Shown here: positions 1 through 64,000 of the stretch, piece by piece | How the letters are laid out: each line of letters starts with the position of its first letter | Position numbering within the stretch: the first letter of the stretch is position 1 | Origin: Candidatus Omnitrophota bacterium | GTDB taxonomy: Bacteria > Omnitrophota > Gorgyraeia > Zapsychrales > Zapsychraceae | Length of the DNA stretch: 64,000 bases | Assembly (NCBI GenBank): GCA_016931055.1 | Contig: JAFGFL010000050.1 | Span: forward strand, 1,535-65,534 | Reading direction: 5' to 3' | Position numbers and translations under genes: made by a program | Notes under the pieces: generated by a model | What the model was told of the DNA's origin: nothing | Database searches by the model: none | What the model saw: only the letters and a program-made list of their open reading frames with translations

Positions 1-981
1 CTGGCGCGCCAAGATTTCCGTCGGGGCCATGAAGCACGATTGATAACCGTTTTCATAGGCCATGACGCATCCAAACAGAGCGACCAACGTCTTTCCCGAC
101 CCGACATCTCCCTGCAAAAGCCTGAGCATCGGAGAATCCCTTTGCATGTCAGCGCGGATCTCGCGGATCACTTTCTTCTGCGCCCCGGTCAGCTCAAACG
201 GGAACGCCTTCATGAAACGCAGCGCCGCGGCGTCGCTGATCTTATGCGCAACTCCTTTCTTATGCGTAATGCTCAAACGCCTTAAAATAATGGAGATCTG
301 GAAGAAATAGAACTCCTCGAACGAAATGCGGTTGAGGGCTTCTTCCTGGTCCTCAAAACTTTCGGGGAAATGAATGTTGCTGATGCTGCGCCTGATATTG
401 GACAAACGGTGTTTATTGCGCAAAGCGACCGGAAGGTCATCGGAAAGCTGGTCTTTATATTTCTCCAGTGACGCTTTGATGGTCTTGCGCAGATAACGCT
501 GGGTGAACCCCCTCGTGAGGGAATAAATCGGCACGATCCTCCTTAAGTTCAGGCTTTCATCTTCCTCATTCTCGAGGATTTCATACTCAGGGGCAACCAT
601 CTGCAGCCGGTTTTTGTACACGTCGACTTTTCCGTAGCAGACGACTCGTTTGCCTTCCGAAAAGTAACGGTCCAAATAAGGCTGATTGAACCAGACGCAG
701 GAGATCCTTCCGGAACCGTCATCCATGGTCATCTCGGAGACATGTTTCTTTGTATACCAGCTGCGGCGGGAATCTTTGGCAAGGATCTTGCCGCTGACGG
801 TCTGCCATTGCCCCACTTTGACCTGGGCGACCGGCGTCAGGTTCCTGCGGTCCTGATAGCGACGGGGGAAAAAATACAATAAATCCGCGACGCTCCCGAC
901 TCCCAAGCGCGCAAACAGTTTCTTCCTGGCCGGACCGACACCTTTGACATATTGGACAGAGATATCCTCGAGAAATGGCAT
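1..981 (-). CDS. recG: ATP-dependent DNA helicase RecG, N-terminal ~327 codons (3' part lies beyond the left window edge)
   Basis: Absent from the ORF track because it runs off the window. Manual reverse translation from ATG at 981-979 gives MPFLEDISVQYVKGVGPARKKLFARLGVGSVADLLYFFPRRYQDRR... (RecG-type N-terminus). It reaches base 1 in frame as ...LLQGDVGSGKTLVALFGCVMAYENGYQSCFMAPTEILARQ (helicase motif I, GSGKT). Confidence 0.85.
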   Translation of the reverse strand, partial: MPFLEDISVQYVKGVGPARKKLFARLGVGSVADLLYFFPRRYQDRRNLTPVAQVKVGQWQTVSGKILAKDSRRSWYTKKHVSEMTMDDGSGRISCVWFNQPYLDRYFSEGKRVVCYGKVDVYKNRLQMVAPEYEILENEEDESLNLRRIVPIYSLTRGFTQRYLRKTIKASLEKYKDQLSDDLPVALRNKHRLSNIRRSISNIHFPESFEDQEEALNRISFEEFYFFQISIILRRLSITHKKGVAHKISDAAALRFMKAFPFELTGAQKKVIREIRADMQRDSPMLRLLQGDVGSGKTLVALFGCVMAYENGYQSCFMAPTEILARQ

Positions 982-1008
982 GATGGGGTTGTTTATTATT
1001 ATCTTTGG

Positions 1009-1115
1009 GTAGGGGCGCCGCTTGCGGGCGCCCATTTATCCATTCGGGCAGGCGTACACCCTCCGGGTGCGATTCGCCTCAAGCTCATCGACATCTCATC
1101 GAAGCCTGCCCCTAC
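1009..1115. repeat. GC-rich nested-hairpin element with terminal inverted repeats (REP/MITE-like)
   Basis: Starts GTAGGGGC and ends GCCCCTAC. Internal hairpins are GGGCGCC-gcttgcg-GGCGCCC and CACCC-tcc-GGGTG, and GGCAGGC (about 1047) pairs with GCCTGCC (about 1104). It lies in the recG / 1184-1582 intergenic gap and produces the spurious ORF 952-1206. Confidence 0.5.
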
Positions 1116-1122
1116 ATTCAAT

Positions 1123-1154
1123 AAAAAAAGACAAGGTTTATTCTACCTTGTCTT
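1123..1154 (-). terminator. Rho-independent terminator of the 1184-1582 gene
   Basis: Minus strand reads AAGACAAGG-tagaataaa-CCTTGTCTT followed by TTTTTAT, about 30 nt after the stop codon. Confidence 0.6.
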
Positions 1155-1183
1155 AACTGTTTTGTCTACATCCCCTACCCTGT

Positions 1184-1582
1184 TTACATCGAACGCATCC
1201 GGCTGATCTTTTTGGCCAACTGCTTGCGGTAACCGGAATCAAAGACCTCTTCAAAATTGTACCCGTTCCTGAATTCTTCTATATTGTCATCTTCGGTCTT
1301 GCTCAAGACCTGGTTTTCAACCAGATTAAAGACAATATTCCCAAAATCTTCCGTATTCTTGATCCCCCAGTGACGAAGAACGCTCATTGTCATCGGGCCG
1401 AATTTATCCAGAAGAAGCTCCCGCATGCCCTGCAGCATCTCCTCTCCCCGGACATGCTTGGGACGTTTAAATTTCTTCTGGGTATAGGCCAAGGCTTCCA
1501 TGACAAAGACATACGCGTCTTCCCGGTAACGGCAATCTTTCTCGTAAATATTCTCTAAGATGATTTCGAACTTTCTATTCAT
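1184..1582 (-). CDS. Conserved hypothetical protein (132 aa)
   Basis: Complete ORF with its own terminator. From memory, the sequence style (IYEKDCRYREDAYVFVMEALAYTQKK...) resembles the small Minf_1886-type proteins of Planctomycetes/Verrucomicrobia. Not verified. Confidence 0.6.
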   Translation of the reverse strand: MNRKFEIILENIYEKDCRYREDAYVFVMEALAYTQKKFKRPKHVRGEEMLQGMRELLLDKFGPMTMSVLRHWGIKNTEDFGNIVFNLVENQVLSKTEDDNIEEFRNGYNFEEVFDSGYRKQLAKKISRMRSM

Positions 1583-1639
1583 GACATTTTTATATTATCA
1601 TAACACCGGCCGAAAAATCAAAGCATTTTCGCTAAATTT

Positions 1640-2122
1640 GTGCGTGCGTTCTCTGCAAATCTTTGGCATAATAACCGCATGCCTCCAAGACATCCCTGGA
1701 TCTGGAAGACATACCTGATCATCGCGCTGGTGTTCACGTTTAAGAATGTCGCCGGCCTTTTCATGCCGGACTCAGAAAGTTTTCTTTATTACCTGATCCT
1801 CCGGGTATTTCACCCTTTTTTCTACATCATTTATACCTCGCATGTCCTGCAGGTCCTTTTGGGCGCCATCCACTGCATACCGCTATTTTTATACACTTAT
1901 CGCATTCGTTTTTTATCCGCCGATTTTTGGAAAGCCTTGTTCATTCTCCGGTGTATTTTTGACGTTACGGGACATTCCTTTGAATTGAATTCCCTTATTT
2001 CCGTGTACCAGAGCAAGCCGCAACTCTTCTGGTCAGTCTTGGCCATCTTCGTCATCCCGCACATCCCGTCCTACCTGGCATGCTATTGGTATGCGTTCCA
2101 ACAAGAAAAAGTATTCTCTTAA
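1640..2122 (+). CDS. Hypothetical integral membrane protein (about 4 TM)
   Basis: The only convincing plus-strand gene in the window. It has hydrophobic helices (YLIIALVFTF, VLLGAIHCIPLFLY, VLAIFVIPHIPSYLACYWY). The track start at 1640 is GTG; ATG at 1679 (MPPRHPWIWK) is an equally plausible start. Confidence 0.5.
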   Translation: MRAFSANLWHNNRMPPRHPWIWKTYLIIALVFTFKNVAGLFMPDSESFLYYLILRVFHPFFYIIYTSHVLQVLLGAIHCIPLFLYTYRIRFLSADFWKALFILRCIFDVTGHSFELNSLISVYQSKPQLFWSVLAIFVIPHIPSYLACYWYAFQQEKVFS

Positions 2123-2144
2123 CGATGCGCTGGCCGAGAGCCGG

Positions 2145-3350
2145 TCATGTTTTCCATCGAAAAAGGCGGGCGGCCGTCCCTTTGGCAAAACGGGACGTGT
2201 CTGCCGGAAGTTCAACAAATCCGTCGGTTTTTGCCAAAACGGCATAATCGCCGGAATTGTGGGGCATCTGAGGAACCGCTATAAGGCGGGCATCTTCGCC
2301 ACTTATGATTTTCACGGGAAGAAAATAGACACGGTCTGTCTTGACATCAACATCCTTGTCCAAAACCGCAAATTCCTTTTCTCTTTCATGAGCGCCGGAG
2401 GCCCTTTCCAGATAAGGAAGCACATACCGGCAGATCCCGACCTGGGTGGACACCGGATTGCCCGGAAGCCCGAAAACAGGCTTGCCCTCAACGCTTTTTC
2501 CAAACCAGAACGGCTTGCCGGGACGCTGTTTAACCTGATGGAACAATCTCTGGACGCCGATGTCAGCAAGCGCTTCGGGAACATAGTCAAATTCTCCCAT
2601 GGAAACACCGCCGCTTAAGACGATAACATCAAATGCCTCAAGCAGTTTTGTAAGCTGTTTTCTGATTTCATCTTTATGATCCCTGATATGGAAGCGGTCC
2701 ACATGATCATAACCGGCCAGTTTCAAAGCTGCCTGAATGGCAAAGGCATTGGATTGCCGGATCTGTTGGGGCCCCACTCCTTTTTGGACATCGACGACCT
2801 CATCGCCGGTTCCGACTGCGGCGATTTTGGGACTTGCCGCAACAAGGACTTCGGTCTTCCCTATGGATGCGGCAATGGCAACCTCTGCCGCCAACAACCG
2901 GTCCCCTTTCTCAACAAGAAGAGTGCCGCGCGGACAATCGGAGGCTTGATGATGCACGAATTGCCTCCGGTTTAATATGACGCCCTTGCGGAGATCAGCC
3001 CGTCCGTTATCTAGCTCAATATCTTCATAAGGAACCACGCAATCGCACCCATCCGGCAAAACAGCCCCGGTCATCACCTCAAGGCAGGTATTGGGATCCT
3101 TTAACTTTAAGGGCGAAGTCCCTGCTTTTTGTGTCCCTTTAACGGAAAATGCCCTATTTCCTTTTTCCCACGCATCGTAACGAATACTAATCCCGTCCAT
3201 TGTCACGCGGTCAAAAGGAGGAAGGTCCCTGTCCGCAATGAGGTCCTCCTGTAAAACCATCCCGTACGCATCCTGCAGGGGGATCCGGACAGGCTGGAAT
3301 TTTTTGATGTTCACAGATATTATGTTATCGGCTTCTTCAACGGTAAACAT
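2145..3350 (-). CDS. moeA: Molybdopterin molybdenumtransferase MoeA
   Basis: 401 aa with MoeA-typical N-terminus (LPPFDRVTMDGISIR, TGAVLPDGCDCVVPYED) and a C-terminal GGVSMGEFDYV / PGNPVS motif. It starts 16 nt after the hypE stop. Confidence 0.85.
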   Translation of the reverse strand: MFTVEEADNIISVNIKKFQPVRIPLQDAYGMVLQEDLIADRDLPPFDRVTMDGISIRYDAWEKGNRAFSVKGTQKAGTSPLKLKDPNTCLEVMTGAVLPDGCDCVVPYEDIELDNGRADLRKGVILNRRQFVHHQASDCPRGTLLVEKGDRLLAAEVAIAASIGKTEVLVAASPKIAAVGTGDEVVDVQKGVGPQQIRQSNAFAIQAALKLAGYDHVDRFHIRDHKDEIRKQLTKLLEAFDVIVLSGGVSMGEFDYVPEALADIGVQRLFHQVKQRPGKPFWFGKSVEGKPVFGLPGNPVSTQVGICRYVLPYLERASGAHEREKEFAVLDKDVDVKTDRVYFLPVKIISGEDARLIAVPQMPHNSGDYAVLAKTDGFVELPADTSRFAKGTAARLFRWKT

Positions 3351-3366
3351 TTGTATGATTTGTCTC

Positions 3367-4418
3367 CTAGCAGATCCGCGGCAATTGCTCGCCGCTTAAC
3401 ATATCGATCACACGTGTGGTCCCGATCTTACTTTTCATCGTGACAAGAGCTTCTCCCTCACCGATTACCTCACCGACCAGGCAGGCCCCTTTTCCCATCG
3501 AATGTTTTTTCATGACCGCGAGGGCTTTCTCTTTATCTTTCTTGGGAATAAAAGCGGCGAACCGGCCTTCATTGGCGACATAAAGCGGATCGAATCCCAG
3601 GATTTCGCAAGCCGCCGCCACGTCTTCCCGAACGGGGATAGATAATTCATCGATCCTTATTTCCACTTTAGCCGCCATCGCAATCTCATTGAGCGTACTG
3701 GCGAGCCCGCCTCTGGTGAGGTCCCGCAAACAATGGATTTCAATGCCCTCATTCAACAATGTCAAGACGATGTTTGCCAAAGGAGCCGTGTCGCTCTCGA
3801 TCGCGCTTTCAAATTCCAATCCTTCACGCACAGTCATCACCGCCATGCCGTGCCGGGCAATATCTCCGTTTAACAGAATGACATCCCCTTTCTTCACGCT
3901 CGAGGGATGGATATTGAGATGATGTTCCATTAATCCGACGCCGGCCGTATTGATAAAGACCCCGTCTCCTTTGCCCCTGTCAACGACTTTCGTGTCTCCC
4001 GTCACAATGCGCACTGAGGCTTCGTCAGCCGCTTGCTTAATCGACCGGACGATCTGCCAAAGCGTTTCCATGGGAAGCCCTTCTTCCAGGATGAACCCGA
4101 GACTTAGATAAACCGGCCGCGCGCCGGACATCGCCAGGTCATTGACGGTACCAAAAACGGCCAACTTGCCGATATCGCCGCCCGGAAAAATTAGGGGCTG
4201 CACCACATAGGAATCGGTCGTAAACGCGATCCTTTCTGTCGAGCAATTCAGGACGGCGGAATCATGGCTATTGACCGTGTCATTCGGCACAAAGACCTCC
4301 TTGAACATCCTCTCGATCATTTCATGCATGAGTTTTCCGCCTCCACCGTGCGCCAAGAGGACATACGGGTAATCCTTGATCGGGACCGGACAAGACATCG
4401 TAAAATCGTTTCTTTTCT

Positions 4419-4422
<4 letters not shown>
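3367..4422 (-). CDS. hypE: Hydrogenase maturation protein HypE
   Basis: AIR-synthase-like fold ending in the diagnostic C-terminal PRIC. I place the start at the internal MKKRNDF Met (ATG 4422-4420), which forms an ATGA overlap with the hypD stop. The track ORF to 4530 is an artefactual extension. Confidence 0.9.
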
Positions 4423-5761
<1,339 letters not shown>

Positions 5762-5792
5762 ATTTTCTAATTCCTTGTTTGTGCATCCCACA

Positions 5793-8123
5793 TCATAATA
5801 AGGCTACTTGGCTATGTTCTTTTTCCGCGATCCGATGGGCTGCGCAGACCGCCTGCCCCAAAGATATCCCGCCGTCGTTCGGCGGGACTAACTGGTGCCA
5901 ATAGACGTTGAATCCCGCGCTTTTTAAGCGGCTGATCATCCGTTCGGTCAAATATTTGTTCTGGAAACATCCGCCGCTTAGAACGACTCTGGGCTCGCCG
6001 ATTTTCCGCGCAACATCAACCGCCATTTCAACAAGCGTATTATGGAATTCCGCCGATATGATTTTCTTGTCTTTGCCGTCACGGACATCTTGAATGATGT
6101 CATGGACCATGGCCGTCCAGTCCGCCACATAACCTAGAGCCTCATTGCCAGGGACAGCAAAATCATAATGGTTATGAATGACCGTATCCCCGATCATATA
6201 TTCCAGGCCCATGGCCGCCTGCCCTTCAAAACGCAGGGTCTGTTTGATATCCAAGAAGGAAGCAACCGCGTCAAATAAACGCCCGACGCTTGACGTCGCT
6301 GGGGCATTGAGCTTTTTATCCAGCATGTTCTTCAGGACAGCCAGTTCCTCGCGAGAAAACGCCCTGATCGATGCCAAATCGGAATACCCTTCAAAAGTCC
6401 CGTTTGAAAGATCGTAAAGGATCGATGCGGCAACCCTGCGCGGCTCAACAGCGGCTTTATCCCCGCCGGGAAGCAGGAAGGTCTTCAGATGCGCCACACG
6501 CCGGTAATCGTTCAAATCTGCTTTTAAGAACTCCCCGCCCCACACCGTTTGATCATCTCCATATCCCGCGCCGTCCCAGGCGATGCCAAGCACGGTCCCC
6601 TCCAATTGATTTTCCGCCATGCACGAAACAATGTGGGCATGATGATGCTGCACTTTCATAAGCGGGAGTTTTGTGTTCTCTGCAAACTTTGTGGAAAGAT
6701 AGTCCGGGTGCATATCACACACAATCGTATCCGGGGAAGACTCATAGAGATTTTTAAGGCTTTCCGATGTTTTCTGGAATGCCGATAACGATTGCTGCGT
6801 CTCTAGGTCTCCGATATGTTGGCTCATAAAAACATTGCCGTTTACACTTAAAGCGACTGTATTCTTCAGATGGCCACCTGTCGCCAGAATATCCGCTCCT
6901 TTTGTCATTGTCATAACAGGCAACGGCGCGTATCCGCGGGCGCGCCGCAACACATACGGCCTTTCCATAATGACCCGAACGACCGAATCATCAATGCTTC
7001 GGACGATGGGACGGTCATGGACAAGGAAACAATCAGCGATCCCGCCAAGCCTTTGCAAAGCCTCATCCTCATTGATACAAATCGGTTCTTCGGCGAGATT
7101 GCCGCTCGTCGCGACAACAGCCTTCCCCAGTTCCCTCATCAGAAGATGGTGCAGGGGGCTGTAAGGAAGCATCGCGCCTAAGCAAGGGTTCCCTGGTGCA
7201 ACAGAAGGCGCGATCGCCCTAGATGGATCAGCATCCTTCCTTTTGGCTAATAAAACAATGGGGCTTTCGCTGGCCCCTAAGATCGCCCTCTCTTGGGGCG
7301 CGACTTCACAACATCTCTCAATCCATTCCATTGACGGGAACATCAAGGCAAACGGTTTTTCTTCGCGATGTTTTCTCTCGCGTAAACGGCGCACCGCTTG
7401 CTCATTGTGGGCATCCACAACCAAGTGAAAACCGCCGATCCCTTTAACCGCGACAATCTTCCCTTCCTCAATAGCATTGACCGCAGCCGTAATGGCCTCC
7501 CGACGGGAGCCCATGACATGACCGGCAATGTCCCATAATTCCACATGAGGGCCGCACTGCGGGCACGCGTTAGGCTGGGCATGAAAGCGGCGATCGGACG
7601 GGTCTTCATATTCCCTCCGGCACTTCGGGCACATGTGAAACCTTTTCATGGTTGTGTTGGCCCGGTCATACGGCAGCGCATCAATAATTGAATAGCGGGG
7701 GCCGCAATGGGTGCAGTTCGTGAACGGATACAAAAAGCGGCGGTTGGTCGGATCAAAAATCTCTTTCAGGCATTCCGGACACGTTGCCGCATCCGGCAGG
7801 ACAACGGCTGTTTTCAAGTCCGCCGGATCGCTTTCTTTAATCTGAAACTCATTGAAACCCAACGGGTCGAGAAAACGATATTGATAGCCCTGGATAAAAC
7901 TGTTTTCGGGTTTCTCTATCGGAATACGCTTGAGCAAAGAATCCAGTTGTCCCGCGGGTCCTTCAGCCTCAATCATCACGCCTGAGGAAGTATTACAGAC
8001 GAATCCGGCAAGCCCCAGAGTCTTCGCCAGATGGAAAATAAAAGGGCGGAAACCCACGCCCTGCACGGCCCCGGTCACTTGAATACAAATCCGTTGGAGT
8101 TGCTGTTCGTTATTGGTCTTCAT
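5793..8123 (-). CDS. hypF: Carbamoyltransferase HypF
   Basis: 776 aa. Contains an acylphosphatase domain (VTGAVQGVGFRPF) and two zinc-finger pairs (CPECLKE...CTHCGPRYS; CPKCRREYED...CPQCGP), followed by YrdC-like and Kae1-like domains. Confidence 0.93.
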   Translation of the reverse strand: MKTNNEQQLQRICIQVTGAVQGVGFRPFIFHLAKTLGLAGFVCNTSSGVMIEAEGPAGQLDSLLKRIPIEKPENSFIQGYQYRFLDPLGFNEFQIKESDPADLKTAVVLPDAATCPECLKEIFDPTNRRFLYPFTNCTHCGPRYSIIDALPYDRANTTMKRFHMCPKCRREYEDPSDRRFHAQPNACPQCGPHVELWDIAGHVMGSRREAITAAVNAIEEGKIVAVKGIGGFHLVVDAHNEQAVRRLRERKHREEKPFALMFPSMEWIERCCEVAPQERAILGASESPIVLLAKRKDADPSRAIAPSVAPGNPCLGAMLPYSPLHHLLMRELGKAVVATSGNLAEEPICINEDEALQRLGGIADCFLVHDRPIVRSIDDSVVRVIMERPYVLRRARGYAPLPVMTMTKGADILATGGHLKNTVALSVNGNVFMSQHIGDLETQQSLSAFQKTSESLKNLYESSPDTIVCDMHPDYLSTKFAENTKLPLMKVQHHHAHIVSCMAENQLEGTVLGIAWDGAGYGDDQTVWGGEFLKADLNDYRRVAHLKTFLLPGGDKAAVEPRRVAASILYDLSNGTFEGYSDLASIRAFSREELAVLKNMLDKKLNAPATSSVGRLFDAVASFLDIKQTLRFEGQAAMGLEYMIGDTVIHNHYDFAVPGNEALGYVADWTAMVHDIIQDVRDGKDKKIISAEFHNTLVEMAVDVARKIGEPRVVLSGGCFQNKYLTERMISRLKSAGFNVYWHQLVPPNDGGISLGQAVCAAHRIAEKEHSQVALL

Positions 8124-8214
8124 GGCTTTTTTGCCTGCGTATTTAATCTACGGAATGACAGAAATGGCTTTCTTTGATAGAAATCTTCACAGCAGGGATC
8201 AAACCTTTATCGCC

Positions 8215-8457
8215 TTATTCAATGTCAAACGAAAGGACTTCGATCCTTGAGCCCGGGAAAAAGGTCAACTCAAGCTCGGCATCCTTAAGCATCGTGCCTT
8301 TGGCCAGAACCGAGAACGTTTCTTTAAAAGAGTCCTCTTTGACCCCCATAAACTCGCCGACCTTGAGCCTAATCTTCGACACGCTCCCCGCCCCCTCTTT
8401 TTGGGCATGCTCACTGATACCTTTAATGATCGGTTCTATCAAATGCGTTTCGTGCAC
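8215..8457 (-). CDS. HypA-like protein lacking the zinc-ribbon domain (80 aa)
   Basis: Has the N-terminal MHE nickel-site motif and the HypA alpha/beta core (AQKEGAGSVSKIRLKVGEFMGV). There is no CxxC...CxxC segment: the sequence goes straight from ELELTFFPGS to RIEVLSFDIE. Compare the full-length hypA at 36477-36920. Confidence 0.7.
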   Translation of the reverse strand: MHETHLIEPIIKGISEHAQKEGAGSVSKIRLKVGEFMGVKEDSFKETFSVLAKGTMLKDAELELTFFPGSRIEVLSFDIE

Positions 8458-8470
8458 GGTAAACTTCCTT

Positions 8471-8935
8471 TCAAATTTGACGGCCTAAAACGCTTTCTAT
8501 TTTCTTTGACACTGCTTCAACTGCCGCCAAAACACGGACGGACATCTCTTCCCCCATCGTAAGATTCTCAGGCTGTATGCCTAACAAATAAATATCCGCC
8601 TTTGTCTGAACCTGAAGATACTCGATAAGCATAGCCGGAGATATATCATGCGTCGTAAAACCGCTTTTTATTATATCAGATTTCCCCAGGATTTCATATT
8701 CGCCCGGCGAACGGCCCAGATGCACGGCATCGATGATCAATATCGTGTCAGGGCTTTCTTTGATAATCTTGCCCGTGTAACTTTCCGGCGCATTTCCCGC
8801 GTCGATGCAAACCGCTTTGACGTGTCCCTTTATCCTTTCGATCAGGGCCGGGCCCAACCCGTCATCGGCGCGCAGGACATTGCCGACACCAACACAGACA
8901 ACCTTTCCCTTTAACACTTTGGCAAAGTCTTTCAT
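8471..8935 (-). CDS. [NiFe] hydrogenase maturation endopeptidase (HycI/HyaD family)
   Basis: 154 aa with the VGVGNVLRADDGLGP motif (GxGNxxxxDDGxG) and a family-typical length. Confidence 0.85.
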   Translation of the reverse strand: MKDFAKVLKGKVVCVGVGNVLRADDGLGPALIERIKGHVKAVCIDAGNAPESYTGKIIKESPDTILIIDAVHLGRSPGEYEILGKSDIIKSGFTTHDISPAMLIEYLQVQTKADIYLLGIQPENLTMGEEMSVRVLAAVEAVSKKIESVLGRQI

Positions 8936-8968
8936 GGTCAGTTAAACTGATAAATCGTATTTATTAAG

Positions 8969-9580
8969 TTATTTCGTCGTGAGAGTCGTTTCTCTTCTGC
9001 AGCGCGCGCAAAGCATTTTAACTCGATCGGACCTACCAAAGTCTTTTAACGCCGTCATCATGTTCTCATCGATGACGCCCATATTGTTCAGACCTGATAG
9101 ATATAAGGTGGGACTGGAATATTCGAGCTCACCGATTCTCTCTGAAATCCATTTCAAGTGGTCTTTGCAGGCGATGGGCGCCTTGCAGATCTCGCATAAT
9201 TGAAGCTCTTTTTCGATCGTCTCATAAGACTCTTTCCTGTCAAAAAACGCCAGGTCCCAGTCATTGGACAATTTAATGCCTTCATGGTTGGCAATGCACG
9301 CGGCCTCGCATTCCCCGCAAAAAATGCACGTATCCGTATAATGGATCATGGTCCTTTTCGCCTTGCCATTCTCATCAATCTCATCTTTATGCGCGATGGC
9401 GTAGACAGGGCACACCGCCTCGCAGGCAAGGCAACCGACGCATTTCTGGTCGTTGAATTTCGGCTGGCCCCTGAAATTCGGATGGGCAACATGAGGCTCC
9501 TTGGGAAACTTCGACGTGTACGGCCCTTGGATAAGGGCTTTAATGGCCTCGATAAGTTCTCTGATCTTCGGTAATTTCAT
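8969..9580 (-). CDS. NuoI/MbhN-like 2x[4Fe-4S] subunit with Cys-rich C-terminal extension
   Basis: Contains CVGCLACEAVCP and CIFCGECEAAC motifs, plus extra CEICKAPIAC and CARCRRE motifs in a roughly 70 aa tail. Confidence 0.8.
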   Translation of the reverse strand: MKLPKIRELIEAIKALIQGPYTSKFPKEPHVAHPNFRGQPKFNDQKCVGCLACEAVCPVYAIAHKDEIDENGKAKRTMIHYTDTCIFCGECEAACIANHEGIKLSNDWDLAFFDRKESYETIEKELQLCEICKAPIACKDHLKWISERIGELEYSSPTLYLSGLNNMGVIDENMMTALKDFGRSDRVKMLCARCRRETTLTTK

Positions 9581-9588
9581 TGATCGAT

Positions 9589-9918
9589 TTATCCCTTTCC
9601 ATCCTCGGCATACCGGTCAATCACACTGCCTTCCCAAAGTTTAACGCCGGACTTGTGCGCGCCGCGGGCAATGGCATGCGCCGCCACAGGAGTCGTTAAG
9701 AGAAGAAACACAATGCACAACAGCGCTTTTATGCCGGTTGTCGTTAATCCCACAATAAGAAATGCCCCAAACAAAATACTGCAGGTTCCCATGGTAACGC
9801 ATTTGGTGGCCGCTTGCAGGCGATTATACACATCCGGAAGCCGCAACACGCCCAGACATCCAAACGCATCAAAGGCAAGACCGATGACAATGAATATAAG
9901 ACCTATCGTATCAACCAT
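9589..9918 (-). CDS. MrpG/MnhG-like (MbhC-like) antiporter subunit
   Basis: 109 aa with 3 TM and the LGVLRLPDVYNRLQAATK motif typical of MnhG/PhaG. Confidence 0.8.
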   Translation of the reverse strand: MVDTIGLIFIVIGLAFDAFGCLGVLRLPDVYNRLQAATKCVTMGTCSILFGAFLIVGLTTTGIKALLCIVFLLLTTPVAAHAIARGAHKSGVKLWEGSVIDRYAEDGKG

Positions 9919-9942
9919 CTGTTGTCTCCGTAATCTGTTCGT

Positions 9943-10311
9943 CTATTCATCAAAGCTTCTGCCTTCCAGGAATTTTGAGAACGCCAATACGCTGATGAAA
10001 CTCTGCAAGGCCCAGGCCATGGCGATATCCAAATACCATGTCCTTCCCGTCGAAATCGTTAATATCGAACACAACCCTATGATCAGGATGCCCAAAATGT
10101 CGATCGCCACGATCCTGTCCGCGCCGGTCGGCCCCAAAAATACCCTCCAAATACACATTGTCCCGGCAAGGAGGATCACATAAAGAGCCCGGCTTAAAAA
10201 GGTAAAGTACGGCAGGCCGGGAGGCGAGAGAAATTGCATGTGCCCACCCATGATATAAACAAGAATCGAAATTAATATGACCGCCCCGATGACCCACCTG
10301 ATGATTTTCAT
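9943..10311 (-). CDS. MrpF/MnhF-like (MbhB-like) antiporter subunit
   Basis: Small 3-TM protein with a GPTGADRIVAIDILG segment typical of MnhF. The start may be internal. Confidence 0.7.
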   Translation of the reverse strand: MKIIRWVIGAVILISILVYIMGGHMQFLSPPGLPYFTFLSRALYVILLAGTMCIWRVFLGPTGADRIVAIDILGILIIGLCSILTISTGRTWYLDIAMAWALQSFISVLAFSKFLEGRSFDE

Positions 10312-10321
10312 AACCTAACCC

Positions 10322-10822
10322 CTATTCAAATACTTCTTTTAGGATATTCTCAAACCGCTGCACAATCTCTCTTGTCGCCGACTCAACATCTTTTCCCTTG
10401 ACATTGATCGAGTGAACATACAAAACGCCCTCTTCTTCATCAATATCGACCGTCATCGTCCCCGGCGTCAGCGTGATCGAGTTGGCCAAAAACGTCAATG
10501 CCGTATCCGATTTCAATGTCGTCTTCACTTTGACAATCCCCGGATTGATCGGAAGATTGGGATGAAGCACGCGATAGGCGACATCGATATTGGCCTTGAT
10601 GACCTCTATTATAAACATCGGCACATAATGGAATACAAAGTAAAAATAACGCCGGTGGTGCTTGAGCACATAGGCCCTCTGAATGAACAAGTCCCCGGTC
10701 AGCCATGAGACTAACGCAGCCGAAAAAACACCGACGATCACATGCTGCCAATCAGGCACCCAGTTTAAAAGGCACCAAACAATCAACGCCATAACAAATA
10801 GGATCAGTCGTCTTTTTACCAT
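10322..10822 (-). CDS. MrpE/MnhE-like (MbhA-like) antiporter subunit
   Basis: 166 aa with two N-terminal TM helices and a soluble C-terminal domain. Its position and architecture match MnhE. Confidence 0.7.
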   Translation of the reverse strand: MVKRRLILFVMALIVWCLLNWVPDWQHVIVGVFSAALVSWLTGDLFIQRAYVLKHHRRYFYFVFHYVPMFIIEVIKANIDVAYRVLHPNLPINPGIVKVKTTLKSDTALTFLANSITLTPGTMTVDIDEEEGVLYVHSINVKGKDVESATREIVQRFENILKEVFE

Positions 10823-12327
10823 GATAACGATACCTCTTTAAGGACAATGGCGGCGTAATTTACGCCTAGAGCGATCACATCCGATGCCCTGTTAAGAAAA
10901 ATATCCCTTAGGGAAGGAATAAGCAACATCCCGCCGATCAGGCAGACGACGGACAATACAACCATTGATAATTTCATAAAAAACGGGACTTCTTTGATGC
11001 TCATTAATCCTTCTTTCAGCCTGCCGAAATACGCATATTTCATGACCTTCATGAAAGAAGCCAATGTCAAGACACTCGCCACAACCGCCCAAAAGGCATA
11101 ACCGAACCGCTGTGCCTGGACCGCCGCTATGATAATAATCAATTTGCTCCAAAATCCGTTAAAAGGCGGAATGCCGGCGATCGACATCGACGCGATGAGG
11201 TTCGTTGACCCTGTAACAGGCATCTTTGACATCAGCCCTCCCATTTTCTGCAAATCGCGTGTCCCCGCCGAATATTCAATAGCTCCCGAATTTAAAAAGA
11301 GAAGCGACTTAAAAACGGAGTGATTAAACAAATGAAAGATCCCGCCCAAGATGCCCAGAGGCGTTCCAAGCCCGATCCCCAGAAAGACATAACCGATCTG
11401 GCTTATGGAATGGTAAGCTAAAAGCCGCTTGAGGTCCCATTGGCCGATCGCCAGAAAAACGCCGACGACCATCGAAAGCGTCCCCAAAAACATGATTATG
11501 GAAGACAATTCCGCTGTCATTCCGATGACATTATAAAATATCCTTACCATCGCGTACACGCCCAAAGACTTGATCAAAATGCCCGATAACATCGCCGAGA
11601 TCGGCGCTGGCGCGGAAGGATGCGCGTCCGGCAGCCACGCATGGAAAGGAACAAGGGCCGCTTTTAAGCCCAATCCCATGATGAATAGAACACTGACCAT
11701 AAGAACAAGATTCGCTGCGCCTTTTTGGGCCAGCATGTTTGCCATATCCGCCATATTCAAGGTCGATGTTAAGCCGTACAGTAACACGATACCTAATAAA
11801 ACAAACATCGAACCGACCGTGCTCATGACCGCGTATTTAAAAGCCGCTTCGAGCTCATGCTTCTCGGTCCCGAAGGCAACTAACGCATAGCTCGCGACAG
11901 AAGCGATCTCAAGAAACACGAATAAGTTAAAGATGTCTCCTGTCACAATGACGCCGTTCATCCCGGTCAACATCAAAAGAAATAACGTGTAAAACTTTCC
12001 CTTGGCCGTAAAGCGTTCCATATAATTGATCGAATAAAGAGCGATCATGAAGGCGATAAAATTGACCGTCACAAGCATAAAGGCGGTCAAACCGTCTAAA
12101 ACCATGGCGATCCCCAAGGGAAGCTTCCACGCGCCGACGCTGTAAACAAGGGTTCCGTGCGTTCTCACAACCTGGACCGCCAAAACCGAAAAAAAGAAAA
12201 GGATAAACGCCGATAAATTTCCAATCGCATCCGGCACCCATTTGGCCTTTTTCTCAACCAGGGAATTGAGAAACGCGCCGGCCAGGGGCACAATAACAAA
12301 CATCGGTATGATATTAACTGCCTGCAT
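10816..12327 (-). CDS. MrpD / NuoM-N-type antiporter-like pump subunit
   Basis: 503 aa, about 14 TM. Family hallmark FHAWLPDAHPSAPAPISAMLSG is present. Confidence 0.85.
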   Translation of the reverse strand: MQAVNIIPMFVIVPLAGAFLNSLVEKKAKWVPDAIGNLSAFILFFFSVLAVQVVRTHGTLVYSVGAWKLPLGIAMVLDGLTAFMLVTVNFIAFMIALYSINYMERFTAKGKFYTLFLLMLTGMNGVIVTGDIFNLFVFLEIASVASYALVAFGTEKHELEAAFKYAVMSTVGSMFVLLGIVLLYGLTSTLNMADMANMLAQKGAANLVLMVSVLFIMGLGLKAALVPFHAWLPDAHPSAPAPISAMLSGILIKSLGVYAMVRIFYNVIGMTAELSSIIMFLGTLSMVVGVFLAIGQWDLKRLLAYHSISQIGYVFLGIGLGTPLGILGGIFHLFNHSVFKSLLFLNSGAIEYSAGTRDLQKMGGLMSKMPVTGSTNLIASMSIAGIPPFNGFWSKLIIIIAAVQAQRFGYAFWAVVASVLTLASFMKVMKYAYFGRLKEGLMSIKEVPFFMKLSMVVLSVVCLIGGMLLIPSLRDIFLNRASDVIALGVNYAAIVLKEVSLSW

Positions 12328-12665
12328 TATCCTCTTAACTCCTTGATCTGGGTAATATCAAATGTCCCGTATTTTTCATAGATGCGCATCGCAATAGCGA
12401 TCAGCAATGCCATGCTCGCGACGCCAATAACGATCGACGTCAGCACCAAGGCCTGCGGCAGCGGGTCGACCATATTCAAGATATCTGCCTTTTGATCGAA
12501 AATCGGAGACCGCCCTTGCATCCGGTAGCCAATCAAGATAAAAAACAGGTTGACGGCGTATTCCGAGATAATCAGCCCAACGATGATCTTGATGATATTG
12601 CGCTTTCTTAAAACGCAGTAAATACCCAAACAGAACAGCAAAAGACAAAGCAAATATAACGTCAT
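12327..12665 (-). CDS. MrpC/MnhC / NuoK-like subunit
   Basis: 112 aa, 3 TM, with start and stop overlapping the neighbouring genes. Confidence 0.75.
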   Translation of the reverse strand: MTLYLLCLLLFCLGIYCVLRKRNIIKIIVGLIISEYAVNLFFILIGYRMQGRSPIFDQKADILNMVDPLPQALVLTSIVIGVASMALLIAIAMRIYEKYGTFDITQIKELRG

Positions 12666-13117
12666 TCCTTTTTCTCCGTATCGAGTTTTAATAAAACCAA
12701 AGCCACAAAGATGGCAAAAAGACCCGCGCTGACCTTAAAGCTTATGGCGACGTTGCACAGGGGGATGATCCCCGCGCTGAAAAGCCTGAACGGCTCGCCC
12801 TTCGGAATAAAATTCAGGAAAAAGGACCCACCTGTAAATCCTAATACCGCTATCATTAAAAAGAGCAACGCCCCGATGCTTTCCAATATCGATGCCGCAT
12901 TGTGCGGCAGCCTTTTGAGGGTCTCTTCTTTCCCGTAAGCCAGCATTAAATGGATAAACGAAAGCGCTATAATGACCCCTCCGGCAAATCCGCCGCCGGG
13001 GGACACATGCCCGTGCGAAATAATATAGATCCCGTACAGAATGATAAAACCAACCGTAAGACGCGTGATCGTCTTAACGATCAGAGACATGCCCTTGTGT
13101 TTCTCTTGGATCATCAA
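12662..13117 (-). CDS. MrpB/MnhB-domain subunit
   Basis: 151 aa, 4 TM. It has MnhB-like glycine-rich helices (HVSPGGGFAGGVIIAL). Confidence 0.7.
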   Translation of the reverse strand: MMIQEKHKGMSLIVKTITRLTVGFIILYGIYIISHGHVSPGGGFAGGVIIALSFIHLMLAYGKEETLKRLPHNAASILESIGALLFLMIAVLGFTGGSFFLNFIPKGEPFRLFSAGIIPLCNVAISFKVSAGLFAIFVALVLLKLDTEKKE

Positions 13118-13662
13118 TATTCCTCTTCCTCTTCCTGCTGGCCTTCTTTTTTCCTTCCGACGCGGCGCACCACCGCCAAAACACTGATGACGGCCGCGAA
13201 CAGAACGGTCGCTTCACCAAGCGTGTCAAACGCCCTGAAATCAAGGATGACGGCCGCAACGATATTGGTCGCGCCAGTCTTCGCCATCCCTTCACTCAAA
13301 TAAGTGCGTGCGACCCTCATGTCCGGATACCCGAATTTCGGGAGATCTTGAAAACATTTTGCCGCAATGACCATCAGAACTACGATGAACGCTCCTGTAA
13401 TAAACGTGTTGACCAGCCACCGGCCTGACGTCGAAAACGGCAGGTCCTTTTTCAACGTGGCCCGGATCAATATGATCAAGGCCAATATTTCGACGACCAG
13501 CTGCGTGATCGCCACGTCAGGCGCCTTTAAGATCAAGAACACGATCGAGAGGCATAATCCCACGGCGCCGACGGCGACAACCGAAGAAAGAAGGTCCTTG
13601 ACCTCTATCGCGATGATAGCGCCGATGATCATCAATACCAGTAAAATATGTAGTCCGAGCAT
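13114..13662 (-). CDS. MbhD/E-like subunit (MrpA C-terminal-domain type)
   Basis: 182 aa, about 5 TM, with an acidic tail. Position and topology correspond to the split-off C-terminal part of MrpA, as in Mbh complexes. Confidence 0.6.
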   Translation of the reverse strand: MLGLHILLVLMIIGAIIAIEVKDLLSSVVAVGAVGLCLSIVFLILKAPDVAITQLVVEILALIILIRATLKKDLPFSTSGRWLVNTFITGAFIVVLMVIAAKCFQDLPKFGYPDMRVARTYLSEGMAKTGATNIVAAVILDFRAFDTLGEATVLFAAVISVLAVVRRVGRKKEGQQEEEEEY

Positions 13663-13663
13663 A

Positions 13664-15328
13664 TTATCCTAACAGGATCCAAAAAAGAACGATCATCCCC
13701 AACAGGCACCACGACAGATATGTCGAAAGCACGCCATTGTGGAGAGAACGTAAGACTTTATTAAACCCAAACGTTACCTTTGTCCCAACCTCATAAATAT
13801 CAAACGCTTTTTCTTGGGCCAATCGGTACATAAATTTCAAGACACCGATATCCTGAACTGTATTATAAAATTCGGCCCCTGAAATCCTCATGTCCGGGAT
13901 ATCCTTTAATATCTCGCCTCCCATAAACACTTCGGCCTCCCGGGTCTTGGCCGCCGAACCCAAAAGATAGATCACAAGACCTAACACGATCCCGATCAAT
14001 ATCAAAACCGTCGCCAGCCCGGCTTGCCATACACCGGAGAACACAACGCCCTGAACTGCCGGGAAAATGAAGGCCTTTAACGGGCCGCTGTAAGCGAATA
14101 TGCCGAACGCGATACACAGGGCCGCCAACACTATGGATGGGGCCAGCATGGTCAGGCCTGTTTCCTGGATCCTTTCATCCGTGATCTTCCTTTCCCGGGA
14201 AGGCTGGCCTAGAAATATCGCATGTATTAATTTCATAAAGCTGGCCAATGTCAGCGCGCTGCCAAGCATGGCCGCAATCAACCATACGATCCAAAGATGG
14301 CCCCCGCTCTTCCCGCTCTCGATGACCCCCTGATAGACCATCCATTTGGAGGCGAACCCGTTAAAAGGTGGGACTCCTGATATCGACAAGGACGCGACAA
14401 AAAACGTCATAAACGTGACCGGCATGACCTTGACGAGCCCGCCCAGTTTTTCCAAATCAGTGGTCCCTGCTTTCTTCTCGACCGCCCCGCCCGAGAAAAA
14501 CAAACAGGATTTATAAATAGCGTGATTCAACATGTGGAATAATCCGCCCGCGATCCCGATGGGATTTCCGGTCCCGATGCCCAAGACCATATAGCCGACT
14601 TGACTGACCGCATGATACCCCAACAATCTCTTGAAATCATGCTGGATGAGCGCCATCATGACCGCCGCCACGATCGTGACGCTTCCGACCACCATAAGAA
14701 ATACGTTCATCGCCCCGTTCATCTGAAACACATCCAGGGAAATCCTCGCGAGAAAATAAATCCCCAAAAGCTTATCGAGGGAGGCCGGCAAGAAAGCGGT
14801 CACGGGTGTCGGGGCATCCTCGGCCGTATCCGGTACCCAACTATGAAACGGCATCGCGCCGGCTTTCGCAAAGGCCCCAACTGCAAGGCACAGGTAAGCG
14901 TAAACGGCAATCTTGTTATCAAGCGCGATAGACAGTTTATCCATATCGAAAGTGCCGCTTAAATACCAAATAAAAGCAGCCCCCAAAAGCATAAAAGCGT
15001 CGGTCCCTCCGATAATGATGAACGTCTTTTTTGCCGTATAGGATACGCGCTCGTTCTCGCCAAAGCCGATGAGAAGATAAAGCAAAAGCCCCAAAACCCC
15101 CCAGAAGATCATTAAAACGATCAGATGATTGGCAAACACGACTCCCAGGGAAGCGGCGATCGTCAGCAATATATAGATATAGTAACGCACCAACCCTTTT
15201 TTCCCCCGCATAAAGCCAATAGAGTAAATAACGGTTAGAACGGAAAAGAAAACGACGAACATCCCAATAAAGGAAGATAAGGGATCTGATCTGAAAAACC
15301 CATAACTTTGTCCGATAAAATCCATCAT
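13664..15328 (-). CDS. MrpA / NuoL-type antiporter-like pump subunit (MbhH-like)
   Basis: 554 aa, about 16 TM. Family hallmark FHSWVPDTAEDAPTPVTAFLPAS is present. It overlaps the large-subunit stop by 4 nt. Confidence 0.85.
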   Translation of the reverse strand: MMDFIGQSYGFFRSDPLSSFIGMFVVFFSVLTVIYSIGFMRGKKGLVRYYIYILLTIAASLGVVFANHLIVLMIFWGVLGLLLYLLIGFGENERVSYTAKKTFIIIGGTDAFMLLGAAFIWYLSGTFDMDKLSIALDNKIAVYAYLCLAVGAFAKAGAMPFHSWVPDTAEDAPTPVTAFLPASLDKLLGIYFLARISLDVFQMNGAMNVFLMVVGSVTIVAAVMMALIQHDFKRLLGYHAVSQVGYMVLGIGTGNPIGIAGGLFHMLNHAIYKSCLFFSGGAVEKKAGTTDLEKLGGLVKVMPVTFMTFFVASLSISGVPPFNGFASKWMVYQGVIESGKSGGHLWIVWLIAAMLGSALTLASFMKLIHAIFLGQPSRERKITDERIQETGLTMLAPSIVLAALCIAFGIFAYSGPLKAFIFPAVQGVVFSGVWQAGLATVLILIGIVLGLVIYLLGSAAKTREAEVFMGGEILKDIPDMRISGAEFYNTVQDIGVLKFMYRLAQEKAFDIYEVGTKVTFGFNKVLRSLHNGVLSTYLSWCLLGMIVLFWILLG

Positions 15329-16503
15329 TTCATGCTCTTTCGGATTTTTTCCGTCTTCTCCTGCGAAAGCCTGACGAGGTCTTCGCCGTTATAAAGTTTC
15401 TTTCCTTTTACATTGCGGACCGCCACTCTTTCCGTGCAGCAATAGCACGGGTCAATGGCCGCTAGTATGATCGTCGCGTCCGATATGGTTTCCCCAACGA
15501 TCGTCGACTTGTACGTGGGAAGGTTCATAAACGTCGGCGCCCGGACCTTATGGCGGGCCGGCCTGTTCGTCCCGTCACTGCGCACATAATGGAACACCTC
15601 TCCCCTCGGCGCTTCTGCGCAACCGATGCCTTCGCCCGGAGGGATATCTTTAAGGCGCAGGTCAATGTCCCCTTGAGGCAGATTCGACAGGCACGCCTTC
15701 ATGATCTTGGCCGACTCTAACATTTCGAGTACGCGTAACAAAACCTTATCAAAGACATCTCCGTTCTGGGTGACGATCATTTTCCATTCGACCTTATCAT
15801 ACGCCCCATAGGGTGCGTCTTTTCTCACATCGCGGGCCACGCCGGAAGCCCTGGCCGTGGGCCCCAGAGCGCTGTAACCTTTCGCTTCTTCTTTCGTAAG
15901 GATTCCCACCCCTTTGGTCCGCGCGTGCAGAACAGGGTCATCCATGACCGCTTTTTTAAGCATCTCTAATGTCGGAACGATGGAATCGATCTTTCTGATC
16001 ACGCCGGGAATGTCTCCGGATTTGATATCCCTGCGCACGCCGCCGGGCTTGAACATCGCGTAATTATTCCTGTTGCCGGAGAGGATCTCCATGACATCGA
16101 GGATCTCTTCCCTTAATTTCCACGCCCACATAAAGACCGTATTGTACCCGAGGAAATGGCCGGCAAGGCCGAGCCACAACAAATGCGAATGGATCCGTTC
16201 GCCTTCGGCGATGATCGTCCTTATGTATTTCGCCCGGTCCGGCACCTCAACGGGAATAATATCTTCGACAGCTCTCGTGTAAGCATAGGGATGGCTTGTC
16301 GAACAAATCCCGCAGATCCGCTCGATCACGAACGTCGACTGGTCAAAGGTCTTCATCTCTGAAAGCTTTTCGATGCCCCTGTGGTTATATCCCACGCTGA
16401 CATCTACAGCGGCAATTTTCTCCCCTTCGACCGTAAGAGTAAAAAACTCCGGCTCTTCCTGCAAGGGGTGATATGGCCCAATGGGCACTATGGTTTTTGC
16501 CAT
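15325..16503 (-). CDS. Group-4 [NiFe] hydrogenase large (catalytic) subunit (MbhL/EchE/NuoD-like)
   Basis: 392 aa. Both Ni-Fe ligand motifs are intact: ERICGICSTSH (N-terminal CxxC) and DPCYCCTER (C-terminal CxxC). These are followed by a roughly 33 aa tail, the expected protease substrate. Confidence 0.9.
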   Translation of the reverse strand: MAKTIVPIGPYHPLQEEPEFFTLTVEGEKIAAVDVSVGYNHRGIEKLSEMKTFDQSTFVIERICGICSTSHPYAYTRAVEDIIPVEVPDRAKYIRTIIAEGERIHSHLLWLGLAGHFLGYNTVFMWAWKLREEILDVMEILSGNRNNYAMFKPGGVRRDIKSGDIPGVIRKIDSIVPTLEMLKKAVMDDPVLHARTKGVGILTKEEAKGYSALGPTARASGVARDVRKDAPYGAYDKVEWKMIVTQNGDVFDKVLLRVLEMLESAKIMKACLSNLPQGDIDLRLKDIPPGEGIGCAEAPRGEVFHYVRSDGTNRPARHKVRAPTFMNLPTYKSTIVGETISDATIILAAIDPCYCCTERVAVRNVKGKKLYNGEDLVRLSQEKTEKIRKSMK

Positions 16504-16506
16504 GTC

Positions 16507-16980
16507 CTATACACCTCGATCCCTGATCGCGCTCTTGTCCCACTCTTCATAATCCCGCCTCAGCGGATAGACGCCTTGCGGCCATTCCGCCGGAAGAAGA
16601 AGCCTTCTCATATCCGGATGGCCTTTAAACTTGATTCCCAGAAGCTCATTTATCTCCCTCTCGATCCAATTGGCCGCCTCAAACAGGGGAGCAAGCGAGT
16701 CGATCTCGAGTTTTGCCTTGTCCAAAGCAACCCTGAAAGAAATCAAGAGATTAATCTCCTCAATCGTAAAATGGTAAAGGATTTCCATGTGATACCGCAC
16801 ATCCACGCCGGATGCGATATTGAACCGGGCGCCCAGGTCATAAAAAATATATTTCGCCATCCTGGTAATCGCCTCAGGCCGGATATCGATATAGACGCGT
16901 TTAACCGACTTCTCAAAGACGTTCGTAATATCGCCTTTAAATTTATCTTTCAGGTCTTGCAAGACTTCTTCGCGTGTCAT
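16507..16980 (-). CDS. NuoC/MbhK-like subunit
   Basis: 157 aa. The C-terminal segment is like a NADH dehydrogenase 30 kDa subunit (ERE(I)NELLGIKFKGHPDMRRLLLP). Confidence 0.8.
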   Translation of the reverse strand: MTREEVLQDLKDKFKGDITNVFEKSVKRVYIDIRPEAITRMAKYIFYDLGARFNIASGVDVRYHMEILYHFTIEEINLLISFRVALDKAKLEIDSLAPLFEAANWIEREINELLGIKFKGHPDMRRLLLPAEWPQGVYPLRRDYEEWDKSAIRDRGV

Positions 16981-17426
16981 TTTCTCTTAGAACTTCCTTC
17001 CAGTTTTTCTTTTTTGATTTTTTCTATCAATTTAACCACAGCCGAGATCATCGCTTCCGGTTTCGGCGGGCAGCCAGGAACATAAACATCCACCGGGATG
17101 ACTTTGTCCAAAGGAACAGGACAATTATAACTGTGCATAAACATACCCCTGGACAGCGCGCATTCCCCAATTGCGACCACAAGACATGGCTTCGGGACCT
17201 GCTCGTAAAGCCTTTTGACCCTGATCATGGACTTCCTGTTACACGAACCGGTCACCAAGAGGACATCGGCATGTTTAATGCTTCCGGCAAGAATCATGCC
17301 GAAACGTTCGATATCAAACCGGGGCGTCAGACAGTCCAACACCTCGATATCGCAGTTATTGCAACTGCCAGTCGACAAATGGAAAACCCAAGGTGATTTC
17401 AGCAACGCTTTGAGCTTCATGGACAT
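16977..17426 (-). CDS. NuoB/MbhJ-like hydrogenase small subunit
   Basis: Cluster ligands are GSCNNCDIE, IGECALSRG and VPGCPPKPE. I prefer the start at MSMKLKALL (17426), 7 nt after the upstream stop. The track ORF extends to 17468. Confidence 0.85.
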   Translation of the reverse strand: MSMKLKALLKSPWVFHLSTGSCNNCDIEVLDCLTPRFDIERFGMILAGSIKHADVLLVTGSCNRKSMIRVKRLYEQVPKPCLVVAIGECALSRGMFMHSYNCPVPLDKVIPVDVYVPGCPPKPEAMISAVVKLIEKIKKEKLEGSSKRK

Positions 17427-17433
17427 CTTGTTC

Positions 17434-18375
17434 TTATCTCCCCCATATGGCCAGCAAGACCGCAGCAATCGCCATCATTGTCATCGGTCCCCAAAACCAT
17501 CGGACAGCCTGGTCAATCCGCACCCGCGGATTGGTATTTCTAATAACTGTTATCAGCGCCACTAAACCGACATACTTTAACACACCGTATAAAAAATGGA
17601 TCCCGTCAAATCTCAACCCGCCCATAAACAGGATCATCACAAAAAACGGCAACGTGAATAGGAGCATGTTCTTCATAAGCCTGAAAACCGCCAATCCCGG
17701 GCCGGAATATTCAATGATCGCGCCGCCGGCAATTTCCGTTTCCGCTTCGGCGACATCAAAAGGCACAAGGCCCAGTTTGGCCTGCATACAGAATATCACG
17801 ACAAGCCAGGCAAGGAAGCCGGACCAGCTCCCGATAAAAACGCCATTTTGCATCTGAGCGGTCAGCATGTCTCCAAGCCTGATTGACAAACCGCTTTTGA
17901 TGACTGGGACAAGAATCGCCAATAAAAAGGGCAGTTCGTAACCTAAAATAAGCTTCATTTCGCGGGAAGCCCCCAAACTCGCCAAAGGATTCCTGGAGGC
18001 AAAGCCCCCCATAATGATGCTGACAGACGGAATCGTCAAAAGATAAACAACAACGATCAAGTCCCCGATAAACGATTCCTTGGGATTAATATTGTTAAGC
18101 CATAGTAACGTCGAAACCAAGATGACGCTTGCCAGACCGACTAACGGTGCTAACAAAAAGGCCGTCTTCGAGGCCCCAACCGGTACAAGCGTTTCCTTCC
18201 CCAACAGTTTTATGATATCGGTCAACGGCTGCATCAACGGCGGGCCGACACGGTACTGGACCCTCGCAGTGACTTTCCGGTCGATCCAGCTGGCCAAAAG
18301 ACCGATGACGGCTGTCAACAAGAATCCGAACATAAGAACATACATTAAATAGATCATGCTTTTTCCCAAGCCCAA
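17434..18375 (-). CDS. NuoH/MbhM/HycD-like membrane subunit
   Basis: 313 aa, 8 TM, with a DRKVTARVQYRVGPP motif. Confidence 0.85.
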   Translation of the reverse strand: MGLGKSMIYLMYVLMFGFLLTAVIGLLASWIDRKVTARVQYRVGPPLMQPLTDIIKLLGKETLVPVGASKTAFLLAPLVGLASVILVSTLLWLNNINPKESFIGDLIVVVYLLTIPSVSIIMGGFASRNPLASLGASREMKLILGYELPFLLAILVPVIKSGLSIRLGDMLTAQMQNGVFIGSWSGFLAWLVVIFCMQAKLGLVPFDVAEAETEIAGGAIIEYSGPGLAVFRLMKNMLLFTLPFFVMILFMGGLRFDGIHFLYGVLKYVGLVALITVIRNTNPRVRIDQAVRWFWGPMTMMAIAAVLLAIWGR

Positions 18376-18911
18376 TGGGTCGAATGAACAATCAGGTTAT
18401 CACCCACCAAGAACGTGTTCGCATCCAGCTCCCCGTCAGCTTTCTTCACGCTCAGCGCGCCGTGCGGGCATGTCTTTGTGCACAAAGGTTCGTTTGCTTT
18501 GTCTCTGCGGTCCAAACAAAAATCGCAATTATGGATCAAGAGGGGAACATTCTCCGGATAAATGGTGCCGTAGGGGCAGGCATGCGAGCATGATTTGCAG
18601 CTGATGCAGCGCATATTGTGCCTGACCAGTATCCAATTTTTTTCCGGTTGCTGCTCAAGGGCGTCCACGGGGCAGGCAGCGATGCAATGCGCGTTTTTAC
18701 ATCTCCGGCACACAAGGGCATACGTCGCAAGTTCAACGATAGAACGAACGCCGTTATTGCCGGGATGATAAAAATAACTGCATTGGACGGTACACGTTTC
18801 ACACTTTTTTGATGAGCAGATGTCCAGGTCAAGAAAAATACGCTCATCCTTCCCCTTTTGGGGTGCGATGTTAAAGGCTTTGTTGTGGATCTGTTCCGCG
18901 CTTGAATTCAT
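18354..18911 (-). CDS. CooF/HycB-like polyferredoxin (four Cys clusters)
   Basis: Four Cys motifs: CSSKKCETCTVQC, CRRCKNAHCIAACP, CISCKSCSHACP and CDFC...CTKTCP. Start taken at MNSSAEQ (18911), 1 nt after the upstream stop; the track ORF to 18992 is an extension. Confidence 0.8.
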   Translation of the reverse strand: MNSSAEQIHNKAFNIAPQKGKDERIFLDLDICSSKKCETCTVQCSYFYHPGNNGVRSIVELATYALVCRRCKNAHCIAACPVDALEQQPEKNWILVRHNMRCISCKSCSHACPYGTIYPENVPLLIHNCDFCLDRRDKANEPLCTKTCPHGALSVKKADGELDANTFLVGDNLIVHSTHWAWEKA

Positions 18912-18912
18912 C

Positions 18913-19728
18913 TTAGTCCCATATTTCCTTAAGATGCTTGATCTTATCATAACGGAAAACCGGGCCATGCTTGCAGGCGTAATACACGTCAAGCCTGCAA
19001 TGGCCGCACTTCCCGATGCCGCAGGACATATTCTTTTCCATGGAAAGATAGATATTTTTGTCCTGAAAGCCCATTTCCAGCAATTTCAGCGTCGCGAACT
19101 TCATCATGATGGGAGGGCCGCATACGATGGCAATACCCTCGGGGTAATGGATCTTCACATCGTCAAGGATCGTTGTCACGAGGCCGACGTGGCCTTTCCA
19201 CGTTTCATCGCCTTTATCGACCGTAAGCCTCAAATTCAGGTCTTTCCGTTTCGCCCATTCTGCTGTTTCATCCTTAAATACCATTTCTTTGGATGTCCGG
19301 CAGCCGCCTCTGAAATACAGGCTCTTTAACTCTCCCGACATCTCAAAAAATGAATACATGAGGCTTCTTAGCGGCGCGAAACCGCAGCCGCCCCCCACGA
19401 CCAAAACATCCTTGCCCTTGAACTCATCTAACGGATACCCGTTGCCGAAAGGCCCCCTGAGCCCGACAATGTCCCCTTCTTTCAGCTGATGCACCCGTTC
19501 TGTTACCTTTCCGACTTTCATGATGCTGACATGCAATTCTTCCTTCACGGATGATCTGGAGGAAGGAGTGAACGGCCCCTCGCCTACGCCGGGGATCGAT
19601 AACTCGATAAACTGACCTGCCTTGAAAGATATCTCTTCCTTCGGCTTGAGCCTCAACGTCTTGATCGTAGGCGTCTCGGGGATCACTTCAAGGACTTCTG
19701 TTTCAATGGGGCGATAGGGATTGTTCAT
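18913..19728 (-). CDS. Sulfhydrogenase gamma (HydG)/AsrB/PyrK-like FAD-NAD(P)-binding [2Fe-2S] oxidoreductase
   Basis: Ferredoxin-reductase fold (FKAGQFIELSIPGVGEGPFTPSS; LVVGGGCGFAPL) with a C-terminal CGIGKCGHCRLD cluster motif. Start taken at MNNPYRP (19728); the track ORF to 19863 is an extension. Confidence 0.75.
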   Translation of the reverse strand: MNNPYRPIETEVLEVIPETPTIKTLRLKPKEEISFKAGQFIELSIPGVGEGPFTPSSRSSVKEELHVSIMKVGKVTERVHQLKEGDIVGLRGPFGNGYPLDEFKGKDVLVVGGGCGFAPLRSLMYSFFEMSGELKSLYFRGGCRTSKEMVFKDETAEWAKRKDLNLRLTVDKGDETWKGHVGLVTTILDDVKIHYPEGIAIVCGPPIMMKFATLKLLEMGFQDKNIYLSMEKNMSCGIGKCGHCRLDVYYACKHGPVFRYDKIKHLKEIWD

Positions 19729-19729
19729 G

Positions 19730-20764
19730 CTATTTATTATCAACCAGTTTTTTAAGAACTTTTCGGATATCGATTTCCGCCGGACAGGCCGATATGCACC
19801 GCCCGCAGCCCGTACAGGCGTAAACGCCGGAGACCCTCGGGAAATAATCAAATTTCTTCTCAAACCTGTTCCTCAGCCGCATCCAGAGCTTCGGCCTTGG
19901 GTTCCCGCCTCCCGCGACCCGCGCAAAATCCTTGATCATGCAGGAGTCCCATATTCGAAAGCGCTGCGTGCTTTCCCCGACCTTTTGGTCATACAACAGG
20001 AAACAATGGCATGTCGGACATATGGTGTTGCATGCCCCGCATTCCACGCATGTCCTTGACTCTTCTTCCCATAGGGCAGATTCGCTGTTTTTAATAATGT
20101 CTTTAAAACGGTCCTGATGCGGAACTTCATGTTCCTTAATATTGGTTTCCACCAAACCTCTCACGCGGGAACGCTGCTGGTCTCGGGCACGGACTTGTCC
20201 ATCAGACGCGTTTTCGAATAAAGACGGGTTTTTTTCAACAAGGGCCCTCCCTTTATCAGAGCCGGCCTGCACAACAAATCCGTCTTCAATCTGGGACAAG
20301 TTGATATCAAAATTTTCTTCCGGAAAGGGTTGTATGCCTAACGCGAGGCAGAAGCATGTGTCAATCGCGCAAGTGCAATCGGCACTCACAATAAGATTCT
20401 CTGCGCGGTTTCTCGCATAGAAAGGGTCTTGTTCATCGCTATTGGCAAAGACGAAGTCCTGGATCTTAAAGCCTTTAAGGTCACAGGCCTTAACCCCGAT
20501 AATGGCGTAGGGCTTATTGTCCGGACGCGGGACATCATTCTTAAATCCGTGGGCAACGACTTCCCGGGCGCGGGAGAAAAACGCCTTGAGAGGTTCAACC
20601 GGCCTGACTTCGCCGATCACGATCTCATCGACATTGCCGGCATATTTCTTGAGATAACGATGGTTCCCTTTTTTGACAGGGACATAAACTTCATAATCAT
20701 CCGAAAGCAACTTGATAAAATCGCTGAATTTCGCTTTTTTCAGTATTTTTTGACTTGTCATCAT
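19730..20764 (-). CDS. Sulfhydrogenase beta (HydB)/AsrA-like iron-sulfur subunit
   Basis: 344 aa with CVECGACNTICPTCHC and CTGCGRCISACPAEI motifs. It is paired with the gamma-like gene, as in group-3b hydrogenases and anaerobic sulfite reductase. Confidence 0.7.
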   Translation of the reverse strand: MMTSQKILKKAKFSDFIKLLSDDYEVYVPVKKGNHRYLKKYAGNVDEIVIGEVRPVEPLKAFFSRAREVVAHGFKNDVPRPDNKPYAIIGVKACDLKGFKIQDFVFANSDEQDPFYARNRAENLIVSADCTCAIDTCFCLALGIQPFPEENFDINLSQIEDGFVVQAGSDKGRALVEKNPSLFENASDGQVRARDQQRSRVRGLVETNIKEHEVPHQDRFKDIIKNSESALWEEESRTCVECGACNTICPTCHCFLLYDQKVGESTQRFRIWDSCMIKDFARVAGGGNPRPKLWMRLRNRFEKKFDYFPRVSGVYACTGCGRCISACPAEIDIRKVLKKLVDNK

Positions 20765-20801
20765 TGTATTTAAGCAGATTGAACGGTGGGTAATTAGCCT
20801 A

Positions 20802-20830
20802 CATTATGCCCACAAAAAAAAGCATAGTCA
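20802..20830 (-). promoter_or_regulatory. Sigma70-like promoter of the hydrogenase operon
   Basis: Minus strand reads TTGACT - 17 nt - CATAAT, about 35 nt upstream of the ATG at 20764. Confidence 0.4.
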
Positions 20831-20924
20831 ACCAAAATGTCTTAAATATTGTCAGGATGCGGCCCTAAATCTATAATTTGCAGAATCAGGGGGGCTTTGC
20901 TTCTGATGTCTTATTGATGCCCTG

Positions 20925-21572
20925 TTACAATCCCAGAAATTTAATTCCAAAACCACACAACATGATAACAATCCCGCTTATCGCGGGGGCAAATCTCATA
21001 ATTTCTCTTCCTTGGACAAAATTTAATCCAAAAGAAGCAACCAGAACCGTGCCCACCATGGTCATGATGGTCGTCAGGCCGAAAACGCCTATCAACAGAA
21101 AAACAGCCAAAAAATTATACGTTAAAGAAGGATAGGTCATAAGGAAGAACAGCGGCTCGCACGGGCCGACAACAAAAATGATAAATAAACTCCAGACAAC
21201 AAGATTAAATTTTCCTTCAGCGGGCAAATCATGAGCCTGCACTTTTCCCTTATATAGTCTTTTTAAGCCCCAGATAAAATAGGCGAGACCGAAAGCAATA
21301 AGGGCCCACGCCGCAAAATCAGAACGGTAAGAATCAACGATATGTAACAAGCTCAAAGACTGACGGAGCCCCATGGCCAGATATCCGATCATAACAGAAC
21401 TCAAAATGTGTCCAAGCCCGCACATCGATGTCACCCAGATGGTCGTCTTTCTTGACCATGAACGCGCTTTAGCTAAGGCAATAAAAGGCAGATAATGGTC
21501 CGGCCCCAACAACGTGTGGACAATACCGGTCAACGCCGCTACAGAAATCAATGGCATGATCTCGAAATTCAT
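20925..21572 (-). CDS. Putative Ni/Co permease (HupE/UreJ- or NicO-like)
   Basis: 215 aa, 6 TM. The first helix carries VHTLLGPDHYLPF, matching the HxxxGxDH signature of HupE/UreJ-type Ni transporters. It has a good RBS (AAGGAGAG) and sits immediately upstream of the hydrogenase operon. Family assignment is from motif memory only. Confidence 0.45.
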   Translation of the reverse strand: MNFEIMPLISVAALTGIVHTLLGPDHYLPFIALAKARSWSRKTTIWVTSMCGLGHILSSVMIGYLAMGLRQSLSLLHIVDSYRSDFAAWALIAFGLAYFIWGLKRLYKGKVQAHDLPAEGKFNLVVWSLFIIFVVGPCEPLFFLMTYPSLTYNFLAVFLLIGVFGLTTIMTMVGTVLVASFGLNFVQGREIMRFAPAISGIVIMLCGFGIKFLGL

Positions 21573-21691
21573 GGTTCACTCTCCTTAAGGTAAAACAAAA
21601 ATTTGAATTTTAAGAAGTCTATCATTCCTATTAAGAAAATTCCATCTTTTTTGGAAATATAAAATCAGCCGCTGCCAGCAATCTATATTAT

Positions 21692-22030
21692 TTATACTAA
21701 ACCGTTATAGAAATCCATGAACCGGTCAAATTCAGGGCCTTCTTTTTCCACAATCTGGACGCCAATCGTATACTGTTTATTATAATCGTTCTTTTTCACC
21801 CATATCACCTTGACGGACACCATAACCTCATCCGTGGTGTCCAAATCAACCGCCAATTGGATTTCTTCTCCCACCTTTAATTTGCTGTCGGAGGTCAAGC
21901 AGAAGCCTCCGGAAGACATGTTGAAAATTTTCGCCTCGCGCTCCGGACGGGGATCATCCCCCATGCCGTAGGAAGCCGCCAACTCAATGGGGGACCGTTT
22001 TTCTGATCTTTTTTCGAACATAGCCCTCAC
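21692..22030 (-). CDS. PilZ-domain protein (c-di-GMP receptor type)
   Basis: RSEKR (RxxxR) and NMSSGG (D/NxSxxG) motifs occur with the correct spacing. Confidence 0.75.
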   Translation of the reverse strand: MRAMFEKRSEKRSPIELAASYGMGDDPRPEREAKIFNMSSGGFCLTSDSKLKVGEEIQLAVDLDTTDEVMVSVKVIWVKKNDYNKQYTIGVQIVEKEGPEFDRFMDFYNGLV

Positions 22031-22039
22031 CCCGCAACC

Positions 22040-22819
22040 TTAATATTTCCTTTTTTTCTTATCGGTCTTAAATAAGGCCAAAATATGATTCAGGATAATT
22101 CCCGTGCCACTAGCGGCAACGGCAACACCCATGCCGATAAAACGCCATTTGTCTTTAAGGAACCATGAAACGAGTATGACCGTTCCGACCATCAGGCCGG
22201 ATGTTGAAATCTTCGGCCAGTTACCGGAACCCGTCAAAAACACAAGATCAAGAACAAATAGCACCAATAATATGATCGCCCCTATCGGACTGAATACATA
22301 TTTCAGTATTTTGTCATCCATCAGTTTTTCGATCAGAGGCCGCTGGTCCTTGAAGATCTTATCGAAATCTTTTAAGAATATATAGGAAACCAAGCGTTGG
22401 CACATGTCTTTATCCCACAGGCCTTCATCTCCAACCTCTTGACAGGACGAAGAAAAAAAGCCGTCCATGACCTCTTTTAATCCTGCCTGCAGGCAGGAAT
22501 AATATTTTGTGTTATCTTCTTTAGATTGCGTTTTACATTGCTGAATGAACGCGACGCTTTTCTGTTCAAGCCAATCTTCCCCCTCAACGGCAACCAATTG
22601 CGCGAACTGTTCGGCCACACACACCGTTTCGCGGTTTTCTTCTGTCACTGAGTCTTTCCAATATTCCGGATAGGTAATCGCATGACCCGTTTTTTCGCAT
22701 TGTTGAACCGCCTGCTCGATCCTCCATTTGCCTGTCACGCTGAGTTCGGCAGAAACATTCCGCACACCGAGCAGACACAGGAAAAATAAACAACTTATTG
22801 AAACAATATGGAGTTTCAC
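22040..22819 (-). CDS. Hypothetical secreted/membrane protein, Cys-rich ectodomain + 3 C-terminal TM
   Basis: Signal peptide (LFFLCLLGVRNVSA), 8 Cys in the ectodomain and hydrophobic C-terminal helices. I recognise no family. Confidence 0.5.
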   Translation of the reverse strand: MKLHIVSISCLFFLCLLGVRNVSAELSVTGKWRIEQAVQQCEKTGHAITYPEYWKDSVTEENRETVCVAEQFAQLVAVEGEDWLEQKSVAFIQQCKTQSKEDNTKYYSCLQAGLKEVMDGFFSSSCQEVGDEGLWDKDMCQRLVSYIFLKDFDKIFKDQRPLIEKLMDDKILKYVFSPIGAIILLVLFVLDLVFLTGSGNWPKISTSGLMVGTVILVSWFLKDKWRFIGMGVAVAASGTGIILNHILALFKTDKKKRKY

Positions 22820-22908
22820 GATGTTCCCTTAAGGCTTTTTCCCTTTTAAATGTGAACACCCAGCCGTCCATAGCCGGGTGTCCTCATTATTGGATGAGCA
22901 AGAACAGT

Positions 22909-24870
22909 TTATGTCTCATCGTCATACTTATCTTTAAGCGCCTTAACAACATTGGCATCCGCTAACGTCGTGACATCGCCCAAAGCCCGCCCCTCCCCGA
23001 TGTCGCGCAAGAGACGGCGCATGATCTTTCCGCTTCTGGTCTTAGGCAATTCAGCCGTGAAAATGATCTTTGACGGCCGGGCGATCGCGCCGATTTTATC
23101 GGCCACATGCTGCTTTAAGGTGTCTTCCAATTCTTTCTTCGGCTCGTTTCCTTCTTTAAGGATGACAAACGCGGCAATGGCCGTCCCCTTGATCTCATCT
23201 TTAATGCCGACAACGGCAGCTTCCGCAACGCTGGGATGGTCGACAAGAGCGCTTTCCACTTCCATCGTCCCGATATTGTGCCCGGCGACAAGCATGATGT
23301 CATCGACGCGTCCCAAGAGCCAGAAGCAGCCGTCCTTGTCGATCCTTGCCCCGTCACCGGGGAAATAGGAATCCTTCCACTTGCTCCAATAGGTGTCTGC
23401 ATAACGCTGCTGATTGCCCCAGATGCCGCGAAGCATCGCCGGCCATGGGCTCTTGATGGTCAAATAGCCGCCGCCCTCAGTGACGGCCTTGCCTTCTGCC
23501 GTTATAACCGTCGCGTCAATACCCGGAAGAGGCCTGGTCGCCGACCCGGGTTTCATCATGGACACTCCGGGGATCGGAGAGATCATAATACACCCTGTCT
23601 CGGTCTGCCACCATGTATCAACAATGGGGCATTTTTGCTTGCCGATCACTTTGTAATACCATATCCACGCCTCCGGATTGATCGGCTCCCCGACCGTCCC
23701 CAAAAGGCGCAGGCTGGACAGGTCACAGCCATTCGGCCACTCGACCCCCCATTTCATAAAGGCCCGTATAGCCGTCGGAGCGGTATACAGGATCGTGACT
23801 TTGTATTTCTCGATGATTTTCCAGAAACGGTTGCGCTCGGGATAGTCCGGCGTCCCTTCGAACATCACCTGGGTCACGCCGTTCGACAGCGCGCCGTAGA
23901 CAATGTAGCTGTGCCCGGTCACCCAGCCGACATCGGCCGTGCACCAATACACATCCTTTTCCTTCAGGTCAAAGACCCATTTCATCGTTGCCGTGACGCT
24001 TGTCATATAACCGCCGGTCGTATGAATGATCCCCTTGGGGGCTCCCGTCGTCCCTGAGGTATAGAGGATATACAGGATATCTTCGGCATCCATCTCTTCA
24101 GGCTTGCAATAGTCCTCGGCAGCCCCGATCGCTTCATGGTACCAAAGATCACGCCCATCTTTCATTTTGATATCAATCGACTTGTGCTTAACGACCATCA
24201 CATGTTTGACGGAAGGGCATTGGTCAACAGCCACATCAGCGATCTCCTTAAGCGGAATCGCTTTCCCGCGCCGTGAACCGCCGTCGGCCGTGATGACCAA
24301 TTTCGCCTGGGCGTCCAGGATGCGGTCCTTCAACGAGTCCGCGCTAAAACCCCCGAAGACGACTGTATGGATGGCTCCGATGCGCGCGCAGGCCAGCATC
24401 GCAATAGCCGCCTCGGGAATCATCGGCATATAAATGGCCACGCGGTCGCCTTTCGCGACTCCCAGCTTTTTGACGGCGTTGGCCAATTTGTTGACGACTT
24501 TGTAAATGTCGTCATAGGTCAGCTTCCGTTCTTCGCCTTCCTCGCCCTCCCAAAGGATCGCGGTCTTGCCGCCCTTGCCCGCCTTCACGTGCCGGTCCAG
24601 GCAATTGTAACTCGCGTTCAGTTTCCCGCCGACAAACCACTTGGCGAAGGGCAGTTTCCAGTCTAAAACCTTGTCCCATTTCTTAAACCAGTCGAGATCG
24701 TTGGCATACTTCCCCCAGAACGCCTCGCGGTCCTTGGCTGCCTCCTGATAAATCGACTCATCCTTGACGTTCGCGTTCTTCTTGAACTCTGGGCTGGGAT
24801 AAAAAATCCGGTTCTCCTCCAGAAGAGTCCTGACGGCCGCTTCCTTTTTTTCCTTCTGTTCTGCGCACAT
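22909..24870 (-). CDS. acs: Acetyl-CoA synthetase (AMP-forming)
   Basis: 653 aa with [11 protein letters not shown] and WWQTETG motifs, and the C-terminal [15 protein letters not shown] motif. Confidence 0.93.
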
Positions 24871-25095
24871 AATCCGTTCCTTCCTTTTCTAGTATTCCTT
24901 AATAAGATTAATCACTGTCCCGGATCTTTCATGTTTCACTGTCTTAACCAATCCGCAAAAAACTATTTCAGCAGGCGCGAATCCGCGTTTTCCGGTAAAA
25001 ACATTGATAGATTCTACACCTTGAGTCAGCCCCCCGCAACAAAAAATCGCTATCTTTTGCTCAGCATATTTTGCATAATTACTCTATAATACGAA

Positions 25096-25860
25096 TCACA
25101 TATTCAGTTCAATGCCGACAGGGCAATGATCTGAACCCATAACGGCTTTCAGGATAAGCGCTTTTTTCACTTTGGGGAGCAAATTTTCCGTTACAAAGAA
25201 ATAATCGATCCGCCAGCCGATGTCCCTGTCCCGCGCCCCTGTCTTATAATCCCACCAGGTGTAATGGCCGCCGTCCTTACAGAAATGGCGGAAGGTATCG
25301 ACATACCCGCTCTCAATAAATTTCGTGACCCAGGCCCGTTCTTCGGGAAGGAATCCGGTATTCTTTTCATTCTGCTTCGGCCTGGCCAGGTCGATTTCTT
25401 CATGGGCCGTGTTTACGTCCCCGCAGATGATAATCTTCTTGCCTTGGCTTTTCAGCCGGTCCACCTTCTTTAGAAACGCGTCATAAAACCGCATTTTAAA
25501 AGGGACCCGGACGTTTCCCGCTCCGCCATTGGGGAAATAAATATTGAAGAGGACAAAAGGCCCATAATCCAGCATCAGAGTACGCCCTTCGGTATCGAAT
25601 TCCTTGGCCCCCAAACCCTCCCGGACCTCCTGGGGCTCGGCTTTCGTAAAGACCGCGGTCCCGCTGTAGCCTTTGCGCTCGGCCGATGACCAATAAGTTT
25701 TATAACCGTCAGGCGATAAGGCCTCTTCCGTCAGTTGTTCAGGGCAGCTCTTTGTTTCCTGTACGCATAATATGTCCGGGGAATCTTTTTGAAGCCAATC
25801 GATGAATCCTTTTTTCAAAATGGCTCTCATTCCGTTTACATTCCAGCTTAAGATTCGCAT
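25096..25860 (-). CDS. xth: Exodeoxyribonuclease III
   Basis: 254 aa starting MRILSWNVNG, with GDVNTAHEEIDL and a C-terminal SDHCPV motif. Confidence 0.9.
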   Translation of the reverse strand: MRILSWNVNGMRAILKKGFIDWLQKDSPDILCVQETKSCPEQLTEEALSPDGYKTYWSSAERKGYSGTAVFTKAEPQEVREGLGAKEFDTEGRTLMLDYGPFVLFNIYFPNGGAGNVRVPFKMRFYDAFLKKVDRLKSQGKKIIICGDVNTAHEEIDLARPKQNEKNTGFLPEERAWVTKFIESGYVDTFRHFCKDGGHYTWWDYKTGARDRDIGWRIDYFFVTENLLPKVKKALILKAVMGSDHCPVGIELNM

Positions 25861-25908
25861 TTAAAACCTCGTAATTTATACTAGCAATTCAACAGGACGC
25901 TTTAAATG

Positions 25909-26060
25909 TAGTTTTAGGTTATTGAGGTTATGAATGTTATAAAGGTTACGGAGGTTACCGTTATTAGATTGTTTTATGTTGCAACAGGTTGGAAACCTAA
26001 AGTAACCTCATGTAACCTGAAACTGTCTTTTAACCGCAAACTTTCCAACCTTCATAACCT
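25909..26060. repeat. Palindromic array of AGGTTA / TAACCT short motifs
   Basis: AGGTTA occurs at 25916, 25925, 25943 and 25952. It is followed by the inverted (A/T)AACCT at 25994, 26003, 26013, 26047 and 26055. AGTTTTAGGTTATTGAGGTTAT is mirrored by the reverse complement of GTAACCTCATGTAACCTGAAACT. Confidence 0.7.
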
Positions 26061-26089
26061 TATCCAATATTTATAACGTATACAATTTA

Positions 26090-27175
26090 TTATCCGATCC
26101 TGACAGGCAAACGCTTCGACCCCCAAGTCCCAGGCTGATCATCAAACTGCCCGGGGCAAAACGCGCCGCATTTGGAACACTTGTTCTTGTCCTTCAAATT
26201 GTACGCGCCGAGCTCGTACCAATCCCTCTCGATGAGCACCTGGCCGCACTGGGCGCAATAGGTACTCCCTCCTTTAGGATCGTGCACATTGCCGGTGTAA
26301 ACATATCTGATCCCTTTAGCTATCGCAATATTCCTGGCCCTGGTCAAGTCAGACGGGCGGGTAGGAGGGATCCCCAGCATCCGGAAATCCGGATGGAACG
26401 CCGAAAAATGCAAAGGAACATCCCCTCCAAGCTCCTTGACGATCCACTCGCACATGTCATTCAGTTCCTGATCGCTGTCATTCTCGCCGGGAATAAGCAG
26501 CGTCGTGATCTCAAACCAGACCTTCGTCTTGTGTTTCAAGTACGCCAACGTATCCAAAACCGGCTGCAAAGCGCCCAAAGTGATCTTCTCATAAAATTCT
26601 TCAGTGAAGGCCTTCAGGTCAACATTGGCCGCATCCATATGTTCAAAGAATTCCGGCCTGGCCTCATTGGTAATGTAGCCGGCTGTTACCGCCACTGTTT
26701 TAATCCCCAGGGCATGACAAGCTTTCGCGATGTCGATCGCATATTCCGCAAAAATAACAGGGTCATTATAGGTAAAGGCAACGCTTTTGCAGTTCATTTT
26801 CTCGGCGCATTGGGCGATGGCCTCAGGAGATGCTTCGTCGGTCAAGCTGTCCCATTCCCGCGATTTGCTGATGTTCCAGTTTTGGCAGAATTTGCAGCCT
26901 AAATTGCACCCGGCGGTCCCGAAAGAAAGGACGCTGGTCCCGGGATAAAAATGATTGAGAGGCTTCTTCTCAATAGGGTCAATGCAAAACCCGCTGCTAC
27001 GGCCGTAAGTCGTTAAAACAATCTTTCCCCCGATATTCTGCCGGACAAAACAAAACCCGCGCTGCCCGTCCCTTAACAAGCAATACCGCGGACAAACCTG
27101 GCAAAGGACGCGCCCGTCCGCCTGTTTTGTCCAATGCCGCCCGACATAGTTGTCTTGTCCTAGAACGCTCACCAT
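26090..27175 (-). CDS. AmmeMemoRadiSam-system radical SAM enzyme
   Basis: 361 aa with an N-terminal CQVCPRYC...GFCFVR auxiliary motif, the GCNLGCKFCQNW radical SAM motif and a C-terminal CAQCG...CSKCG zinc-ribbon-like motif. Confidence 0.8.
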   Translation of the reverse strand: MVSVLGQDNYVGRHWTKQADGRVLCQVCPRYCLLRDGQRGFCFVRQNIGGKIVLTTYGRSSGFCIDPIEKKPLNHFYPGTSVLSFGTAGCNLGCKFCQNWNISKSREWDSLTDEASPEAIAQCAEKMNCKSVAFTYNDPVIFAEYAIDIAKACHALGIKTVAVTAGYITNEARPEFFEHMDAANVDLKAFTEEFYEKITLGALQPVLDTLAYLKHKTKVWFEITTLLIPGENDSDQELNDMCEWIVKELGGDVPLHFSAFHPDFRMLGIPPTRPSDLTRARNIAIAKGIRYVYTGNVHDPKGGSTYCAQCGQVLIERDWYELGAYNLKDKNKCSKCGAFCPGQFDDQPGTWGSKRLPVRIG

Positions 27176-27179
27176 TCAC

Positions 27180-27629
27180 CTAATCACTTTTTTGCGTCCA
27201 AGCCCGAAACGGTTTATACCCGAAATATTTCAGAGGAATATTAAAATAGATATTTCCGAGTTCTTTCCGGTAAGGCAAGACCGTTAACTCTTTAATGTGC
27301 CAGCCCACGCCTATATCCTGTTTTAGAGCTATTTCGTCAGAATAAATAAAAGCGCCGTATTCAGCGCCTTCCTCTTTCATGTCCGTGTCAAAATACAGAG
27401 GGATATGATTCCCTCCGGTCAACGGCTTGACGTTTTTGTAAGCCGAAAGATTTTGCGCCGCCACGCCAAAAAGAACCACGTTCATGACATCCCCCTCAAT
27501 GTCTGCCTCACCCTCATACTCCCCCGTGATCCTTAGCGGAATGGCCTCGGTCAAACCTTGATTTTTCGCCGTTGAACATGCCGACAGTGAAAAAAACAAA
27601 AAGACCAACCATAAGATCCTATGGTCCAT
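27180..27629 (-). CDS. Hypothetical lipoprotein
   Basis: Start taken at MDHRILWLVFLFFSLSAC, which has a lipobox (LSAC). The track ORF extension to 27740 overlaps the upstream gene. Confidence 0.55.
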   Translation of the reverse strand: MDHRILWLVFLFFSLSACSTAKNQGLTEAIPLRITGEYEGEADIEGDVMNVVLFGVAAQNLSAYKNVKPLTGGNHIPLYFDTDMKEEGAEYGAFIYSDEIALKQDIGVGWHIKELTVLPYRKELGNIYFNIPLKYFGYKPFRAWTQKSD

Positions 27630-27636
27630 TTTTCCC

Positions 27637-28044
27637 TCATGATTTTTCTTTTGGTTTATCTTCTTTGACAAACAGCGGCAGCGAAGATACGGTTCTCCCG
27701 CTGACAGCCAGGTCAATGGAGTACTCGCCATAGCGTTCAATCTTCAAACCTTGAATATTGAAAATTAAATTCACCGAAGTGGACCTTTGTTCTTTGGGAT
27801 GGTTGATTCTGACTGTTCCCCCGACTGGACGGATAATATGTTTCCCGTCCATATCAATGAACTTGACGGAAACTTCATGTTTGTTGCCCTCGCTCGAAAA
27901 AAACCTGATCCTCATGGCAACCGCGCACTGCGGATGAACAACCGGTATCTTTTTGGTCCAGATCGTATCAAACACCCCCAGCATATTTAATTTTCCGCCA
28001 TCTGTTGTCGCTGCGTCACATAATGAAAATATTTCAATTTGCAT
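27637..28044 (-). CDS. Conserved hypothetical protein (135 aa)
   Basis: Complete ORF. The N-terminal pattern CDAATTDGGKLNMLGVFDTIW...PVVHPQ resembles, from memory, a widespread uncharacterised DUF family. Confidence 0.5.
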   Translation of the reverse strand: MQIEIFSLCDAATTDGGKLNMLGVFDTIWTKKIPVVHPQCAVAMRIRFFSSEGNKHEVSVKFIDMDGKHIIRPVGGTVRINHPKEQRSTSVNLIFNIQGLKIERYGEYSIDLAVSGRTVSSLPLFVKEDKPKEKS

Positions 28045-28068
28045 ATCCGCCTCTCTCTTAAAAGGATT

Positions 28069-28163
28069 TCCCTCCCCCTTGTGGGGAGGGTTAGGGTGGG
28101 GGGTACAATTCCTGTCGCGTTATTTCTTACCCTCCCCTAACCCCTCCCATAAAGGGAGGGGAA
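28069..28163. repeat. Inverted pair of G/C-tract hairpin repeats (CCCTCCCC...GGGGAGGG type)
   Basis: Copy A is at 28069-28105 (TCCCTCCCCCTTGTGGGGAGGGTTAGGGTGGGGGGTA). Copy B is at 28128-28163, and its reverse complement is TTCCCCTCCCTTTATGGGAGGGGTTAGGGGAGGGTA. They are separated by 22 bp. Confidence 0.7.
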
Positions 28164-28911
28164 TGCTTCGTAAACTCGGCACTTCTAGCTCAAATTCATC
28201 GGCAAAAGCAAGCGTTCGTTTCAACCGTTCCGGGGCCGAGCGCCCCATGCACTGATGCGCCAAGTCCCCTTCAAAAGCCTCGGCCATCCGGTCTATTAAC
28301 TTTTGCCGATCCAACTCCCTTCCGATAAGACGGAATTGGATGTCCAGGATATCGCTTGATACCTTCCGGGCAAGTTCTTGATGTTTTCCCCAAAGCTCAC
28401 CGACCGTACCGCCGACTTTCAAACCGGCAATATTCACCGTCAATATGTATAGATTCTTAACAACCAATTCAAAAAGCATTTCGTCCTCACTAGCGGCTAT
28501 CTTGGAATGAAGATTGATCGTTCCCAATACATCTTTGACGAGTCCAGCGCGCGGGCCAAAGACCGGGGACGGGATGATCTCCTTGGCGTCCAGCCCCGGT
28601 TTTTTTTCAAACCACACCGAGATCACTGTCGGGTTTGCGATATGATACGCCTGCCAGTCTTTGGGCAAGAGCTCGTTTTGCAATAGGATCAGCCTGTCGC
28701 GCCATTTCTTTGGGATGTCTTTGAGAACGCCTTGAAGGTCATTCTCCCTGACGGCAATGACAACCGCCAGCGGATCTTTGATCTCATCGGCAGCTTTATG
28801 AATGTCGGCCCCTTGCTCAATGGGATAAACAGGGTATTGCGCCCTTAAGAAACCTTTGGCAAAAACGCCTCCCATCTCTCCAACGCCGATCAACACCACA
28901 GCTTTTTTCAC
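28120..28911 (-). CDS. Putative NAD(P)-binding oxidoreductase (Rossmann N-terminus)
   Basis: VVLIGVGEMGGVFAKG dinucleotide-binding motif. I prefer the GTG start at 28911, preceded by AGAGGAG. The last ~14 codons (IPLPLWEGLGEGKK) are encoded by repeat copy B. Confidence 0.55.
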   Translation of the reverse strand: MKKAVVLIGVGEMGGVFAKGFLRAQYPVYPIEQGADIHKAADEIKDPLAVVIAVRENDLQGVLKDIPKKWRDRLILLQNELLPKDWQAYHIANPTVISVWFEKKPGLDAKEIIPSPVFGPRAGLVKDVLGTINLHSKIAASEDEMLFELVVKNLYILTVNIAGLKVGGTVGELWGKHQELARKVSSDILDIQFRLIGRELDRQKLIDRMAEAFEGDLAHQCMGRSAPERLKRTLAFADEFELEVPSLRSIPLPLWEGLGEGKK

Positions 28912-28990
28912 AAGAAAACTCCTCTCTTCGTTCGTACTTGTTTTCCAAAATAATTTAGATGAAACAAGTACTGTCCTCATTTCTTCTAAA

Positions 28991-29025
28991 ATATTTTAGG
29001 AAAATGAGGACGTCGTATCTTCTTT
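28991..29025 (+). repeat. Weak third copy of the dispersed ATTTTAGGAAA(G/A)TG(G/A)G.AC motif
   Basis: ATATTTTAGGAAAATGAGGACGTCGTATCTTCTTT; compare 48903-48939 and 60626-60665. Confidence 0.35.
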
Positions 29026-29170
29026 GCTGCATAGGAAAGGGGTTTTCTAGCAGCATCCGTATTTATACTTTCCTATGCTGTAAAACAACCCTTCCTGTAT
29101 TTGACATGCCGACAGCGGCCTGCTAGGATAAAATTAATATTTCTCGGAAGCAAGCCTTCATTGAAACATT

Positions 29171-29724
29171 ATGATAAAGAAAAAATACATATTTGTCACG
29201 CTTTTTGCGCTGTGCCTCCTGGCATTCGGCAACACGCTGTTTTAACCGTTTGTCCATGACGATTTCATTTTCATCAAGGACAATCCTGCGATCAGGGACC
29301 TTTCCGATATCCCTGGTATCTTTTTTAAGACATCTTCACTGGCGAATCTCCCTTTGGCCAATCCACCGCCCCGCGCTGGAAATCCTGTACCGGTTGCAAT
29401 ACCGCTTCTTCGAGTTTGATCCTTTCAGCTGCCATTGCCGCAGGTATCCTTATCTCGCTTTACGTTCTTTCGATCTTTAAGCAAAACACGTATTGGCGGG
29501 GGGAGACCCCTCTTTTCAGCCGCACGGCCCAATATGAGCCGGACTTCGGGCGGGGGCATGTTCTCTTGGGAAGGGCTTATGCCAAGGAAGGCGATTGTTC
29601 GAAAGCCGTTGTTTCGTTCCGGAAAGCCTTGACTATCTTTGAAAATTACCGTGCCTCAACACAATCCCCTTTACTTAAAGGCCTTTATGTTGGGCTAATC
29701 CAGGATGTTAAAAAAACCTGCTGA
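29171..29724 (+). pseudogene. Degraded remnant of a TPR-containing polytopic membrane protein (TMTC/PMT_2-like)
   Basis: Begins MIKKKYIFVTLFALCLLAFGNTLF, then an in-frame TAA at 29243-29245, then PFVHDDFIFIKDNPAIRDLSDIPGIFF in the same frame. The conserved ...YRLQYRFFEFDPFS... segment continues in a second frame, and the last TM + TPR part (ILISLYVLSIFKQNTYWRGETPLFSRTAQYEPDFGRGHVLLGRAYAKEGD) in a third. The multi-TM core appears to be missing. Confidence 0.6.
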
Positions 29725-29908
29725 ACTGTTCCCAGAAAAAAAAGAAGAGTTGTGCGCGGCTGGCCCATTTATTGCCGATAATTCTCGGTATTAGCCCATG
29801 CTATATCTTGGGAGTTCTTTCAAGAAGTTTCTTTTGTTGCTGTTATACGGCTTTCTGCCGCTTTGGAGTCTGTTTTGTGAGCCAGTATTAGCCGGAAAAC
29901 TAATAATT

Positions 29909-30400
29909 TTATTCGACCTTAGTTTTCATGTCCTGGAGAATGGCTTCCAGGTCTTCCTCATGCTTGACCTCATCTTCGAGGATTTCCAAAACTAAATGCG
30001 CGGTAAGAACATCCTTGCCTTCGACCTTTTTCAGGATCTTCCTGTAAACCTCGATCGCGCATTGCTCTCCTTTGATATTCTGCTCCAAAAGCTTCTTGGT
30101 ATTTGGGCTCGCCGGCTCATCATAACCGCAATTGGCCTCTTTTTCCCATTGCTTTGGGTTGATGAGCGGCGTCCCGCCAAGCTGGATGATGCGTTCGGCA
30201 AGTTTCTCCGCATGCTCGAATTCTTCCTTGGCATGCTCTTCAAGTTCTCCAGCGACAATACCGCGCATGCGGCCAACGGCGACTTTGGACCCCGCCCAAT
30301 ACTGGTAATAGGCAAGCCATTCATCGGCCAAAGCCTTGTTGAGCAGTTTTACCAATTCTTTTAAGTCTACACCGACGATATCTCTCCCTTTTGTTCCCAT
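29909..30400 (-). CDS. Dps-like (DPSL) ferritin-superfamily diiron protein
   Basis: LNKALADEWLAYYQYWAGSKV...ELEEHAKEEFEHAEKLAERIIQLGGTP and EDEVKHEEDL di-iron ligand motifs. Confidence 0.8.
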   Translation of the reverse strand: MGTKGRDIVGVDLKELVKLLNKALADEWLAYYQYWAGSKVAVGRMRGIVAGELEEHAKEEFEHAEKLAERIIQLGGTPLINPKQWEKEANCGYDEPASPNTKKLLEQNIKGEQCAIEVYRKILKKVEGKDVLTAHLVLEILEDEVKHEEDLEAILQDMKTKVE

Positions 30401-30433
30401 TCTCCCCTCCTTCAGGTTAATGCGGTTTTTGTT

Positions 30434-30754
30434 TTAAAAAGTCACGACCTTATCTGATTCCTTAACAATGTCATACACATCCTTCATCGTAGAGATCGGG
30501 CACATCTCTGATCCTTCTTGCTCACGGCTTTTTATACATATCCCGCAGGCATAGATCTTACCGCCGGACTTTAAGAATTTATCAGCCTGCTCGATAGTAT
30601 GGAATTTATCCGTGCTAATTTTCTGATATTCAACCCCCTTGCCCATGAAGAAAATCTTGACCTCGTCTTTCTGCCCAAGGCAGAAATTGGCATACCGAAG
30701 CGCGTTCCAGGAAGTTTCCGCATCGTTACTCGAAATAACAATCCCCACTTTCAT
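30434..30754 (-). CDS. DsrE/DsrF-family protein
   Basis: 106 aa starting MKVGIVISSND, with a conserved Cys in GGKIYACGICIKSRE. Confidence 0.7.
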   Translation of the reverse strand: MKVGIVISSNDAETSWNALRYANFCLGQKDEVKIFFMGKGVEYQKISTDKFHTIEQADKFLKSGGKIYACGICIKSREQEGSEMCPISTMKDVYDIVKESDKVVTF

Positions 30755-30868
30755 TTAGTCCTCCTTTTTCCCTGTTTCCCATTTTTCAGGAAATTTTATG
30801 CCAAAATCCATCTTCTGAAAAGCAGCAATCCGCTTTTGAAAAAGTTCTTCTATTTGTTCTGATTCCAT
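30755..30868 (-). CDS. Candidate 37-aa small protein (unannotated, below track cutoff)
   Basis: MESEQIEELFQKRIAAFQKMDFGIKFPEKWETGKKED. The ATG lies 2 nt after the ZIP stop, and the TAA abuts the dsrE-like ATG (TAAATG), so it fills the gap exactly. There is no clear SD. Confidence 0.3.
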   Translation of the reverse strand: MESEQIEELFQKRIAAFQKMDFGIKFPEKWETGKKED

Positions 30869-30870
30869 AA

Positions 30871-31614
30871 TCAATGGTGATGCGACATCTTGAGCAATGC
30901 CATCATTCCTATCCCCAGCAAGAAAAAGAGCATCGACCAGGCCGCTTTTTTCTGGTCCGGCTGGCGATGCAGTTCAGGAATCAAATCACAGGCCGCGATA
31001 TAAATAAAACCTCCCGCGGCAAACGGCAAAAGCAAGCCGGATAATCCTGAGATCTGAGATGAAAAATAATATCCTAATAATGTTCCCAGGATGGCGGTCG
31101 TTGCCGAAAGAAAATTATAAAACAGGGCTTTTGCCTTACCCCATCCCCCGTAAAGCAAAACCCCGAAATCCCCCAACTCTTGAGGGATCTCATGCAAAAC
31201 TATGGCAATTGTTGTCACCATTCCGACATTCACGTCAATGGTAAAACTCGCCCCTATAATTAAGCCGTCGATCAAATTATGAACCGCATCCCCGACAAGA
31301 TTGAGATATGTAAATGCGTGAAATTCGCATTTCCCTTTATGGCAATGCCGCCAATAGAAATATTTCTCTAAAATAAAGAAGCATGTAAAGCCCGCAATGG
31401 TAAAGAAAAACGTGTGGCTGAAATCCGTGCTTTTTTCAAGCGCCTCAGGCAAAAGGTGTAAAAAAGCCCCTCCGATTAAACCGCCGGCGCCGAGGCCAAC
31501 CAACAATATTAAAATGCTGTTTAAATACTTTTCTTTAAGAATTAAACTCACAACTCCGATAAAAGAAATCAAGCTTACCACAATGCTTGCGCCCAATGCC
31601 CACCAAAGGTTCAT
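30871..31614 (-). CDS. ZIP-family divalent metal transporter (ZupT-like)
   Basis: 247 aa, 8 TM, with the HEIPQELGDFGVLL signature. Confidence 0.85.
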   Translation of the reverse strand: MNLWWALGASIVVSLISFIGVVSLILKEKYLNSILILLVGLGAGGLIGGAFLHLLPEALEKSTDFSHTFFFTIAGFTCFFILEKYFYWRHCHKGKCEFHAFTYLNLVGDAVHNLIDGLIIGASFTIDVNVGMVTTIAIVLHEIPQELGDFGVLLYGGWGKAKALFYNFLSATTAILGTLLGYYFSSQISGLSGLLLPFAAGGFIYIAACDLIPELHRQPDQKKAAWSMLFFLLGIGMMALLKMSHHH

Positions 31615-32171
31615 GAGTGACCTCCTTTGTCTTCTATCTGCGCAGACATGATTTTAAGGGCCTGCCGCAGATAATCGCGTTTCAACTCGATAACCTTGGC
31701 ATTGTGCCAAAAAACCGGATGGTGAGACGCCACGATCACCTGACAGCCCTCTTGGACAAGCGCGTCAAGCCCTTTACGGATCTTGATAATCCACTCAAGG
31801 TCATGGCCGGTTTCCGGCTCATCTAAAATAAAGCAATCTCCTTTTTGAGGATTATACGACCCTAAAACATCCCGCATCGTCTCCCCATGAGAAGAAAACA
31901 AGGCCCGCGTACGGATAATTGTGCCCTGCAATCCCTTAAAATATTTATAAGCCCGGTGCGGATTCATCATTTCACCGTTAAAATACTGATAGCGGGTTGG
32001 GCCGCTCTCATGCCTTTTGCAGTCCCGGCATTTGTAAATGGCCCGCAACAAAGTGCTTTTCCCTGAGCCATTAGGCCCCACAATGGCATTAAAACCGCGG
32101 CTTAGCACAAACCGCTTGCGGTGGGAAATCATCCTTTTATGATTAAAACATAAAGAAATACCGGCAATCAT
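31611..32171 (-). CDS. Stand-alone P-loop ATPase (ABC/SMC-like mini-ATPase)
   Basis: Walker A GPNGSGKST, Walker B CFILDEPETGHD and H-loop ASHHP. The signature motif is degenerate (FSSHGE). There is a 4-nt overlap with the ZIP gene. Confidence 0.65.
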   Translation of the reverse strand: MIAGISLCFNHKRMISHRKRFVLSRGFNAIVGPNGSGKSTLLRAIYKCRDCKRHESGPTRYQYFNGEMMNPHRAYKYFKGLQGTIIRTRALFSSHGETMRDVLGSYNPQKGDCFILDEPETGHDLEWIIKIRKGLDALVQEGCQVIVASHHPVFWHNAKVIELKRDYLRQALKIMSAQIEDKGGHS

Positions 32172-33038
32172 TCATCCGATCCTCTTTAAAACAATGTCCC
32201 CCAGCGTTGCCCCGGAATGCCGGGCAATCACCGGACATTTCACTTTCAACAGAAAATATATCCTCCCATCAGCCTCACTCAAGGCCTCATAATTACCCTG
32301 GCCTTTGCTGATGATCAAATCCGCTTGCTTAAAAATCTTTAAGAATTCCTCTGAGCAGTATTTTAAAACAGTTCCAGGGGCATCAACGCCGCTGGAGATC
32401 ACCTGAGCGACTTTATCTATCCCGCAAAAGAGGGCATCTTCCATGAGGGCGTCATTAATCGACGGTTTGTTCCGAACTGCAAAAATCACTTTTCGATCTT
32501 GGCGAAACTCCTCAATCAAGACCCGGTCAAAAACAATCTCGCCGGCATTATCGGCAAGATAAAGGACTGTCTTGGCCGCATTTAAATCCCGCTTAAATTC
32601 CTCATATTCGAAGGCGCCCTTTCGGCCGGCCGGAAAATCCTCTCCCAGCAGCTTCTCGATTTCTGCTTCGATATTCAAAGTGTTTTTTACCGCATAATCG
32701 ATGACATTTCCCGCGATCGCCAGCTCGACGGCCATCAATAAACGGTCCTTGGATCGTGCGACCTTCTCTTTAAGTTTTGGATAAAGCTCCATTGCCCGAC
32801 GATTGCTCTGGTCTTTGATCCTTTTATAAAGATCCTGTCCTCCGAACCTTCTATCAAAAAGCCTATGCATCTCCCGCGCCATTTCCGGAGGAGTTAACCC
32901 TAAAGAAAACTTCGGGACCAAAGCCGCGACCTCATCCATGATCTCTTTATGGATAAGTTCATTGCCGGTAAACAACCGCCCTTGCTCAAGCGCCTGTTTG
33001 AAAAAGCAGGGGATACATTCAACAAAAGTTCGCATCAT
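32172..33038 (-). CDS. DUF89 (ARMT1-like damage-control phosphatase) family protein
   Basis: N-terminal ECIPCFFKQALE motif, GNVIDY, and the C-terminal ISKGQGNYEAL motif. Confidence 0.75.
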   Translation of the reverse strand: MMRTFVECIPCFFKQALEQGRLFTGNELIHKEIMDEVAALVPKFSLGLTPPEMAREMHRLFDRRFGGQDLYKRIKDQSNRRAMELYPKLKEKVARSKDRLLMAVELAIAGNVIDYAVKNTLNIEAEIEKLLGEDFPAGRKGAFEYEEFKRDLNAAKTVLYLADNAGEIVFDRVLIEEFRQDRKVIFAVRNKPSINDALMEDALFCGIDKVAQVISSGVDAPGTVLKYCSEEFLKIFKQADLIISKGQGNYEALSEADGRIYFLLKVKCPVIARHSGATLGDIVLKRIG

Positions 33039-34114
33039 TATTCCTTATTTTTAAATGGCCGCAATTCTAGCTCGTCCTTGAAATCCATCTGAAAAAGCTG
33101 CTCATCATCTTCCTTTAACAAATCATCCAACTTCATTTCCGAGGAAATACGAAATCCCATATCCTTGATCATTTGTAATGTTCGTGCATTTGATTCACCC
33201 TTCACGTTTAAATACCCTTGAAGAAAAAGTGAATTCGCCACATAAAGGCCTATCGGTTCCAAAGAACGTAGATGCATTTCTCGTCCAGCCGCAATACGAA
33301 TTTCCGCTTCTGGATTCAGAAGGCGAAACAGGCATAAGACCCGCAGACAATATTCCGGGGACAGTCCCTTCGGGGTTCCAATTGGCGTCCCGGGAATGGG
33401 AATTAAGAAATTAACAGGAATTGACTCTGCTTTGACCTCCCGTAACTTCATGGCCATTTCTACCACATCCTGCGGCACCTCCCCCATTCCGAGAATAACC
33501 CCAGAACAAACAGACAGCCCTACAGATCTGGCGACTTTAAGCGTGCGCACACGTTCCTCATACGAGTGAGTTGTACAGATTTTACTGTAATATCCTTTTG
33601 AAGTATTCAGGTTATGGTTTAAACGGTCAAGACCGGCATCCTTCAATTTTCGCGCCTGATCCAGGGTGATGGTGCCCGGAGAAACACAAACCTCAATGGG
33701 CCAGCGCTGTTTAATGTTCCTGATTATTTTCACAAGACGGTCAATGCGTTCATTCGGTGAGCCTCTTCCCGAAAAAACCATACAATACCGATAAGCCCCT
33801 GCCTGATACGCGGCCTCCGCCTCGCCTAATATTTCGGAATCAGATTTCATGGGATATTCTTCAATATCCGCTGCAGATAATTTTGACTGCGCGCAGTACT
33901 GGCAATCCTCCCCGCAATGCCCGTTTTGAACATTATTGATTACATGAAGCAAAACGACGTTACTGTAATATTTCCGGCGAAAAAGATATGCCAAATGAAG
34001 CAAAGAAAAAGTGTCGAGATCGTTTAAGTCAAGAATACGCAAAGCCACATCGCGCCTAAGGGCATCCCCCTTCTCAACTTTAGAATAAATGTCTTGATAA
34101 ATATCATCAATCAT
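33038..34114 (-). CDS. bioB: Biotin synthase-family radical SAM enzyme
   Basis: GHCGEDCQYCAQS (CxxxCxxC) and LNHNLNTSKGYYSKICTTHSYEERVRTL closely mirror BioB motifs. No other bio genes occur in the window. Confidence 0.7.
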   Translation of the reverse strand: MIDDIYQDIYSKVEKGDALRRDVALRILDLNDLDTFSLLHLAYLFRRKYYSNVVLLHVINNVQNGHCGEDCQYCAQSKLSAADIEEYPMKSDSEILGEAEAAYQAGAYRYCMVFSGRGSPNERIDRLVKIIRNIKQRWPIEVCVSPGTITLDQARKLKDAGLDRLNHNLNTSKGYYSKICTTHSYEERVRTLKVARSVGLSVCSGVILGMGEVPQDVVEMAMKLREVKAESIPVNFLIPIPGTPIGTPKGLSPEYCLRVLCLFRLLNPEAEIRIAAGREMHLRSLEPIGLYVANSLFLQGYLNVKGESNARTLQMIKDMGFRISSEMKLDDLLKEDDEQLFQMDFKDELELRPFKNKE

Positions 34115-34118
34115 ATGT

Positions 34119-34781
34119 CTAGGTAATTTTTCTTAAGAGGCCTTTCCGAGCGCTGATGACAACAAACCCTCCTTTGCCAAAACCTTTCCTAGGTTTTTCA
34201 AGACGACTTATCTTATCGAACAAAGCAAATATTGCCTGATAATAAGAGAAGGAAGCAAAACCAGCTTCCTTAAGCAAATCCGCGACTTCATTTACGCTAA
34301 AAAATCTCGCCTGTTTATAAAATACACTTTTCTTCCTTTGATAAATTTTACCAAGAAAACTTTCCCTATCGACCATGCCAATGATAATTCTGCCATTCTT
34401 CTTTAAGACCCTTCTCGCCTCGCTAAGGACCAAGCGAGGGTCTTTGACAAAACATAAAGTAATGATAATCGCCACGTAATCAAAAGTGGCGCTGGCATAA
34501 GGCAATTTTTCTCCAACGCCCCTTCGCACATTAATATCTCTTCTTCTGGCAAATTTAAGCATGTTTTTTGAAGGATCAACGCCGTATTGGATAGCAAGGG
34601 GCGCGGCAAATCTCCCTGTTCCCACGCCAATTTCTAAACCTTTACCTTTCTTTGGTAAGGCCCTTTTGATAGCCCCAAGCTCCGAGAGGTAAACAAATTT
34701 ATTCTTGTCATACCATGCGTCATATCTTTCAGTGTGACGGTCAAAAATGCCGCTCATGAGTTGAGGCTTCCTCATCAACAC
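34119..34781 (-). CDS. Class I SAM-dependent methyltransferase
   Basis: LEIGVGTGRF motif I and a Methyltransf_11-like core. The likely start is at MSGIFDRH (34754). Confidence 0.7.
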   Translation of the reverse strand: MLMRKPQLMSGIFDRHTERYDAWYDKNKFVYLSELGAIKRALPKKGKGLEIGVGTGRFAAPLAIQYGVDPSKNMLKFARRRDINVRRGVGEKLPYASATFDYVAIIITLCFVKDPRLVLSEARRVLKKNGRIIIGMVDRESFLGKIYQRKKSVFYKQARFFSVNEVADLLKEAGFASFSYYQAIFALFDKISRLEKPRKGFGKGGFVVISARKGLLRKIT

Positions 34782-35076
34782 AGCCTATCCCTCCTTGAAA
34801 ATATGCTTTTAAAGCTTCCAGCGTGGGCCCGGCATCCTCTCCGGTCACTCGGATCTTAACATGGCTGCAACAAACAGCCCCTAAAAGCAGAATCCCCAGG
34901 ATGCTTTTAGCATTGGCCGTAACAGCGCCTTGTGTCAGTTTAATATCTGCTTTAAACTGCTTGGCAAAATTGACAAAATTTGCCGCTGACCGCATATGTA
35001 AACCTTTTTGACAAGGTATTTTTATGACAATTTCCTTGTCTTCTGATCCCAACGGCATCTCATTTCCTATTTGCAA
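34741..35076 (-). CDS. HPr-family phosphocarrier-like protein
   Basis: GLHMRSAANFV (His15 region) and NAKSILGILLLG (Ser46 region). The start may be at the internal MPLGSED (35058). No other PTS genes occur in the window. Confidence 0.65.
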   Translation of the reverse strand: MQIGNEMPLGSEDKEIVIKIPCQKGLHMRSAANFVNFAKQFKADIKLTQGAVTANAKSILGILLLGAVCCSHVKIRVTGEDAGPTLEALKAYFQGGIGCVDEEASTHERHF

Positions 35077-35090
35077 CGTCTAACTCCATT

Positions 35091-35546
35091 TTAAAAATAT
35101 CTTATTTTAATTTCTACTTTCGTTGTCACAGAATTGGCAATAGCACAGTGCTTGTGGGCCGAATCGTGCAATTTTTCAAGTTCTTCTTTCGATGGGATTT
35201 TTCCGCCGCTGAATTTTGCCCTTGGCTGGAGGACCGCACGTGAGACAACGAGCCTCCCTTCTTCACCCTTTTCCAGAAAGCCAATGGCTTCATCATGATA
35301 TTCCTCAACAGTATAGCGTTTTTTAGCCGCGATAGCCAAAAAAGTTAGCAGATGACAACTGGAGAGGGCAGCCGTTAAAACCTGTTCCGGATTGGCACAA
35401 TGAGGATCGCCTTTAAATTCGGCCGCTGCCGAACCCTGAATACTAATTTCATCGTTAAAAATTATACTATGCCCGCGGTTATAACTATCATAATTAAAGT
35501 CGTTGGTTCTTCTTTCCCATTTTACATCTGCTTTATGTTCTGACAT
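35091..35546 (-). CDS. OsmC/Ohr-family peroxiredoxin-like protein
   Basis: 151 aa with the two family Cys (LSSCHLLTF and HKHCAIANS) and RBS AGGAGGA. Confidence 0.75.
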   Translation of the reverse strand: MSEHKADVKWERRTNDFNYDSYNRGHSIIFNDEISIQGSAAAEFKGDPHCANPEQVLTAALSSCHLLTFLAIAAKKRYTVEEYHDEAIGFLEKGEEGRLVVSRAVLQPRAKFSGGKIPSKEELEKLHDSAHKHCAIANSVTTKVEIKIRYF

Positions 35547-35574
35547 GGGGTGTCCTCCTGATCATGGGCAGGGT

Positions 35575-35745
35575 TTACTGAACGCTTGGGGTAGACTTCA
35601 GTTTTTTATATGCGAGGCAAAAAGGACAAATCTTGCCCAGTTGTCGCATGCCCAAAGCAAATTTAGATCCGGGGAACCGCCTGGCAATAATACAAAGCGG
35701 GCATATTTGGCAGAAAAAAGCGAGCATCCTAACAAATACCTTCAT
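35575..35745 (-). CDS. Candidate 56-aa Cys-rich small protein (unannotated, below track cutoff)
   Basis: MKVFVRMLAFFCQICPLCIIARRFPGSKFALGMRQLGKICPFCLAYKKLKSTPSVQ, with CxxCxxC and CxxC motifs. A strong SD (GGAGGAAAACGCG-ATG) precedes it. It fits the 225-nt gap between the Mrp-type hypB and osmC. Confidence 0.5.
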   Translation of the reverse strand: MKVFVRMLAFFCQICPLCIIARRFPGSKFALGMRQLGKICPFCLAYKKLKSTPSVQ

Positions 35746-35770
35746 CGCGTTTTCCTCCCATATTCAGTAC

Positions 35771-36502
35771 TTAAATATGATTGCGGCTGTCCTTATGAAT
35801 CAATTTATTGACATTTTTAGAGAATTTGGTCTCTAACAGCTTTTTGGGATCGCCGATCGCGCCCTCCAGTTCAGCATCAAAATCAATCTTTCCCCAAAAA
35901 GGAACATGAAGTCTTTTTATTTGCATTTCCACAGATAAATTCTTTTCTTTCATGTTTTGAACAACACCGAAGATAGGGATCTTGAGTTGTTTCAATATAT
36001 TTAACGTCTTTTTCACCGTCTCCATGACCACTTTAGAATGAGTGGTTATGATACAAAACTTCACTTTTTCCATAAAACGAATCACATCCAATGTCACATC
36101 TCCGACCCCCGGAGGCATATCCATAATTAAATAATCCAAAGCGCCCCATTGAGTAACGGCAAGCAGTTCGATGGCCGCCTGATCAAACCCGGCCCTTCTT
36201 AAGGCCAATGTTTTATCCTCCGTATAATAAATAATGGACATAAACTTAACGCCGTTAATCTGCGGCGGGACAATCCCTTTATCCTCAACGGGAGAAATTC
36301 CCTGCGCGCCTAATAGGACATGGCCTGAGGGGCCCCAAAAATCCAAATCCATTAATCCGACTTTATAGCCCGCTTTCGATAGCGTTAATGCCAAGACGGC
36401 GGAAAAAGTGCTCTTCCCGATTCCTCCTTTTCCGCCGGATACAGCTATAATTTTCTTAACGCCTGCCAATCTTTTATTAATGACATTTATTCTCGGATCC
36501 AT
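35771..36502 (-). CDS. Mrp/MinD-family ATPase, probable Mrp/MinD-type HypB nickel-insertion partner
   Basis: Deviant Walker A VSGGKGGIGKST. It is translationally overlapped with hypA. It lacks the CxxC of ApbC-type carriers. Start taken at MDPRINV. Confidence 0.6.
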   Translation of the reverse strand: MDPRINVINKRLAGVKKIIAVSGGKGGIGKSTFSAVLALTLSKAGYKVGLMDLDFWGPSGHVLLGAQGISPVEDKGIVPPQINGVKFMSIIYYTEDKTLALRRAGFDQAAIELLAVTQWGALDYLIMDMPPGVGDVTLDVIRFMEKVKFCIITTHSKVVMETVKKTLNILKQLKIPIFGVVQNMKEKNLSVEMQIKRLHVPFWGKIDFDAELEGAIGDPKKLLETKFSKNVNKLIHKDSRNHI

Positions 36503-36920
36503 CCGGCCCCTCTTTCTCTCCAACGATAGAATCTACCCATATGCCACGGCCTTTTATAATTTCAAAATCCGGGCTCTTGCATTGGGGACACGACATGAAA
36601 ACATGCGCCACCTCCGGGACAAAATGGATCGCCTCAGATTCTTTAAAATTCAATTTTCCCGCATTCGCGAAATTCCACTTGCGCCCGCAATTCCTACACT
36701 TAAAAACAGCCTTTTCATTTTGAAACCGTATTTTCGCCTTTTTAAACAACGATCTTTGGTGCTGTATAATCTCTCGAATGGCAAATTTAAGTATATTTTT
36801 TTCTATCTGCTGCAACTGGCCCAATTTGATGGTGATCCCTTGAATTGCTCCAAGACCTTGTTCTTTTGCAACTTTCTCTGCCGTTAAGACGACGGCTTCG
36901 GCTAACGCCCATTCATGCAT
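36477..36920 (-). CDS. hypA: Hydrogenase nickel-insertion protein HypA (long, archaeal-like form)
   Basis: Starts MHEWALAEAVV, with a zinc ribbon (FKCRNCGRKW ... SCPQCKSPDFEIIKGRG) carrying a long insert between the CxxC pairs. From memory this is very similar to Thermococcales HypA. Confidence 0.85.
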   Translation of the reverse strand: MHEWALAEAVVLTAEKVAKEQGLGAIQGITIKLGQLQQIEKNILKFAIREIIQHQRSLFKKAKIRFQNEKAVFKCRNCGRKWNFANAGKLNFKESEAIHFVPEVAHVFMSCPQCKSPDFEIIKGRGIWVDSIVGEKEGPDGSENKCH

Positions 36921-36978
36921 CTATATTTTCCTTAATAAGACTTTTCATCTAAACATAAACCTTGTTTCGTGCATGCCT

Positions 36979-37659
36979 TCAGCCTTCTTTACAATTGTTC
37001 CTTACAAACAATAACGGAAAAACGATGTCGCTTACACAACAAGGAATCCAGACCGCTAAAAATAAAAATAAAAAGATTAAGGTATAGGAGAACCAATTTA
37101 AAATCTCCCCTTTCGCCATGATGATATGAAACAAAGACGCCCAGGTGCTTAATAATACATGGAGGCTATGAGGAAATTTTGTTGTCGGTTTACAATAAGC
37201 TACTGTTATTCCTAGAATTGCCAAAGGATTAACTAACCACCATTTTTCGATAAACCCAAGGTGTATGCGTTTATTAGGCATATTAAGAAGGGATTCAGCG
37301 ACATAAGGAATCAGAGAATCGCTTATGGTAGCAATACCAACAGATCCAATATAGCCAATTATGGTTAAACTCCAGAAGTTACATTGCCCTTTAACACAGT
37401 TACTTCCTATGCGAGAGCATGTATGAAGTTTATACATTGCCGCGGTAACCAGAGCGCTTAAGAACACATGAAGAGGATGCAGGACGTAAAAAATATTATA
37501 TGAAAACTTATCGGGCAATTTTAGTGAAAATGCCATAATGACTATCCCTGTCATCGTGCCCAATATTGTGAAAGGCGCGTGCCTTCTTAATTCCACTAAA
37601 ATCTGTTTCCCCATTTTCCTGCTTCCAAGTGAAGTATCACACTTTGATAGTTTCCCCAA
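36979..37659 (-). CDS. Hypothetical polytopic membrane protein (about 6 TM)
   Basis: Hydrophobic helices and an HPLHVFLSALVTAAMY motif. An alternative start lies at the second MGKQ (37614). Function unknown. Confidence 0.5.
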   Translation of the reverse strand: MGKLSKCDTSLGSRKMGKQILVELRRHAPFTILGTMTGIVIMAFSLKLPDKFSYNIFYVLHPLHVFLSALVTAAMYKLHTCSRIGSNCVKGQCNFWSLTIIGYIGSVGIATISDSLIPYVAESLLNMPNKRIHLGFIEKWWLVNPLAILGITVAYCKPTTKFPHSLHVLLSTWASLFHIIMAKGEILNWFSYTLIFLFLFLAVWIPCCVSDIVFPLLFVRNNCKEG

Positions 37660-38347
37660 CTTTTATCTCAACAAATTTATCTTTGTATTCCTTTTTAAAA
37701 AACTCTATGGCGGTCTTTCCTGTGCAATGAGTCGGACCGACTTTCTCTATCTCCATGTCTCTAAATTTATTAATAATATCCTTGATAGTCTTTGTGTGTT
37801 TCCCCATCAGATGAAATCCCCCGATGACCAAGTATATTTTTTCAGGAATATTTTGTTTTACATTTTCAATGATCTTGACGATCCCCGGGTGCGCGCAACC
37901 GGTAAGGATCACCAGCCCTCTGGCTGTCTTTAAAATCAACGCCTGCTCAGGCATGTATCGTAAAAGGTACCAGCCCTCTATCTCACCTGTGGTGTAGACA
38001 TTGTCATCGATAAGCGTCAACCGATCTGCTTCCGTTAACAGCCCGCCATAAGATTTAACTTTGTTTTTGAATCGCCTGCCAAAATGAGGGCAGGAATAAA
38101 TTTTAATCTTGTGATTTTCTTCCAAAAGTTTCCACAAACCATTTTTGTGATCCCAATGGTCATGAGAAATGACGACAACCTTGATCTTATTAATATCCAC
38201 GCTTAAGTACTTCATATTTTCAATAAGCCATGTCCCTTTTTCTCCCGTATCAAACAAAATTTTATCATCAACCAAGAATGAAACACCCCATCCGGTATGC
38301 AGGTTTTTATTGTAGCTGTCTTTATCAAAAAGGATTTTTATGTTCAT
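37637..38347 (-). CDS. MBL-fold metallo-hydrolase
   Basis: VVISHDHWDH (HxHxDH-type) motif. Start taken at MNIKILF, preceded by AAGGGGA. The track ORF starts at 38368. Confidence 0.75.
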   Translation of the reverse strand: MNIKILFDKDSYNKNLHTGWGVSFLVDDKILFDTGEKGTWLIENMKYLSVDINKIKVVVISHDHWDHKNGLWKLLEENHKIKIYSCPHFGRRFKNKVKSYGGLLTEADRLTLIDDNVYTTGEIEGWYLLRYMPEQALILKTARGLVILTGCAHPGIVKIIENVKQNIPEKIYLVIGGFHLMGKHTKTIKDIINKFRDMEIEKVGPTHCTGKTAIEFFKKEYKDKFVEIKVGETIKV

Positions 38348-38861
38348 TTTTATCCCCTTTTTTAACATTCGTACCGCGCGTTAATTCTCCCTGCCCCTGT
38401 ATCTTCAGTTTAAGTTTTTCGAACAACGTTAAATAATCGATGATCAATTTCCCGTTCAAATGATCTATTTCGTGCTGAAGCACTCTGGCCATAAGCCCTT
38501 TTGTCTTGACTTCGATGGCTCTTCCTTTTTCATTTAAACCGCTTACGATAACTTCATCTGGCCTGTCTACGGCAACGCCTACGCCGGGAATGCTTAAGCA
38601 GCCTTCTTCCATCTGATCTAAACCTTTTGATTTTAGAATAATCGGGTTCGCAAGTTTGATCGCGCCTTCACCGATGTCTGCGACGATTAATCTTTTGGAA
38701 ATGCCTATTTGAGGTGCTGCCAAACCAATTCCCGCAAAATGCCGCATGGTGAAAAGCATCTTTTCAAAAAGAATGGTTTCGCTGTCTGTCATCTCTTGCA
38801 AGCGCACGCATCTTTTTCTTAAAACAACATCCGGATATTTCTTAATGTCTAAGGGTTCCAT
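38325..38861 (-). CDS. def: Peptide deformylase
   Basis: GIGLAAPQIG, EGCLS and QHEIDHLNG motifs. Confidence 0.92.
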   Translation of the reverse strand: MEPLDIKKYPDVVLRKRCVRLQEMTDSETILFEKMLFTMRHFAGIGLAAPQIGISKRLIVADIGEGAIKLANPIILKSKGLDQMEEGCLSIPGVGVAVDRPDEVIVSGLNEKGRAIEVKTKGLMARVLQHEIDHLNGKLIIDYLTLFEKLKLKIQGQGELTRGTNVKKGDKNEHKNPF

Positions 38862-39208
38862 TCTTTTATTTTGTTCTTATCATCCAATATTAAAATCTGC
38901 GGTTTTATCAACTGAGCCTCGCCATCTTTCGCTAAAACGTATGATAGGATGCAAATCATGTCCCCCGATTCTGCCTGCCGCGCTGCCGGGCCATAGAGAG
39001 CGATGATCCCGCTGTTTTGTTCCTCTTCAATTACATATGTCTCAAACCGTGCGCCGTTGTTAAAATTGACAACCTGGACTTTTTCGTTCGCCAGGATCTT
39101 GCTTTTTAACAAAAGGGCTTTATCAATGCCGATGCTGCCTTCATAGTAAAGCTCCCTCTTGTTGACTATGGCCTTATGAATTTTAGACTTCAGTATCTCT
39201 CTGAACAT
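38849..39208 (-). CDS. panD: Aspartate 1-decarboxylase
   Basis: Starts MFREILKSKIHKAIV..., with the YEGSIGID self-cleavage G-S site. Confidence 0.9.
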   Translation of the reverse strand: MFREILKSKIHKAIVNKRELYYEGSIGIDKALLLKSKILANEKVQVVNFNNGARFETYVIEEEQNSGIIALYGPAARQAESGDMICILSYVLAKDGEAQLIKPQILILDDKNKIKEWNP

Positions 39209-39210
39209 TG

Positions 39211-39993
39211 TTATGACTTAATCTTGCCTCTTCTTTTTAGTGTATCTTCATCACTGATCGGTTTAATTTTCTTGGTTTCAGCCCTATAAACAGAAATAGT
39301 TTTTAGTCCGTTAAAATAACCCTCTATCCTGTCGATTTCTTGCCTGGATAAAGGTTTAACGTCGCAGGGCCTAAGCGGAGTATTGATCTGGACTTCATCG
39401 GGGTTGATTTCTTTGGCAATCTGAGCAATCTCTTGGGCATATTTTCTGTTCTGCTCAATAAACATAATCTGTAATGCCAGCTTCTTTTTAAACATCTGCC
39501 GAAATGTTTTTATGCCGTCAATGACGCGTTCGAAACTGATATCCGGCATAGGTTGATTTATTTTCTTAAAAACGGCCTGGGTCGGCGCGTCCAATTTCGC
39601 GATAACAAAATCAGTCAAAACTAAATCTTCTCTTACGCCTTTATTATCCAATAAAGAAGAATTCGTAATCACGGCAATGTGTTCGCGCCTGATTTGTCTA
39701 ATCGCTTTGACCATCTCGCCTAAATTTTCCGCCAATGTCGGCTCCCCTGCCCCTGAAAACGTTAAATAATCTATCTTCATCGGCGGCAATGACTCTAATT
39801 CGTCGATAATCTCCCGGGTTTCGATAAATTTTCTTCTCTCATTAGTGAAAAATCCCGTTTTGCCGATTTGACAGTAAACGCAATCAAAGCTGCAGATTTT
39901 TCTTCCTTTCGAGACAGGATCTATGCCTAACGAAGAACCCAACCGCCAAGACGGAACCGGACCATAAATATATTTATATTTTTTATTTTGCAT
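39211..39993 (-). CDS. Radical SAM protein (unknown substrate)
   Basis: CSFDCVYCQ motif and a GAGEPTL glycine motif; 260 aa. Confidence 0.75.
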   Translation of the reverse strand: MQNKKYKYIYGPVPSWRLGSSLGIDPVSKGRKICSFDCVYCQIGKTGFFTNERRKFIETREIIDELESLPPMKIDYLTFSGAGEPTLAENLGEMVKAIRQIRREHIAVITNSSLLDNKGVREDLVLTDFVIAKLDAPTQAVFKKINQPMPDISFERVIDGIKTFRQMFKKKLALQIMFIEQNRKYAQEIAQIAKEINPDEVQINTPLRPCDVKPLSRQEIDRIEGYFNGLKTISVYRAETKKIKPISDEDTLKRRGKIKS

Positions 39994-39995
39994 TA

Positions 39996-40823
39996 TTAAA
40001 TCTTCTCTTTGCTCAGTGCAACTTCAATCTTTTTAATAATTTCAATAAACGCCTTGGCTGCATCCGATTCCTTTTTAAAGGACACAAACGGCTTGCCGCT
40101 GTCGGCCAAGGCCACCAACTCCGGGTCTAGCGGAATCCTGCCCAAAAACGGGACATTCAATTCTTGCGCAGCCCTTTCTCCCCCTCCGCTTTTAAAAATA
40201 TCAACTTCATGACGGCAATGCGGGCATATAAAACCGCTCATATTCTCGATAACGCCGATAACCGGGATATGCAGTTCTTTCGCGAAAAGGACACTTTTTC
40301 TCGCGTCTAAAACAGCCACATCCTGAGGAGTCGTAACAATCACCGCTCCGGCAATTCCCGGAATAAGCTGGCACACGCTTAATGGCTCATCCCCTGTGCC
40401 CGGAGGAGAATCGACAACCAAATAATCCAGAACCCCCCAATTTACGTCGCTTAAAAATTGCCGGATTGCCAAAGCCTTCATCGGCCCGCGCCAAATGACC
40501 GGCCGGTCACGGTCCATTCCGGTCAAAGCCAAACTGACCGCCTTCAGATGAGAGGCAGCTTCTACCGGCTCAATACCCAAATCAGTGGTTGTCAGGGACG
40601 CTTGTTCAATCCCAAGCATTTTGGCAATGTTAGGCCCATGCAAATCCGCGTCCAGAAGGCCGACCTCCCGCCCAAAGGAAGCCAGCGCATAGGATAAATT
40701 GACCGCGACCGAAGTCTTCCCAACCCCGCCTTTTCCGCTCATGACGATCAATTTATGTTTGATCCTCGGCATCTTTTCTTTCAAGCGCCGATCTTGTTCT
40801 TCCATTAAATTCTGCTGATTCAT
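39996..40823 (-). CDS. Mrp/NBP35/ApbC-family Fe-S cluster carrier ATPase
   Basis: MSGKGGVGKTS Walker A and the cluster-bridging CPHC motif (GFICPHCRHE). Start taken at MNQQNLM. Confidence 0.8.
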   Translation of the reverse strand: MNQQNLMEEQDRRLKEKMPRIKHKLIVMSGKGGVGKTSVAVNLSYALASFGREVGLLDADLHGPNIAKMLGIEQASLTTTDLGIEPVEAASHLKAVSLALTGMDRDRPVIWRGPMKALAIRQFLSDVNWGVLDYLVVDSPPGTGDEPLSVCQLIPGIAGAVIVTTPQDVAVLDARKSVLFAKELHIPVIGVIENMSGFICPHCRHEVDIFKSGGGERAAQELNVPFLGRIPLDPELVALADSGKPFVSFKKESDAAKAFIEIIKKIEVALSKEKI

Positions 40824-40836
40824 TCTCTCTCTTTCG

Positions 40837-42477
40837 CTATTTGATCGATATGCCCAACAACGCAGGATTAACAAGAAGAACCAGCCCTAGGAGGATCATG
40901 ATTATCCCGCCGATATACTTCATAATTTCCACCTGGCGCTGGGTGACATGCGCCGCTTTAAAGGTGTGGATGATCATAAACACAATAACCGCCAAAGGAA
41001 GGACATAGACAATATTGTAATAAATTAAATACAGGTAATATTGCCATGTGTTTTCCAATCCTTTTCCTGTCAAAATGCCGGTATAAATAATCGGGAACCC
41101 TGCGGTGCAGAGCAATTCTATCAAAGAAGAAAATACCGCAAGGCTAATCGATGCCCCCAAAAGGACAAACAAAGACCCCTTTTCAATATGGGAACGAAGG
41201 TCTCGCATCTTTTGAAACAACGGCCCCTTGTGCTGGTCCTGAATAGTGAGGCTGACCCCTTTCTTAAAGAACAGGATCTCTTTGCAGTTGATGGTCCCGG
41301 CGATCAAAGCAATGAGCGCTAAGGCAATCCTTAACGGCGTCACAAACCCCATATATTTAAAAACATTCAGCCAGGCCGCCATAAACAGAAAATAAAAAAG
41401 AAAGACAACAAAAACGAAGCAGAATCCCACCAGATAAAGCCTTTGCCGGGTACTGGAGGTCGAGACCAATAATCCCAAAAGGCAGGTCAGGACAAACATG
41501 TTGCAGGGATTAAAACCGTCGACCAGGCCAATCAAGAAAGTAAAAAGAGGCAACGGCATGGTGTAACCGCTTTTCTCAATTAAATCCGGCGGCACTCTGC
41601 CCGCGAGAATGAAAAACAAGGCCAACCCAAGGACAGATCCCCCGACAACAATACTGTCCTTAATTTTTGCCCCCAGTCGGAATTTTATCTTCCATCCTGT
41701 CGACGTGCGGACTGCCTCAAAAAATGTGAAAAGGATCCCCATCAAGATTAAAAGAACAAATATCCCGGCAATCACCCTTGAGATGTCCTCTCCCTTTGTC
41801 ACCGACAGAGGCTCGCCGTTCCATTGTAAAACCCAATCGCCAATCTTAACTGCATATTGAAAATCAATCTTGCCTTGCGAGATTTCAAAGGGCATTGCCT
41901 CGACTGTTTCGAATTCAGTTCCCCGCAAAGCATCGGAAATATCCGCGGCCGCCGCCAATCGATGCAAAACCCGGTTTTCTCCCTGAAGGGAATTCCCCGC
42001 CATTAACACACGGTTCTTTGTCCAAATATTCACCCGGCCTGAAAGCCGCGTAATATCCAATTCCTCAAATGCCTTGCTTGAGCCGTCGGGCAAAGCGCAC
42101 TCGGAAATGCCGCTGTGAACGATCTCTTCTGCCGCTTTAAGAACCTCAATACGTCCGACAGCTGTCTTTCTGTCCCCCCAAATAAGAAAAGGAACACCCG
42201 GACGCCGAAAAGGAATAAATTCCTGAAAATATCCATTCTTGACTTCCGTATTATCCTGCCGGGCTTTGTAAATTTCGTATTCTAAAATGACCAAACGGGG
42301 GTTAACGGCCGTCGCTTCCGTAAAAAGCATCGGGTCAGTCACCGCGCAATTGCTGCAACCGTTGCCGGTAATATAAACAGCGCACAATGCCTTATCCGTT
42401 TTCTCTTGAGCATGAGCCAGAGACGAACCAGCCGCACAAAAAAGAAATACAAACCAGATCTGAAGGAATCTTTTCAT
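40837..42477 (-). CDS. Membrane protein: periplasmic CxxC (thioredoxin-like) domain fused to a DsbD/CcdA-like transmembrane core
   Basis: Signal peptide, then GNGCSNCAV, then a multi-TM region with LVDGFNPCNMFVL and ELLCTAGFP (the two CcdA-type membrane Cys). Confidence 0.6.
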   Translation of the reverse strand: MKRFLQIWFVFLFCAAGSSLAHAQEKTDKALCAVYITGNGCSNCAVTDPMLFTEATAVNPRLVILEYEIYKARQDNTEVKNGYFQEFIPFRRPGVPFLIWGDRKTAVGRIEVLKAAEEIVHSGISECALPDGSSKAFEELDITRLSGRVNIWTKNRVLMAGNSLQGENRVLHRLAAAADISDALRGTEFETVEAMPFEISQGKIDFQYAVKIGDWVLQWNGEPLSVTKGEDISRVIAGIFVLLILMGILFTFFEAVRTSTGWKIKFRLGAKIKDSIVVGGSVLGLALFFILAGRVPPDLIEKSGYTMPLPLFTFLIGLVDGFNPCNMFVLTCLLGLLVSTSSTRQRLYLVGFCFVFVVFLFYFLFMAAWLNVFKYMGFVTPLRIALALIALIAGTINCKEILFFKKGVSLTIQDQHKGPLFQKMRDLRSHIEKGSLFVLLGASISLAVFSSLIELLCTAGFPIIYTGILTGKGLENTWQYYLYLIYYNIVYVLPLAVIVFMIIHTFKAAHVTQRQVEIMKYIGGIIMILLGLVLLVNPALLGISIK

Positions 42478-42498
42478 TTGAATAGTCCACCCCCTTCC

Positions 42499-42924
42499 TC
42501 AATACTTTAAAAGATACTCTGCGATCGCATGATAAAGCGTACTGACGGCAAGAATAGAACAATGCCGATGATTTTCGGGAAGATCGCCCAGTCTCTCCAG
42601 GATGTCTCCGGCTGAAATTTTCAATGCCTGTTGAATGGGCTTTCCCGCAATCAGGCTGGCGGCCACGACCGCGCAGGCTTTGGTCGGTCCACAGCCGTCG
42701 GTATAACACTTTACATCTTTAATAATGTCTTGATCGATGACAAGATAAAATTCCATCGAGTCCCCGCAAGGGCCCCGCAACCGGGCATGACTCGTAAAAT
42801 CCATTAACCGGCCCAGAAATTCTTGGTTCTCCATAAAGCAAAGATAAAATTGAGGCATTTTTTCCTGCTGCGCATCAACTTTTTCTTTCATGGATGCCCT
42901 AAACTCCTTTCTATCCTTGACCAA
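42499..42924 (-). CDS. IscU/NifU-N-like Fe-S scaffold protein
   Basis: GPCGDSM, DGCGPTKAC and HRHCS cluster-ligand motifs. Confidence 0.8.
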   Translation of the reverse strand: MVKDRKEFRASMKEKVDAQQEKMPQFYLCFMENQEFLGRLMDFTSHARLRGPCGDSMEFYLVIDQDIIKDVKCYTDGCGPTKACAVVAASLIAGKPIQQALKISAGDILERLGDLPENHRHCSILAVSTLYHAIAEYLLKY

Positions 42925-43754
42925 ATGGCTTTTATGGCGTCCGTTGTCCCATTACTGCAAAATGCCACCGGCGGGACGCCTTGGACAACAGCTTTGGTGA
43001 TATCGTGCGAAAACGGGATCTCCCCCACGGCATCAACACTGTTCTGGGCACAAAAATTCCTGACCTTGCTCGTATATTCCAGATTTAAATCATATTTATT
43101 AATCACGACCTGAGTTCTAACTTTAAATTGATGTGCGGTCTCCCAGACCCGCTTAAGATCGTGCAGCCCGGAAACCGTCGGCTCTGTCACGATGATAGCT
43201 AAGTCTACCCCGGATAACGAGGCAATCACCGGACATCCTATCCCCGGAGGGCCATCAATAATCACATAATCGCAGCCATTTCTTTCCGCTAATTCTTTGG
43301 CCACCTGCCTGATCTTGGCCACAAGTTTTCCTGAATTTTCCTCGGCAACACCCAGCTTCGCATGAACAAAAGGCCCATAACGCGTTTGTGAAACAAACCA
43401 CTCGCCGGCGATATTCTCCTTCATCCGAATCGCCCCGCGCGGACAAAGCTCGTGACATAAGCCGCACCCTTCACAGGAGAACGGCTCAACAACAAAATCC
43501 GGCTTTATGGCCCCAAATCTGCACACCGACATACATCTTCCGCATTGTTTACACAGGCTTTTATCAATAACCGCCGTCTGACCGCCTTTGAATTCATGGC
43601 GCTCTTTGATATCCGGATGCAACAACAGGTGCAAATCCGCCGCATCCACATCGCAGTCAACCATAACTTTATTTTTCACAAGAACGGCCAGAGACCCCGT
43701 GAGAACGGTCTTTCCTGTCCCTCCCTTGCCACTGATGACCAACAAAGTCTTCAT
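42888..43754 (-). CDS. MinD/ParA-superfamily P-loop ATPase with inserted 2x[4Fe-4S] ferredoxin domain
   Basis: SGKGGTGKT Walker A, with CKQCGRCMSVC and CEGCGLCHELCP motifs. Start at MKTLLVI (TAATG overlap with the tauE stop). Confidence 0.8.
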   Translation of the reverse strand: MKTLLVISGKGGTGKTVLTGSLAVLVKNKVMVDCDVDAADLHLLLHPDIKERHEFKGGQTAVIDKSLCKQCGRCMSVCRFGAIKPDFVVEPFSCEGCGLCHELCPRGAIRMKENIAGEWFVSQTRYGPFVHAKLGVAEENSGKLVAKIRQVAKELAERNGCDYVIIDGPPGIGCPVIASLSGVDLAIIVTEPTVSGLHDLKRVWETAHQFKVRTQVVINKYDLNLEYTSKVRNFCAQNSVDAVGEIPFSHDITKAVVQGVPPVAFCSNGTTDAIKAIWSRIERSLGHP

Positions 43755-44560
43755 TAAATGTGCACTCCCCAAAAAAGAAAAATATACTTCAAGGCAATGT
43801 ATAAAAAAATCAAACCGAACAACAGTTTGAGCGATGCCGCGGGAAATCCCTTATTCCAGACGGCCCCGATATACGCGCCGATCATCGTCCCTGCGCAGAG
43901 AATAATGGCCTTATCCACTAAAACAAAACCCTGAAAAAACTTATATGCCGAACTTATAAAAGCATTCACCGCAAAGCAAACCAGGGATGAGCCGATGGCA
44001 ACTTTAATGGGCCGTTTAAGACAATAATTAAACGCGGGGACCAACACGGCGCCTGTCCCAATACCAAAAAGGCCGGGCAGCATTCCCGACACGGCACCCA
44101 CAGATATTTTGGCTAGATAGCTGCCATTTTCGGATCTATCGTCCGTCTCCGATGGCCCTTGAATTTTGCCTATCCCTTCGCCGATCATGCGCAGCGATAT
44201 AACCAAAAAAACACAACCTATCCCCAGTTCAAGCCACGCCGGTTTTTTGGCGATTAACATAAACAAATGAGAAAACAAGGCGGTCGAGAACGCCCCAGCC
44301 GTCATGATCGGGACTAATGACCGTGTGTCGACATGCCCCAATTTAATATGCTTGTACCCTCCGCTAAGGGTTGTACAAAAGACCGCAACCGCTGTCGTTC
44401 CTGCCGCAAACGGGGTTGATATGCCGAAAAGGAAACACAGAACCGGCATAATAACCACTCCGCCGCCAATCCCTAAAAGCCCGCCTAATATTCCGGCGGC
44501 AACGGCACTCCCAAATAACACCAAAGGTTCAAACATAGGGCTATATGTCTTTGTGGGCAA
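43754..44560 (-). CDS. TauE/SafE-family anion permease
   Basis: 268 aa, 8 TM. It has a duplicated 4-TM pattern with GIGGG / GIGTG motifs. Confidence 0.7.
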   Translation of the reverse strand: MPTKTYSPMFEPLVLFGSAVAAGILGGLLGIGGGVVIMPVLCFLFGISTPFAAGTTAVAVFCTTLSGGYKHIKLGHVDTRSLVPIMTAGAFSTALFSHLFMLIAKKPAWLELGIGCVFLVISLRMIGEGIGKIQGPSETDDRSENGSYLAKISVGAVSGMLPGLFGIGTGAVLVPAFNYCLKRPIKVAIGSSLVCFAVNAFISSAYKFFQGFVLVDKAIILCAGTMIGAYIGAVWNKGFPAASLKLLFGLIFLYIALKYIFLFWGVHI

Positions 44561-44996
44561 CAGCTTTCATGACGTTTTTGTACCAGCCGACTCGAATCCC
44601 CTTTTTAAGATCAAAAAACGGATTGTAAGATTTGATATCTAACAGCGGCGTGCCGTCGAGCATATCAACATGCTTGATGATCAAACGGTTTTTGTCCCGC
44701 CGGATTAATTTGACGATACTGATTCCAATCTGATTAGGACGACGGTTATAGTGGCTGGCAAAGATCCCCCTTTCGTGTTTATCCAGATAAGGTTTCGTTT
44801 TAAGTTTGTATCCCCTTGATTTATGAAAGCGATAGATCAACAGGATATGCGAAAATCCTTCAATATCGCTCAACCCTTCTTCATATTTCTTGAAAACTTC
44901 GACTGTACCGACCACCTTTGATCTAAAAGGCTGGATGGGTGTTTCTTTTTTGCATTTAAACGGGGTGTGAATGACGCCGATCGGAATAAGTCTCAT
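44541..44996 (-). CDS. TsaA/YaeB (TrmO)-like SAM-binding protein
   Basis: Starts MRLIPIGVIHTPF, with RPNQIGISIVKL and DMLDGTPLLDIK motifs. Confidence 0.75.
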   Translation of the reverse strand: MRLIPIGVIHTPFKCKKETPIQPFRSKVVGTVEVFKKYEEGLSDIEGFSHILLIYRFHKSRGYKLKTKPYLDKHERGIFASHYNRRPNQIGISIVKLIRRDKNRLIIKHVDMLDGTPLLDIKSYNPFFDLKKGIRVGWYKNVMKAVAHKDI

Positions 44997-45847
44997 TTAG
45001 CTACTTCCTCCTTAATCATATTAAACATGTCTTTAAACTTCACTGAATATTCTGGTTTCTTTAAGACAAAAGGGATTCCGTTTGAATAGAGTTCGGCAAT
45101 CTCGCGGTCAAAGGGGACACGCATTAAAACAGGGATGCGACTCTCCCGACAATATGATTCCATCTTGTCGTCACCGATATCAGAGCGATTAATAACGACA
45201 CCAAACGGTATCTGTAATTTTTTCAAGACCTCAACAGCTAAAACCAGATCATTCAGCCCAAATGGCGTAGGTTCAGTGACCAATATCGTGTAATCACTGC
45301 CCTTAACCGAAGCAACGACAGGACAAGACGTGCCTGGGGGAGCATCAATAATTACAGTTCTGGTCGAATTGACAAATTCTTTGACCTGGCGAATTAACGG
45401 CGGGGACATCGCTTCTCCGACGTTCAGGCGGCCATGAACAAACTGCACCTGGCCTGCGGAGCCGAGTTCGATTGTCCCGATTTCTTTGGGAATTTCCCTA
45501 ATCGCCCCTTGCGGACAGAGGATAGCGCAGGCCCCGCAGCTGTGGCAAAGATGCGGGAAAAAAAGGACGCCTCCTTTTGATTGTTCTTTCGGAGGAATAA
45601 CCGCAATAGCGTGATAAGCGCAAACCCTTTGGCAATGCCCGCAGAAATTACATCTTTGTTTTTCGACTTCGGGGATAAGGACGGAGGCGCTTCTCGTTTC
45701 TTTTATTTCAGGATGAAGGAATAAATGTGCGTTGGGTTCTTCGACATCACAGTCCAGCACCTGCGCGTTGCCTAAAGCAAGGGCTAAATTAACCGCAATG
45801 GTTGTTTTGCCCGTTCCTCCTTTGCCGCTGGCGACCGAAATAATCAT
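44993..45847 (-). CDS. MinD/ParA-superfamily P-loop ATPase with inserted ferredoxin domain (paralog 2)
   Basis: SGKGGTGKT Walker A, with CNFCGHCQRVC and CHSCGACAILCP motifs. Confidence 0.8.
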   Translation of the reverse strand: MIISVASGKGGTGKTTIAVNLALALGNAQVLDCDVEEPNAHLFLHPEIKETRSASVLIPEVEKQRCNFCGHCQRVCAYHAIAVIPPKEQSKGGVLFFPHLCHSCGACAILCPQGAIREIPKEIGTIELGSAGQVQFVHGRLNVGEAMSPPLIRQVKEFVNSTRTVIIDAPPGTSCPVVASVKGSDYTILVTEPTPFGLNDLVLAVEVLKKLQIPFGVVINRSDIGDDKMESYCRESRIPVLMRVPFDREIAELYSNGIPFVLKKPEYSVKFKDMFNMIKEEVAK

Positions 45848-46455
45848 GGTGTCTTTCTTACAGCAATCAGCACTTCTTGAAATTGCGTCTTTGCGATCCT
45901 TGTCTCAAAATCTTGATTATCTAAATATTTCTGGACATCCGCCAGTCTTGTTTTCCCCGCATCATGCTTTCCGCCCTCCCTCGCATGGATCTTCTCCATC
46001 ATGGCAAATCCCTGATCGGTAAAGTCGCTTAAAATCAATTTCCCGTCGGGAGCAAGCACGCGCAGCAATTCATTGATCACTTGGTAGGGTTCGCAAAGAT
46101 GATGGAGGGTATTCACAGAGAAGATGGCATCAAAACTCTTATCCGCAAAGCTCAACGCTTCCCCGTTTTCGAGGCGAAAATCAACAAAACGCTCAAGCCC
46201 GAAATAACGCAAGTTCAGCCTGGCAAAATCCTGCTCCTCCTTAGAAATATCAAATGTGGTAAAGGAAAAGCCGGCCCGCGCTAAAAGAAGCGCAAAATGG
46301 CCCTTCCCTGTCCCGGCTTCAAGGATCTTTCCTGTAACGGGTAGCGCTGCCTCAATAACAAAACCCCGTTCCTTGTCGATGTCATAGCCGAAATTCTGAT
46401 ATAGCGCTTTGCGCTCAGCATACCTTTCCTGATTTTTTAATGCCTCTTCGTCCAA
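45844..46455 (-). CDS. Class I SAM-dependent methyltransferase
   Basis: ILEAGTGKGHF motif I and FDAIFSVNTLHH motif. Confidence 0.7.
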   Translation of the reverse strand: MDEEALKNQERYAERKALYQNFGYDIDKERGFVIEAALPVTGKILEAGTGKGHFALLLARAGFSFTTFDISKEEQDFARLNLRYFGLERFVDFRLENGEALSFADKSFDAIFSVNTLHHLCEPYQVINELLRVLAPDGKLILSDFTDQGFAMMEKIHAREGGKHDAGKTRLADVQKYLDNQDFETRIAKTQFQEVLIAVRKTP

Positions 46456-46479
46456 ACCGTTCTTGTTCCCTTCCGGCTC

Positions 46480-46890
46480 TCAATCTTTGTCGTCATAATA
46501 AGTTTGACCCCTATGCAAAAACTGCGATTCAACTCTATTGGGTAAAAAATGCCTTTTGCAGGACTCTAATGCTTTCTCTTCATCAAAATCCCGGCAGCAA
46601 TAAACGTCGATCGTTATAAAATTCTTCGGGCTCAAGGTGTGGATGACAACCGAACTTTCAATCAAAGGGACCCAGCCGGACAGGCCGGCTTTATCAGGGT
46701 ACCTCTCTGCGTCGCTGCGGAAAATGCTCGGAGGAGCCTGCTTTTCCATCCCCAGTTCCCCGACAATCGTGTCAAGGAATCGATAACACAGATCCAGGTC
46801 ATCGCAAACGCCTGGGTTACAATCATAAAGATCTAAAAGAAGCTCATAACCGAAAGACTTTTTTTTGACCCGAGCCTGCGCCGTAGTCAT
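46480..46890 (-). CDS. S-adenosylmethionine decarboxylase-like proenzyme (SpeH/SpeD class 1 type)
   Basis: GYELLLDLYDC and the PLIESSVVIHT self-processing E-S site. Start at MTTAQARV; the track ORF to 46983 overlaps the upstream gene. Confidence 0.65.
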   Translation of the reverse strand: MTTAQARVKKKSFGYELLLDLYDCNPGVCDDLDLCYRFLDTIVGELGMEKQAPPSIFRSDAERYPDKAGLSGWVPLIESSVVIHTLSPKNFITIDVYCCRDFDEEKALESCKRHFLPNRVESQFLHRGQTYYDDKD

Positions 46891-46928
46891 GTGGGTCCCC
46901 CTCTCTCCCGTGCTCTTTGGTAAAATTT

Positions 46929-47111
46929 TTAATTCCCTCTGGTCATCTTCGCGCCGCATTTGGGGCAACTGACGGATTGGCAAGGCACCCCCCTTTCATG
47001 CGAGATCCTTTCCCCGCATTGCGGGCACACGCATTGTCCCCCTGGCCCCGGATTCCCGCCTCCGTAACCACGCCCTTGTCCCCTCGGTCCTGTCCCATCT
47101 TGATTTGGCAT
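46929..47111 (-). CDS. DUF5320-like N-terminus fused to a zinc ribbon (60 aa)
   Basis: MPNQDGTGPRGQGRGYGGG followed by CVCPQCG...CPKCG. Confidence 0.65.
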   Translation of the reverse strand: MPNQDGTGPRGQGRGYGGGNPGPGGQCVCPQCGERISHERGVPCQSVSCPKCGAKMTRGN

Positions 47112-47122
47112 ATGGCACCTCC

Positions 47123-47494
47123 TTACAATTTTGCGCCTTTGGATTGCTTCCCAGGCCCAGGCGAATCCGCTTTCTTTAATTTCCCGGACTTGAAATGATC
47201 TATCGCTTCTCTGACGGGCCCATTTGCCCCGACATATGCATCAATCCCGGCCTGAGTCAACACCCCAAAAGCGTTCGGCCCCACATTGCCGGTCACCACG
47301 GCTTTAACCCCCTTAGTGATCATGAGCTGGGCCGATTGGATTCCCGCCCCTCCGGAAAACTGAATGTTGGGATTTTCTACCGCCTCAACATTTCCAGTTT
47401 CTGTATCATACAAAATAAAATACGTGCTGCGCCCGAAACGGGAATCAACTTTAGAATCCAGGGTCTTTCCTTCGGCAGTAATACAAATAACCAT
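47123..47494 (-). CDS. NifB/NifX-family (dinitrogenase FeMo-cofactor-binding-like) domain protein
   Basis: MVICITAEGKTLDSKVDSRFGRSTYFILYD...AVVTGNVGPNAF, the typical NifX-like small-protein pattern. Confidence 0.75.
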   Translation of the reverse strand: MVICITAEGKTLDSKVDSRFGRSTYFILYDTETGNVEAVENPNIQFSGGAGIQSAQLMITKGVKAVVTGNVGPNAFGVLTQAGIDAYVGANGPVREAIDHFKSGKLKKADSPGPGKQSKGAKL

Positions 47495-47540
47495 AGTTCA
47501 AAGCCTGCCTTTCATAAAAGTTTCTTATCTTTAAAACCTC

Positions 47541-47909
47541 TTAATGACACTCTCCATCGTGTCCATGCTCCCGGCATGCGTCTAAACCGCCTAGCGGGCC
47601 TTTAAGAAAATCCCTGACGGCATCAAGGACTTTTCCCGAATATCCGAAGACTTTGACGCCAGCCTGCAAGAATTTCTGTTGAGCGCCGCCGCCCATCCCG
47701 CCCGCAATGACATGAGTGACTTTATGGCGCAGGATCTCATCGACCGCTTGGCATCCGCCTCCGCCGTGCTGGGCATTATTCGGCACCACTTTTGTCTCCA
47801 TGATTTTTTTGTCTTCAATATTAACAATAAAAAAATATCGGCATTGGCCGAAATGCTGGGAAACATTGCTTTCAAAACCTCTTTCATCTTCGAGCGTAAT
47901 TCCGATTCT
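47541..47909 (-). CDS. NifB/NifX-family domain protein (paralog 2) with Cys/His tail
   Basis: Starts MRIGITLED, with VSQHFGQCRYFFIV and THVIAGGMGGGAQ motifs. The C-terminus is CREHGHDGECH. Confidence 0.75.
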   Translation of the reverse strand, partial: RIGITLEDERGFESNVSQHFGQCRYFFIVNIEDKKIMETKVVPNNAQHGGGGCQAVDEILRHKVTHVIAGGMGGGAQQKFLQAGVKVFGYSGKVLDAVRDFLKGPLGGLDACREHGHDGECH

Positions 47910-47926
47910 CATACCACCCTCTTTCT

Positions 47927-48289
47927 TCATTTGTTATCGGATTCCTGAAGCGCACTTATACGTTTCTGAACATCCGCGAGTTGCTGTTCTAAAAACTGGG
48001 CTTGATCTTTGAGCATCTGGGCCTCATCTTGCGGAGTCATATTTCCTGCGGCGTTAGCGCCATATCCCCGGCCGAAATTCTGCCCTCCACCCGCGCCCCT
48101 CTGCCATCCGAAAAGACCGGTAGCGTAGTAGCGGTTTCGGTTCCCCCGGCCGCCTCTGGCGCCGCCAAAGTTTCCACGGCCACGCCCTTGCCCAACACCG
48201 GCATTAGCAAGCGGCATAACGCAATATCCGTATCCGCCTCCTGTCATAGGCCCTTGCCCTCTTGGTCCTGTTCCGTCATATCCTGGCAT
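47927..48289 (-). CDS. DUF5320-family protein (Gly/Arg-rich + C-terminal coiled coil)
   Basis: Starts MPGYDGTGPRGQGPMTGGGYGYC. The C-terminus is QMLKDQAQFLEQQLADVQKRISALQE. RBS AAGGAGG. Confidence 0.7.
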   Translation of the reverse strand: MPGYDGTGPRGQGPMTGGGYGYCVMPLANAGVGQGRGRGNFGGARGGRGNRNRYYATGLFGWQRGAGGGQNFGRGYGANAAGNMTPQDEAQMLKDQAQFLEQQLADVQKRISALQESDNK

Positions 48290-48305
48290 ATGAACCTCCT
48301 TTTAT

Positions 48306-48320
48306 TGAAAATGATTTCCA
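48306..48320. promoter_or_regulatory. Fur-family 7-1-7 operator (imperfect) upstream of the DUF5320 gene
   Basis: TGAAAAT-G-ATTTCCA, in the 53-nt gap between the fur stop and the ATG at 48289. Confidence 0.5.
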
Positions 48321-48342
48321 TTAATAGTTGAAACAATATCGG

Positions 48343-48816
48343 TTACTCCTTAGCCTGACAATTTCCGCACAATCCATAAAACTGAATGAGATGATTCATG
48401 ATCCTGAAATTATATTTTTTCGACAACCCCTTCTCAGTTTCCTGCAATAACCTCATTTCGTCATCGATAAAATCCGTGTAATCAATGACGCGGTTGCACC
48501 CGGTACAAACGAGATGATGATGGTGATGGGCGCCTTTAGGGCCCTTTGCCAGCTCATAACGCGCCCTTTTGTCGCCGAAATCAAATCTATAAACAAGCCC
48601 TAAATTAGCCAGCACGTCTAATGTCCGATAAATCGTTGTAAGCCCGATGTTAGGATGTTTAGAATGAATACGGCTATAAATGTCTTCAGCGCTTAGGTGT
48701 TCTTCTGTTTTTGACAAAACATTCAGAATAACCTCTCGCGCCAATGTGATCCTATAACCACATCCGCGGAACTTGCCGTGCCACCACAGCGGCCCCATCC
48801 CGTTTTGATTAGGCAT
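48343..48816 (-). CDS. Fur-family metalloregulator with an N-terminal DUF5320-like tag
   Basis: Winged helix (LTTIYRTLDVLANLGLV), metal sites HHHHHLVCTGCNRV and CGNC. The N-terminus MPNQNGMGPLWWHGKFRGCG resembles the DUF5320 N-termini downstream. Confidence 0.8.
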   Translation of the reverse strand: MPNQNGMGPLWWHGKFRGCGYRITLAREVILNVLSKTEEHLSAEDIYSRIHSKHPNIGLTTIYRTLDVLANLGLVYRFDFGDKRARYELAKGPKGAHHHHHLVCTGCNRVIDYTDFIDDEMRLLQETEKGLSKKYNFRIMNHLIQFYGLCGNCQAKE

Positions 48817-48837
48817 ACGCTGTCACTTTCCTTCTAT

Positions 48838-48852
48838 TGGAAATCATTTCCA
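48838..48852. promoter_or_regulatory. Fur-family 7-1-7 operator (perfect palindrome) over the fur promoter
   Basis: TGGAAAT-C-ATTTCCA, a perfect inverted repeat immediately downstream of the putative -10. Confidence 0.55.
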
Positions 48853-48856
48853 TTAT

Positions 48857-48885
48857 AGTTTATTATCTAAAGCCCTATTTGTCAA
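48857..48885 (-). promoter_or_regulatory. Sigma70-like promoter of the fur-headed operon
   Basis: Minus strand reads TTGACA - 17 nt - TAAACT (an overlapping TATAAT is also present), 40-70 nt upstream of the ATG at 48816. Confidence 0.45.
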
Positions 48886-48902
48886 ATAAATTCTTTGAGA
48901 TT

Positions 48903-48939
48903 ATTCATTTTAGGAAAGTGGGAACAGTCTTTATTTTTT
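48903..48939 (+). repeat. Dispersed motif copy (ATTCATTTTAGGAAAGTGGGAACAGTCTTTATTTTTT)
   Basis: Near-identical to 60626-60665 and weaker at 28991-29025. All copies have the same orientation and lie 15-100 nt upstream of minus-strand gene starts. Confidence 0.6.
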
Positions 48940-49126
48940 CAGGCGGAATGAAAATTTGTCTATAGGCCACCGTCCAGCCGATGGCTAAGATGAAATCATT
49001 GAATTCCTCCATCTTAATGAGAAAAACTTATGAACCTTCTGGTTTAATAGGGCTTTTCTATTTAAGGCATTCCACTCAGAGGCTCTTTGTTTATATCCTC
49101 TTCATACCATAAACAAACGTTCCAAG

Positions 49127-49154
49127 AAAAAAAGGCAAACGGTTATCATTTGCC
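49127..49154 (-). terminator. Rho-independent terminator of metY (bidirectional shape)
   Basis: Minus strand reads GGCAAA-tgataaccg-TTTGCC followed by TTTTTTT, 28 nt after the metY stop. Confidence 0.6.
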
Positions 49155-49181
49155 CCTTTTTAGCATCCCTCAACCATATTT

Positions 49182-50570
<1,389 letters not shown>

Positions 50571-50607
50571 TTACATCATAGGTGAATCATCTCCTTTTCC
50601 CTCCTTT

Positions 50608-50702
50608 CAACAAATAACCCCGAGGCTAAAAAAATAACCACGGGGTCATGATTTTTTAGCACTTTGTTAAGGCAGCTGCAATACATCCCAAATCGGTCTG
50701 CC
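50608..50702 (-). ncRNA. Candidate small-RNA/leader unit B (conserved 42-nt box + hairpin)
   Basis: Box C1 is at 50652-50694. Downstream on the minus strand a 9-bp hairpin (ACCCCGTGG...CCTCGGGGT, one mismatch) is followed by TATTTGTTG. A weak TTAGAA-18-TATAAC promoter lies at 50709-50738. Confidence 0.25.
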
Positions 50703-50784
50703 GGATAAGTTATAAAGTTCAATCCCAAGCTTTTCTAAATAATGGTAGCTTTGGGACCTTTTGGTTCCGCTGACGCTCCACCAA

Positions 50785-50879
50785 AAGGAAAAGCCCGTGC
50801 CAAAAAGCACGGGCTTTAACAACTTCCTACGCTTTTTAGCACATTTGTTAAGCGGAGCAATACGCTTCAAATCACCGCT
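50785..50879 (-). ncRNA. Candidate small RNA unit A (promoter + conserved 42-nt box + intrinsic terminator)
   Basis: TTGACA-16-TACATT promoter at 50886-50913. Box C2 is at 50832-50873. The terminator GCCCGTGC-tttttg-GCACGGGC + TTTTCCTTTT lies at 50783-50814. Confidence 0.3.
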
Positions 50880-50944
50880 GATGCTAATGTAGCATATTTC
50901 CTGTAAATGTCAAAAAATATTTTCCTCCTGAAAACCCGGAATGA

Positions 50945-52312
50945 TTATTCTATTTCAGGAAAATGCATGATCTGGTCTAAACTTTCATCCAGTTTTTTCT
51001 GCGGAAGCTCGTATTTGGTCAATTCCCCGTTTAAGTATTTTTCGTATCCGAGCAAATCCAGCAAACCGTGGCCGCTGTAATTAAAGAGGATCACTTTCTT
51101 TTTGCCCTCTTCACGCGCCTTAATGGCTTCATCAATAGCCGCCGCAATAGCATGACTTGTCTCCGGCGCGCAGACAAAGCCTTCAGTCCTCGCCCAAGTC
51201 AGGGCGGCGTCAAAACATCTCAGCTGATCGTACGCCCGCGCCTTAATGAGCCCCTCGCAAACCGCGTGGCTGACTAACGGCGACATCCCGTGGTAACGCA
51301 AGCCTCCGGCATGGATCGGTTCCGGGATGAACTTGTGACCTAACGTGTACATCGCCAAAAGCGGCGTCATGCCGGCAATATCGCCATGGTCATAGCGGTA
51401 TGCGCCTCGCGTTAAACTCGGGCAGGCCGTCGGTTCGGTGCCGATAATCTCCATCGATTTCCCGTGGATCTTATCGCAGACAAAGGGAAAGGACAGGCCG
51501 GCAAAATTGCTGCCGCCGCCGGCGCACCCGATCACGACATCAGGCTGGCTTTCCTTAAACTTCTTAAGCTGTTTTTTGGCCTCTAATCCGATGATGGTTT
51601 GATGGAGCATCACATGGTTTAGAACGCTTCCCAAAGAATAGCGGGTCTCTCCCGATGGATCCGAAACCGCCTGCTCTATGGCCTCGCTGATCGCGATCCC
51701 CAGACTGCCTGGCGTATCAGGCATTTCTTTGAGAATCTTGCGCCCTGCCTCTGTCTCATTGCTGGGGCTCGAGACGCAATTCCCGCCCCAAACGCGCATG
51801 AGCGTTTTGCGGAAAGGCTTCTGCTCATAACTCACCCTCACCATGAACACCTTGCATTCAAGTCCTACTAAATGGCACGCGAAGGCCAAAGCGCTGCCCC
51901 ACTGCCCTGCCCCGGTTTCCGTCGTCAATCGTTTGATGCCGAACTGTTTATTGTACCAGGCTTGCGCGACCGCCGTATTGGGCTTGTGGCTTCCAGCCGG
52001 TGAAACGCTTTCATCTTTGTAATAAATCCTGGCCGGAGTTTTCAAATGCTTCTCCAGGTACACGGCGCGGCGCAGCGGCGTCGGCCGCCAGCGATAAAGG
52101 ATCTCCAGGATCTCCTCTGGGATATCTATCCAACGCTCTTGTGAAACTTCCTGTTCGATAATGTTCATCGGAAAGACCGGGGCCAGCTGATCGGGGCTTA
52201 TCGGTTTTCCATCCGGCCCCAACGGCTGCCTTAAAGGACGCTTCAAATCCGCGACAAGGTTGTACCATTGTTTTGGGATCTCATCCCGGCTTAAATAAAC
52301 TTTGTTGTCCAT
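50945..52312 (-). CDS. TrpB2-type (TrpB-like) PLP-dependent enzyme
   Basis: 455 aa with the long TrpB2-type N-terminus ([13 protein letters not shown]), the PLP-Lys motif GSHKPNTA and GGGSNFAG. Confidence 0.85.
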
Positions 52313-52338
52313 AATGATCCTTTCCTTGAATAAAGGGA

Positions 52339-52389
52339 ATAAAGGGGACAGCGCCCTTTTCTTTGTAAAAAGGGCGCTGTCCCCTTTAT
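52339..52389. repeat. Perfect 22-bp stem hairpin (GGGGACAGCGCCC type), probable terminator/REP-like element
   Basis: ATAAAGGGGACAGCGCCCTTTT-ctttgta-AAAAGGGCGCTGTCCCCTTTAT, starting immediately after the DUF1846 stop codon. Confidence 0.7.
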
Positions 52390-53952
52390 CTACCGGCCTT
52401 TGCAGCTTTCGTAGAAGCCGTGGGTCGAGAAATTCGGGTCGCTCGTTAAATTCACTCCCAGATGGCGCAGCCCGGCCTCGTCGCCAAGCGTCGGGATATG
52501 CGTCATGTGAAGTTCGCAGCCCCGCAGTTCGCTCAATTTCTCCAGGGCCATTTGCGCCGCCGAATTCGTCGTGGCACTGATGGCCAAACTGATTAAAGCC
52601 TCTTCCAAGTTCAAACTCACGGCTTTCTGATCGTAATTATTTTTTTTGAACTTCGAGACAGATTCAATCGTAATAGGCGACAATAAGTGAATGTTATCGG
52701 GAATCCCGGATAAGTCCTTGATCACATTCAACACAAGGCTTGAGACCGCGTGCATCAAAGGGGAATTCTTGCCTGTGATGATCCGGCCGTCATGCAGTTC
52801 GACCGCGGCGCCGCAGTAAATGCCTTCGTTCCCTTTGCCGCATTTTTCTGCTTCCCTTGCCGCGTTTCGCGCCGGTTCCACGACTTTCCTGTCCTCAGGT
52901 TTGACCCCCATTTCCTCCATGATCAGTTCGGCGCGCTGGACCGTTTCCTTGTCCGTCAAACCCATCGCGTACTCACAGGCGTACCGGAAATATCTCCGGA
53001 TGGATTCTTGTCTTGCGGCCTCCTTGACCACTTCATCATCGACGATACCGAAGCCCGCCCGGTTGACCCCCATATCCGTGGGAGACTGATAGCCCGATTT
53101 CTCCCCCGTGATCTTTTCCAATATCCTTCTGAGGACCGGAAAGATCTCAACATCGCGGTTGTAATTGACCGCGGTTTCCCCGTAAGCCTCCAAATGGAAA
53201 GAATCAATCATATTGAAATCGCGGATGTCCGCGGTCGCGGATTCATAAGCGATATTGACCGGATGCTTAAGCGGCAGGTTCCAAATGGGAAAAGTCTCGA
53301 ACTTGGCGTAACCGGATTCTTTCCCCTGCCGGTGATCATGATAAAGCTGGGAAAGGCATGTGGCCAGCTTGCCGCTTCCCGGCCCCGGCCCTGTCACAAT
53401 GACAAGAGGGTTCTTTGTCTGGATATACGCGTTGGCGCCGTATCCTTCATCGCTGACGATGATATCGATATCCGTCGGATACCCTTTCGTGTAACGGTGC
53501 GTGTAGACCTTCACATTCTGGCGCTCCAGTTTATTCTTGAAGATGACGGCCGAAGGCTGGTTGTCAAAGCGCGTGATCACGACCGCCGTTACAAGGATGC
53601 CCCAGTCCCCCAAATCATCGATGAGCTTCATCGCGTCCACATCATACGTAATGCCGAAGTCCGCCCTGATCTTGCGCCTTTCGATATCGCCGGCGTAAAT
53701 GCAGAGGAGGATATCTGCCTGGTCTTTCAACTGCTGAAGGAGTTTCATTTTGACGTTTGGATCAAAACCCGGCAAAACCCTGGAAGCATGATAATCAAAA
53801 AGCAGTTTCCCGCCGAATTCAAGATACAGTTTATTGTCAAACTGGTTGACGCGTTTTAAGATCTCTTCCGTCTGTTCTTTGAGATATTTTTCGTTATCGA
53901 ACCCGATTTTCCTTATCTTCGCGTTCTTCTTTTCAACAGCAGAGACAGCCAT
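52390..53952 (-). CDS. DUF1846 (UPF0371) family protein
   Basis: Start taken at [27 protein letters not shown] (ATG 53952); 520 aa, consistent with the family length. The track ORF to 54273 overlaps the upstream gene. Confidence 0.7.
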
Positions 53953-53992
53953 CAAGCTTTCCTTTCCTTTCCTTTCCTTATCATGTGCAGTT

Positions 53993-55441
53993 TTATACCA
54001 TGCACTTCTCTTGGGATTCTTGTGTTGTCTTGGACAATTTTGATGAAGGGCATTCTCCGTTCCAACAATACAAACACAGCTTTTCACGCGGCAGCCCGAT
54101 CGCTTCGACCATATCATCGATCGTTTGATACCGCAAGGTCGTCGCCTCGATGTCCCGCTCGATCCACTTGACCATCTTCTTGTATTTTTCGGAATTTTGG
54201 TCCAGATATTCCGAGACATCCTCAATGTCTTTTCCCTCCAAGGCCCTGATCGCCTTTCGCGCGGCCAATTCATCCGCGCTTCTCGTTGAAAGGCAGAACT
54301 TACACGGGAACATCAACGGCGGGCAGGCCGGGCGGACATGGACCTCTTTGGCCCCGGCGTTCCAAAGTTTCTTGACAGTGAAGTTCTTTAGCTGTGTTCC
54401 CCTGACGATCGAATCTTCGCAGACAACGATCCTGTTGCCGGCAATGATATCATCGATGGGGATCAATTTCATCGTCGCGACGAAATCCCGCGTTTCCTGG
54501 CTCGGCGGCGTATAGCTTCGGCCGTAACCGGGCGTGTATTTGATAAGCGGGCGCCTGTAGGGTTTCTTGGACTCCATGGCGTATCCGATCGCGTGGGCCG
54601 TCCCGGAATCGGGGACACCTGACACGATATCGACTCCGATATCTTTATCTTTTTTCGCCAACGCCCTGCCGCAACGTTCCCTGACCGTCTCGACGTTGAC
54701 CCCTTCATAAACCGACGCCGGGAATCCCGTATAGATCCACAAAAAGGAACATATCTGTTGATGGTCCATGCCCTTGCGCCTGACAGCCATGCCGCTCTCG
54801 TTCAAAAGGATGATCTCTCCCGGCCTTAAGAATTTCTCGATCTTGAAACCGAGATTCGGCAAGGCATTGCTTTCCGAGGCAACGACCCAATCGCCGTCCT
54901 TTTTGCCAATCACGAGCGGTGTGTACCCCCAACGGTCACGGGCCGCGTAAATACCGTCTTGATTAAGGATCAAAAGCGAGCAGGAACCCTCGATCGCATC
55001 AAACATCTTCTCGATGCCGTCAATGATGTTATCCCCCAAGCTGATCAGTTTGGCAATCAGTTCTGTCGCATTCACCCCTCCGCGGCTGACCTCACTGAAA
55101 GAAATATCCTTCTTGAAAAGACCGGCTTGCAGCTCCTTTGTATTTTCGATAAGGCCGGCTGTCACGATGCAGAAAGGCCCAAACTTGGAATTCAGGTACA
55201 TCGGCTGCTCGTCGAAATCGCTGATGGCGCCTATGCCCTTGTTGCCCTCCATGTGCCGGTGGTCCTCGTAGAACTTCGACTTGAACTGGCTCTGGCTGAT
55301 ATTGTGGATCTGCCGGTTGAATTTTTTCCCCAGGACAACCATGCCGCCGTACTCCGTGCCCAAATGCGAATGATAATCGACACCGTAAAACAGCGTCTCG
55401 ATACAATCCTTTTTTGATACCGCACCGAATATTCCGCTCAT
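53993..55441 (-). CDS. Amidophosphoribosyltransferase (PurF)-like protein lacking the N-terminal Cys nucleophile
   Basis: Start MSGIFGAV (codon 2 is AGC, not TGC). PRTase motif IVVCEDSIVRGTQLK. Cys cluster-like CPPLMFPCKFC. The HRG of canonical PurF is replaced (YHSHLGTEYGG). The track ORF extension to 55528 is encoded by the repeat array. Confidence 0.7.
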   Translation of the reverse strand: MSGIFGAVSKKDCIETLFYGVDYHSHLGTEYGGMVVLGKKFNRQIHNISQSQFKSKFYEDHRHMEGNKGIGAISDFDEQPMYLNSKFGPFCIVTAGLIENTKELQAGLFKKDISFSEVSRGGVNATELIAKLISLGDNIIDGIEKMFDAIEGSCSLLILNQDGIYAARDRWGYTPLVIGKKDGDWVVASESNALPNLGFKIEKFLRPGEIILLNESGMAVRRKGMDHQQICSFLWIYTGFPASVYEGVNVETVRERCGRALAKKDKDIGVDIVSGVPDSGTAHAIGYAMESKKPYRRPLIKYTPGYGRSYTPPSQETRDFVATMKLIPIDDIIAGNRIVVCEDSIVRGTQLKNFTVKKLWNAGAKEVHVRPACPPLMFPCKFCLSTRSADELAARKAIRALEGKDIEDVSEYLDQNSEKYKKMVKWIERDIEATTLRYQTIDDMVEAIGLPREKLCLYCWNGECPSSKLSKTTQESQEKCMV

Positions 55442-55469
55442 GTCTTGTCTCCGTAAATGGTTATTTATG

Positions 55470-55600
55470 AAAATCCAAGATCCAAATAATACCAATACTG
55501 CCAAACAAATCCAAATTTCAAAATCCAAAACCGGCTATTTGGATTTGGGTTTTTGGATTTATTTTGGATTTGGTAGTATTTGAATTTTGAATTTATATCG
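55470..55600. repeat. AT-rich palindromic array of AAATCCAAA / TTTGGATTT motifs
   Basis: ATCCAA occurs at 55473, 55480, 55509 and 55523, then TTGGAT at 55539, 55553 and 55564, with the dyad centre near 55533. AAATCCAAA at 55521-55529 and 55507-55515 pairs with TTTGGATTT at 55538-55546 and 55552-55560, with equal 5-nt spacers. Confidence 0.7.
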
Positions 55601-55621
55601 ATCATATGTGGCAATCATTCA

Positions 55622-58600
55622 TTAAGCCTCGTGGAACGCGAGTTCCTGGTTTTGAAGCAAGGCGTGATATTCCTGGAGTGACTTTGGAAATACTTTGCTC
55701 TTTTTCATCTCTTCAATGCCGTCAACGGAGGCCTCAGCAGCCGCAATGGATGTCACATAGGGTATTTTTCTCTGGATCGCCATCATGCGGATGTAGCTGT
55801 CGTCATATTTGCTGTCTTTCCCGATCGGAGTATTGATGATCAGCTTCAGTTCATTATTCTTGATCGCGTCAGAGATGTTCGGCCTTCCTTCGTATAATTT
55901 CTTAATTAACGTATTTTTGACTCCGTAATCATTCAAAAACTGGCTTGTCCCTTCTGTCGCCAGAATAGTGAACCCCAAGGATTCTATCTTCTTGGCAATG
56001 GGCAGCAGGTTTTCCCTGTCCTTACTTGCCACCGTCAATAAGACATTGCCTTCCAGCGGCAGCCTGTATCCGGCCGATTCTTGCGCCTTATAAAACGCGA
56101 GCCCGAAGGTATCCGCAAGCCCCATCACCTCGCCGGTTGCCCTCATTTCAGGCCCAAGCACCGGGTCAACTTCCGGGAACATGTTAAACGGGAATACGGC
56201 TTCCTTGACGCCGACATAAGGGATCTTCTTGACCTGCAGCTCAGGGAAATCTTTAATCTTCTTGCCCAGCATGATCTGCATCGCGATGCGCGCCAAAGAA
56301 ATGCCTGCCACCTTTGACACGATCGGCACCGTCCTTGACGCGCGCGGATTGGCCTCAAGAATGTAAACTTTGTTATCACAGATCGCGAACTGGATATTCA
56401 TCAGGCCCACAACTTTCAGCTCCTTGGAAATGGCCCTGGAATATTTCTCGATGGTCTTCAAATGTTCTTCCTTGATCGTCCGGCTTGGAATGGAACACGC
56501 GGAATCCCCGGAATGCACACCGGCGAGTTCAATATGCTCCATGATCGAGGCAATAAAAGTATTTTCCCCGTCAGCTAAAGCATCCACTTCCGTCTCAATG
56601 GCCTTTTCCAGGAACCTGTCGATCAGCATCGGATGTTCGGGGCTGACATCGATCGCTTCAAGGGCGTATTTCTTTAAGGCCGTTTCGTCGTAAACCACCT
56701 CCATGCCCCTTCCTCCCAAAACATAAGACGGCCGGACCATCAGGGGATAACCGATCCTCCTTGCGATCTTTACCGCTTGATCTAAAGACCGTGCCGTCTC
56801 GCCTTCCGGCTGGGGGATGCCGAGCTCGATCATCTTCTGGCGGAAGCTCTCCCTGTCCTCGGCAAAATGAATGCTTTCCGGCGTTGTCCCCAAAATAGGG
56901 ACCCCGTTGTCTTTTAATTCCTGGGCAATATTCAGCGGTGTCTGCCCGCCAAATTGGACAACAACCCCCTCGGGTCTTTCCTTCTCATAAATATTCAGCA
57001 CATCCTCAACCGTCAGAGGCTCAAAATAAAGCTTATTGGACGTGTCATAATCCGTTGAAACCGTTTCAGGATTGCAGTTGACCATGATCGATTCATAACC
57101 CGCGTCGCGCAGGGCAAAGGCCGCGTGGACACAGGTGTAGTCGAATTCGATCCCCTGACCGATACGGTTGGGCCCGCCGCCTAAGATCATGACTTTCTTA
57201 TTTCGCGAGACAGGGACCTCGTCTTTGACATCCTTATATGTTGAATAATAATAGGCCGCGTTCTTCACACCGCTGACCGGGACGGATTCGTAGCGCACGG
57301 TTATTCCGTCCGCGATTCTCCTGGTCCTGACTTCCTTTTCTTTAATATCAAAAAGTTTGGCTAAATAACGGTCTGAAAATCCCGTTTCTTTAGCGGCCCT
57401 GAGCTGCTGATCGGATATTTTACTCCATTGAGACTTGATCAATCCCTCTTCAAACTCAACCAATTCCTTCATCTGCCCGATAAACCATCGTCCGATGAAT
57501 GTCGTTTGATAAAGCTCTTCAACGCTCACCCCTTTACGCAGGCATTCATACATAAGGAATACCCTCTCGCTGGACGGCCAGGCGATCCTTTGGCGCAACT
57601 CATCCAACGGAAGATCCTTGAAATTCTTCGCCCCTCCGAGACCAAAGCGTTTTATCTCCAGGGACCGGATGGATTTCTGGAAGGCTTCCTTGAACGTCTT
57701 GGCGATGCTCATCACCTCGCCGACCGCTTTCATTTGCGTGCCCAAAATATCTTTGGCCTGCGGGAATTTCTCAAAGGCCCAGCGGGCGAATTTAATAACG
57801 ACATAGTCGCCCCAAGGCTCATATTTCTCAAGGGTCCCTTTGCGCCAATAAGGAAGCTCATCCAAGTTCAATCCCGCAGCCAACTTTGTTGAGATGCGCG
57901 CGATCGGAAATCCCGTTGCCTTCGAGGCCAGCGCCGATGAACGGGATGTGCGGGGATTGATCTCGATGACGACCAAACGGTCGTCTTGCAGATTATGGGC
58001 AAACTGGATATTGGTCCCGCCGACAACGCCAATCGCTTCAACGATCTTGTAGCTGTAATCCTGCATGCGCTTCTGCAGGACCTCCGGAACGGTCAACATC
58101 GGGGCGGCGCAGAAACTGTCGCCCGTGTGGATGCCCATCGCGTCAATGTTCTCGATAAAACACACCGTGATCTTTTGGTTTTTTTCATCCCGGACAACTT
58201 CCAGTTCAAGCTCTTCCCAGCCATAGACAGACTCTTCAACCAGCACCTGATGGACAAGGCTGGCAGCCAGGCCGCGAGCGGCAATCGTGCGCAACTCTTC
58301 GACATTATAGGCGATCCCGCCCCCTGTTCCGCCCAGCGTATAGGCCGGCCGCAGGACGACCGGATACCCAAGACGCTCAGCCACTTTCTCCGCTTCCTCA
58401 ACAGAATGGGACGGGTCAGACTTAGGCATCGGAACACCCAATTTATTCATCGTGTTTTTAAAGGCGATCCGGTCTTCGCCGCGCTCGATGGCGTCGGCCT
58501 TGACCCCGATGATCCGCACGCCGTATTTATCCAGGACCCCTTGCTTATATAGAGAAGACGTTAGGTTCAAGCCGGTCTGCCCGCCCAAATTCGGAAGGAT

Positions 58601-58855
58601 GCCGTCAGGACGCTCTTTGTCAATAATCGCCGTTAAACTTTCAACCGTAAGCGGTTCAATGTATGTTTTATCGGCCATGCCGGGATCGGTCATAATGGTC
58701 GCGGGATTGGAATTGACCAAAACCACTTCAAACCCCTCTTCCCTTAACGCCTTGCAGGCCTGGGTGCCGGAATAATCGAACTCGCACGCCTGGCCGATAA
58801 TGATGGGTCCGGAGCCGATGATGAGGACTTTCTTGATGTCGTTTCGCTTGGGCAT
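55622..58855 (-). CDS. carB: Carbamoyl-phosphate synthase large subunit
   Basis: 1077 aa starting MPKRNDIKKVLIIGSGPIIIGQACEFDYSGTQA. It has duplicated ATP-grasp halves and a C-terminal MGS-like domain. Confidence 0.95.
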   Translation of the reverse strand: MPKRNDIKKVLIIGSGPIIIGQACEFDYSGTQACKALREEGFEVVLVNSNPATIMTDPGMADKTYIEPLTVESLTAIIDKERPDGILPNLGGQTGLNLTSSLYKQGVLDKYGVRIIGVKADAIERGEDRIAFKNTMNKLGVPMPKSDPSHSVEEAEKVAERLGYPVVLRPAYTLGGTGGGIAYNVEELRTIAARGLAASLVHQVLVEESVYGWEELELEVVRDEKNQKITVCFIENIDAMGIHTGDSFCAAPMLTVPEVLQKRMQDYSYKIVEAIGVVGGTNIQFAHNLQDDRLVVIEINPRTSRSSALASKATGFPIARISTKLAAGLNLDELPYWRKGTLEKYEPWGDYVVIKFARWAFEKFPQAKDILGTQMKAVGEVMSIAKTFKEAFQKSIRSLEIKRFGLGGAKNFKDLPLDELRQRIAWPSSERVFLMYECLRKGVSVEELYQTTFIGRWFIGQMKELVEFEEGLIKSQWSKISDQQLRAAKETGFSDRYLAKLFDIKEKEVRTRRIADGITVRYESVPVSGVKNAAYYYSTYKDVKDEVPVSRNKKVMILGGGPNRIGQGIEFDYTCVHAAFALRDAGYESIMVNCNPETVSTDYDTSNKLYFEPLTVEDVLNIYEKERPEGVVVQFGGQTPLNIAQELKDNGVPILGTTPESIHFAEDRESFRQKMIELGIPQPEGETARSLDQAVKIARRIGYPLMVRPSYVLGGRGMEVVYDETALKKYALEAIDVSPEHPMLIDRFLEKAIETEVDALADGENTFIASIMEHIELAGVHSGDSACSIPSRTIKEEHLKTIEKYSRAISKELKVVGLMNIQFAICDNKVYILEANPRASRTVPIVSKVAGISLARIAMQIMLGKKIKDFPELQVKKIPYVGVKEAVFPFNMFPEVDPVLGPEMRATGEVMGLADTFGLAFYKAQESAGYRLPLEGNVLLTVASKDRENLLPIAKKIESLGFTILATEGTSQFLNDYGVKNTLIKKLYEGRPNISDAIKNNELKLIINTPIGKDSKYDDSYIRMMAIQRKIPYVTSIAAAEASVDGIEEMKKSKVFPKSLQEYHALLQNQELAFHEA

Positions 58856-58921
58856 TCTTCCCTCTTTCCTTTTTATTTTTTCATGTGGCCGGATGTTACC
58901 CTGGCGGCCTCATTGAAAGAC

Positions 58922-58949
58922 AAAAAAAAGTAACCCGGGCGGGTTACTT
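58922..58949 (-). terminator. Rho-independent terminator upstream of carB
   Basis: Minus strand reads AGTAACC-cgcccg-GGTTACT followed by TTTTTTTT. Confidence 0.55.
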
Positions 58950-59044
58950 TAAGCAAACTGTCTGAACAAAACCGTGTCATTCATAGGGCGGTATTGTACA
59001 ATAAATTCTCATTGCAAACAATAATTTTTTTGGTCTGTGTCAAG

Positions 59045-59092
59045 CCAAAATAAAAATGTCCTAACATATACAGCCTGAAAAAAGTTAGGACA
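59045..59092 (-). terminator. Terminator-like hairpin after the B12-radical SAM gene
   Basis: Minus strand reads TGTCCTAAC - 18-nt loop - GTTAGGACA followed by TTTTTATTTT, 18 nt after the stop at 59110. Confidence 0.45.
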
Positions 59093-59109
59093 AACGTCAT
59101 TATTTTTTG

Positions 59110-60549
59110 CTATTTTTTCGCGAAGCGCCGTTTTTGCATTTCCTTGCTTAACGCCGCGAAGATCAAAAGAGGAGCGGTCAATACCAACTGAACCGTTTCC
59201 CAAAAAGTAAAGAATTTTGCCTTGAAAACAACCTTGTAAAGCATCTTAGGAAAGCGTGAGGGGGTATAAAACATCTTTCGCATCCTGCGGCCGATCTTCT
59301 TCAGCGCCGCGTGGCTATACCGGTCGGAATACAATTCGCCTTTTTCCGTAATGTGGTATCCGGGGGTTTTCTCTGCGATCTCCCTGAGTGCCGAAAATTT
59401 TTCAATTCTCAATTTGTTCAGCGTCACACCGTCGACGCCGATCTCCTTGGCGAATTCCGGGATGTAGAGCATCTCCTCTTCGGTCTCCCCTATGTTGCCG
59501 TAAATAAAATAGCCGTGAAAATAAATCGGGTATTTGCGCAATACGGCAAAGGCCTCCCGGATAGTGTTGGAGTCAAACCCTTTATTGAACTGGCCGAGGA
59601 CCCAGTCATGCGGTGATTCGATGCCGACGAGAAGGGCCTTAAAACCGGCCTTGACGATCTTATCCAGCAGTTGGGGGTGCTTGGCGATATCAATGCGTGT
59701 TTGGGCAATGAACCGTTTCCTGATCTTGCGCCTGATGATCTCATCGCAGAGCTTCTCGGCCCTTTTCTTGTTGGCGAAGATCTCGTCGTCCCCGAAAAGG
59801 ATCGCGCCGGCACAGCTCGCCTCGATCTCATCGACGACGGACGCAATGTCGCGCTCGGAATATTTCCTCTTCTGCCCTAAAGGGTTCAGGTTAAACGTGC
59901 AGAATTTGCAGTTGAAGGGGCAGCCGCGGGCGGTTAAGACCGAGTCAAAGGTAAGATTGGTGACGTTGATTCCGCCAAACGTCATCCGGTATTTGTACCT
60001 TCTGAGACTGCGGTCGGGGGCCGGGATGGTATCAGCCGCGGGAAACGGCCGGAAAGGATTGTGCCGGATTTCCCCGTTGTGCCGAAAGGAAATGCCCTTA
60101 ATATCTTCAAACGGCACATTCCCCATGATCTCCTTGATCGTTTCTTCCCCTTCGCCGCGCACCACGGCATCAACGGTCGGACAACGCTGGAGGAGCTCAA
60201 CCGCCAACTCCGTGGCCTTATAGCCGCCCACGATCACGGGGATGTGATCAGGGATACGATTCAACAAATCGCATATTTCATCGAACTGGCGGTCCCAGGT
60301 AATGCTGACGCAGACAAGGTCAATCTTTTCTTCGCGGATAAACGCCAATAGATTTTCTGTGACACATAACTCCTTTTCATGGCGCAGGTCGATGACCGTG
60401 ATGCGGCGGGCAAACTCCTTGGCGCTGGCCGCCACATATTCAAGGCCAACTGGCGGGAAAAGCCTCATCGCGCCGTTATCGCTGCTTTCAATATAAGGAT
60501 TCAAAAATAAAGCGTGATTATAATTCATGGCAGTGACCATAGAAGGCAT
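59110..60549 (-). CDS. B12-binding-domain radical SAM protein
   Basis: N-terminal cobalamin-binding-like Rossmann region and the GCPFNCKFCTF radical SAM motif. The start may be at MNYNHALF (60531). Confidence 0.8.
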   Translation of the reverse strand: MPSMVTAMNYNHALFLNPYIESSDNGAMRLFPPVGLEYVAASAKEFARRITVIDLRHEKELCVTENLLAFIREEKIDLVCVSITWDRQFDEICDLLNRIPDHIPVIVGGYKATELAVELLQRCPTVDAVVRGEGEETIKEIMGNVPFEDIKGISFRHNGEIRHNPFRPFPAADTIPAPDRSLRRYKYRMTFGGINVTNLTFDSVLTARGCPFNCKFCTFNLNPLGQKRKYSERDIASVVDEIEASCAGAILFGDDEIFANKKRAEKLCDEIIRRKIRKRFIAQTRIDIAKHPQLLDKIVKAGFKALLVGIESPHDWVLGQFNKGFDSNTIREAFAVLRKYPIYFHGYFIYGNIGETEEEMLYIPEFAKEIGVDGVTLNKLRIEKFSALREIAEKTPGYHITEKGELYSDRYSHAALKKIGRRMRKMFYTPSRFPKMLYKVVFKAKFFTFWETVQLVLTAPLLIFAALSKEMQKRRFAKK

Positions 60550-60625
60550 AAGGGATGACTCCTCAAGGCACCAAGAATTTTGGAAGAGGTATTATAATAG
60601 AAATTCCCCCGCTCAGGAAGGTTAT

Positions 60626-60665
60626 ATTCATTTTAGGAAAGCTGGGACAGACCCTATTTATTTTT
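60626..60665 (+). repeat. Dispersed motif copy (ATTCATTTTAGGAAAGCTGGGACAGACCCTATTTATTTTT)
   Basis: See 48903-48939. It lies between the dgkA stop and the B12-rSAM start. Confidence 0.6.
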
Positions 60666-60670
60666 ATACC

Positions 60671-61039
60671 TCAATAATAGGGTATAAAAATAATGAGGCC
60701 AATGATAACCGCACCAACGATACAAATAAGCACAGCGCCGGCCGCGACATCTTTCGCGTTTTCAACCAGCGGATGAAACTCAGGAGAAGCCACGTCACAC
60801 AATAGCTCCAAAGCCGTATTCAATGTCTCTGCCGTCCAAACGGAAGTCATGGCCATAACCAGCCAGCACCATTCGATTCGAGTGACCCCAAAATACGCGC
60901 CCGTTATACACACCGCCAGTGTCGCCGTCAAATGGATCCACGCGTGACGTTGAGAACGCAGCATAAACCATATCCCGCGGATAGCCACTTTAAAACTAAA
61001 AACCAGTTCTTTCGGTGAAATCCGTTTTGCTTTTCTCAT
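60671..61039 (-). CDS. dgkA: Diacylglycerol kinase (prokaryotic DgkA type)
   Basis: 122 aa, 3 TM, with AETLNTALE and AKDVAAGAVL motifs. Confidence 0.85.
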   Translation of the reverse strand: MRKAKRISPKELVFSFKVAIRGIWFMLRSQRHAWIHLTATLAVCITGAYFGVTRIEWCWLVMAMTSVWTAETLNTALELLCDVASPEFHPLVENAKDVAAGAVLICIVGAVIIGLIIFIPYY

Positions 61040-61204
61040 ATCTTTTCCTTTAAAGCGAAAATACCGTGTTTATCGTAAATACGACTGAAGCTACTCGGCC
61101 TTTATTTCTAATCAAATTTGGATGTTTATTTTATACGAGGGCATGATTTTTGTCTATTGGATTTTAGTGCGATGTACTCAAGGCGGCGGGTTTGCGGCGC
61201 GGCT

Positions 61205-62122
61205 TCAAAAGGATTCCGAGGAATTGCGGAATTTTTTGCCGGTCAGCATCTCGTAGGCCTGAGAATACTTTATATAGGTCTTATTGACCACTTCTTCCGG
61301 CAGTTCGGGGCCGGGATAGGTTTTATCCCAGTCTAAAGTCAGCAGATAATCGCGGACAAACTGCTTGTCAAAGCTCGATTGGGAACGCCCTGGCTCGTAT
61401 TCGTCTTTCGGCCAAAAACGGGATGAATCAGGGGTCAGGGCCTCGTCAATGAGAATGAGCGTCTTGCCTTCATCCAGTAGTCCGAATTCAAATTTCGTGT
61501 CGGCAATAATGATCCCTTTGGACTCCGCGTATTCGCTGGCTTTCTTATAGATCGCAATGCTTATCTCCTTAAGGCGCGAAGCCAATGACTTGCCGATTTC
61601 CTTCTCAACATAGTCCTGGCTCACATTGATATCGTGGCCTGTTTCCTCTTTGGTAGCCGGCGTAAAGATGGGCTCGGGGAGTTTATCCGACTCGCGCAAA
61701 CCGGCCGGCAGCTTGTTGCCGCAGACCGTTTGGTTCTCCTTATATTCTGTCCAGCCTGAACCTGACAAATAGCCTCGCACGACGCATTCGACCGGTACTG
61801 GATCGGCCTTTTTGACCAGCATGGTCCTCCCGCGCAAGGCATCCTTCCACTGCGATAATTCCCCGGGAAATTCATTGATATCGGCCGTGATGAGATGGTT
61901 ATCGATAATGCCTTTGGTGAACCCGAACCAGAAGGAGGATACCTGGGTCAAAATCTCGCCCTTATGAGGAATGGCCGTCGGCAGGACAACGTCAAAGGAC
62001 GATATGCGGTCCGAGGCGATCATAAGATACATGTCTTTGTACTCATAGATCTCCCGCACTTTCCCTCTCTTGAAGAACTTCACTTGGGGTATGGGGGGAA
62101 GACTCATCGTTCTATCTTTCAT
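61205..62122 (-). CDS. purC: Phosphoribosylaminoimidazole-succinocarboxamide synthase
   Basis: SAICAR synthetase motifs (GKVREIYE, SDRISSFD, ADTKFEFG). The start may be at MSLPPIP (62107). Confidence 0.9.
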   Translation of the reverse strand: MKDRTMSLPPIPQVKFFKRGKVREIYEYKDMYLMIASDRISSFDVVLPTAIPHKGEILTQVSSFWFGFTKGIIDNHLITADINEFPGELSQWKDALRGRTMLVKKADPVPVECVVRGYLSGSGWTEYKENQTVCGNKLPAGLRESDKLPEPIFTPATKEETGHDINVSQDYVEKEIGKSLASRLKEISIAIYKKASEYAESKGIIIADTKFEFGLLDEGKTLILIDEALTPDSSRFWPKDEYEPGRSQSSFDKQFVRDYLLTLDWDKTYPGPELPEEVVNKTYIKYSQAYEMLTGKKFRNSSESF

Positions 62123-62321
62123 AATCGTCTCCCTATAGAAATATGCGGGTAAAATCGGAAATATCGAATATGCTCAGTTTATGGGCCCAAGCCTTCAGGC
62201 CGGGTATTATTCTACCAAGCGTGCTCTGAATTTCCTTAACTATTTCATAAATTTTCAATACAGGAAATCCCGCCATGATGGGCCCGGATACAGCTTCAGG
62301 AAGACAATAACAGGAAGTTTT

Positions 62322-64000
62322 TTACGGAAAATAACAGACCAGCCGTTGGGAGATGATGTCCGAAGAGATATTGAGCAGTTTCTCGCCAATGTCAAAGACT
62401 TTGACGACATGTTCGTATTTTTGATACTCCTGTCTTAAAGAGGCCAGAATATTGGGCTTGGAATCGAAAAATGACTTATTTAGAAAGACGCCCTGGCGTT
62501 CCGGGAAAAGCGCCAGATACATGATATCCGTCTCGACCAGATCCTGGAAGAAATGGGTGCCGAAGGAAAGTTCGGGGACCGCGTTGCTTGTGGCGAACTC
62601 GATCTCGCAAAGGACCGTGACATTATTGATCTCCGCAAAGGAAACGGGGACCCCCAAAGAAGGCGTCGTTGTCCCCCATCTTCCGGGCCCCAGCAGCATC
62701 ACTGTTGTCTGCTCCCTGCTTTCGATCTGCTTGTTTAATTCGCCGATAACGCGCGCAATGTCATATTTTTCCGATTGTGACGGCAGGTCGCTGTAAGCCT
62801 GCGGATCGACATAAATGATCCTGTTGATGAACTGGGAAATATTGCCCCCGATGAAATTCCCCGATGACTCGAAGACAATCTTTTCCTTGGGGATGGCATC
62901 AGGGATCTGCACCCTCCTCCCCCATCCTTTGGTCTTCAGCGGCCGGCATTGGAGAACATTGATCTGAAACTTATTATTCTCTTTAAAATTGACCGTAAAT
63001 TCGACGTCCACAGGATAGCTGTAGGCAGCCTCCAAACATTGAAGGATCTTTTGTATCGTCTGTTGAAAATTGTCCTCAGCGAATAATTTGTCAAAAGTGA
63101 TGATCCAGGCCTCTTCATCGACCCCCCTGGCCTGCCTCCGTTCCATCGTCTTATAATCTTTCGTTGCCGTTAAATCCAGCTTCAAATCCACCTTTTCCTT
63201 TAAAAGGTCGGTGATCAATACCGTCTTAAAATTGTTCTCCCTTAAGTCGATCGTGTCCAGTTTGTGCTGCGAAAACCTTTGGGTATCTTCAATGCCCGCA
63301 TGCGGTTTCAATAACGGGTCATCCAAGGCCACGATGCGGGGATAATCCCCCTCAACGCGGTTGACCGCCCGCGTCCCGAGCCCAAGAACCAAACGCAACA
63401 TGCCGGCTTCAGGGTCCATGCCTTCCTTCCAGACAAAGGTATTGTAGGACAGCCCGACGCCGGCGACATCGGGGAAAAAGTAATCGTTATGGTACGAGCC
63501 CGAAACCCGCTGCACCAGAAGGGCCATCTGTTCGTCCATTTGGTCCAATCCCCGCTGCAGGCGGTAGGCCAGCGCATCCTTGCTCATCGTTGAAGCATAG
63601 ATGCGACGGACCGCTTCTATGAACGCCGCGTACCGTTGTTCCGGGGTCCCCTGGTTGGCCAGAAAAATACTTTCGTACTTTCCCGCAAAGGCATTGCCGT
63701 AACTGTCCTCAAGCAGGCTGCTGGAACGGACGATGATCGGCGACTGCCCGAAGTACTCGATAATCTCCTTGAACCGTTCGATGATCTCTTCAGGGAAAAC
63801 ACCTTTTAACATCTTTTCTCTCAGGTCTTTCGAGGCTTCAAAATAATGCTCCTTGGTCCTCTGCCGCACGCGGTCCTGCCACCACCCGTTCTCGACAATA
63901 TAGGTGTAGAAAACGTCCGAGCCGATATAAAAGGAATCGTGCGCTTCAAATAAATTGTCCGCGTCCGGGAATTCCTCTTTCGTGAGAATCTTGCGGGCGA
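62322..64000 (-). CDS. PEP/pyruvate-binding (PPDK_N / PEP synthase-like) domain protein, 5' end beyond the right window edge
   Basis: IIVRSSSLLEDSYGNAFAGKYES nucleotide-binding-domain motif. The track start at 63869 is GTG, but the frame stays open to base 64000 (...FPDADNLFEAHDSFYIGSDVFYTYIVENGWWQDRV-RQRTKEHYF). Confidence 0.75.
   Translation of the reverse strand, partial: ARKILTKEEFPDADNLFEAHDSFYIGSDVFYTYIVENGWWQDRVRQRTKEHYFEASKDLREKMLKGVFPEEIIERFKEIIEYFGQSPIIVRSSSLLEDSYGNAFAGKYESIFLANQGTPEQRYAAFIEAVRRIYASTMSKDALAYRLQRGLDQMDEQMALLVQRVSGSYHNDYFFPDVAGVGLSYNTFVWKEGMDPEAGMLRLVLGLGTRAVNRVEGDYPRIVALDDPLLKPHAGIEDTQRFSQHKLDTIDLRENNFKTVLITDLLKEKVDLKLDLTATKDYKTMERRQARGVDEEAWIITFDKLFAEDNFQQTIQKILQCLEAAYSYPVDVEFTVNFKENNKFQINVLQCRPLKTKGWGRRVQIPDAIPKEKIVFESSGNFIGGNISQFINRIIYVDPQAYSDLPSQSEKYDIARVIGELNKQIESREQTTVMLLGPGRWGTTTPSLGVPVSFAEINNVTVLCEIEFATSNAVPELSFGTHFFQDLVETDIMYLALFPERQGVFLNKSFFDSKPNILASLRQEYQKYEHVVKVFDIGEKLLNISSDIISQRLVCYFP

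Follow-up and report, generated by a model that had tools for sequence, protein, structure and literature searches.

Hun, a supercomplex of a Ni-Fe hydrogenase with a Na+/H+ antiporter, encoded by hunA–P, was named by Glass et al. in an in silico study that found it in Omnitrophica, Atribacteria and Elusimicrobia as well as in cultured Kosmotoga, described the CGIC and CYCC motifs of HunG and predicted ferredoxin as the electron donor (10.1101/536078). Carnevali et al. (2019) found asrA, asrB and cooF beside this clade of hydrogenases (PMC6349859), and NADPH was suggested in 2026 for related clusters that pair homologues of sulfhydrogenase I (SHI) beta and gamma with group-4 enzymes (PMC13582414). 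In the work on the Saganbacteria RX5A/group-4b clusters, Omnitrophica enzymes are named as nearest relatives (PMC6349859; PMC13582414). Those clusters and the locus described here both pair asrA/asrB (SHI-beta/gamma)-like and cooF-like genes with a group-4 hydrogenase and Mrp-like subunits, but the Saganbacteria clusters have an extra molybdopterin (Fdh-like) subunit and a proposed three-way branched electron path.

In the window, the stretch of 64,000 nucleotides that was analysed, 16 tightly packed genes run on the minus strand from 20764 to 8969 (Table 1). Genes for an SHI-beta/AsrA-like FeS protein, an SHI-gamma/AsrB-like FAD/NAD(P) flavoprotein and a four-cluster CooF-like polyferredoxin (hunABC) are followed by NuoH/B/C/D-type hydrogenase genes, a complete Mrp-like module and a HycF-like subunit, with hycI and hypA/F/C/D/E downstream of hunA–P. 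Because the 16 genes are in the published order, HunG has the CGIC/CYCC motifs and the sequence comes from an Omnitrophica MAG, this is an Omnitrophota bacterium's canonical hun operon (hunA–P with hycI and hyp genes). It shares with published Hun the AsrA/AsrB-like HunAB, the CooF-like HunC, the Mrp-like module and the terminal HunP, and is structurally no different, although some hun operons have a molybdopterin protein between hunB and hunC that is missing from the window copy. The original prediction implied that the composition was new. In fact the operon had been published as Hun (10.1101/536078), its asrA/asrB/cooF association was seen in 2019 (PMC6349859) and the NADPH link was proposed in 2026 (PMC13582414); the locus adds a further Omnitrophota copy to a known family. 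The large subunit belongs to a subgroup for which this module was already on record, from genomics and not from biochemistry, and this counts, in weakened form, against the original prediction.

Table 1. Features of the hun locus and adjoining maturation genes, in window coordinates.
Feature	Coordinates	Strand	Support or remark
Sigma-70-like promoter candidate TTGACT-17-CATAAT	20803..20831	-	39 nt upstream of hunA ATG; scores 10/12
hunA: SHI-beta/AsrA-like FeS protein, 344 aa	19730..20764	-	Pfam Fer4_22 1e-30
hunB: SHI-gamma/AsrB/PyrK-like FAD + NAD(P) + [2Fe-2S] flavoprotein, 271 aa from ATG 19728	18913..19728	-	Pfam
hunC: CooF/HycB-like polyferredoxin, four Cys motifs, 185 aa	18354..18911	-	Pfam Fer4_11 4e-16
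hunD: NuoH/HycD/MbhM-like membrane subunit	17434..18375	-	Pfam NADHdh 4e-62
hunE: NuoB-like hydrogenase small subunit, probable ATG 17426	16977..17468	-	Pfam Oxidored_q6 4e-28
hunF: NuoC-like subunit	16507..16980	-	Pfam Complex1_30kDa 6e-27
hunG: [NiFe] large subunit	15325..16503	-	Pfam Complex1_49kDa (NuoD) and NiFeSe_Hases
Mrp-like block hunH–hunO	9589-15328	-	
hunH: MrpA/NuoL-like antiporter subunit	13664..15328	-	Pfam Proton_antipo_M 1e-59
hunI: MbhD + MbhE fusion	13114..13662	-	Pfam MbhD 8e-17, MbhE 6e-12
hunJ: MnhB-like	12662..13117	-	Pfam MnhB 8e-27
hunK: MnhC/NuoK-like	12327..12665	-	Pfam Oxidored_q2 2e-26
hunL: MrpD-like antiporter subunit	10816..12327	-	Pfam Proton_antipo_M 5e-68
hunM: MnhE-like	10322..10822	-	Pfam MNHE 2e-47
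hunN: MrpF-like	9943..10311	-	Pfam MrpF_PhaF 4e-17
hunO: MnhG-like	9589..9918	-	Pfam PhaG_MnhG_YufB 9e-25
hunP: NuoI/HycF-like 2x[4Fe-4S] subunit	8969..9580	-	NCBIfam FHL iron-sulfur subunit 6e-26
hycI: large-subunit maturation endopeptidase	8471..8935	-	Pfam HycI 8e-15
Maturation genes hypA-like to hypE	3367..8457	-	Pfam
hypA-like, truncated	8215-8457	-	Pfam
hypF	5793-8123	-	Pfam
hypC	5507-5761	-	Pfam; N-terminus MCLAIPG
hypD	4419-5510	-	Pfam
hypE	3367-4530	-	Pfam

The ORF coordinates bear out the few-nucleotide gaps and overlaps described for this operon: neighbouring hun genes lie 1 nt apart or share ATGA or 1-7-nt overlaps, with a maximum spacing of 24 nt. A claimed 22-nt overlap between the CooF- and NuoH-like genes holds with the TTG start of hunD at 18375 only; ATG 18357, which would give an ATGA overlap with hunC, seems at least as likely. 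Since the genes are translationally coupled and their order is conserved across genomes labelled as about a dozen phyla, the hun genes look like one transcription unit, and they probably encode a single 16-subunit membrane complex with predicted subunit contacts. The promoter proposed for them is present in the sequence and outscores every other minus-strand match across the scanned 19.7 kb, but promoter-like matches in the region are not above shuffle expectation (25 found versus 22.2 expected), so its function as a promoter is plausible, not proven.

Three input proteins were said to head the operon, and all three are as described. HunA has two Cys motifs (CVECGACNTICP and CTGCGRCISACP) and matches three NCBIfam models, each with a score under its cut-off: the sulfhydrogenase beta models ShyB (189 bits) and HydB (172 bits) outscore AsrA (133 bits). 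HunB contains the FAD_binding_6, NAD_binding_1 and DHODB_Fe-S_bind domains and the motif CGIGKCGHC; its top-scoring model is AsrB (245 bits, below the Asr cut-off). Over their whole lengths the two can be aligned with P. furiosus SHI beta and gamma (HunA with PDB 9nez_B, E=1e-47, full length and with all Cys aligned; HunB with 9nez_C, E=8e-49), and they keep every aligned Cys together with GGGxGxxP, CGPP and CGIGKCGHC; all cofactor ligands of the SHI pair are retained. The GGGxGxxP, CGPP and CGIGKCGHC motifs are at least 90% conserved among 74 HunB orthologues. An Arg and a Lys after strand beta-2, common to HunB and SHI-gamma, are not conserved among HunB orthologues, and the sequence gives no indication of a preference for NADH or NADPH. 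The third protein, HunC, has 16 Cys in its translation and finds HycB4, FDH-N beta and similar subunits as PDB neighbours. An Fdh-like or molybdopterin subunit is absent from the locus and from all 73 related loci with hunA, hunB and hunC, where hunB and hunC lie at most 453 nt apart.

Pfam matches to all of the NuoB-, NuoC- and NuoD-like genes after the NuoH-like gene likewise agree with the original prediction, as does the identification of a true group-4 [NiFe] hydrogenase: HunG has all four Ni-Fe cysteines (L1 RICGICSTSH, L2 DPCYCCTER) and its own HycI protease. These motifs are kept in 52 (L1) and 54 (L2) of 59 orthologues, and the protein's C-terminus is extended by about 32 aa. The translation of HunE includes four Cys (CxxC, C, CP), HunH covers the NuoL model up to position 609 of 615, and the C-terminal extension of HunP contains Cys. 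The hydrogenase is connected with an Mrp module, and at its head stand true sulfhydrogenase beta/gamma homologues and a CooF-like polyferredoxin.

The best PDB matches of HunG are MbhL (6cfw_L, 3e-86) and HycE (7z0s_E, 3e-80). P. furiosus Mbh (group 4d), its best solved relative, has the NuoB/C/D/H/I-like hydrogenase module and Mrp-derived membrane arm in common with Hun, but its 14 subunits include one antiporter-like subunit and neither flavoprotein nor polyferredoxin, and MbhN is where ferredoxin docks directly; Hun, by comparison, contains two antiporter-like subunits, the HunABC input and a HunP more like HycF (best PDB match, 7z0s_F, 2e-18) than MbhN (2e-10). A HycB/CooF-type polyferredoxin and a HycF-type subunit are common to Hun, E. 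coli FHL-1 (PDB 7z0s) and the Thermococcus Mrp-linked formate/CO hydrogenases (group 4a/4b/4c), in which the two together wire a soluble dehydrogenase to the hydrogenase. The dehydrogenase of Hun is the beta/gamma flavoprotein pair, neither FdhF nor CODH, so its substrate would be a pyridine nucleotide, not formate or CO. In SHI (group 3b; PDB 9nez/9nf0) that pair belongs to a soluble heterotetramer whose large subunit is of group 3 and whose delta subunit has three clusters, whereas in Hun it sits on a membrane-bound group-4 enzyme. Respiratory complex I also combines a flavoprotein input for pyridine nucleotides with an FeS wire, a core of NuoB/C/D/H/I and antiporter-like subunits; the Hun input is a PyrK/FNR-type flavoprotein of independent origin, not NuoEFG, and its acceptor would be H+ at the Ni-Fe site, not quinone.

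Hun operons are widespread in uncultured anaerobes. We surveyed species-representative genomes for HunA homologues, took the 80 closest (44-67% identity, labelled as about a dozen phyla) and found the same gene order on nearly every long-enough contig: HunB was present in 74/75, HunC in 71/72, the hydrogenase large subunit in 54/56 and MrpA in 48/52. Cultured carriers include Kosmotoga olearia and Desulfosarcina variabilis str. Montpellier. Kosmotoga olearia Kole_0560-0574 follow the hun gene order; Kole_0567, an Mrp-like gene, is annotated as a pseudogene. A rex gene, of the NADH/NAD+ sensor family, lies directly upstream of hunA in 20 of 70 related loci, and Rex-box-like palindromes (at most 2 mismatches) are about 110-fold enriched in the promoter regions of related loci (14 in 22.4 kb versus 6 in 1.05 Mb elsewhere). 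Rex also regulates ferredoxin-dependent hydrogenases in other bacteria. In the window itself neither a rex gene nor a Rex box was found.

The retention of the SHI beta/gamma ligands, the conservation of motifs in 74 HunB orthologues and the Rex association in relatives together lean towards NAD(P)H over ferredoxin as the electron partner, in contrast to the reading of Glass et al. An NAD(P)H link is plausible as the most parsimonious reading of HunB, and we put the probability of NAD(P)H-linked, ion-coupled H2 chemistry with electrons entering via HunB at roughly 55%. NAD(P)H would bind HunB at the FAD, and electrons would pass from its [2Fe-2S] cluster to the [4Fe-4S] clusters of HunA, the four clusters of HunC, the two of HycF-like HunP and the single cluster of HunE to the Ni-Fe site of HunG, where protons would be reduced to H2 in a reversible chain. 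By analogy this wiring matches FHL, with its soluble dehydrogenase wired to the hydrogenase: E. coli HycF is what HunP most resembles, and the nearest matches of HunC are HycB-type proteins. Turnover at the HunG/HunE/HunD interface would drive H+/Na+ movement through the Mrp-like module with its two antiporter-like subunits, HunH and HunL, in a direction set by the pressure of H2, the ratio of NAD(P)H to NAD(P)+ and the ion gradient. Under standard conditions NAD(P)H-driven H2 production is endergonic (about +18 kJ/mol from redox potentials), so ion export in that direction would call for little H2 or for an NADPH pool that is very reduced. At low H2 pressure fermentative NAD(P)H could be re-oxidised with ion export, or at least without cost to the gradient; at high H2 pressure H2 production would need the gradient, or Hun would act as an ion-pumping H2:NAD(P)+ oxidoreductase. 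Offering only energy conservation with H2 as donor or gradient-driven H2 production was too narrow, as NAD(P)H-driven H2 evolution can be exergonic at the low H2 of anoxic sediments. Citing Xiao 2025, PMC13582414 describes beta/gamma as the NADPH-oxidising part of SHI.

It is hardly credible that HunAB(C) form a soluble sulfite/polysulfide-type or other oxidoreductase that merely adjoins a separate hydrogenase, HunD–P. The AsrB and AsrA matches point that way, as does the sulfur-reductase activity of P. furiosus SHI cited in PMC8542988, but the scores are under the Asr cut-offs, the genes are translationally coupled, the same hydrogenase genes come after HunA at nearly all of the 80 surveyed loci in genomes labelled as about a dozen phyla, and neither AsrC nor a siroheme gene or other catalytic partner was found in or beside the operon. 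Rather unlikely, in our view, is a dual-donor or confurcating enzyme in which NAD(P)H at HunB and ferredoxin at HunC or HunP jointly reduce protons, allowing NADH disposal as H2 at higher H2 pressure; in a variant, Hun would also work as an ion-coupled ferredoxin:NAD(P)+ oxidoreductase for which H2 serves as a valve. For related clusters with the extra Fdh-like subunit, AlphaFold 3 models show a three-way branched network interpreted as bifurcation/confurcation (PMC13582414). About ten FeS clusters offer several possible docking points and the Rex link fits NADH disposal, but the third branch is absent here and in 73/73 loci. In the known Nfn enzyme, moreover, the PyrK-like subunit is the non-bifurcating site, and the operon encodes no second flavin protein.

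An NAD(P)H-linked Hun must also be weighed against a ferredoxin-driven, Mbh-like pump, which we think unlikely. Ferredoxin would feed HunABC, or HunP directly, H2 would be evolved and H+/Na+ exported, with HunB a mere relay or vestige. To our knowledge all characterised Mrp-linked or Ech-type group-4 hydrogenases that lack a dedicated dehydrogenase use ferredoxin, among them P. furiosus Mbh, whose MbhL is the best solved relative of HunG, and the host phyla ferment and generate reduced ferredoxin; the published prediction (10.1101/536078) and the HydDB group 4g label agree. Neither Mbh nor Ech requires a flavoprotein, however, and HunB accompanies HunA in all but one of the long-enough loci with its FAD and NAD(P) motifs under strong purifying selection. 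The Asr analogy behind the ferredoxin prediction is weak, since the gamma/AsrB/PyrK family is, judged by sequence, one of pyridine-nucleotide flavoproteins. Pyruvate is a ferredoxin-yielding substrate, ferredoxin being the main reductant of K. olearia grown on it, yet there the hun genes are transcribed at uniformly low levels (RPKM about 30-200) compared with the Fe-only hydrogenase (about 1900 or more), which fits, weakly, with an outlet for ferredoxin other than Hun.

The 16 consecutive minus-strand genes that run from 20764 to 8969, identified from ORF calls, Pfam and NCBIfam, stand in the order hunA to hunP of the published Hun [NiFe] hydrogenase-antiporter complex and agree with its description one for one. 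The FeS protein, flavoprotein, polyferredoxin and hydrogenase genes of the original prediction were all confirmed by these assignments. Its interpretation survives only in part, because the composition that it took to be unrecognised had already been described by Glass et al. and by Matheus Carnevali et al. Exactly this 16-subunit operon was named "Hun" by Glass et al. (bioRxiv 10.1101/536078), who found it in MAGs of Atribacteria, Omnitrophica, Elusimicrobia and Bacteroidetes and in cultured Kosmotoga, and who, from the analogy with AsrAB, predicted that it takes electrons from ferredoxin. Matheus Carnevali et al. (2019; PMC6349859) described asrA-, asrB-, cooF- and Fdh-like genes beside an "enigmatic" Mrp-linked group-4 hydrogenase whose nearest relatives are in Omnitrophica and Zixibacteria, and suggested these genes as counterparts of NuoE/NuoF. 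Williams et al. (2021; PMC8542988) classed the Mrp-linked hydrogenases of Omnitrophota as 4g and assumed ferredoxin, and a 2026 paper (PMC13582414) tied homologues of the beta and gamma subunits of Pyrococcus furiosus sulfhydrogenase I (SHI) in group-4b clusters to NADPH, proposing bifurcation or confurcation. A JBC review on complex-I-like enzymes holds nothing on NADPH-linked group-4 enzymes, and a "HydB" match in an Asgard paper turned out to be no more than the name of a database, HYDB. Judged by its genes, the window's locus is another member of the known Hun family, one more copy of a described operon that adds little beyond the published work; the real question that Hun raises is the identity of its electron partner, and cultured carriers exist.

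Genes of the hun operon in the window, with domain assignments and motifs
Gene	Position	Strand	Assignment
hunA	19730-20764	-	Fer4_22 FeS protein; NCBIfam ShyB 189 bits > HydB 172 bits > AsrA 133 bits, all below curated cut-offs
hunB	18913-19728	-	FAD_binding_6 + NAD_binding_1 + DHODB_Fe-S_bind flavoprotein; CGIGKCGHC
hunC	18354-18911	-	Fer4_11 polyferredoxin; four Cys motifs
hunD	17434-18375	-	NuoH-like
hunE	16977-17468	-	NuoB-like small subunit
hunF	16507-16980	-	NuoC-like
hunG	15325-16503	-	NuoD/NiFeSe large subunit; RICGICSTSH + DPCYCCTER
hunH	13664-15328	-	MrpA/NuoL-like
hunI	13114-13662	-	MbhD + MbhE fusion
hunJ	12662-13117	-	MnhB
hunK	12327-12665	-	MnhC/NuoK
hunL	10816-12327	-	MrpD
hunM	10322-10822	-	MnhE
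hunN	9943-10311	-	MnhF
hunO	9589-9918	-	MnhG
hunP	8969-9580	-	NuoI/HycF-like

Neighbouring hun genes overlap (by ATGA or by 1-7 nt), are 1 nt apart, as hunB and hunC are, or lie no more than 24 nt apart. The predicted 22-nt overlap of the CooF- and NuoH-like genes holds if hunD starts at the TTG at 18375; a start at the ATG at 18357 would make it an ATGA overlap instead. The predicted promoter, TTGACT-17-CATAAT, is real and well placed but statistically indistinguishable from chance. The strongest promoter-like match in the region (20849-20877, plus strand; TTGTCA-17-TATAAT, 11/12) is oriented away from hunA, and no convincing plus-strand gene accompanies it there. Downstream on the operon's strand lie hycI, 33 nt 3' of hunP, then a truncated hypA, hypF, hypC, hypD, hypE and moeA. 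The HypA-like ORF between hycI and hypF (8215-8457, minus strand, 80 aa) matches positions 1-68 of the 112-position HypA model and appears to be without the C-terminal zinc-finger part. The gene for MoeA, a molybdopterin molybdenumtransferase (2145-3350, minus strand), is directly 3' of hypE; a molybdopterin protein found between hunB and hunC in some other hun operons is absent from the window. HunP exceeds MbhN in length by about 60 aa, and its match to HycF ends at residue 143; residues of about 125-200 form a C-terminal extension with CxxC...C and CxxC cysteines (CEICKAPIAC ... CARC) that could be ligands of a metal or of an extra cluster. HunH matches the NuoL model up to position 609 of 615 and so may have the NuoL-type C-terminal lateral helix that Mbh, the group-4 membrane hydrogenase of P. 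furiosus, does not have.

Hun has the hallmarks of a group 4 energy-converting [NiFe] hydrogenase: a NuoD-like large subunit with four Ni-Fe cysteines, a NuoB-like small subunit with one cluster, NuoC-, NuoH- and NuoI-like subunits, a C-terminal extension of about 32 residues beyond CCTER in HunG, and a dedicated endopeptidase, HycI. The CGIC and CYCC motifs are present in the HunG translation, and among 59 orthologues RICGICSTSH is kept in 52 and DPCYCCTER in 54. The nearest relatives of HunG are MbhL (3e-86) and then HycE (3e-80). The four cysteines, together with hycI and the hyp genes, bear out the prediction of a true hydrogenase and argue against a non-hydrogenase of the Mbx/Mbs type. 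HydDB assigns HunG to 4g despite its distance from other 4g sequences (10.1101/536078), the Mrp-linked enzymes of Omnitrophota carry the same class (PMC8542988), and group 4g is polyphyletic (PMC13582414); the CGIC/CYCC motifs had also been pointed out (10.1101/536078). The beta and gamma diaphorase subunits of group 3b are present (9nez_B, 1e-47; 9nez_C, 8e-49), whereas the large subunit, delta small subunit and solubility of a group-3b enzyme are not: the large subunit is NuoD-like, HunG reaches only 48 and 27 bits against the ShyA and HydA models, over the N-terminus, and the operon encodes nine membrane subunits, contrary to a soluble enzyme. The operon begins with AsrA/AsrB-like HunAB and CooF-like HunC and lacks AsrC, as expected for Hun. 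Scores of 133 bits for AsrA (cut-off 323) and 245 for AsrB (cut-off 288.6), and the absence of any siroheme or AsrC-like gene among the scanned operon genes and their immediate flanks, led us to reject a sulfite or polysulfide reductase. A formate hydrogenlyase and a CO-dependent hydrogenase were rejected for want of FdhF and CODH; neither a molybdopterin oxidoreductase nor CooS was found among 52 window ORFs compared with Pfam, five ORFs of at least 150 aa lying outside that scan.

HunG is 100% identical to a Candidatus Omnitrophica MAG protein; at least 119 other protein clusters share 83-87% identity with it, and all of those named by organism are from Omnitrophota. HunA has homologues that are 62-69% identical. 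HunA was also queried against 1.84 billion representative proteins, and close and mid-distance matches were aligned. A 15-sequence HunA alignment (an alignment of 51 sequences was too diverse) was then used to scan one genome per GTDB species, and at least 576 stretches were found to encode a HunA relative. The best 80 of these, analysed by tblastn with all window proteins, have HunA at 44-67% and HunG at 64-87% identity, in the gene order of the window. Counting only contigs long enough to show the gene, HunB is retained in 74 of 75 loci, HunC in 71 of 72, the large subunit in 54 of 56 and the MrpA-like subunit in 48 of 52. The labels of these loci include Omnitrophota, Elusimicrobiota, Atribacterota, Spirochaetota, Nitrospirota, Methylomirabilales, Hydrogenedentota, Fermentibacteria/Aegiribacteria, Latescibacterota, Clostridia and the cultured Desulfosarcina variabilis str. 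Montpellier, whose locus lies at about 6,089,135-6,110,154 of NZ_CP159846.1. The predicted association thus recurs, with the beta/gamma pair beside group-4 hydrogenase genes in nearly all loci, and synteny conserved in genomes whose labels span about a dozen phyla argues against chance juxtaposition. In the 73 loci that have all three of hunA, hunB and hunC, the hunB-hunC interval is always too short for a further gene. Loci labelled Spirochaetota are rearranged: in L029, L039, L041, L042, L047 and L071 hunP and hycI directly follow hunG, in all of these except L047 the Mrp-like genes are divergent and upstream of hunA, and in L043, L051 and L055 the NuoH-like gene is relocated behind hunP. 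The one exception to synteny, L004:10001-13495 (labelled Latescibacterota), has hunA followed directly by MnhE/F/G-like genes without hunB-hunL; either a deletion or faulty assembly may account for it.

On the side of electron input, HunA and HunB align over their full length with the beta and gamma subunits of SHI (PDB 9nez; E = 1e-47 and 8e-49) and keep every aligned cysteine as well as the GGGxGxxP, CGPP and [2Fe-2S] motifs. In 74 HunB orthologues, the motifs for FAD, nucleotide and cluster show conservation of at least 90%. HunP is nearest to E. coli HycF (2e-18), not MbhN (2e-10), and HunC is nearest to proteins of the HycB/FDH-beta type. These relationships suggest a peripheral arm laid out like that of formate hydrogenlyase, in which the beta/gamma flavoprotein pair would replace FdhF. 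Electrons would pass from NAD(P)H to FAD, the [2Fe-2S] cluster, the clusters of HunA, HunC, HunP, HunE and finally the Ni-Fe site, and HunD and an Mrp-like module with two antiporter-like subunits would link this flow to ion translocation. Hun may be an NAD(P)H:proton oxidoreductase that works reversibly and translocates ions, in effect a "complex I that reduces protons" whose input is of independent PyrK/FNR-type origin; we give this tentative reading a probability of about 0.45 and know of no characterised enzyme with such an activity. The residues that follow strand beta-2 are not conserved, so a preference for NADH or NADPH is unreadable from the sequence.

The ferredoxin-driven, Mbh-like pump of the published prediction is a possible alternative, although it leaves the conserved flavoprotein without explanation. 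An enzyme with two donors, or a confurcating one, is possible too, but the third, Fdh-like branch of related clusters is missing here. Two unrelated enzymes that happen to be neighbours, or an Asr-type sulfite reductase, can be set aside for practical purposes because of the synteny, the translational coupling and the missing AsrC.

With standard potentials of -414 mV for H+/H2 and -320 mV for NAD(P)+/NAD(P)H, evolution of H2 from NAD(P)H is unfavourable by about +18 kJ/mol in the standard state. Once H2 falls under some 60 Pa the reaction releases energy, and a reduced NADPH pool favours it further. With H2 at sediment levels, its evolution by Hun could be neutral or weakly energy-conserving, and low-H2 fermenters could conserve energy from it if the proposal is true. 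Under high H2, Hun would either depend on the gradient or operate as an ion-pumping H2:NAD(P)+ oxidoreductase, allowing users of H2 to pump ions while making NAD(P)H.

When ORFs upstream of hunA in the related loci were clustered, one neighbour dominated, a gene of the NADH/NAD+-sensing Rex repressor family (Put_DNA-bind_N + CoA_binding), which lies directly upstream of and co-directional with hunA in 20 of the 70 loci with enough upstream sequence. Rex-box-like palindromes (TTGTGAA-N4-TTCACAA with at most 2 mismatches) number 14 in 22.4 kb of rex/hunA promoter regions versus 6 in the other 1.05 Mb of these loci, and are about 110-fold enriched in the promoter regions (rex and Rex-box examples: L009:5486-6148, L002:3986-4630, L016:9349-9960, L021:9960-9977). 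L021, which has no rex gene, carries a perfect Rex box, TTGTGAATTTTTTCACAA, 41 nt 5' of hunA. The window has no rex gene by tblastn, and matches to the Rex operator occur in it at chance level (4 versus 3.85 expected), none near hunA. Neither the Hun papers nor a targeted literature search yielded any mention of a link between rex and hun. The rex genes and boxes tie expression of Hun to the NADH/NAD+ ratio in many lineages, which fits a role in NADH disposal, and under the NAD(P)H reading Rex would turn Hun on in those lineages as NADH accumulates. The link is not decisive for such a role because Rex also governs ferredoxin-linked hydrogenases elsewhere. In Kosmotoga olearia, Kole_0560-0574 have the hun gene order and uniformly low transcription on pyruvate, at RPKM of about 30-200 compared with about 1900 or more for the Fe-only hydrogenase, and one of the Mrp-like genes of this cluster, Kole_0567, carries a pseudogene annotation (PMC5674127 and its supplement).

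Many of the uncultured anaerobic phyla that are dominant in sediments, aquifers and digesters carry Hun-type operons, which current models treat as ferredoxin-dependent "group 4g Mbh". If Hun is NAD(P)H-linked, reconstructions of Omnitrophota, Atribacterota, Fermentibacterota and others mis-assign NADH recycling and the sites of energy conservation, an ion gradient is linked to NAD(P)H and H2 at a new bioenergetic coupling site, and a pyridine-nucleotide input module has been grafted onto the Mbh/complex-I scaffold at least twice.

Elsewhere in the window, a cluster at 39996-45847 (minus strand) encodes three MinD/ParA-type P-loop NTPases, two with 4Fe-4S domains (42888-43772 and 44993-45847) and a third at 39996-40874, together with a TauE/SafE-like permease and a 546-aa ORF without a Pfam match (40837-42477). 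With those inside a longer minus-strand ORF set aside, every one of the 58 ORFs that reach 150 aa is encoded on the minus strand; GC skew stays negative from end to end, and the 64 kb form one long block of co-oriented genes.

Follow-up and report, generated by a model that had tools for sequence, protein, structure and literature searches.

Why should a repressor of the Fur family begin with nearly the same residues as the small proteins encoded beside it? The question is raised by a minus-strand gene cluster of Candidatus Omnitrophota, contained in a 64 kb window (the whole stretch of DNA analysed here, 64,000 nucleotides), in which three open reading frames were confirmed to encode proteins with the N-termini MPGYDGTGP (a DUF5320 protein), MPNQDGTGP (a 60-residue protein) and MPNQNGMGP (the Fur-family protein). 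A scan of all six frames across the window with the pattern MP..[DNEG][GC].[GS][PSQ], internal Met residues included, returned only these three matches, and M-P-x-x-[DN]-G-x-G-P is expected by chance at about 1e-6 per protein. The shared N-terminal tag, noticed in the initial annotation, is real, and the resemblance is not confined to a single sequence but extends, to a varying degree, over the clade of Fur homologues, where the tag is a short, degenerate and diverged copy of M-P-x-x-D-G-T-G-P. The regulator carrying it is a lineage-specific Fur-family repressor that heads a NifX-like/MinD-ferredoxin operon (table 1).

Table 1. Components of the fur-headed operon and of its control regions, with their positions in the window.
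Feature	Position	Strand	Basis
Predicted sigma-70-like promoter of fur, TTGACA-17 nt-TAAACT	48857..48885	-	10/12 consensus matches
Predicted operator 1, AATGGAAATGATTTCCAAT, 19-bp 7-1-7 inverted repeat, right after the -10 element	48836..48854	-	Motif scan against shuffles
Fur-family repressor, 157 aa	48343..48816	-	Pfam FUR, E=4.4e-33, residues 20-147
fur codons 1-10, tag-like disordered tail MPNQNGMGPL	48787..48816	-	AF2, PSSM, hhalign
fur codons 11-19, WWHGKFRGC, predicted helix α1	48760..48786	-	AF2 model
Promoter-like site before DUF5320, TTGTCA-17 nt-TATTGT	48333..48361	-	Consensus match alone, 9/12
Predicted operator 2, AATGGAAATCATTTTCAAT, in the fur-DUF5320 spacer	48304..48322	-	Motif scan
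DUF5320 protein, 120 aa	47927..48289	-	Pfam PF17253, E=9.3e-17
NifX-like protein 1 (Nitro_FeMo-Co, PF02579), 129 aa	47541..47930	-	Family profile match
NifX-like protein 2 (PF02579), 123 aa	47123..47494	-	Family profile match
60-aa protein: tag MPNQDGTGP, Gly-rich linker, CxCPxCG...CPKCG zinc ribbon	46929..47111	-	ORF and motif
Class I SAM-dependent methyltransferase	45844..46455	-	Family match and synteny
MinD/ParA-type ATPase with 2x[4Fe-4S] ferredoxin insert, Orp3/Orp4-like	44993..45847	-	Family match
Second MinD/ParA-type ATPase with ferredoxin insert	42888..43772	-	Family match

The operon is of the ORP-like/IssA-like metal-sulfur type, with fur at its head. The 120-residue protein is a member of DUF5320 (62.5 bits against a cut-off of 27), a family whose N-terminus is the nine-residue tag itself; in its layout the tag (residues 1-23, near-invariant among 34 homologues) is followed by a Gly/Arg/aromatic disordered region and a C-terminal coiled-coil helix, residues 1-85 being disordered and 86-118 helical in the AF2 model. 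The description of the 60-residue protein as likewise DUF5320-like did not hold, as it has no match to the Pfam DUF5320 model and, as is also the case for Fur, shares with the family the N-terminal motif alone; its architecture of tag and Zn-ribbon is found in dozens of genomes. A separate Mrp/ApbC-like open reading frame at 39996-40874 was named from reading its translation. The order fur, DUF5320, two NifX-like, tag-Zn-ribbon, methyltransferase and MinD-ferredoxin genes is conserved in relatives, the Fur clade extending over Omnitrophota, Atribacterota, Ratteibacteria and related taxa: fur is followed by DUF5320 in the homologous loci L001-L009, L012, L062 and L134, and the synteny of the methyltransferase is kept in L001, L004, L006, L007 and L012. 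In an independent metagenome sample DUF5320 lies directly downstream of fur in 44 of 59 loci and a NifX-like gene is present within 1.5 kb in 30 of 43, whereas the single informative Fur control without a Gly-rich N-terminus adjoins feoB instead.

The resemblance to the ORP genes of Desulfovibrio (orp3-4-5 and orp7-8-9; PMC6345978, PMC8359166) lies in the combination of NifX-like (Di-Nase) proteins, MinD-type ATPases with two [4Fe-4S] motifs and small Cys- and Gly-rich proteins, by which ORP gene clusters are described (PMC6345978) and which was found here, and also in the restriction to anaerobes and the dedicated adjacent regulator. That regulator, however, is here a Fur-family repressor with predicted sigma-70-like promoters, whereas in Desulfovibrio it is the sigma-54 activator OrpR; moreover, the fused Mrp-DiNase (Orp9/MrpORP) is absent here, matches to MrpORP reaching 27-57 bits against a cut-off of 450, and the operon has additional conserved genes, for the methyltransferase and for TrmO-like and AdoMet-decarboxylase-like proteins. 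A single physical complex in Desulfovibrio contains the small protein Orp5, the MinD-ferredoxin ATPases Orp3/Orp4 and NifX-like Orp8 (PMC6345978), and the ORP, or NifX-like/MinD-ferredoxin, system occurs widely among anaerobes, both bacterial and archaeal, with a role that is still unclear (PMC8359166). With IssA of Pyrococcus furiosus (PMC5524996) the locus shares the PF02579 domain and a cationic Gly/Arg/aromatic disordered segment of the kind proposed, on the NifX-like IssA, to bind anionic thioferrate, (FeS2-)n. In IssA the segment is fused to the NifX-like domain, whereas here it resides on separate proteins (DUF5320 and Zn-ribbon) and both NifX-like proteins, of 129 and 123 residues, lack a long cationic Gly/aromatic C-terminal tail; nor is there any sign of nanoparticles.

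The start of fur at position 48816 is sound, since a promoter, an operator and the Shine-Dalgarno sequence AAGGAAAG precede the ATG, and the layout of operator, Shine-Dalgarno sequence and start codon recurs across homologous loci (eight scanned). A downstream start at Met7 is ruled out by this conserved arrangement of promoter, operator and Shine-Dalgarno sequence, and, as Met7 is present in just 20 of 111 homologues, it cannot be the general start. The two predicted operators overlap promoters just after their -10 elements, one before fur and the other before DUF5320, where the promoter-like site overlaps the 3' end of fur. The 7-1-7 box gave four strand-matches in the window against 0.26 expected, a number that none of 100 shuffles reached, and its sequence, TGGAAAT-N-ATTT(C/T)CA, is specific to the clade and unlike the classic Fur box. 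Six of the eight loci scanned, and additionally L134, have it some 28-37 nt before the start of fur; L001, L004, L006 and L007 have a second box about 492-498 nt past that start, and L134 has one between fur and DUF5320. Promoters of the TTGACA/TATAAT type stand at the equivalent place in homologous loci, the operator/promoter layout being kept at fur identities down to 37%. From this anatomy, the Fur protein would repress its own gene and that of the DUF5320 protein through the two 19-bp 7-1-7 operators.

The regulator itself (100% identical to a Candidatus Omnitrophica MAG protein at NCBI) adopts the same fold as canonical Fur and PerR proteins (B. cereus Fur, 9ire; C. jejuni Fur, 4ets; M. 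gryphiswaldense Fur, 4rb1; B. subtilis PerR, 2fe3), its AF2 model (pLDDT 84.8) yielding Foldseek matches to Fur and PerR structures with E values down to 4.5e-13, and likewise matches in the PDB. The Pfam FUR model starts at the L1 loop (G20-Y21-R22-I23-T24), and residues 11-19 are helical in the AF2 model. The Gly/Cys segment that had been counted with the tag must be read otherwise, GYRIT (20-24) being the canonical L1 loop and WWHGKFRGC the predicted helix α1; a second block supposedly common to Fur and DUF5320, RGxGY(C), was rejected, as it consists of the L1 loop and predicted helix α1 while the hhalign alignment covers columns 1-9 alone. Only the disordered tail of about 10 residues is tag-like. 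Nor does the notion survive that the DNA-binding domain stands at the very start of Fur proteins and that this one bears an N-terminal extension: canonical Fur proteins have helix α1 at this place and comparable N-terminal lengths, residue 17 aligning with residue 13 of B. cereus Fur and residues 24-25 of C. jejuni Fur, and about 19-20 residues precede the L1 loop here against a median of 18 in 132 Fur-family representatives. Gly/Arg-rich N-termini are common among related Fur proteins.

Canonical Fur and PerR also share with the present protein the Cys4 structural zinc, the His/Asp ligands and, as far as the DNA anatomy here suggests, a 7-1-7 operator over the promoter with auto-regulation. 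They differ from it in the segment preceding the L1 loop, here the helix α1 WWHGKFRGC after a 10-residue MPxxDGTGP-like tail, in the box, and in the genomic setting, which here is the NifX-like/MinD-ferredoxin operon with no iron-uptake neighbours. WWHGKFRGC, with His13 and Cys19, is the strongest signature of the clade (W11, W12, G14, F16, G18 and C19 at least 94% conserved; position 13 His in 81% and Gln in 18%). When compared with the named subfamilies (Fur, PerR, Zur and Irr; NCBIfam equivalogs), the window protein scores above no curated cut-off (129 of 220 bits for Bacillus-type Fur, 88 of 180 for PerR, 40 of 167 for Zur). The metal ligands, by contrast with the proposal that the regulator senses the loading state of the pathway rather than free metal, are all in place: C104, C107, C150, C153, H40, D82, H98-H101 and D112 are either invariant or conserved to 90% or more across 119 sequences, and the predicted Cys4 zinc site, made of two CxxC pairs, and the His/Asp regulatory ligands align with the motifs of solved Fur structures. 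That proposal is therefore disfavoured. With the zinc and regulatory sites kept, the protein is most likely an ordinary metal-dependent, auto-regulated repressor, and its regulation can be explained without the tail.

A role of the N-terminus in contacting DNA was also considered, in which a basic tail (Arg, Lys or Asn as residues 3 and 4), together with a helix α1 that is aromatic and basic, would make further contacts with the backbone or the minor groove and so tune how TGGAAAT-N-ATTTCCA is recognised. R22 of GYRIT stands at the position of Lys15 in the L1 loop of M. gryphiswaldense Fur, which enters the minor groove (PMC4506495), 61 of 111 tails have Arg or Lys as their fourth residue, and the unusual box and the Gly/Arg-rich N-termini of the many related Fur proteins fit such an arm. 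However, the tail of the window protein, MPNQNGMGPL, contains no basic residue, and contacts with DNA would leave both the M-P-x-x-D-G-x-G-P pattern and its identity with the tag of the neighbours unexplained, so that we regard this explanation as very unlikely.

How tag-like the tail is was measured in several ways. The window tail keeps seven of the nine positions of the Zn-ribbon protein tag and scores 8.95 bits on a matrix (PSSM) built for the DUF5320 tag; among about 2,170 ORF N-termini no unrelated one reaches this value, the sole two at or above it being DUF5320 variants, and 50 of 120 members of the Fur clade exceed the 99.9th percentile of the null. Several Fur members carry the exact consensus MPRG[DN]GTGP followed directly by WWHG (for example MPRGDGTGPIWWHGRF). 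In the profile-profile comparison of Fur with DUF5320, hhalign aligned residues 1-9 only, with P=0.0016 and a probability of only 16%, and the Pfam DUF5320 model gave no match in any of 119 Fur clade members at E values up to 10. The low hhalign probability, with a similarity limited to nine residues in a Gly-rich context, is what a chance resemblance of Gly/Pro-rich N-termini would produce; but the score distribution, the members with the exact consensus and the occurrence of three matches in 64 kb, all in a single operon, make coincidence scarcely credible.

The tail is nevertheless far less conserved than the tags of the DUF5320 and Zn-ribbon proteins. On the PSSM the clade has a median of 5.2 bits, whereas true tags score 15-18; of 72 tails, 6 contain exact [DN]GTGP and 21 a loose form of the motif; P2 (71%), N/D/E5 (79%) and G8 (86%) are less conserved than their DUF5320 equivalents, which reach at least 90%, and C/G6 stands at 77%; and in L004 (MHGKNCSSP), L006 (MRAKHGLGQ) and L012 (MPRRLFRKR) the motif has been lost while the operon has been kept. 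These observations speak against the reading of the tail as an accessory motif and are those expected of an evolutionary relic, that is, of first fur codons copied from, or sharing ancestry with, the 5' end of a DUF5320-type gene and now loosely constrained, without a tag function. The failure of the Pfam DUF5320 model to see the tail would also fit a relic, as would the fact that both fur and DUF5320 have an operator and a Shine-Dalgarno sequence laid out before ATG-CCN. On the other hand, the tail is exactly 10 residues long in 111 of 120 homologues and its positions 5, 6 and 8 are 77-86% conserved, above the expectation for a neutral tail, and nothing in the DNA points to recent copying: identity between the fur and DUF5320 5' regions is 45-55 of 80 nt within a locus, not above the background (cross-locus mean, 47; shuffled mean, 44, with a maximum of 55), so that there is no support for the 5' module (operator, Shine-Dalgarno sequence and first codons) having recently been duplicated or converted between the two genes. 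A relic is, on balance, rather unlikely. Across about 40 paired loci no general pattern of co-variation between the Fur tail and the tag of the same locus was found, because the DUF5320 and Zn-ribbon tags hardly vary; two cases are suggestive, the window with MPNQ and L009 with MPGRNG. The lack of systematic co-variation counts, like the low hhalign probability and the silence of the Pfam DUF5320 model, against an accessory motif.

Outside Fur, the motif MPRG[DN]GTGP was found to open proteins of four or more architectures in many bacterial and archaeal phyla, among them the DUF5320 coiled-coil proteins, Gly/Arg-rich proteins with a Zn-ribbon, proteins of Gly/Gln/Arg low complexity only, and 2x[4Fe-4S] ferredoxins. 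A NifX-like or MinD-ferredoxin gene lies within 8 kb of the tag in 70 of 120 loci scanned; six of these loci are chance matches in Streptomyces, none of which is near such a gene (0/6), hence 70 of 114 genuine tag loci. MPRGDGTGP is a modular N-terminal motif, usually near NifX-like or MinD-ferredoxin genes and widespread in anaerobic bacteria and archaea; on DUF5320 there is essentially no literature, its name turning up, in the full texts searched, in just two papers on unrelated subjects. In the AF2 models of both the DUF5320 protein and Fur (residues 1-7 of the latter with pLDDT <50) the tag lies in predicted disorder, as expected of a docking or ligand-binding linear motif.

In the explanation that we tentatively prefer, Fur would be a metal-dependent repressor of the ordinary kind and its tail an accessory linear motif that the small proteins of the operon also bear. 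The tail would make contact with the partner by which the tag of the DUF5320 and Zn-ribbon proteins is recognised, candidates being a NifX-like protein, a MinD-ferredoxin ATPase or a bound anionic Fe-S species, and feedback from the pathway through the tail would come on top of normal metal sensing without replacing it. Modulation of a Fur protein by a partner has a precedent in the antirepressor YlaN/Fpa of Bacillus and Staphylococcus, which is linked to iron status (PMC11559061); here no YlaN homologue is present and the putative contact would be made by an N-terminal linear motif. The ORP complex of Desulfovibrio and the thioferrate binding proposed for the IssA tail are further precedents. 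In a bolder form, M-P-x-x-D-G-T-G-P would be the universal docking or hand-over signal of ORP-type systems, borne by client and adaptor proteins, and Fur would read the state of the pathway plus free metal through an acquired pseudo-client tail, engaged by the machinery that it controls or by its Fe-S cargo; we consider this unlikely.

The tail and helix α1 may instead build an additional sensor, with Cys6 (in many homologues), His13 and Cys19 forming a metal, Fe-S or thiol redox site across the dimer that makes the repressor respond to Fe-S or redox status, the likeness to the tag being incidental or due to similar ligand chemistry. Of 111 homologues, 109 have Cys19, 90 have His13 (20 have Gln there), 43 have Cys6 and 53 have a Cys somewhere within residues 2-10; in the DUF5320 protein, Cys23 is invariant and lies about as far from the N-terminus. 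E. coli Fur has been reported with a bound [2Fe-2S] cluster, which counts in favour of such a site. So do the redox sensing of the orp regulator OrpR of Desulfovibrio by a [4Fe-4S] cluster (PMC8359166) and the binding of [2Fe-2S] by an Orp5 homologue, according to work cited in PMC6345978. Yet Cys6 is not universal, the window protein having Gly6, the tail is predicted to be disordered, and a cluster would have few ligands, two or three from each monomer, all of which leave the sensor site improbable.

Whatever the tail does, the tag and the Fur clade provide an entry point to the ORP, or NifX-like/MinD-ferredoxin, system, and a nine-residue motif at the N-termini of several small-protein architectures is a concrete experimental handle on it. 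The Fur clade places the system, in Omnitrophota and Atribacterota, under a repressor of Fur type that probably responds to iron and whose predicted operator can be recognised, which ties the system to iron and sulfur homeostasis and permits regulon prediction. If the tail indeed couples the repressor to the pathway, this would be a new mode of modulating a Fur protein.

Every gene of the operon region lies on the minus strand, with a Fur-family gene at the head. Three of the products start with the pattern M-P-x-x-[DN]-G-x-G-P (tag consensus MPxxDGTGP), and translation returned exactly the N-termini of the initial annotation: MPGYDGTGP in the DUF5320 protein, MPNQDGTGP in the 60-aa zinc-ribbon protein and MPNQNGMGP in Fur, the last protein matching, at 100% identity, a 'transcriptional repressor' from a Candidatus Omnitrophica MAG. 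The mechanical start of the AdoMet-decarboxylase-like ORF is a TTG overlapping the zinc-ribbon gene; an in-frame ATG at approx. 46889 (MTTAQARV...), past the zinc-ribbon stop, is likelier, the Pfam domain extending from residue 48 on. The minus-strand array appears to continue further, through 33038-42924.

Features of the operon region and its apparent extension
Feature	Coordinates	Strand	Basis or remark
Putative operator 1	48836-48854		19-bp inverted repeat AATGGAAATGATTTCCAAT, after the fur promoter
Fur-family protein, 157 aa	48343-48816	minus	Pfam FUR E=4.4e-33, residues 20-147
Putative operator 2	48304-48322		fur-DUF5320 gap
DUF5320 protein	47927-48289	minus	PF17253 E=9.3e-17
NifX-like proteins (two)	47541-47930; 47123-47494	minus	PF02579
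60-aa protein, C-terminal zinc ribbon	46929-47111	minus	
AdoMet-decarboxylase-like ORF	46480-46983	minus	
Class I methyltransferase	45844-46455	minus	
MinD-type ATPases with 2x[4Fe-4S] inserts (two)	44993-45847; 42888-43772	minus	
TrmO-like protein	44541-44996	minus	
Putative membrane protein ORF	43754-44560	minus	translation alone
NifU-like scaffold	42499-42924	minus	translation alone
Large membrane protein	40837-42477	minus	translation alone
Mrp/ApbC-like ATPase	39996-40874	minus	translation alone
Radical-SAM protein	39211-39993	minus	translation alone
HypA-like ORF	36477-36920	minus	translation alone
Second ParA/Mrp-like ATPase	35771-36523	minus	translation alone
BioB-like ORF	33038-34114	minus	translation alone

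This Fur has matches at E ≤ 1e-5 among at least 1,852 database proteins; the best 120, at 69-100% identity, have the 10-residue tail in full, save a few that are apparently 5'-truncated. Their source names include Omnitrophota, Ratteibacteria and one 'Proteobacteria' MAG, and Atribacterota members of the clade turned up in the genome scan. The fur gene is directly followed by DUF5320 in 10 distinct loci; where enough downstream sequence is available NifX-like genes come next, the locus L134 excepted, and most of these loci go on with a small tag-zinc-ribbon gene, a methyltransferase and MinD-ferredoxin genes. Fur was identified in 77 of 80 loci from an independent scan of metagenomes: DUF5320 lies immediately 3' of fur in 44 of the 59 with enough downstream DNA, and a NifX-like gene is found within 1.5 kb in 30 of 43. 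A related Fur lacking the Gly-rich N-terminus adjoins feoB. A distinct Fur clade is dedicated to an operon resembling the orange-protein (ORP) system of Desulfovibrio. In L134 (5001-5818), identical boxes (AATGAAAATGATTTTCATT) precede both fur (MGRGYGRGQGRGHGWG...) and DUF5320, a peroxiredoxin follows and no NifX-like gene is nearby, so that the pairing can occur without the remaining operon. At another locus (L007:3169-3420) an 83-aa encapsulated-ferritin-like protein (PF22277) takes the position of the tag-zinc-ribbon gene, and elsewhere VIT1, rubrerythrin, NifU, or NikR with LarC-type genes adjoin the operon; such neighbours suggest an iron-related context.

The fur start at ATG 48816 is correct. 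A sigma-70-like promoter (TTGACA, 17 nt, TAAACT) is followed by the first putative operator and by a Shine-Dalgarno sequence (AAGGAAAG) nine nt ahead of the ATG, an order kept in homologous loci with Fur identities of 37-76%. A start at Met7 was rejected, this residue being present in just 20 of 111 homologues, and residues 11-24 show conservation of 94% or more outside H13 (81%), K15 (78%), R17 (86%) and I23, from which it follows that the region is translated. The second putative operator lies downstream of a promoter-like TTGTCA-17-TATTGT, with a box at the equivalent position in other loci too; in more distant relatives the boxes are nearer to the classic Fur box, e.g. TGAGAATCATTATCA. Both predicted operators occupy repressor positions.

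The initial annotation had placed the tag, with a following Gly/Cys segment, in front of a normal Fur domain, and this does not hold. The AlphaFold2 model (119-sequence alignment) has a canonical Fur fold (pLDDT 84.8) with residues 1-7 below 50 and residues 11-19 helical; solved Fur proteins align from residue 17, equivalent to position 13 in B. cereus Fur and 24-25 in that of C. jejuni, and the segment preceding the L1 loop has a median of 18 residues among 132 Fur-family representatives. With a normal length and a predicted helix at this position, no tag has been added ahead of the domain: WWHGKFRGC (residues 11-19) probably sits where helix α1 belongs, GYRIT (20-24) is the L1 loop, and only the 10-residue tail, MPNQNGMGPL, is tag-like. 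For the same reason the Gly/Cys segment is not homologous to GRGxGYC of DUF5320. The canonical ligands (C104, C107, C150, C153, H40, D82, H98-H101, D112) are all conserved, and in NCBIfam the protein is nearest to Bacillus-type Fur, under every subfamily cut-off. Since an L1-loop basic residue of M. gryphiswaldense Fur inserts into the minor groove (PMC4506495), and about a quarter of the nearest representatives (30/132) have Gly-rich, basic, aromatic N-termini, a role of the tail as a DNA arm may be considered, but we regard it as improbable.

The tail comprises exactly 10 residues ahead of an invariant WW in 111 of 120 homologues, with M1 in 100%, P2 in 71%, N/D/E5 in 79%, C6 in 39%, G6 in 38%, G8 in 86% and P9 in 55%. 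An additional sensor site built from Cys6, His13 and Cys19 appears rather unlikely.

That the likeness to the tag is fortuitous is very improbable. Over the 64 kb window, read in six frames, a loose regular expression matched the three operon proteins alone, and the strict motif is expected by chance approximately 1e-6 times per protein. A position matrix was built for residues 2-9 from 38 distinct N-terminal 9-mers of 41 DUF5320 sequences, gathered by full-length homology rather than by motif. On it the window Fur scored 8.95 bits, a value matched or exceeded by 2 of 2,171 null ORFs (≥100 aa, from all fetched DNA), both being DUF5320 variants that had escaped the filter; no unrelated ORF reached it. 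Of the closest 120 homologues, 50 lie above the 99.9th percentile of the null, and 76 above the 99th. In a profile-profile comparison of the Fur (64 sequences) and DUF5320 (43) N-termini columns 1-9 alone align (P=0.0016, probability 16%), and the Pfam DUF5320 model listed none of 119 clade members with E up to 10. Taken together, these results indicate that the resemblance is real at clade level, and that it is short and worn.

Some clade members have perfect tags (MPRGDGTGPIWWHGRF, MPRGNGTGPVWWHG, MPWRDGTGPPWWHG). One of them (MPWRDGTGPPWWHGKMKGCGYRLT; L158, fur at 4001-4459) has no DUF5320 gene, NifX-like genes beginning 58 nt past the fur stop. P0222, a 200-aa relative (37% identical; L011:613-1601), has a 54-residue Gly/Arg/His-rich N-terminus; a NifX-like gene ending in a His/Asp-rich tail overlaps its end by 4 nt, with no DUF5320 gene between. 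Fur tail and zinc-ribbon tag share an unusual MPNQ(D/N)G in the window (48787-48816, 46929-47111) and MPGRNG in L009 (7001-7486, 10347-10541), neither being found in the local DUF5320; no general pattern of such sharing emerged across approximately 40 other loci, and coincidence, gene conversion or co-evolution could be responsible.

Beyond Fur, scanning 185,579 species genomes for MPRG[DN]GTGP-encoding DNA gave at least 120 loci. Six Streptomyces matches (L035, L053, L071, L079, L110, L115) seem to be out-of-frame chance in high-GC DNA, with neither a Gly-rich product nor a NifX-like or MinD-ferredoxin neighbour. The other matches listed come from hosts such as Desulfobacterota, Planctomycetota, Chloroflexota, Bacillota, Spirochaetota, Thermotogota, Methanosarcina, Hadarchaeota and Thermoplasmata, and in them the tag precedes (i) GxGPMTGRxAGYC, then a Gly/Arg/aromatic region with a coiled coil after it (DUF5320-type), (ii) a Gly/Arg-rich linker leading to a CxCPxCG...CPxCG ribbon (65-85 aa), (iii) Gly/Gln/Arg low complexity alone or (iv) a small 2x[4Fe-4S] ferredoxin, in three proteins (L052, L069, L106; confirmed for L069) that lie outside DUF5320. 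A NifX-like or MinD-ferredoxin gene occurs in the 8-kb stretch of 70 of the 120 loci listed (Streptomyces, 0). MPRGDGTGP also begins a protein of 58 aa whose C-terminal stretch is hydrophobic (L122), and a Ratteibacteria DUF5320 ORF (L006:8539-9021) has two in-frame tags 40 residues apart (MPGFNGTGPKGQGPFTGKGLGYC...MPRGDGTGPAGMGSMTGRAAGYC), the second start being that chosen by the gene caller; the pair may represent a tandem tag or an upstream remnant copy. The first 23 residues of DUF5320 are nearly invariant and the remainder evolves fast, DUF5320 being 67% identical between two genomes with Fur 91% identical, and AlphaFold2 predicts residues 1-85 to be disordered and 86-118 to form one long helix. 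Thus, the tag represents a linear motif that is conserved and located at a free N-terminus.

Desulfovibrio vulgaris has one complex made up of Orp3 and Orp4, both MinD-type proteins bearing ferredoxin motifs, together with the small Orp5, NifX-like Orp8 and Orp9 (PMC6345978, where an Orp5 homologue is cited as binding [2Fe-2S]), and the regulator OrpR senses redox state through a [4Fe-4S] cluster (PMC8359166). In Pyrococcus IssA, anionic thioferrate is proposed to be wrapped by a cationic Gly/Arg/aromatic tail attached to the PF02579 domain (PMC5524996). A partner protein, YlaN/Fpa, can control Fur (PMC11559061); the top Foldseek match of the window Fur is 9a4a. Literature searches returned the term DUF5320 in two papers only, both unrelated, and no description of a Fur with such an N-terminus.

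The disordered Fur tail is statistically related to the modular tag of the same system. Tentatively, it may be an accessory linear motif that would contact the partner of the tag, whether a NifX-like protein, a MinD-ferredoxin ATPase or Fe-S cargo. What speaks most against a strictly shared function is that the tail is weakly conserved, whereas the neighbouring tags are near-invariant; descent as a relic of shared 5' ancestry is doubtful. The observation made initially is confirmed in part and its interpretation, a possible docking or metal(cluster)-binding peptide recognised by a common partner, is supported in part. With its canonical fold and ligands, the window Fur would be a metal-dependent, auto-regulated repressor, and the modular MPxxDGTGP tag belongs to an uncharacterised system widespread among anaerobes.

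Follow-up and report, generated by a model that had tools for sequence, protein, structure and literature searches.

Two very probable tandem SAM-II riboswitches in the metY leader of an Omnitrophota bacterium, with transcription termination as the predicted mechanism

In a transcriptional OFF switch, the ligand holds the tail of the aptamer in a pseudoknot, and the terminator is left free to form. The SAM-II class of riboswitches, corresponding to the Rfam models RF00521 (SAM_alpha) and RF01726 (SAM-II long-loop), was reportedly described by Corbino et al. in 2005, and its structure (PDB 2QWY) is said to have been determined by Gilbert et al. in 2008. Many SAM-II aptamers precede terminators (PMC9373788), and the SAM-II riboswitch of S. 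meliloti metZ gives rise, on termination, to an RNA of about 100 nt, named RZ (Scheuer et al. 2022, PMC9373788). Arrangements in series are also on record: tandem SAM-II riboswitches have been reported in 44 cases, in some of which every unit has a terminator, and have been read as pseudo-cooperative (Sherlock et al. 2022, PMC9481103), and in 'Candidatus Pelagibacter ubique' a SAM-II unit, working through a terminator, is followed by a SAM-V unit, which controls translation (Poiata et al. 2009; PMC11508383).

In this work, we describe a locus of comparable organization, located upstream of metY in an Omnitrophota metagenome-assembled genome (MAG). With the SAM-II class it shares the core GAUUUG/UUGC/A-rich linker/GCUAAA, a helix P1 enclosing the loop, a putative pseudoknot between loop and tail and a methionine-biosynthesis gene downstream; it departs from the class in helix P1, which reads GCGG/CCGC or GGCAG/CUGCC instead of the nearly universal GUGG/CCAC, in a linker, UUAACAAA, containing a C, in scores lying 10-14 bits under the Rfam gathering threshold, and in its host. 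As in S. meliloti metZ, a gene for a homoserine-ester sulfhydrylase lies downstream, transcription termination is predicted, and the length of the terminated RNA is similar, about 97 nt for unit 1 against about 100 nt; the metZ switch, however, is a single, experimentally supported unit of an alphaproteobacterium, whereas two units are predicted here. The tandems of Sherlock et al. (PMC9481103) likewise combine two SAM-II aptamers in a single leader, with an intrinsic terminator after each, but our locus differs from them in its long spacer, 80 nt from the end of terminator 1 to the start of aptamer 2, and in the relic Shine-Dalgarno sequence (SD) and mini-ORF and the promoter-like block found between unit 2 and the gene. 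With the Pelagibacter tandem it has in common two putative SAM-sensing pseudoknot aptamers in series before a sulfur-metabolism gene; in contrast to the two mechanisms combined there, both units are of the SAM-II type and both have terminators. The tandem arrangement is in itself ordinary and already described in kind; standard annotation misses the present copies. In the literature searched, no mention was found of SAM-II together with Omnitrophica or Omnitrophota, which is weak evidence and concerns novelty of distribution only.

The analysed features, listed in Table 1, lie in a 476-nt spacer separating metY from a gene for a TrpB-like PLP enzyme. Exact look-ups of the window's own metY and trpB2 products retrieved no protein; the host was assigned from an NCBI protein that shares 100% identity with MetY and is named as coming from a Candidatus Omnitrophica MAG. 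The nearest homologues of MetY are also found in Omnitrophica/Omnitrophota MAGs. The earlier note on this DNA had pointed out two boxes of about 40 nt, 180 nt apart, on the minus strand of this spacer. They were recovered by a repeat finder, as sub-blocks of 17 nt with 76% identity and of 13 nt with 92% identity lying 179-180 nt apart, and by pattern counts within the window, by which we mean the whole 64-kb stretch of DNA analysed: a pattern spanning both boxes matches twice, against 0.00 matches expected from shuffles, and a looser SAM-II core pattern, GATTTG..TTGC..GCTAAA, also twice, against 0.07 expected. A 67-aa ORF (50667-50870), already suspected of being spurious, has no Pfam match and may indeed be dismissed, because its path runs through a terminator and two aptamers.

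Table 1. Features of the metY upstream region, with positions in the window
Feature	Position	Strand	Sequence or assignment	Basis
TrpB-like PLP enzyme gene	50945-52312			flank of the spacer
Promoter P1	50886..50913	-	TTGACA-16-TGcTACATT	consensus scan (10/12 matches + TG extension)
SAM-II aptamer 1 (box C2)	50829..50879	-		RF00521 sub-gathering match + exact core pattern
Box C2	50835-50873	-	GATTTGAAGCGTATTGCTCCGCTTAACAAATGTGCTAAA	
Putative antiterminator 1	50797..50842	-	GUGCUAAAAAGC (50831-50842) with GCUUUUUGGCAC (50797-50808)	inverted repeat + folds
Intrinsic terminator 1 (predicted)	50783..50817	-	AAAGCCCGTGC/GCACGGGCTTT + T run, tail UUUUCCUUUU	terminator scan + fold
SAM-II aptamer 2 (box C1)	50649..50702	-		RF01726 sub-gathering match, covarying P1 + P2a
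Box C1	50654-50694	-	GATTTGGGATGTATTGCAGCTGCCTTAACAAAGTGCTAAAA	
Putative antiterminator 2	50625..50660	-	GCUAAAAAAU (50651-50660) with AUUUUUUUAGC (50625-50635), terminator 2 loop + 3' arm	
Intrinsic terminator 2 (predicted)	50609..50649	-	ACCCCGUGG..CCUCGGGGU + UUAUUUGUUG	fold
Strong SD + relic mini-ORF	50576..50608	-	GAAAGGAGGG; ATG ATT CAC CTA TGA (MIHL)	
Promoter-like block P2	50513..50541	-	TTTTCA-17-TGgTATACT	consensus scan (9/12 matches + TG extension)
metY, putative target gene	49182..50468	-	O-acetylhomoserine sulfhydrylase / homocysteine synthase	TIGR01326 661 bits; NF006096 696 bits (NCBIfam)

At the Rfam gathering score, which is a curated cut-off and no structural feature, no match was found in the whole 64-kb window, and SAM-II matches appear only in the permissive E-value mode. 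In this mode, C1 matches RF01726 with 34 bits (gathering 44), its E-value being 1.1e-4 when the region is searched and 0.012 when the whole window is, and C2 matches RF00521 with 22.3 bits (gathering 36), with an E-value of 0.009 on the 601-nt region and of 0.99 on the whole window, a scale at which C2 alone is not significant. For both boxes, every plausible match is either a SAM-II-class model or SAM-V (RF01826); the latter reaches 19.2 bits on C2 (gathering 41, E 1.7) and is outscored by the SAM-II models. The Rfam match considered in the earlier note is thus missing at gathering level and present below it, C1 being recognized as SAM-II long-loop and C2 as SAM_alpha. The resemblance of the AAAGTGCTAAAAA tail to SAM-II/SAM-V elements, noticed at that stage, is borne out by these sub-gathering SAM-II matches and in the exact core shared by the two copies.

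In both copies, L1 contains GAUUUG, the loop UUGC and the 3' tail GCUAAA, and the linker is rich in A. In aptamer 1, GAUUUG lies at 50868-50873 and AUUGC at 50857-50861, followed by the linker UUAACAAAU and the pseudoknot tail GUGCUAAAAAGCG (50830-50842); in aptamer 2 the same blocks, at 50689-50694 and 50678-50682, are followed by the linker UUAACAAA and the tail GUGCUAAAAAAUCA. These blocks are invariant in 73 aligned homologues, gathering-level SAM-II sequences included, all homologues having been retrieved with patterns containing the same blocks. A degenerate pattern derived from the boxes selected over 120 loci in the genome collection, mostly in classical SAM-II hosts (Rhizobium, Bacteroidota, Fermentibacteria, Gemmatimonadota, Nitrospirota). 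A match at gathering level for RF00521 or RF01726 is held by 8 of 19 loci tested, 16 of which came from the box-pattern scan; examples are Rhizobium, with 81.6 bits, and Sphingobacterium, with 54.7 bits. All Omnitrophota relatives tested fall below gathering for SAM-II. Genuine SAM-II riboswitches that pass this threshold, from Rhizobium, Bacteroidota, Fermentibacteria and Nitrospirota, have exactly the core of the window copies. In nearly all box-pattern loci helix P1 is GUGG/CCAC and the linker consists entirely of A, and it is the substitutions in P1 and linker of the window copies that bring their scores 10-14 bits under gathering. The location upstream of metY provides the methionine-biosynthesis gene context typical of the class. 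Judging from their sequence, the boxes are the cores of two SAM-II aptamers (GAUUUG...UUGC...A-rich linker...GCUAAA) and not novel sRNAs.

Further indications come from the helices. By covariance-model alignment, helix P1 is formed in C2 by AGCGG (50875-50879) with CCGCU (50851-50855), and in C1 by GGCAG (50698-50702) with CUGCC (50671-50675), so that two pairs differ between the copies, both in a fully compensatory manner. Covariation between the copies had not been found previously; it was missed because the 5' strand of P1 sits just upstream of each 42-nt box. In alignment A4, composed of 35 homologues, P1 is 92% paired, a figure inflated by the pre-filtering of these sequences for at least 4 bp of P1; double changes occur at three of the five pairs, and the compensatory pair types, which are unaffected by the filter, are UA/AU/CG at one position, GC/AU at another and of five kinds at a third. 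Controls in slid registers are 29-51% paired. For unit 1, the MFE fold proposes an AAGCG/CGCUU helix instead of the SAM-II P1: this candidate was rejected, being lost in two relatives (L122 and L008) where AGCGG/CCGCU is kept.

In the pseudoknot expected of the class, the short helix P2a joins the loop nucleotides following GAUUUG to those following GCUAAAA, and P2b joins UUGC to GC(U)AA. P2a, formed in C1 by GAU (50685-50687) with AUC (50650-50652), becomes GAC/GUC in L162 and GGC/GCC in L045; over the 7-nt-loop subtype in the 35-sequence alignment, its pairing amounts to 73%, and two of its three pairs show double changes. Alignment A5, containing the 1-nt-spacer subtype, is misaligned around UUGC and was left out of the pair counts. 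P2b can form in both copies and is uninformative for covariation, because it is invariant and fixed by the search pattern. A register-free test of P2a on 115 aptamers resulted in no separation between true and swapped partners (mean helix 3.38 and 3.29, respectively), and is equally uninformative, since 3-bp helices arise by chance.

The signals expected for transcription and its termination were searched for in the same region. The promoter preceding C2, the strong terminator following it and the hairpin following C1, all described in the earlier note, were found again. From promoter P1, whose position is kept in four relatives (L122, L129, L130, L162), transcription is predicted to start near A50879, the first base of helix P1 of aptamer 1. 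Terminator 1 folds with -23.6 kcal/mol (z = -5.5), its stem being 12 bp long, with 7 G-C pairs and a 4-nt loop, according to the terminator scan, and 11 bp long, with a 6-nt loop, if perfect complementarity is required. For terminator 2, the fold is of -21.6 kcal/mol (z = -5.4), with the stem AUGACCCCG.GGUUA / UAGCC.CGGGGUUAU; in the window its U tract is interrupted and overlaps the 3' end of the stem (..GGGGUUAUUUGUUG), and cleaner U runs are found in relatives, such as GGGGTTTTTGTTG in L122 and GGGGTTTTTTGG in L130. The weak promoter proposed upstream of C1, TTAGAA-18-TATAAC, was not confirmed: the consensus scan made no call there, and the sequence is not conserved among relatives. A promoter of its own for unit 2 finds no support in these results, and, no conserved promoter being found before unit 2, both units are best read as parts of one leader.

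In each unit, the 3' tail of the aptamer (GUGCUAAAAA) has its complement within the terminator of the same unit, in the loop and the 3' arm. In unit 1, the partner of the tail, GCUUUUUGGCAC, comprises the top of the 5' arm of terminator 1, the loop and the start of the 3' arm, and the two arms of the putative antiterminator make up a 12-nt inverted repeat, 92% complementary. When the transcript of unit 1 is ended before the terminator is complete, the MFE helix is the antiterminator, 13 bp long; the full transcript folds into the terminator. The duplex has an energy of -19.0 kcal/mol, equalled by none of 300 random segments of the window; only controls from the window are meaningful, those taken within short loci being contaminated by the terminator itself. 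It is kept, with changes preserving the pairing, in L122, L129, L130 and L008 and in about 25 metagenome loci. The corresponding element of unit 2, also formed when the transcript is ended before the complete terminator, is A-U rich and weak, with -8.3 kcal/mol, a value reached by 12 of the 300 random segments (4%); the complementary sequence UUUUUAGC is, however, present in the terminator loop of all unit-2-type relatives having that type of terminator (L122, L130, L162, L160, L164). The pairing of tail and terminator is, as far as folding predictions go, an antiterminator-versus-terminator OFF switch in each unit.

The boxes are conserved in related genomes, a point on which the earlier note had made its reading depend, and the whole architecture recurs, in single as well as tandem form, in other Omnitrophota metY leaders. 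The same tandem array is found in L121-L123, where metY is 88% identical and the upstream gene is a different one, and in L130 (metY 88%), where the linker of unit 1 contains a 45-nt double-hairpin insertion. Two loci, both with metY at 86% identity, have reduced arrays: L129 features unit 1 only, and in L164 truncation has affected unit 1 together with its promoter, unit 2 and the P2 block being intact. In L008, from another Omnitrophota MAG, a single unit lies directly before SD and metY. No riboswitch leader was found upstream of the metY homologues at 79-83% identity (L124-L128). The truncation of unit 1 in L164 and the absence of unit 2 from L129 indicate that the array is evolutionarily unstable.

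A scan of metagenomes for the variant with a GCGG helix P1 produced 33 loci, about 26 of which are real; all the real ones have a terminator complementary to the tail, and many sit directly before metY. Further tandems were identified in L162, L160, L153 and L157, where, as in L122, L130, L129 and L008, the terminators are all complementary to the tail. Homologous units are found upstream of metY in ten loci (L008, L122, L129, L130, L133, L138, L145, L149, L158, L163), in seven of which (L008, L133, L138, L145, L149, L158, L163) the switch is directly followed by SD and metY; in L157 the gene downstream is cysK-like. In six loci (L135, L140, L144, L148, L153, L159), the GCGG variant precedes uncharacterised genes without any Pfam domain.

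Between unit 2 and metY, the window contains additional elements. It is with a decayed mini-ORF, and not with metY, that the SD-like sequence of the earlier note is associated; at the same place, this ORF encodes MNGIAIYQMMC in L122 and MIGVAIYRAM in L130. L164 keeps the SD and has no ATG for the mini-ORF; in L129 the mini-ORF is absent together with unit 2. In L153 and L160 a real, ordinary ORF occupies this position after unit-2-type switches, which makes the mini-ORF of the window look like the remnant of a gene since lost. Closer to metY, the promoter-like block P2 is predicted to start transcription near 50506, some 38 nt ahead of the ATG of metY. Its blocks CTTT[TG]CAT and CTTCTTGNTATACTACA are invariant in the window and in L122, L129, L130 and L164, and are separated by an 8-nt spacer, variable in sequence and constant in length. 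The further hairpin previously noticed before metY (50518-50566) does exist in the window; its structure is not conserved, RNAalifold yielding -1.6 kcal/mol for the region, so that it was rejected as an RNA element and is better explained by the promoter-like block. The position of P2 between the switches and metY implies that, if P2 is active, part of metY transcription may bypass SAM control; metY may thus also be transcribed independently of SAM from this putative promoter.

We regard it as very likely that the metY leader contains two tandem SAM-II riboswitches acting by transcription termination. The evidence consists in the membership of both copies in the SAM-II core, the covariation of P1 and, in the 7-nt-loop subtype, of P2a, the mutually exclusive and conserved pairing of tail and terminator, and the association with metY; SAM binding, the logic of read-through and the co-transcription of the two units we infer by analogy. 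The spacer would correspond to the 5' leader of metY, in which two complete riboswitches follow each other under the common promoter P1. At low SAM, the aptamer tail (GUGCUAAAAA...) would be free to pair, as the polymerase advances, with the hairpin that follows (its loop and 3' arm), and the antiterminator thus formed would block the terminator, letting transcription go on towards metY. At high SAM, the tail would be locked in the pseudoknot/triplex, with P2a and P2b formed with the GAUUU loop, the terminator would form, and the transcript would end at a length of about 97 nt in unit 1 or of about 270 nt in unit 2. With two switches in series, a transcript would have to escape both, so that methionine synthesis should be shut off more tightly and more steeply ("pseudo-cooperatively").

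The earlier note had left the choice between a pair of paralogous sRNAs and one sRNA plus a related cis-regulatory leader (riboswitch or attenuator) for metY. The cis-regulatory part of the second option is borne out, and the spacer is best read as one leader with two complete riboswitches, each with aptamer, antiterminator and terminator. That the units are two independent genes for trans-acting sRNAs, each with its own promoter and terminator, metY being served by P2, is in our opinion very unlikely. An RNA of about 97 nt would indeed be expected to accumulate, given the strong promoter and strong terminator of unit 1, in S. meliloti the terminated products of SAM-II can be detected as sRNAs (PMC9373788), and a conserved promoter-like block is found just upstream of metY. 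However, unit 2 lacks a conserved promoter, no trans target is known, the unit lies directly before SD and metY in other Omnitrophota, with no promoter in between, and the full SAM-II core and conserved antiterminator of both units make sense only with conditional read-through. A related scenario accepts the riboswitches but sees the array as uncoupled from metY by P2, mainly generating small riboswitch RNAs in response to SAM, regulating a micropeptide from the mini-ORF after unit 2, or acting as a tunable promoter upstream, whose read-through or transcriptional interference would modulate P2. We hold it to be unlikely. As regards the tandem type, the two aptamers are of the same class, each with a predicted antiterminator and terminator, the lack of a conserved promoter before unit 2 fits a single transcript, and a promoter-like block separates the array from metY.

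Highly improbable, to our judgement, is that unit 2, SD and mini-ORF constitute a leader-peptide attenuator or a SAM-regulated micropeptide, in which translation of a Met-containing peptide controls metY. The strong SD immediately following terminator 2 would fit, as would the similar peptides of 10-11 aa encoded in L122 and L130, with Met codons in their last three positions; but the ORF of the window is reduced to four codons, its start codon is missing in L164, and L129 lacks it altogether; no conserved alternative structure follows it, and in L153 and L160 its position is occupied by ordinary ORFs, so that it looks like the stump of a lost gene. Since the mini-ORF is truncated or absent in three out of five relatives, a functional leader peptide was rejected as main reading. 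It is, finally, extremely improbable that the aptamers belong to another class or bind another ligand (SAM-V or SAM/SAH-like), or are degenerate, non-binding relics. All models score below gathering, SAM-V has a weak match (19 bits), helix P1 differs from the almost universal GUGG/CCAC, and one unit is decaying in L164; yet the blocks invariant across aligned SAM-II homologues (GAUUUG, UUGC, GCUAAA and the A-rich linker) are intact in both copies, the SAM-II models outscore the SAM-V model, and the changes in P1 are compensatory.

Read as two SAM-II riboswitches in series, the locus provides one more example of serial riboswitches, whose value lies mainly in the correction of annotation, and leaves the current understanding of riboswitches unchanged. 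The expression platform is compact, the terminator loop itself being the predicted antiterminator partner of the ligand-binding tail. Together with the variant P1 helices, GCGG/CCGC and GGCAG/CUGCC, such a platform may be used to widen SAM-II models. In a broader version of the uncoupling scenario, likewise held to be unlikely, the GCGG variant would control the genes without Pfam domains, which could be unrecognised players in SAM or methionine metabolism. Since Rfam at gathering misses both the window and all the relatives tested, SAM control of methionine synthesis in Omnitrophota would go unseen; and the single, double and truncated arrays of the relatives represent, on a small scale, a natural series in which riboswitch units have been gained and lost.

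Among the relatives of the window's metY leader, which carries two serial SAM-II riboswitches (units 1 and 2, each an aptamer followed by a terminator), some contain altered units (see the table). Unit 1 of L130 harbours an insertion of about 45 nt, made of two near-identical hairpins (TCCGCCA..TGGCGGA, twice) and located between the 3' strand of the aptamer-closing P1 helix and the AAAUGUGCUAAAAA tail; the SAM-II linker can therefore accommodate a sizeable structured element. Unit 1 of L164 is truncated: the tail TAATAAATGTGCTAAAAAGCG and its terminator are all that is left, and sequence called as an ORF on the opposite strand stands in place of the 5' half of the aptamer and of the upstream promoter P1. 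Either the locus is genuinely rearranged or the assembly is chimeric here. Variant second aptamers were detected in two further SAM-II loci: L160, in whose unit 2 GAGUUG replaces the otherwise invariant GAUUUG, and L157, where a GCGG-type unit is combined with an alpha-type unit (CUUGCCGCCACGUUAAAUAAAGCGCUAAAGGG), the pair being followed by a short Cys-rich ORF and a cysK-like gene.

Features of the metY region and of related SAM-II loci, with their coordinates
Feature	Window	Strand	Other loci
Promoter-like block	50513-50541	minus	L122 2425-2460; L129 2418-2456; L130 698-735; L164 930-967
SD and mini-ORF	50576-50608	minus	L122 about 2325-2372; L130 about 617-670; L164 about 853-875
Unit 1 with insertion			L130 322-365
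Truncated unit 1			L164 330-560
Variant second aptamer (oriented, after unit 1 match)			L160 +105 to +165
Variant second aptamer (oriented)			L157 +135 to +200
metY	49182-50468	minus	
TrpB-like gene	50945-52312		
Palindromic hairpin	52336-52392		
Palindromic hairpin	28068-28163		

Switches of the GCGG-P1 type, the SAM-II variant with a GCGG/CCGC P1 helix seen in unit 1, were also found on metagenome contigs (L135, L140, L144, L148, L153, L159 and L160), each with a terminator and directly 5' of ORFs of 66-198 aa with no Pfam match. In L153 two related-looking ORFs are preceded by a separate switch each, and one switch of this type precedes a 470-aa protein that has TPR repeats and is Cys-rich in its N-terminal part. 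The ORFs behind these switches are uncharacterised genes that are apparently controlled by SAM.

In the window, as in L129 and L130, the gene immediately 5' of the metY leader encodes the TrpB-like (TrpB2-type) PLP enzyme; in L122 its place is occupied by a divergent MMPL gene. The synteny of a TrpB-like enzyme and homocysteine synthase could point to a function in sulfur amino-acid metabolism. Two long, near-perfect palindromic hairpins were also noted in the window, the one at 52336-52392 lying between trpB2 and the gene at 52390-54273. Each gives hits on either strand to unrelated Rfam hairpin families, at 34-37 bits, far below gathering, and is probably a bidirectional terminator between genes.

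Directly 3' of terminator 2, which ends unit 2, a strong SD (GAAAGGAGGG) is followed by a mini-ORF, encoding MNGIAIYQMMC in L122, MIGVAIYRAM in L130 and MIHL only in the window; the corresponding position in L164 has no ATG. The mini-ORF may encode a regulatory micropeptide, but is probably the remnant of a gene formerly under the control of unit 2.

Closer to metY, about 40-50 nt 5' of its start, a block with the consensus ATC[CT]T[TG]CTTT[TG]CAT-N8-CTTCTTGNTATACTACA is kept in each of the five related leaders against diverging flanking sequence. The block is consistent with a -35/-10 promoter whose -10 element is extended. Such a predicted promoter would permit transcription of metY from a point 3' of the riboswitches, independently of both.
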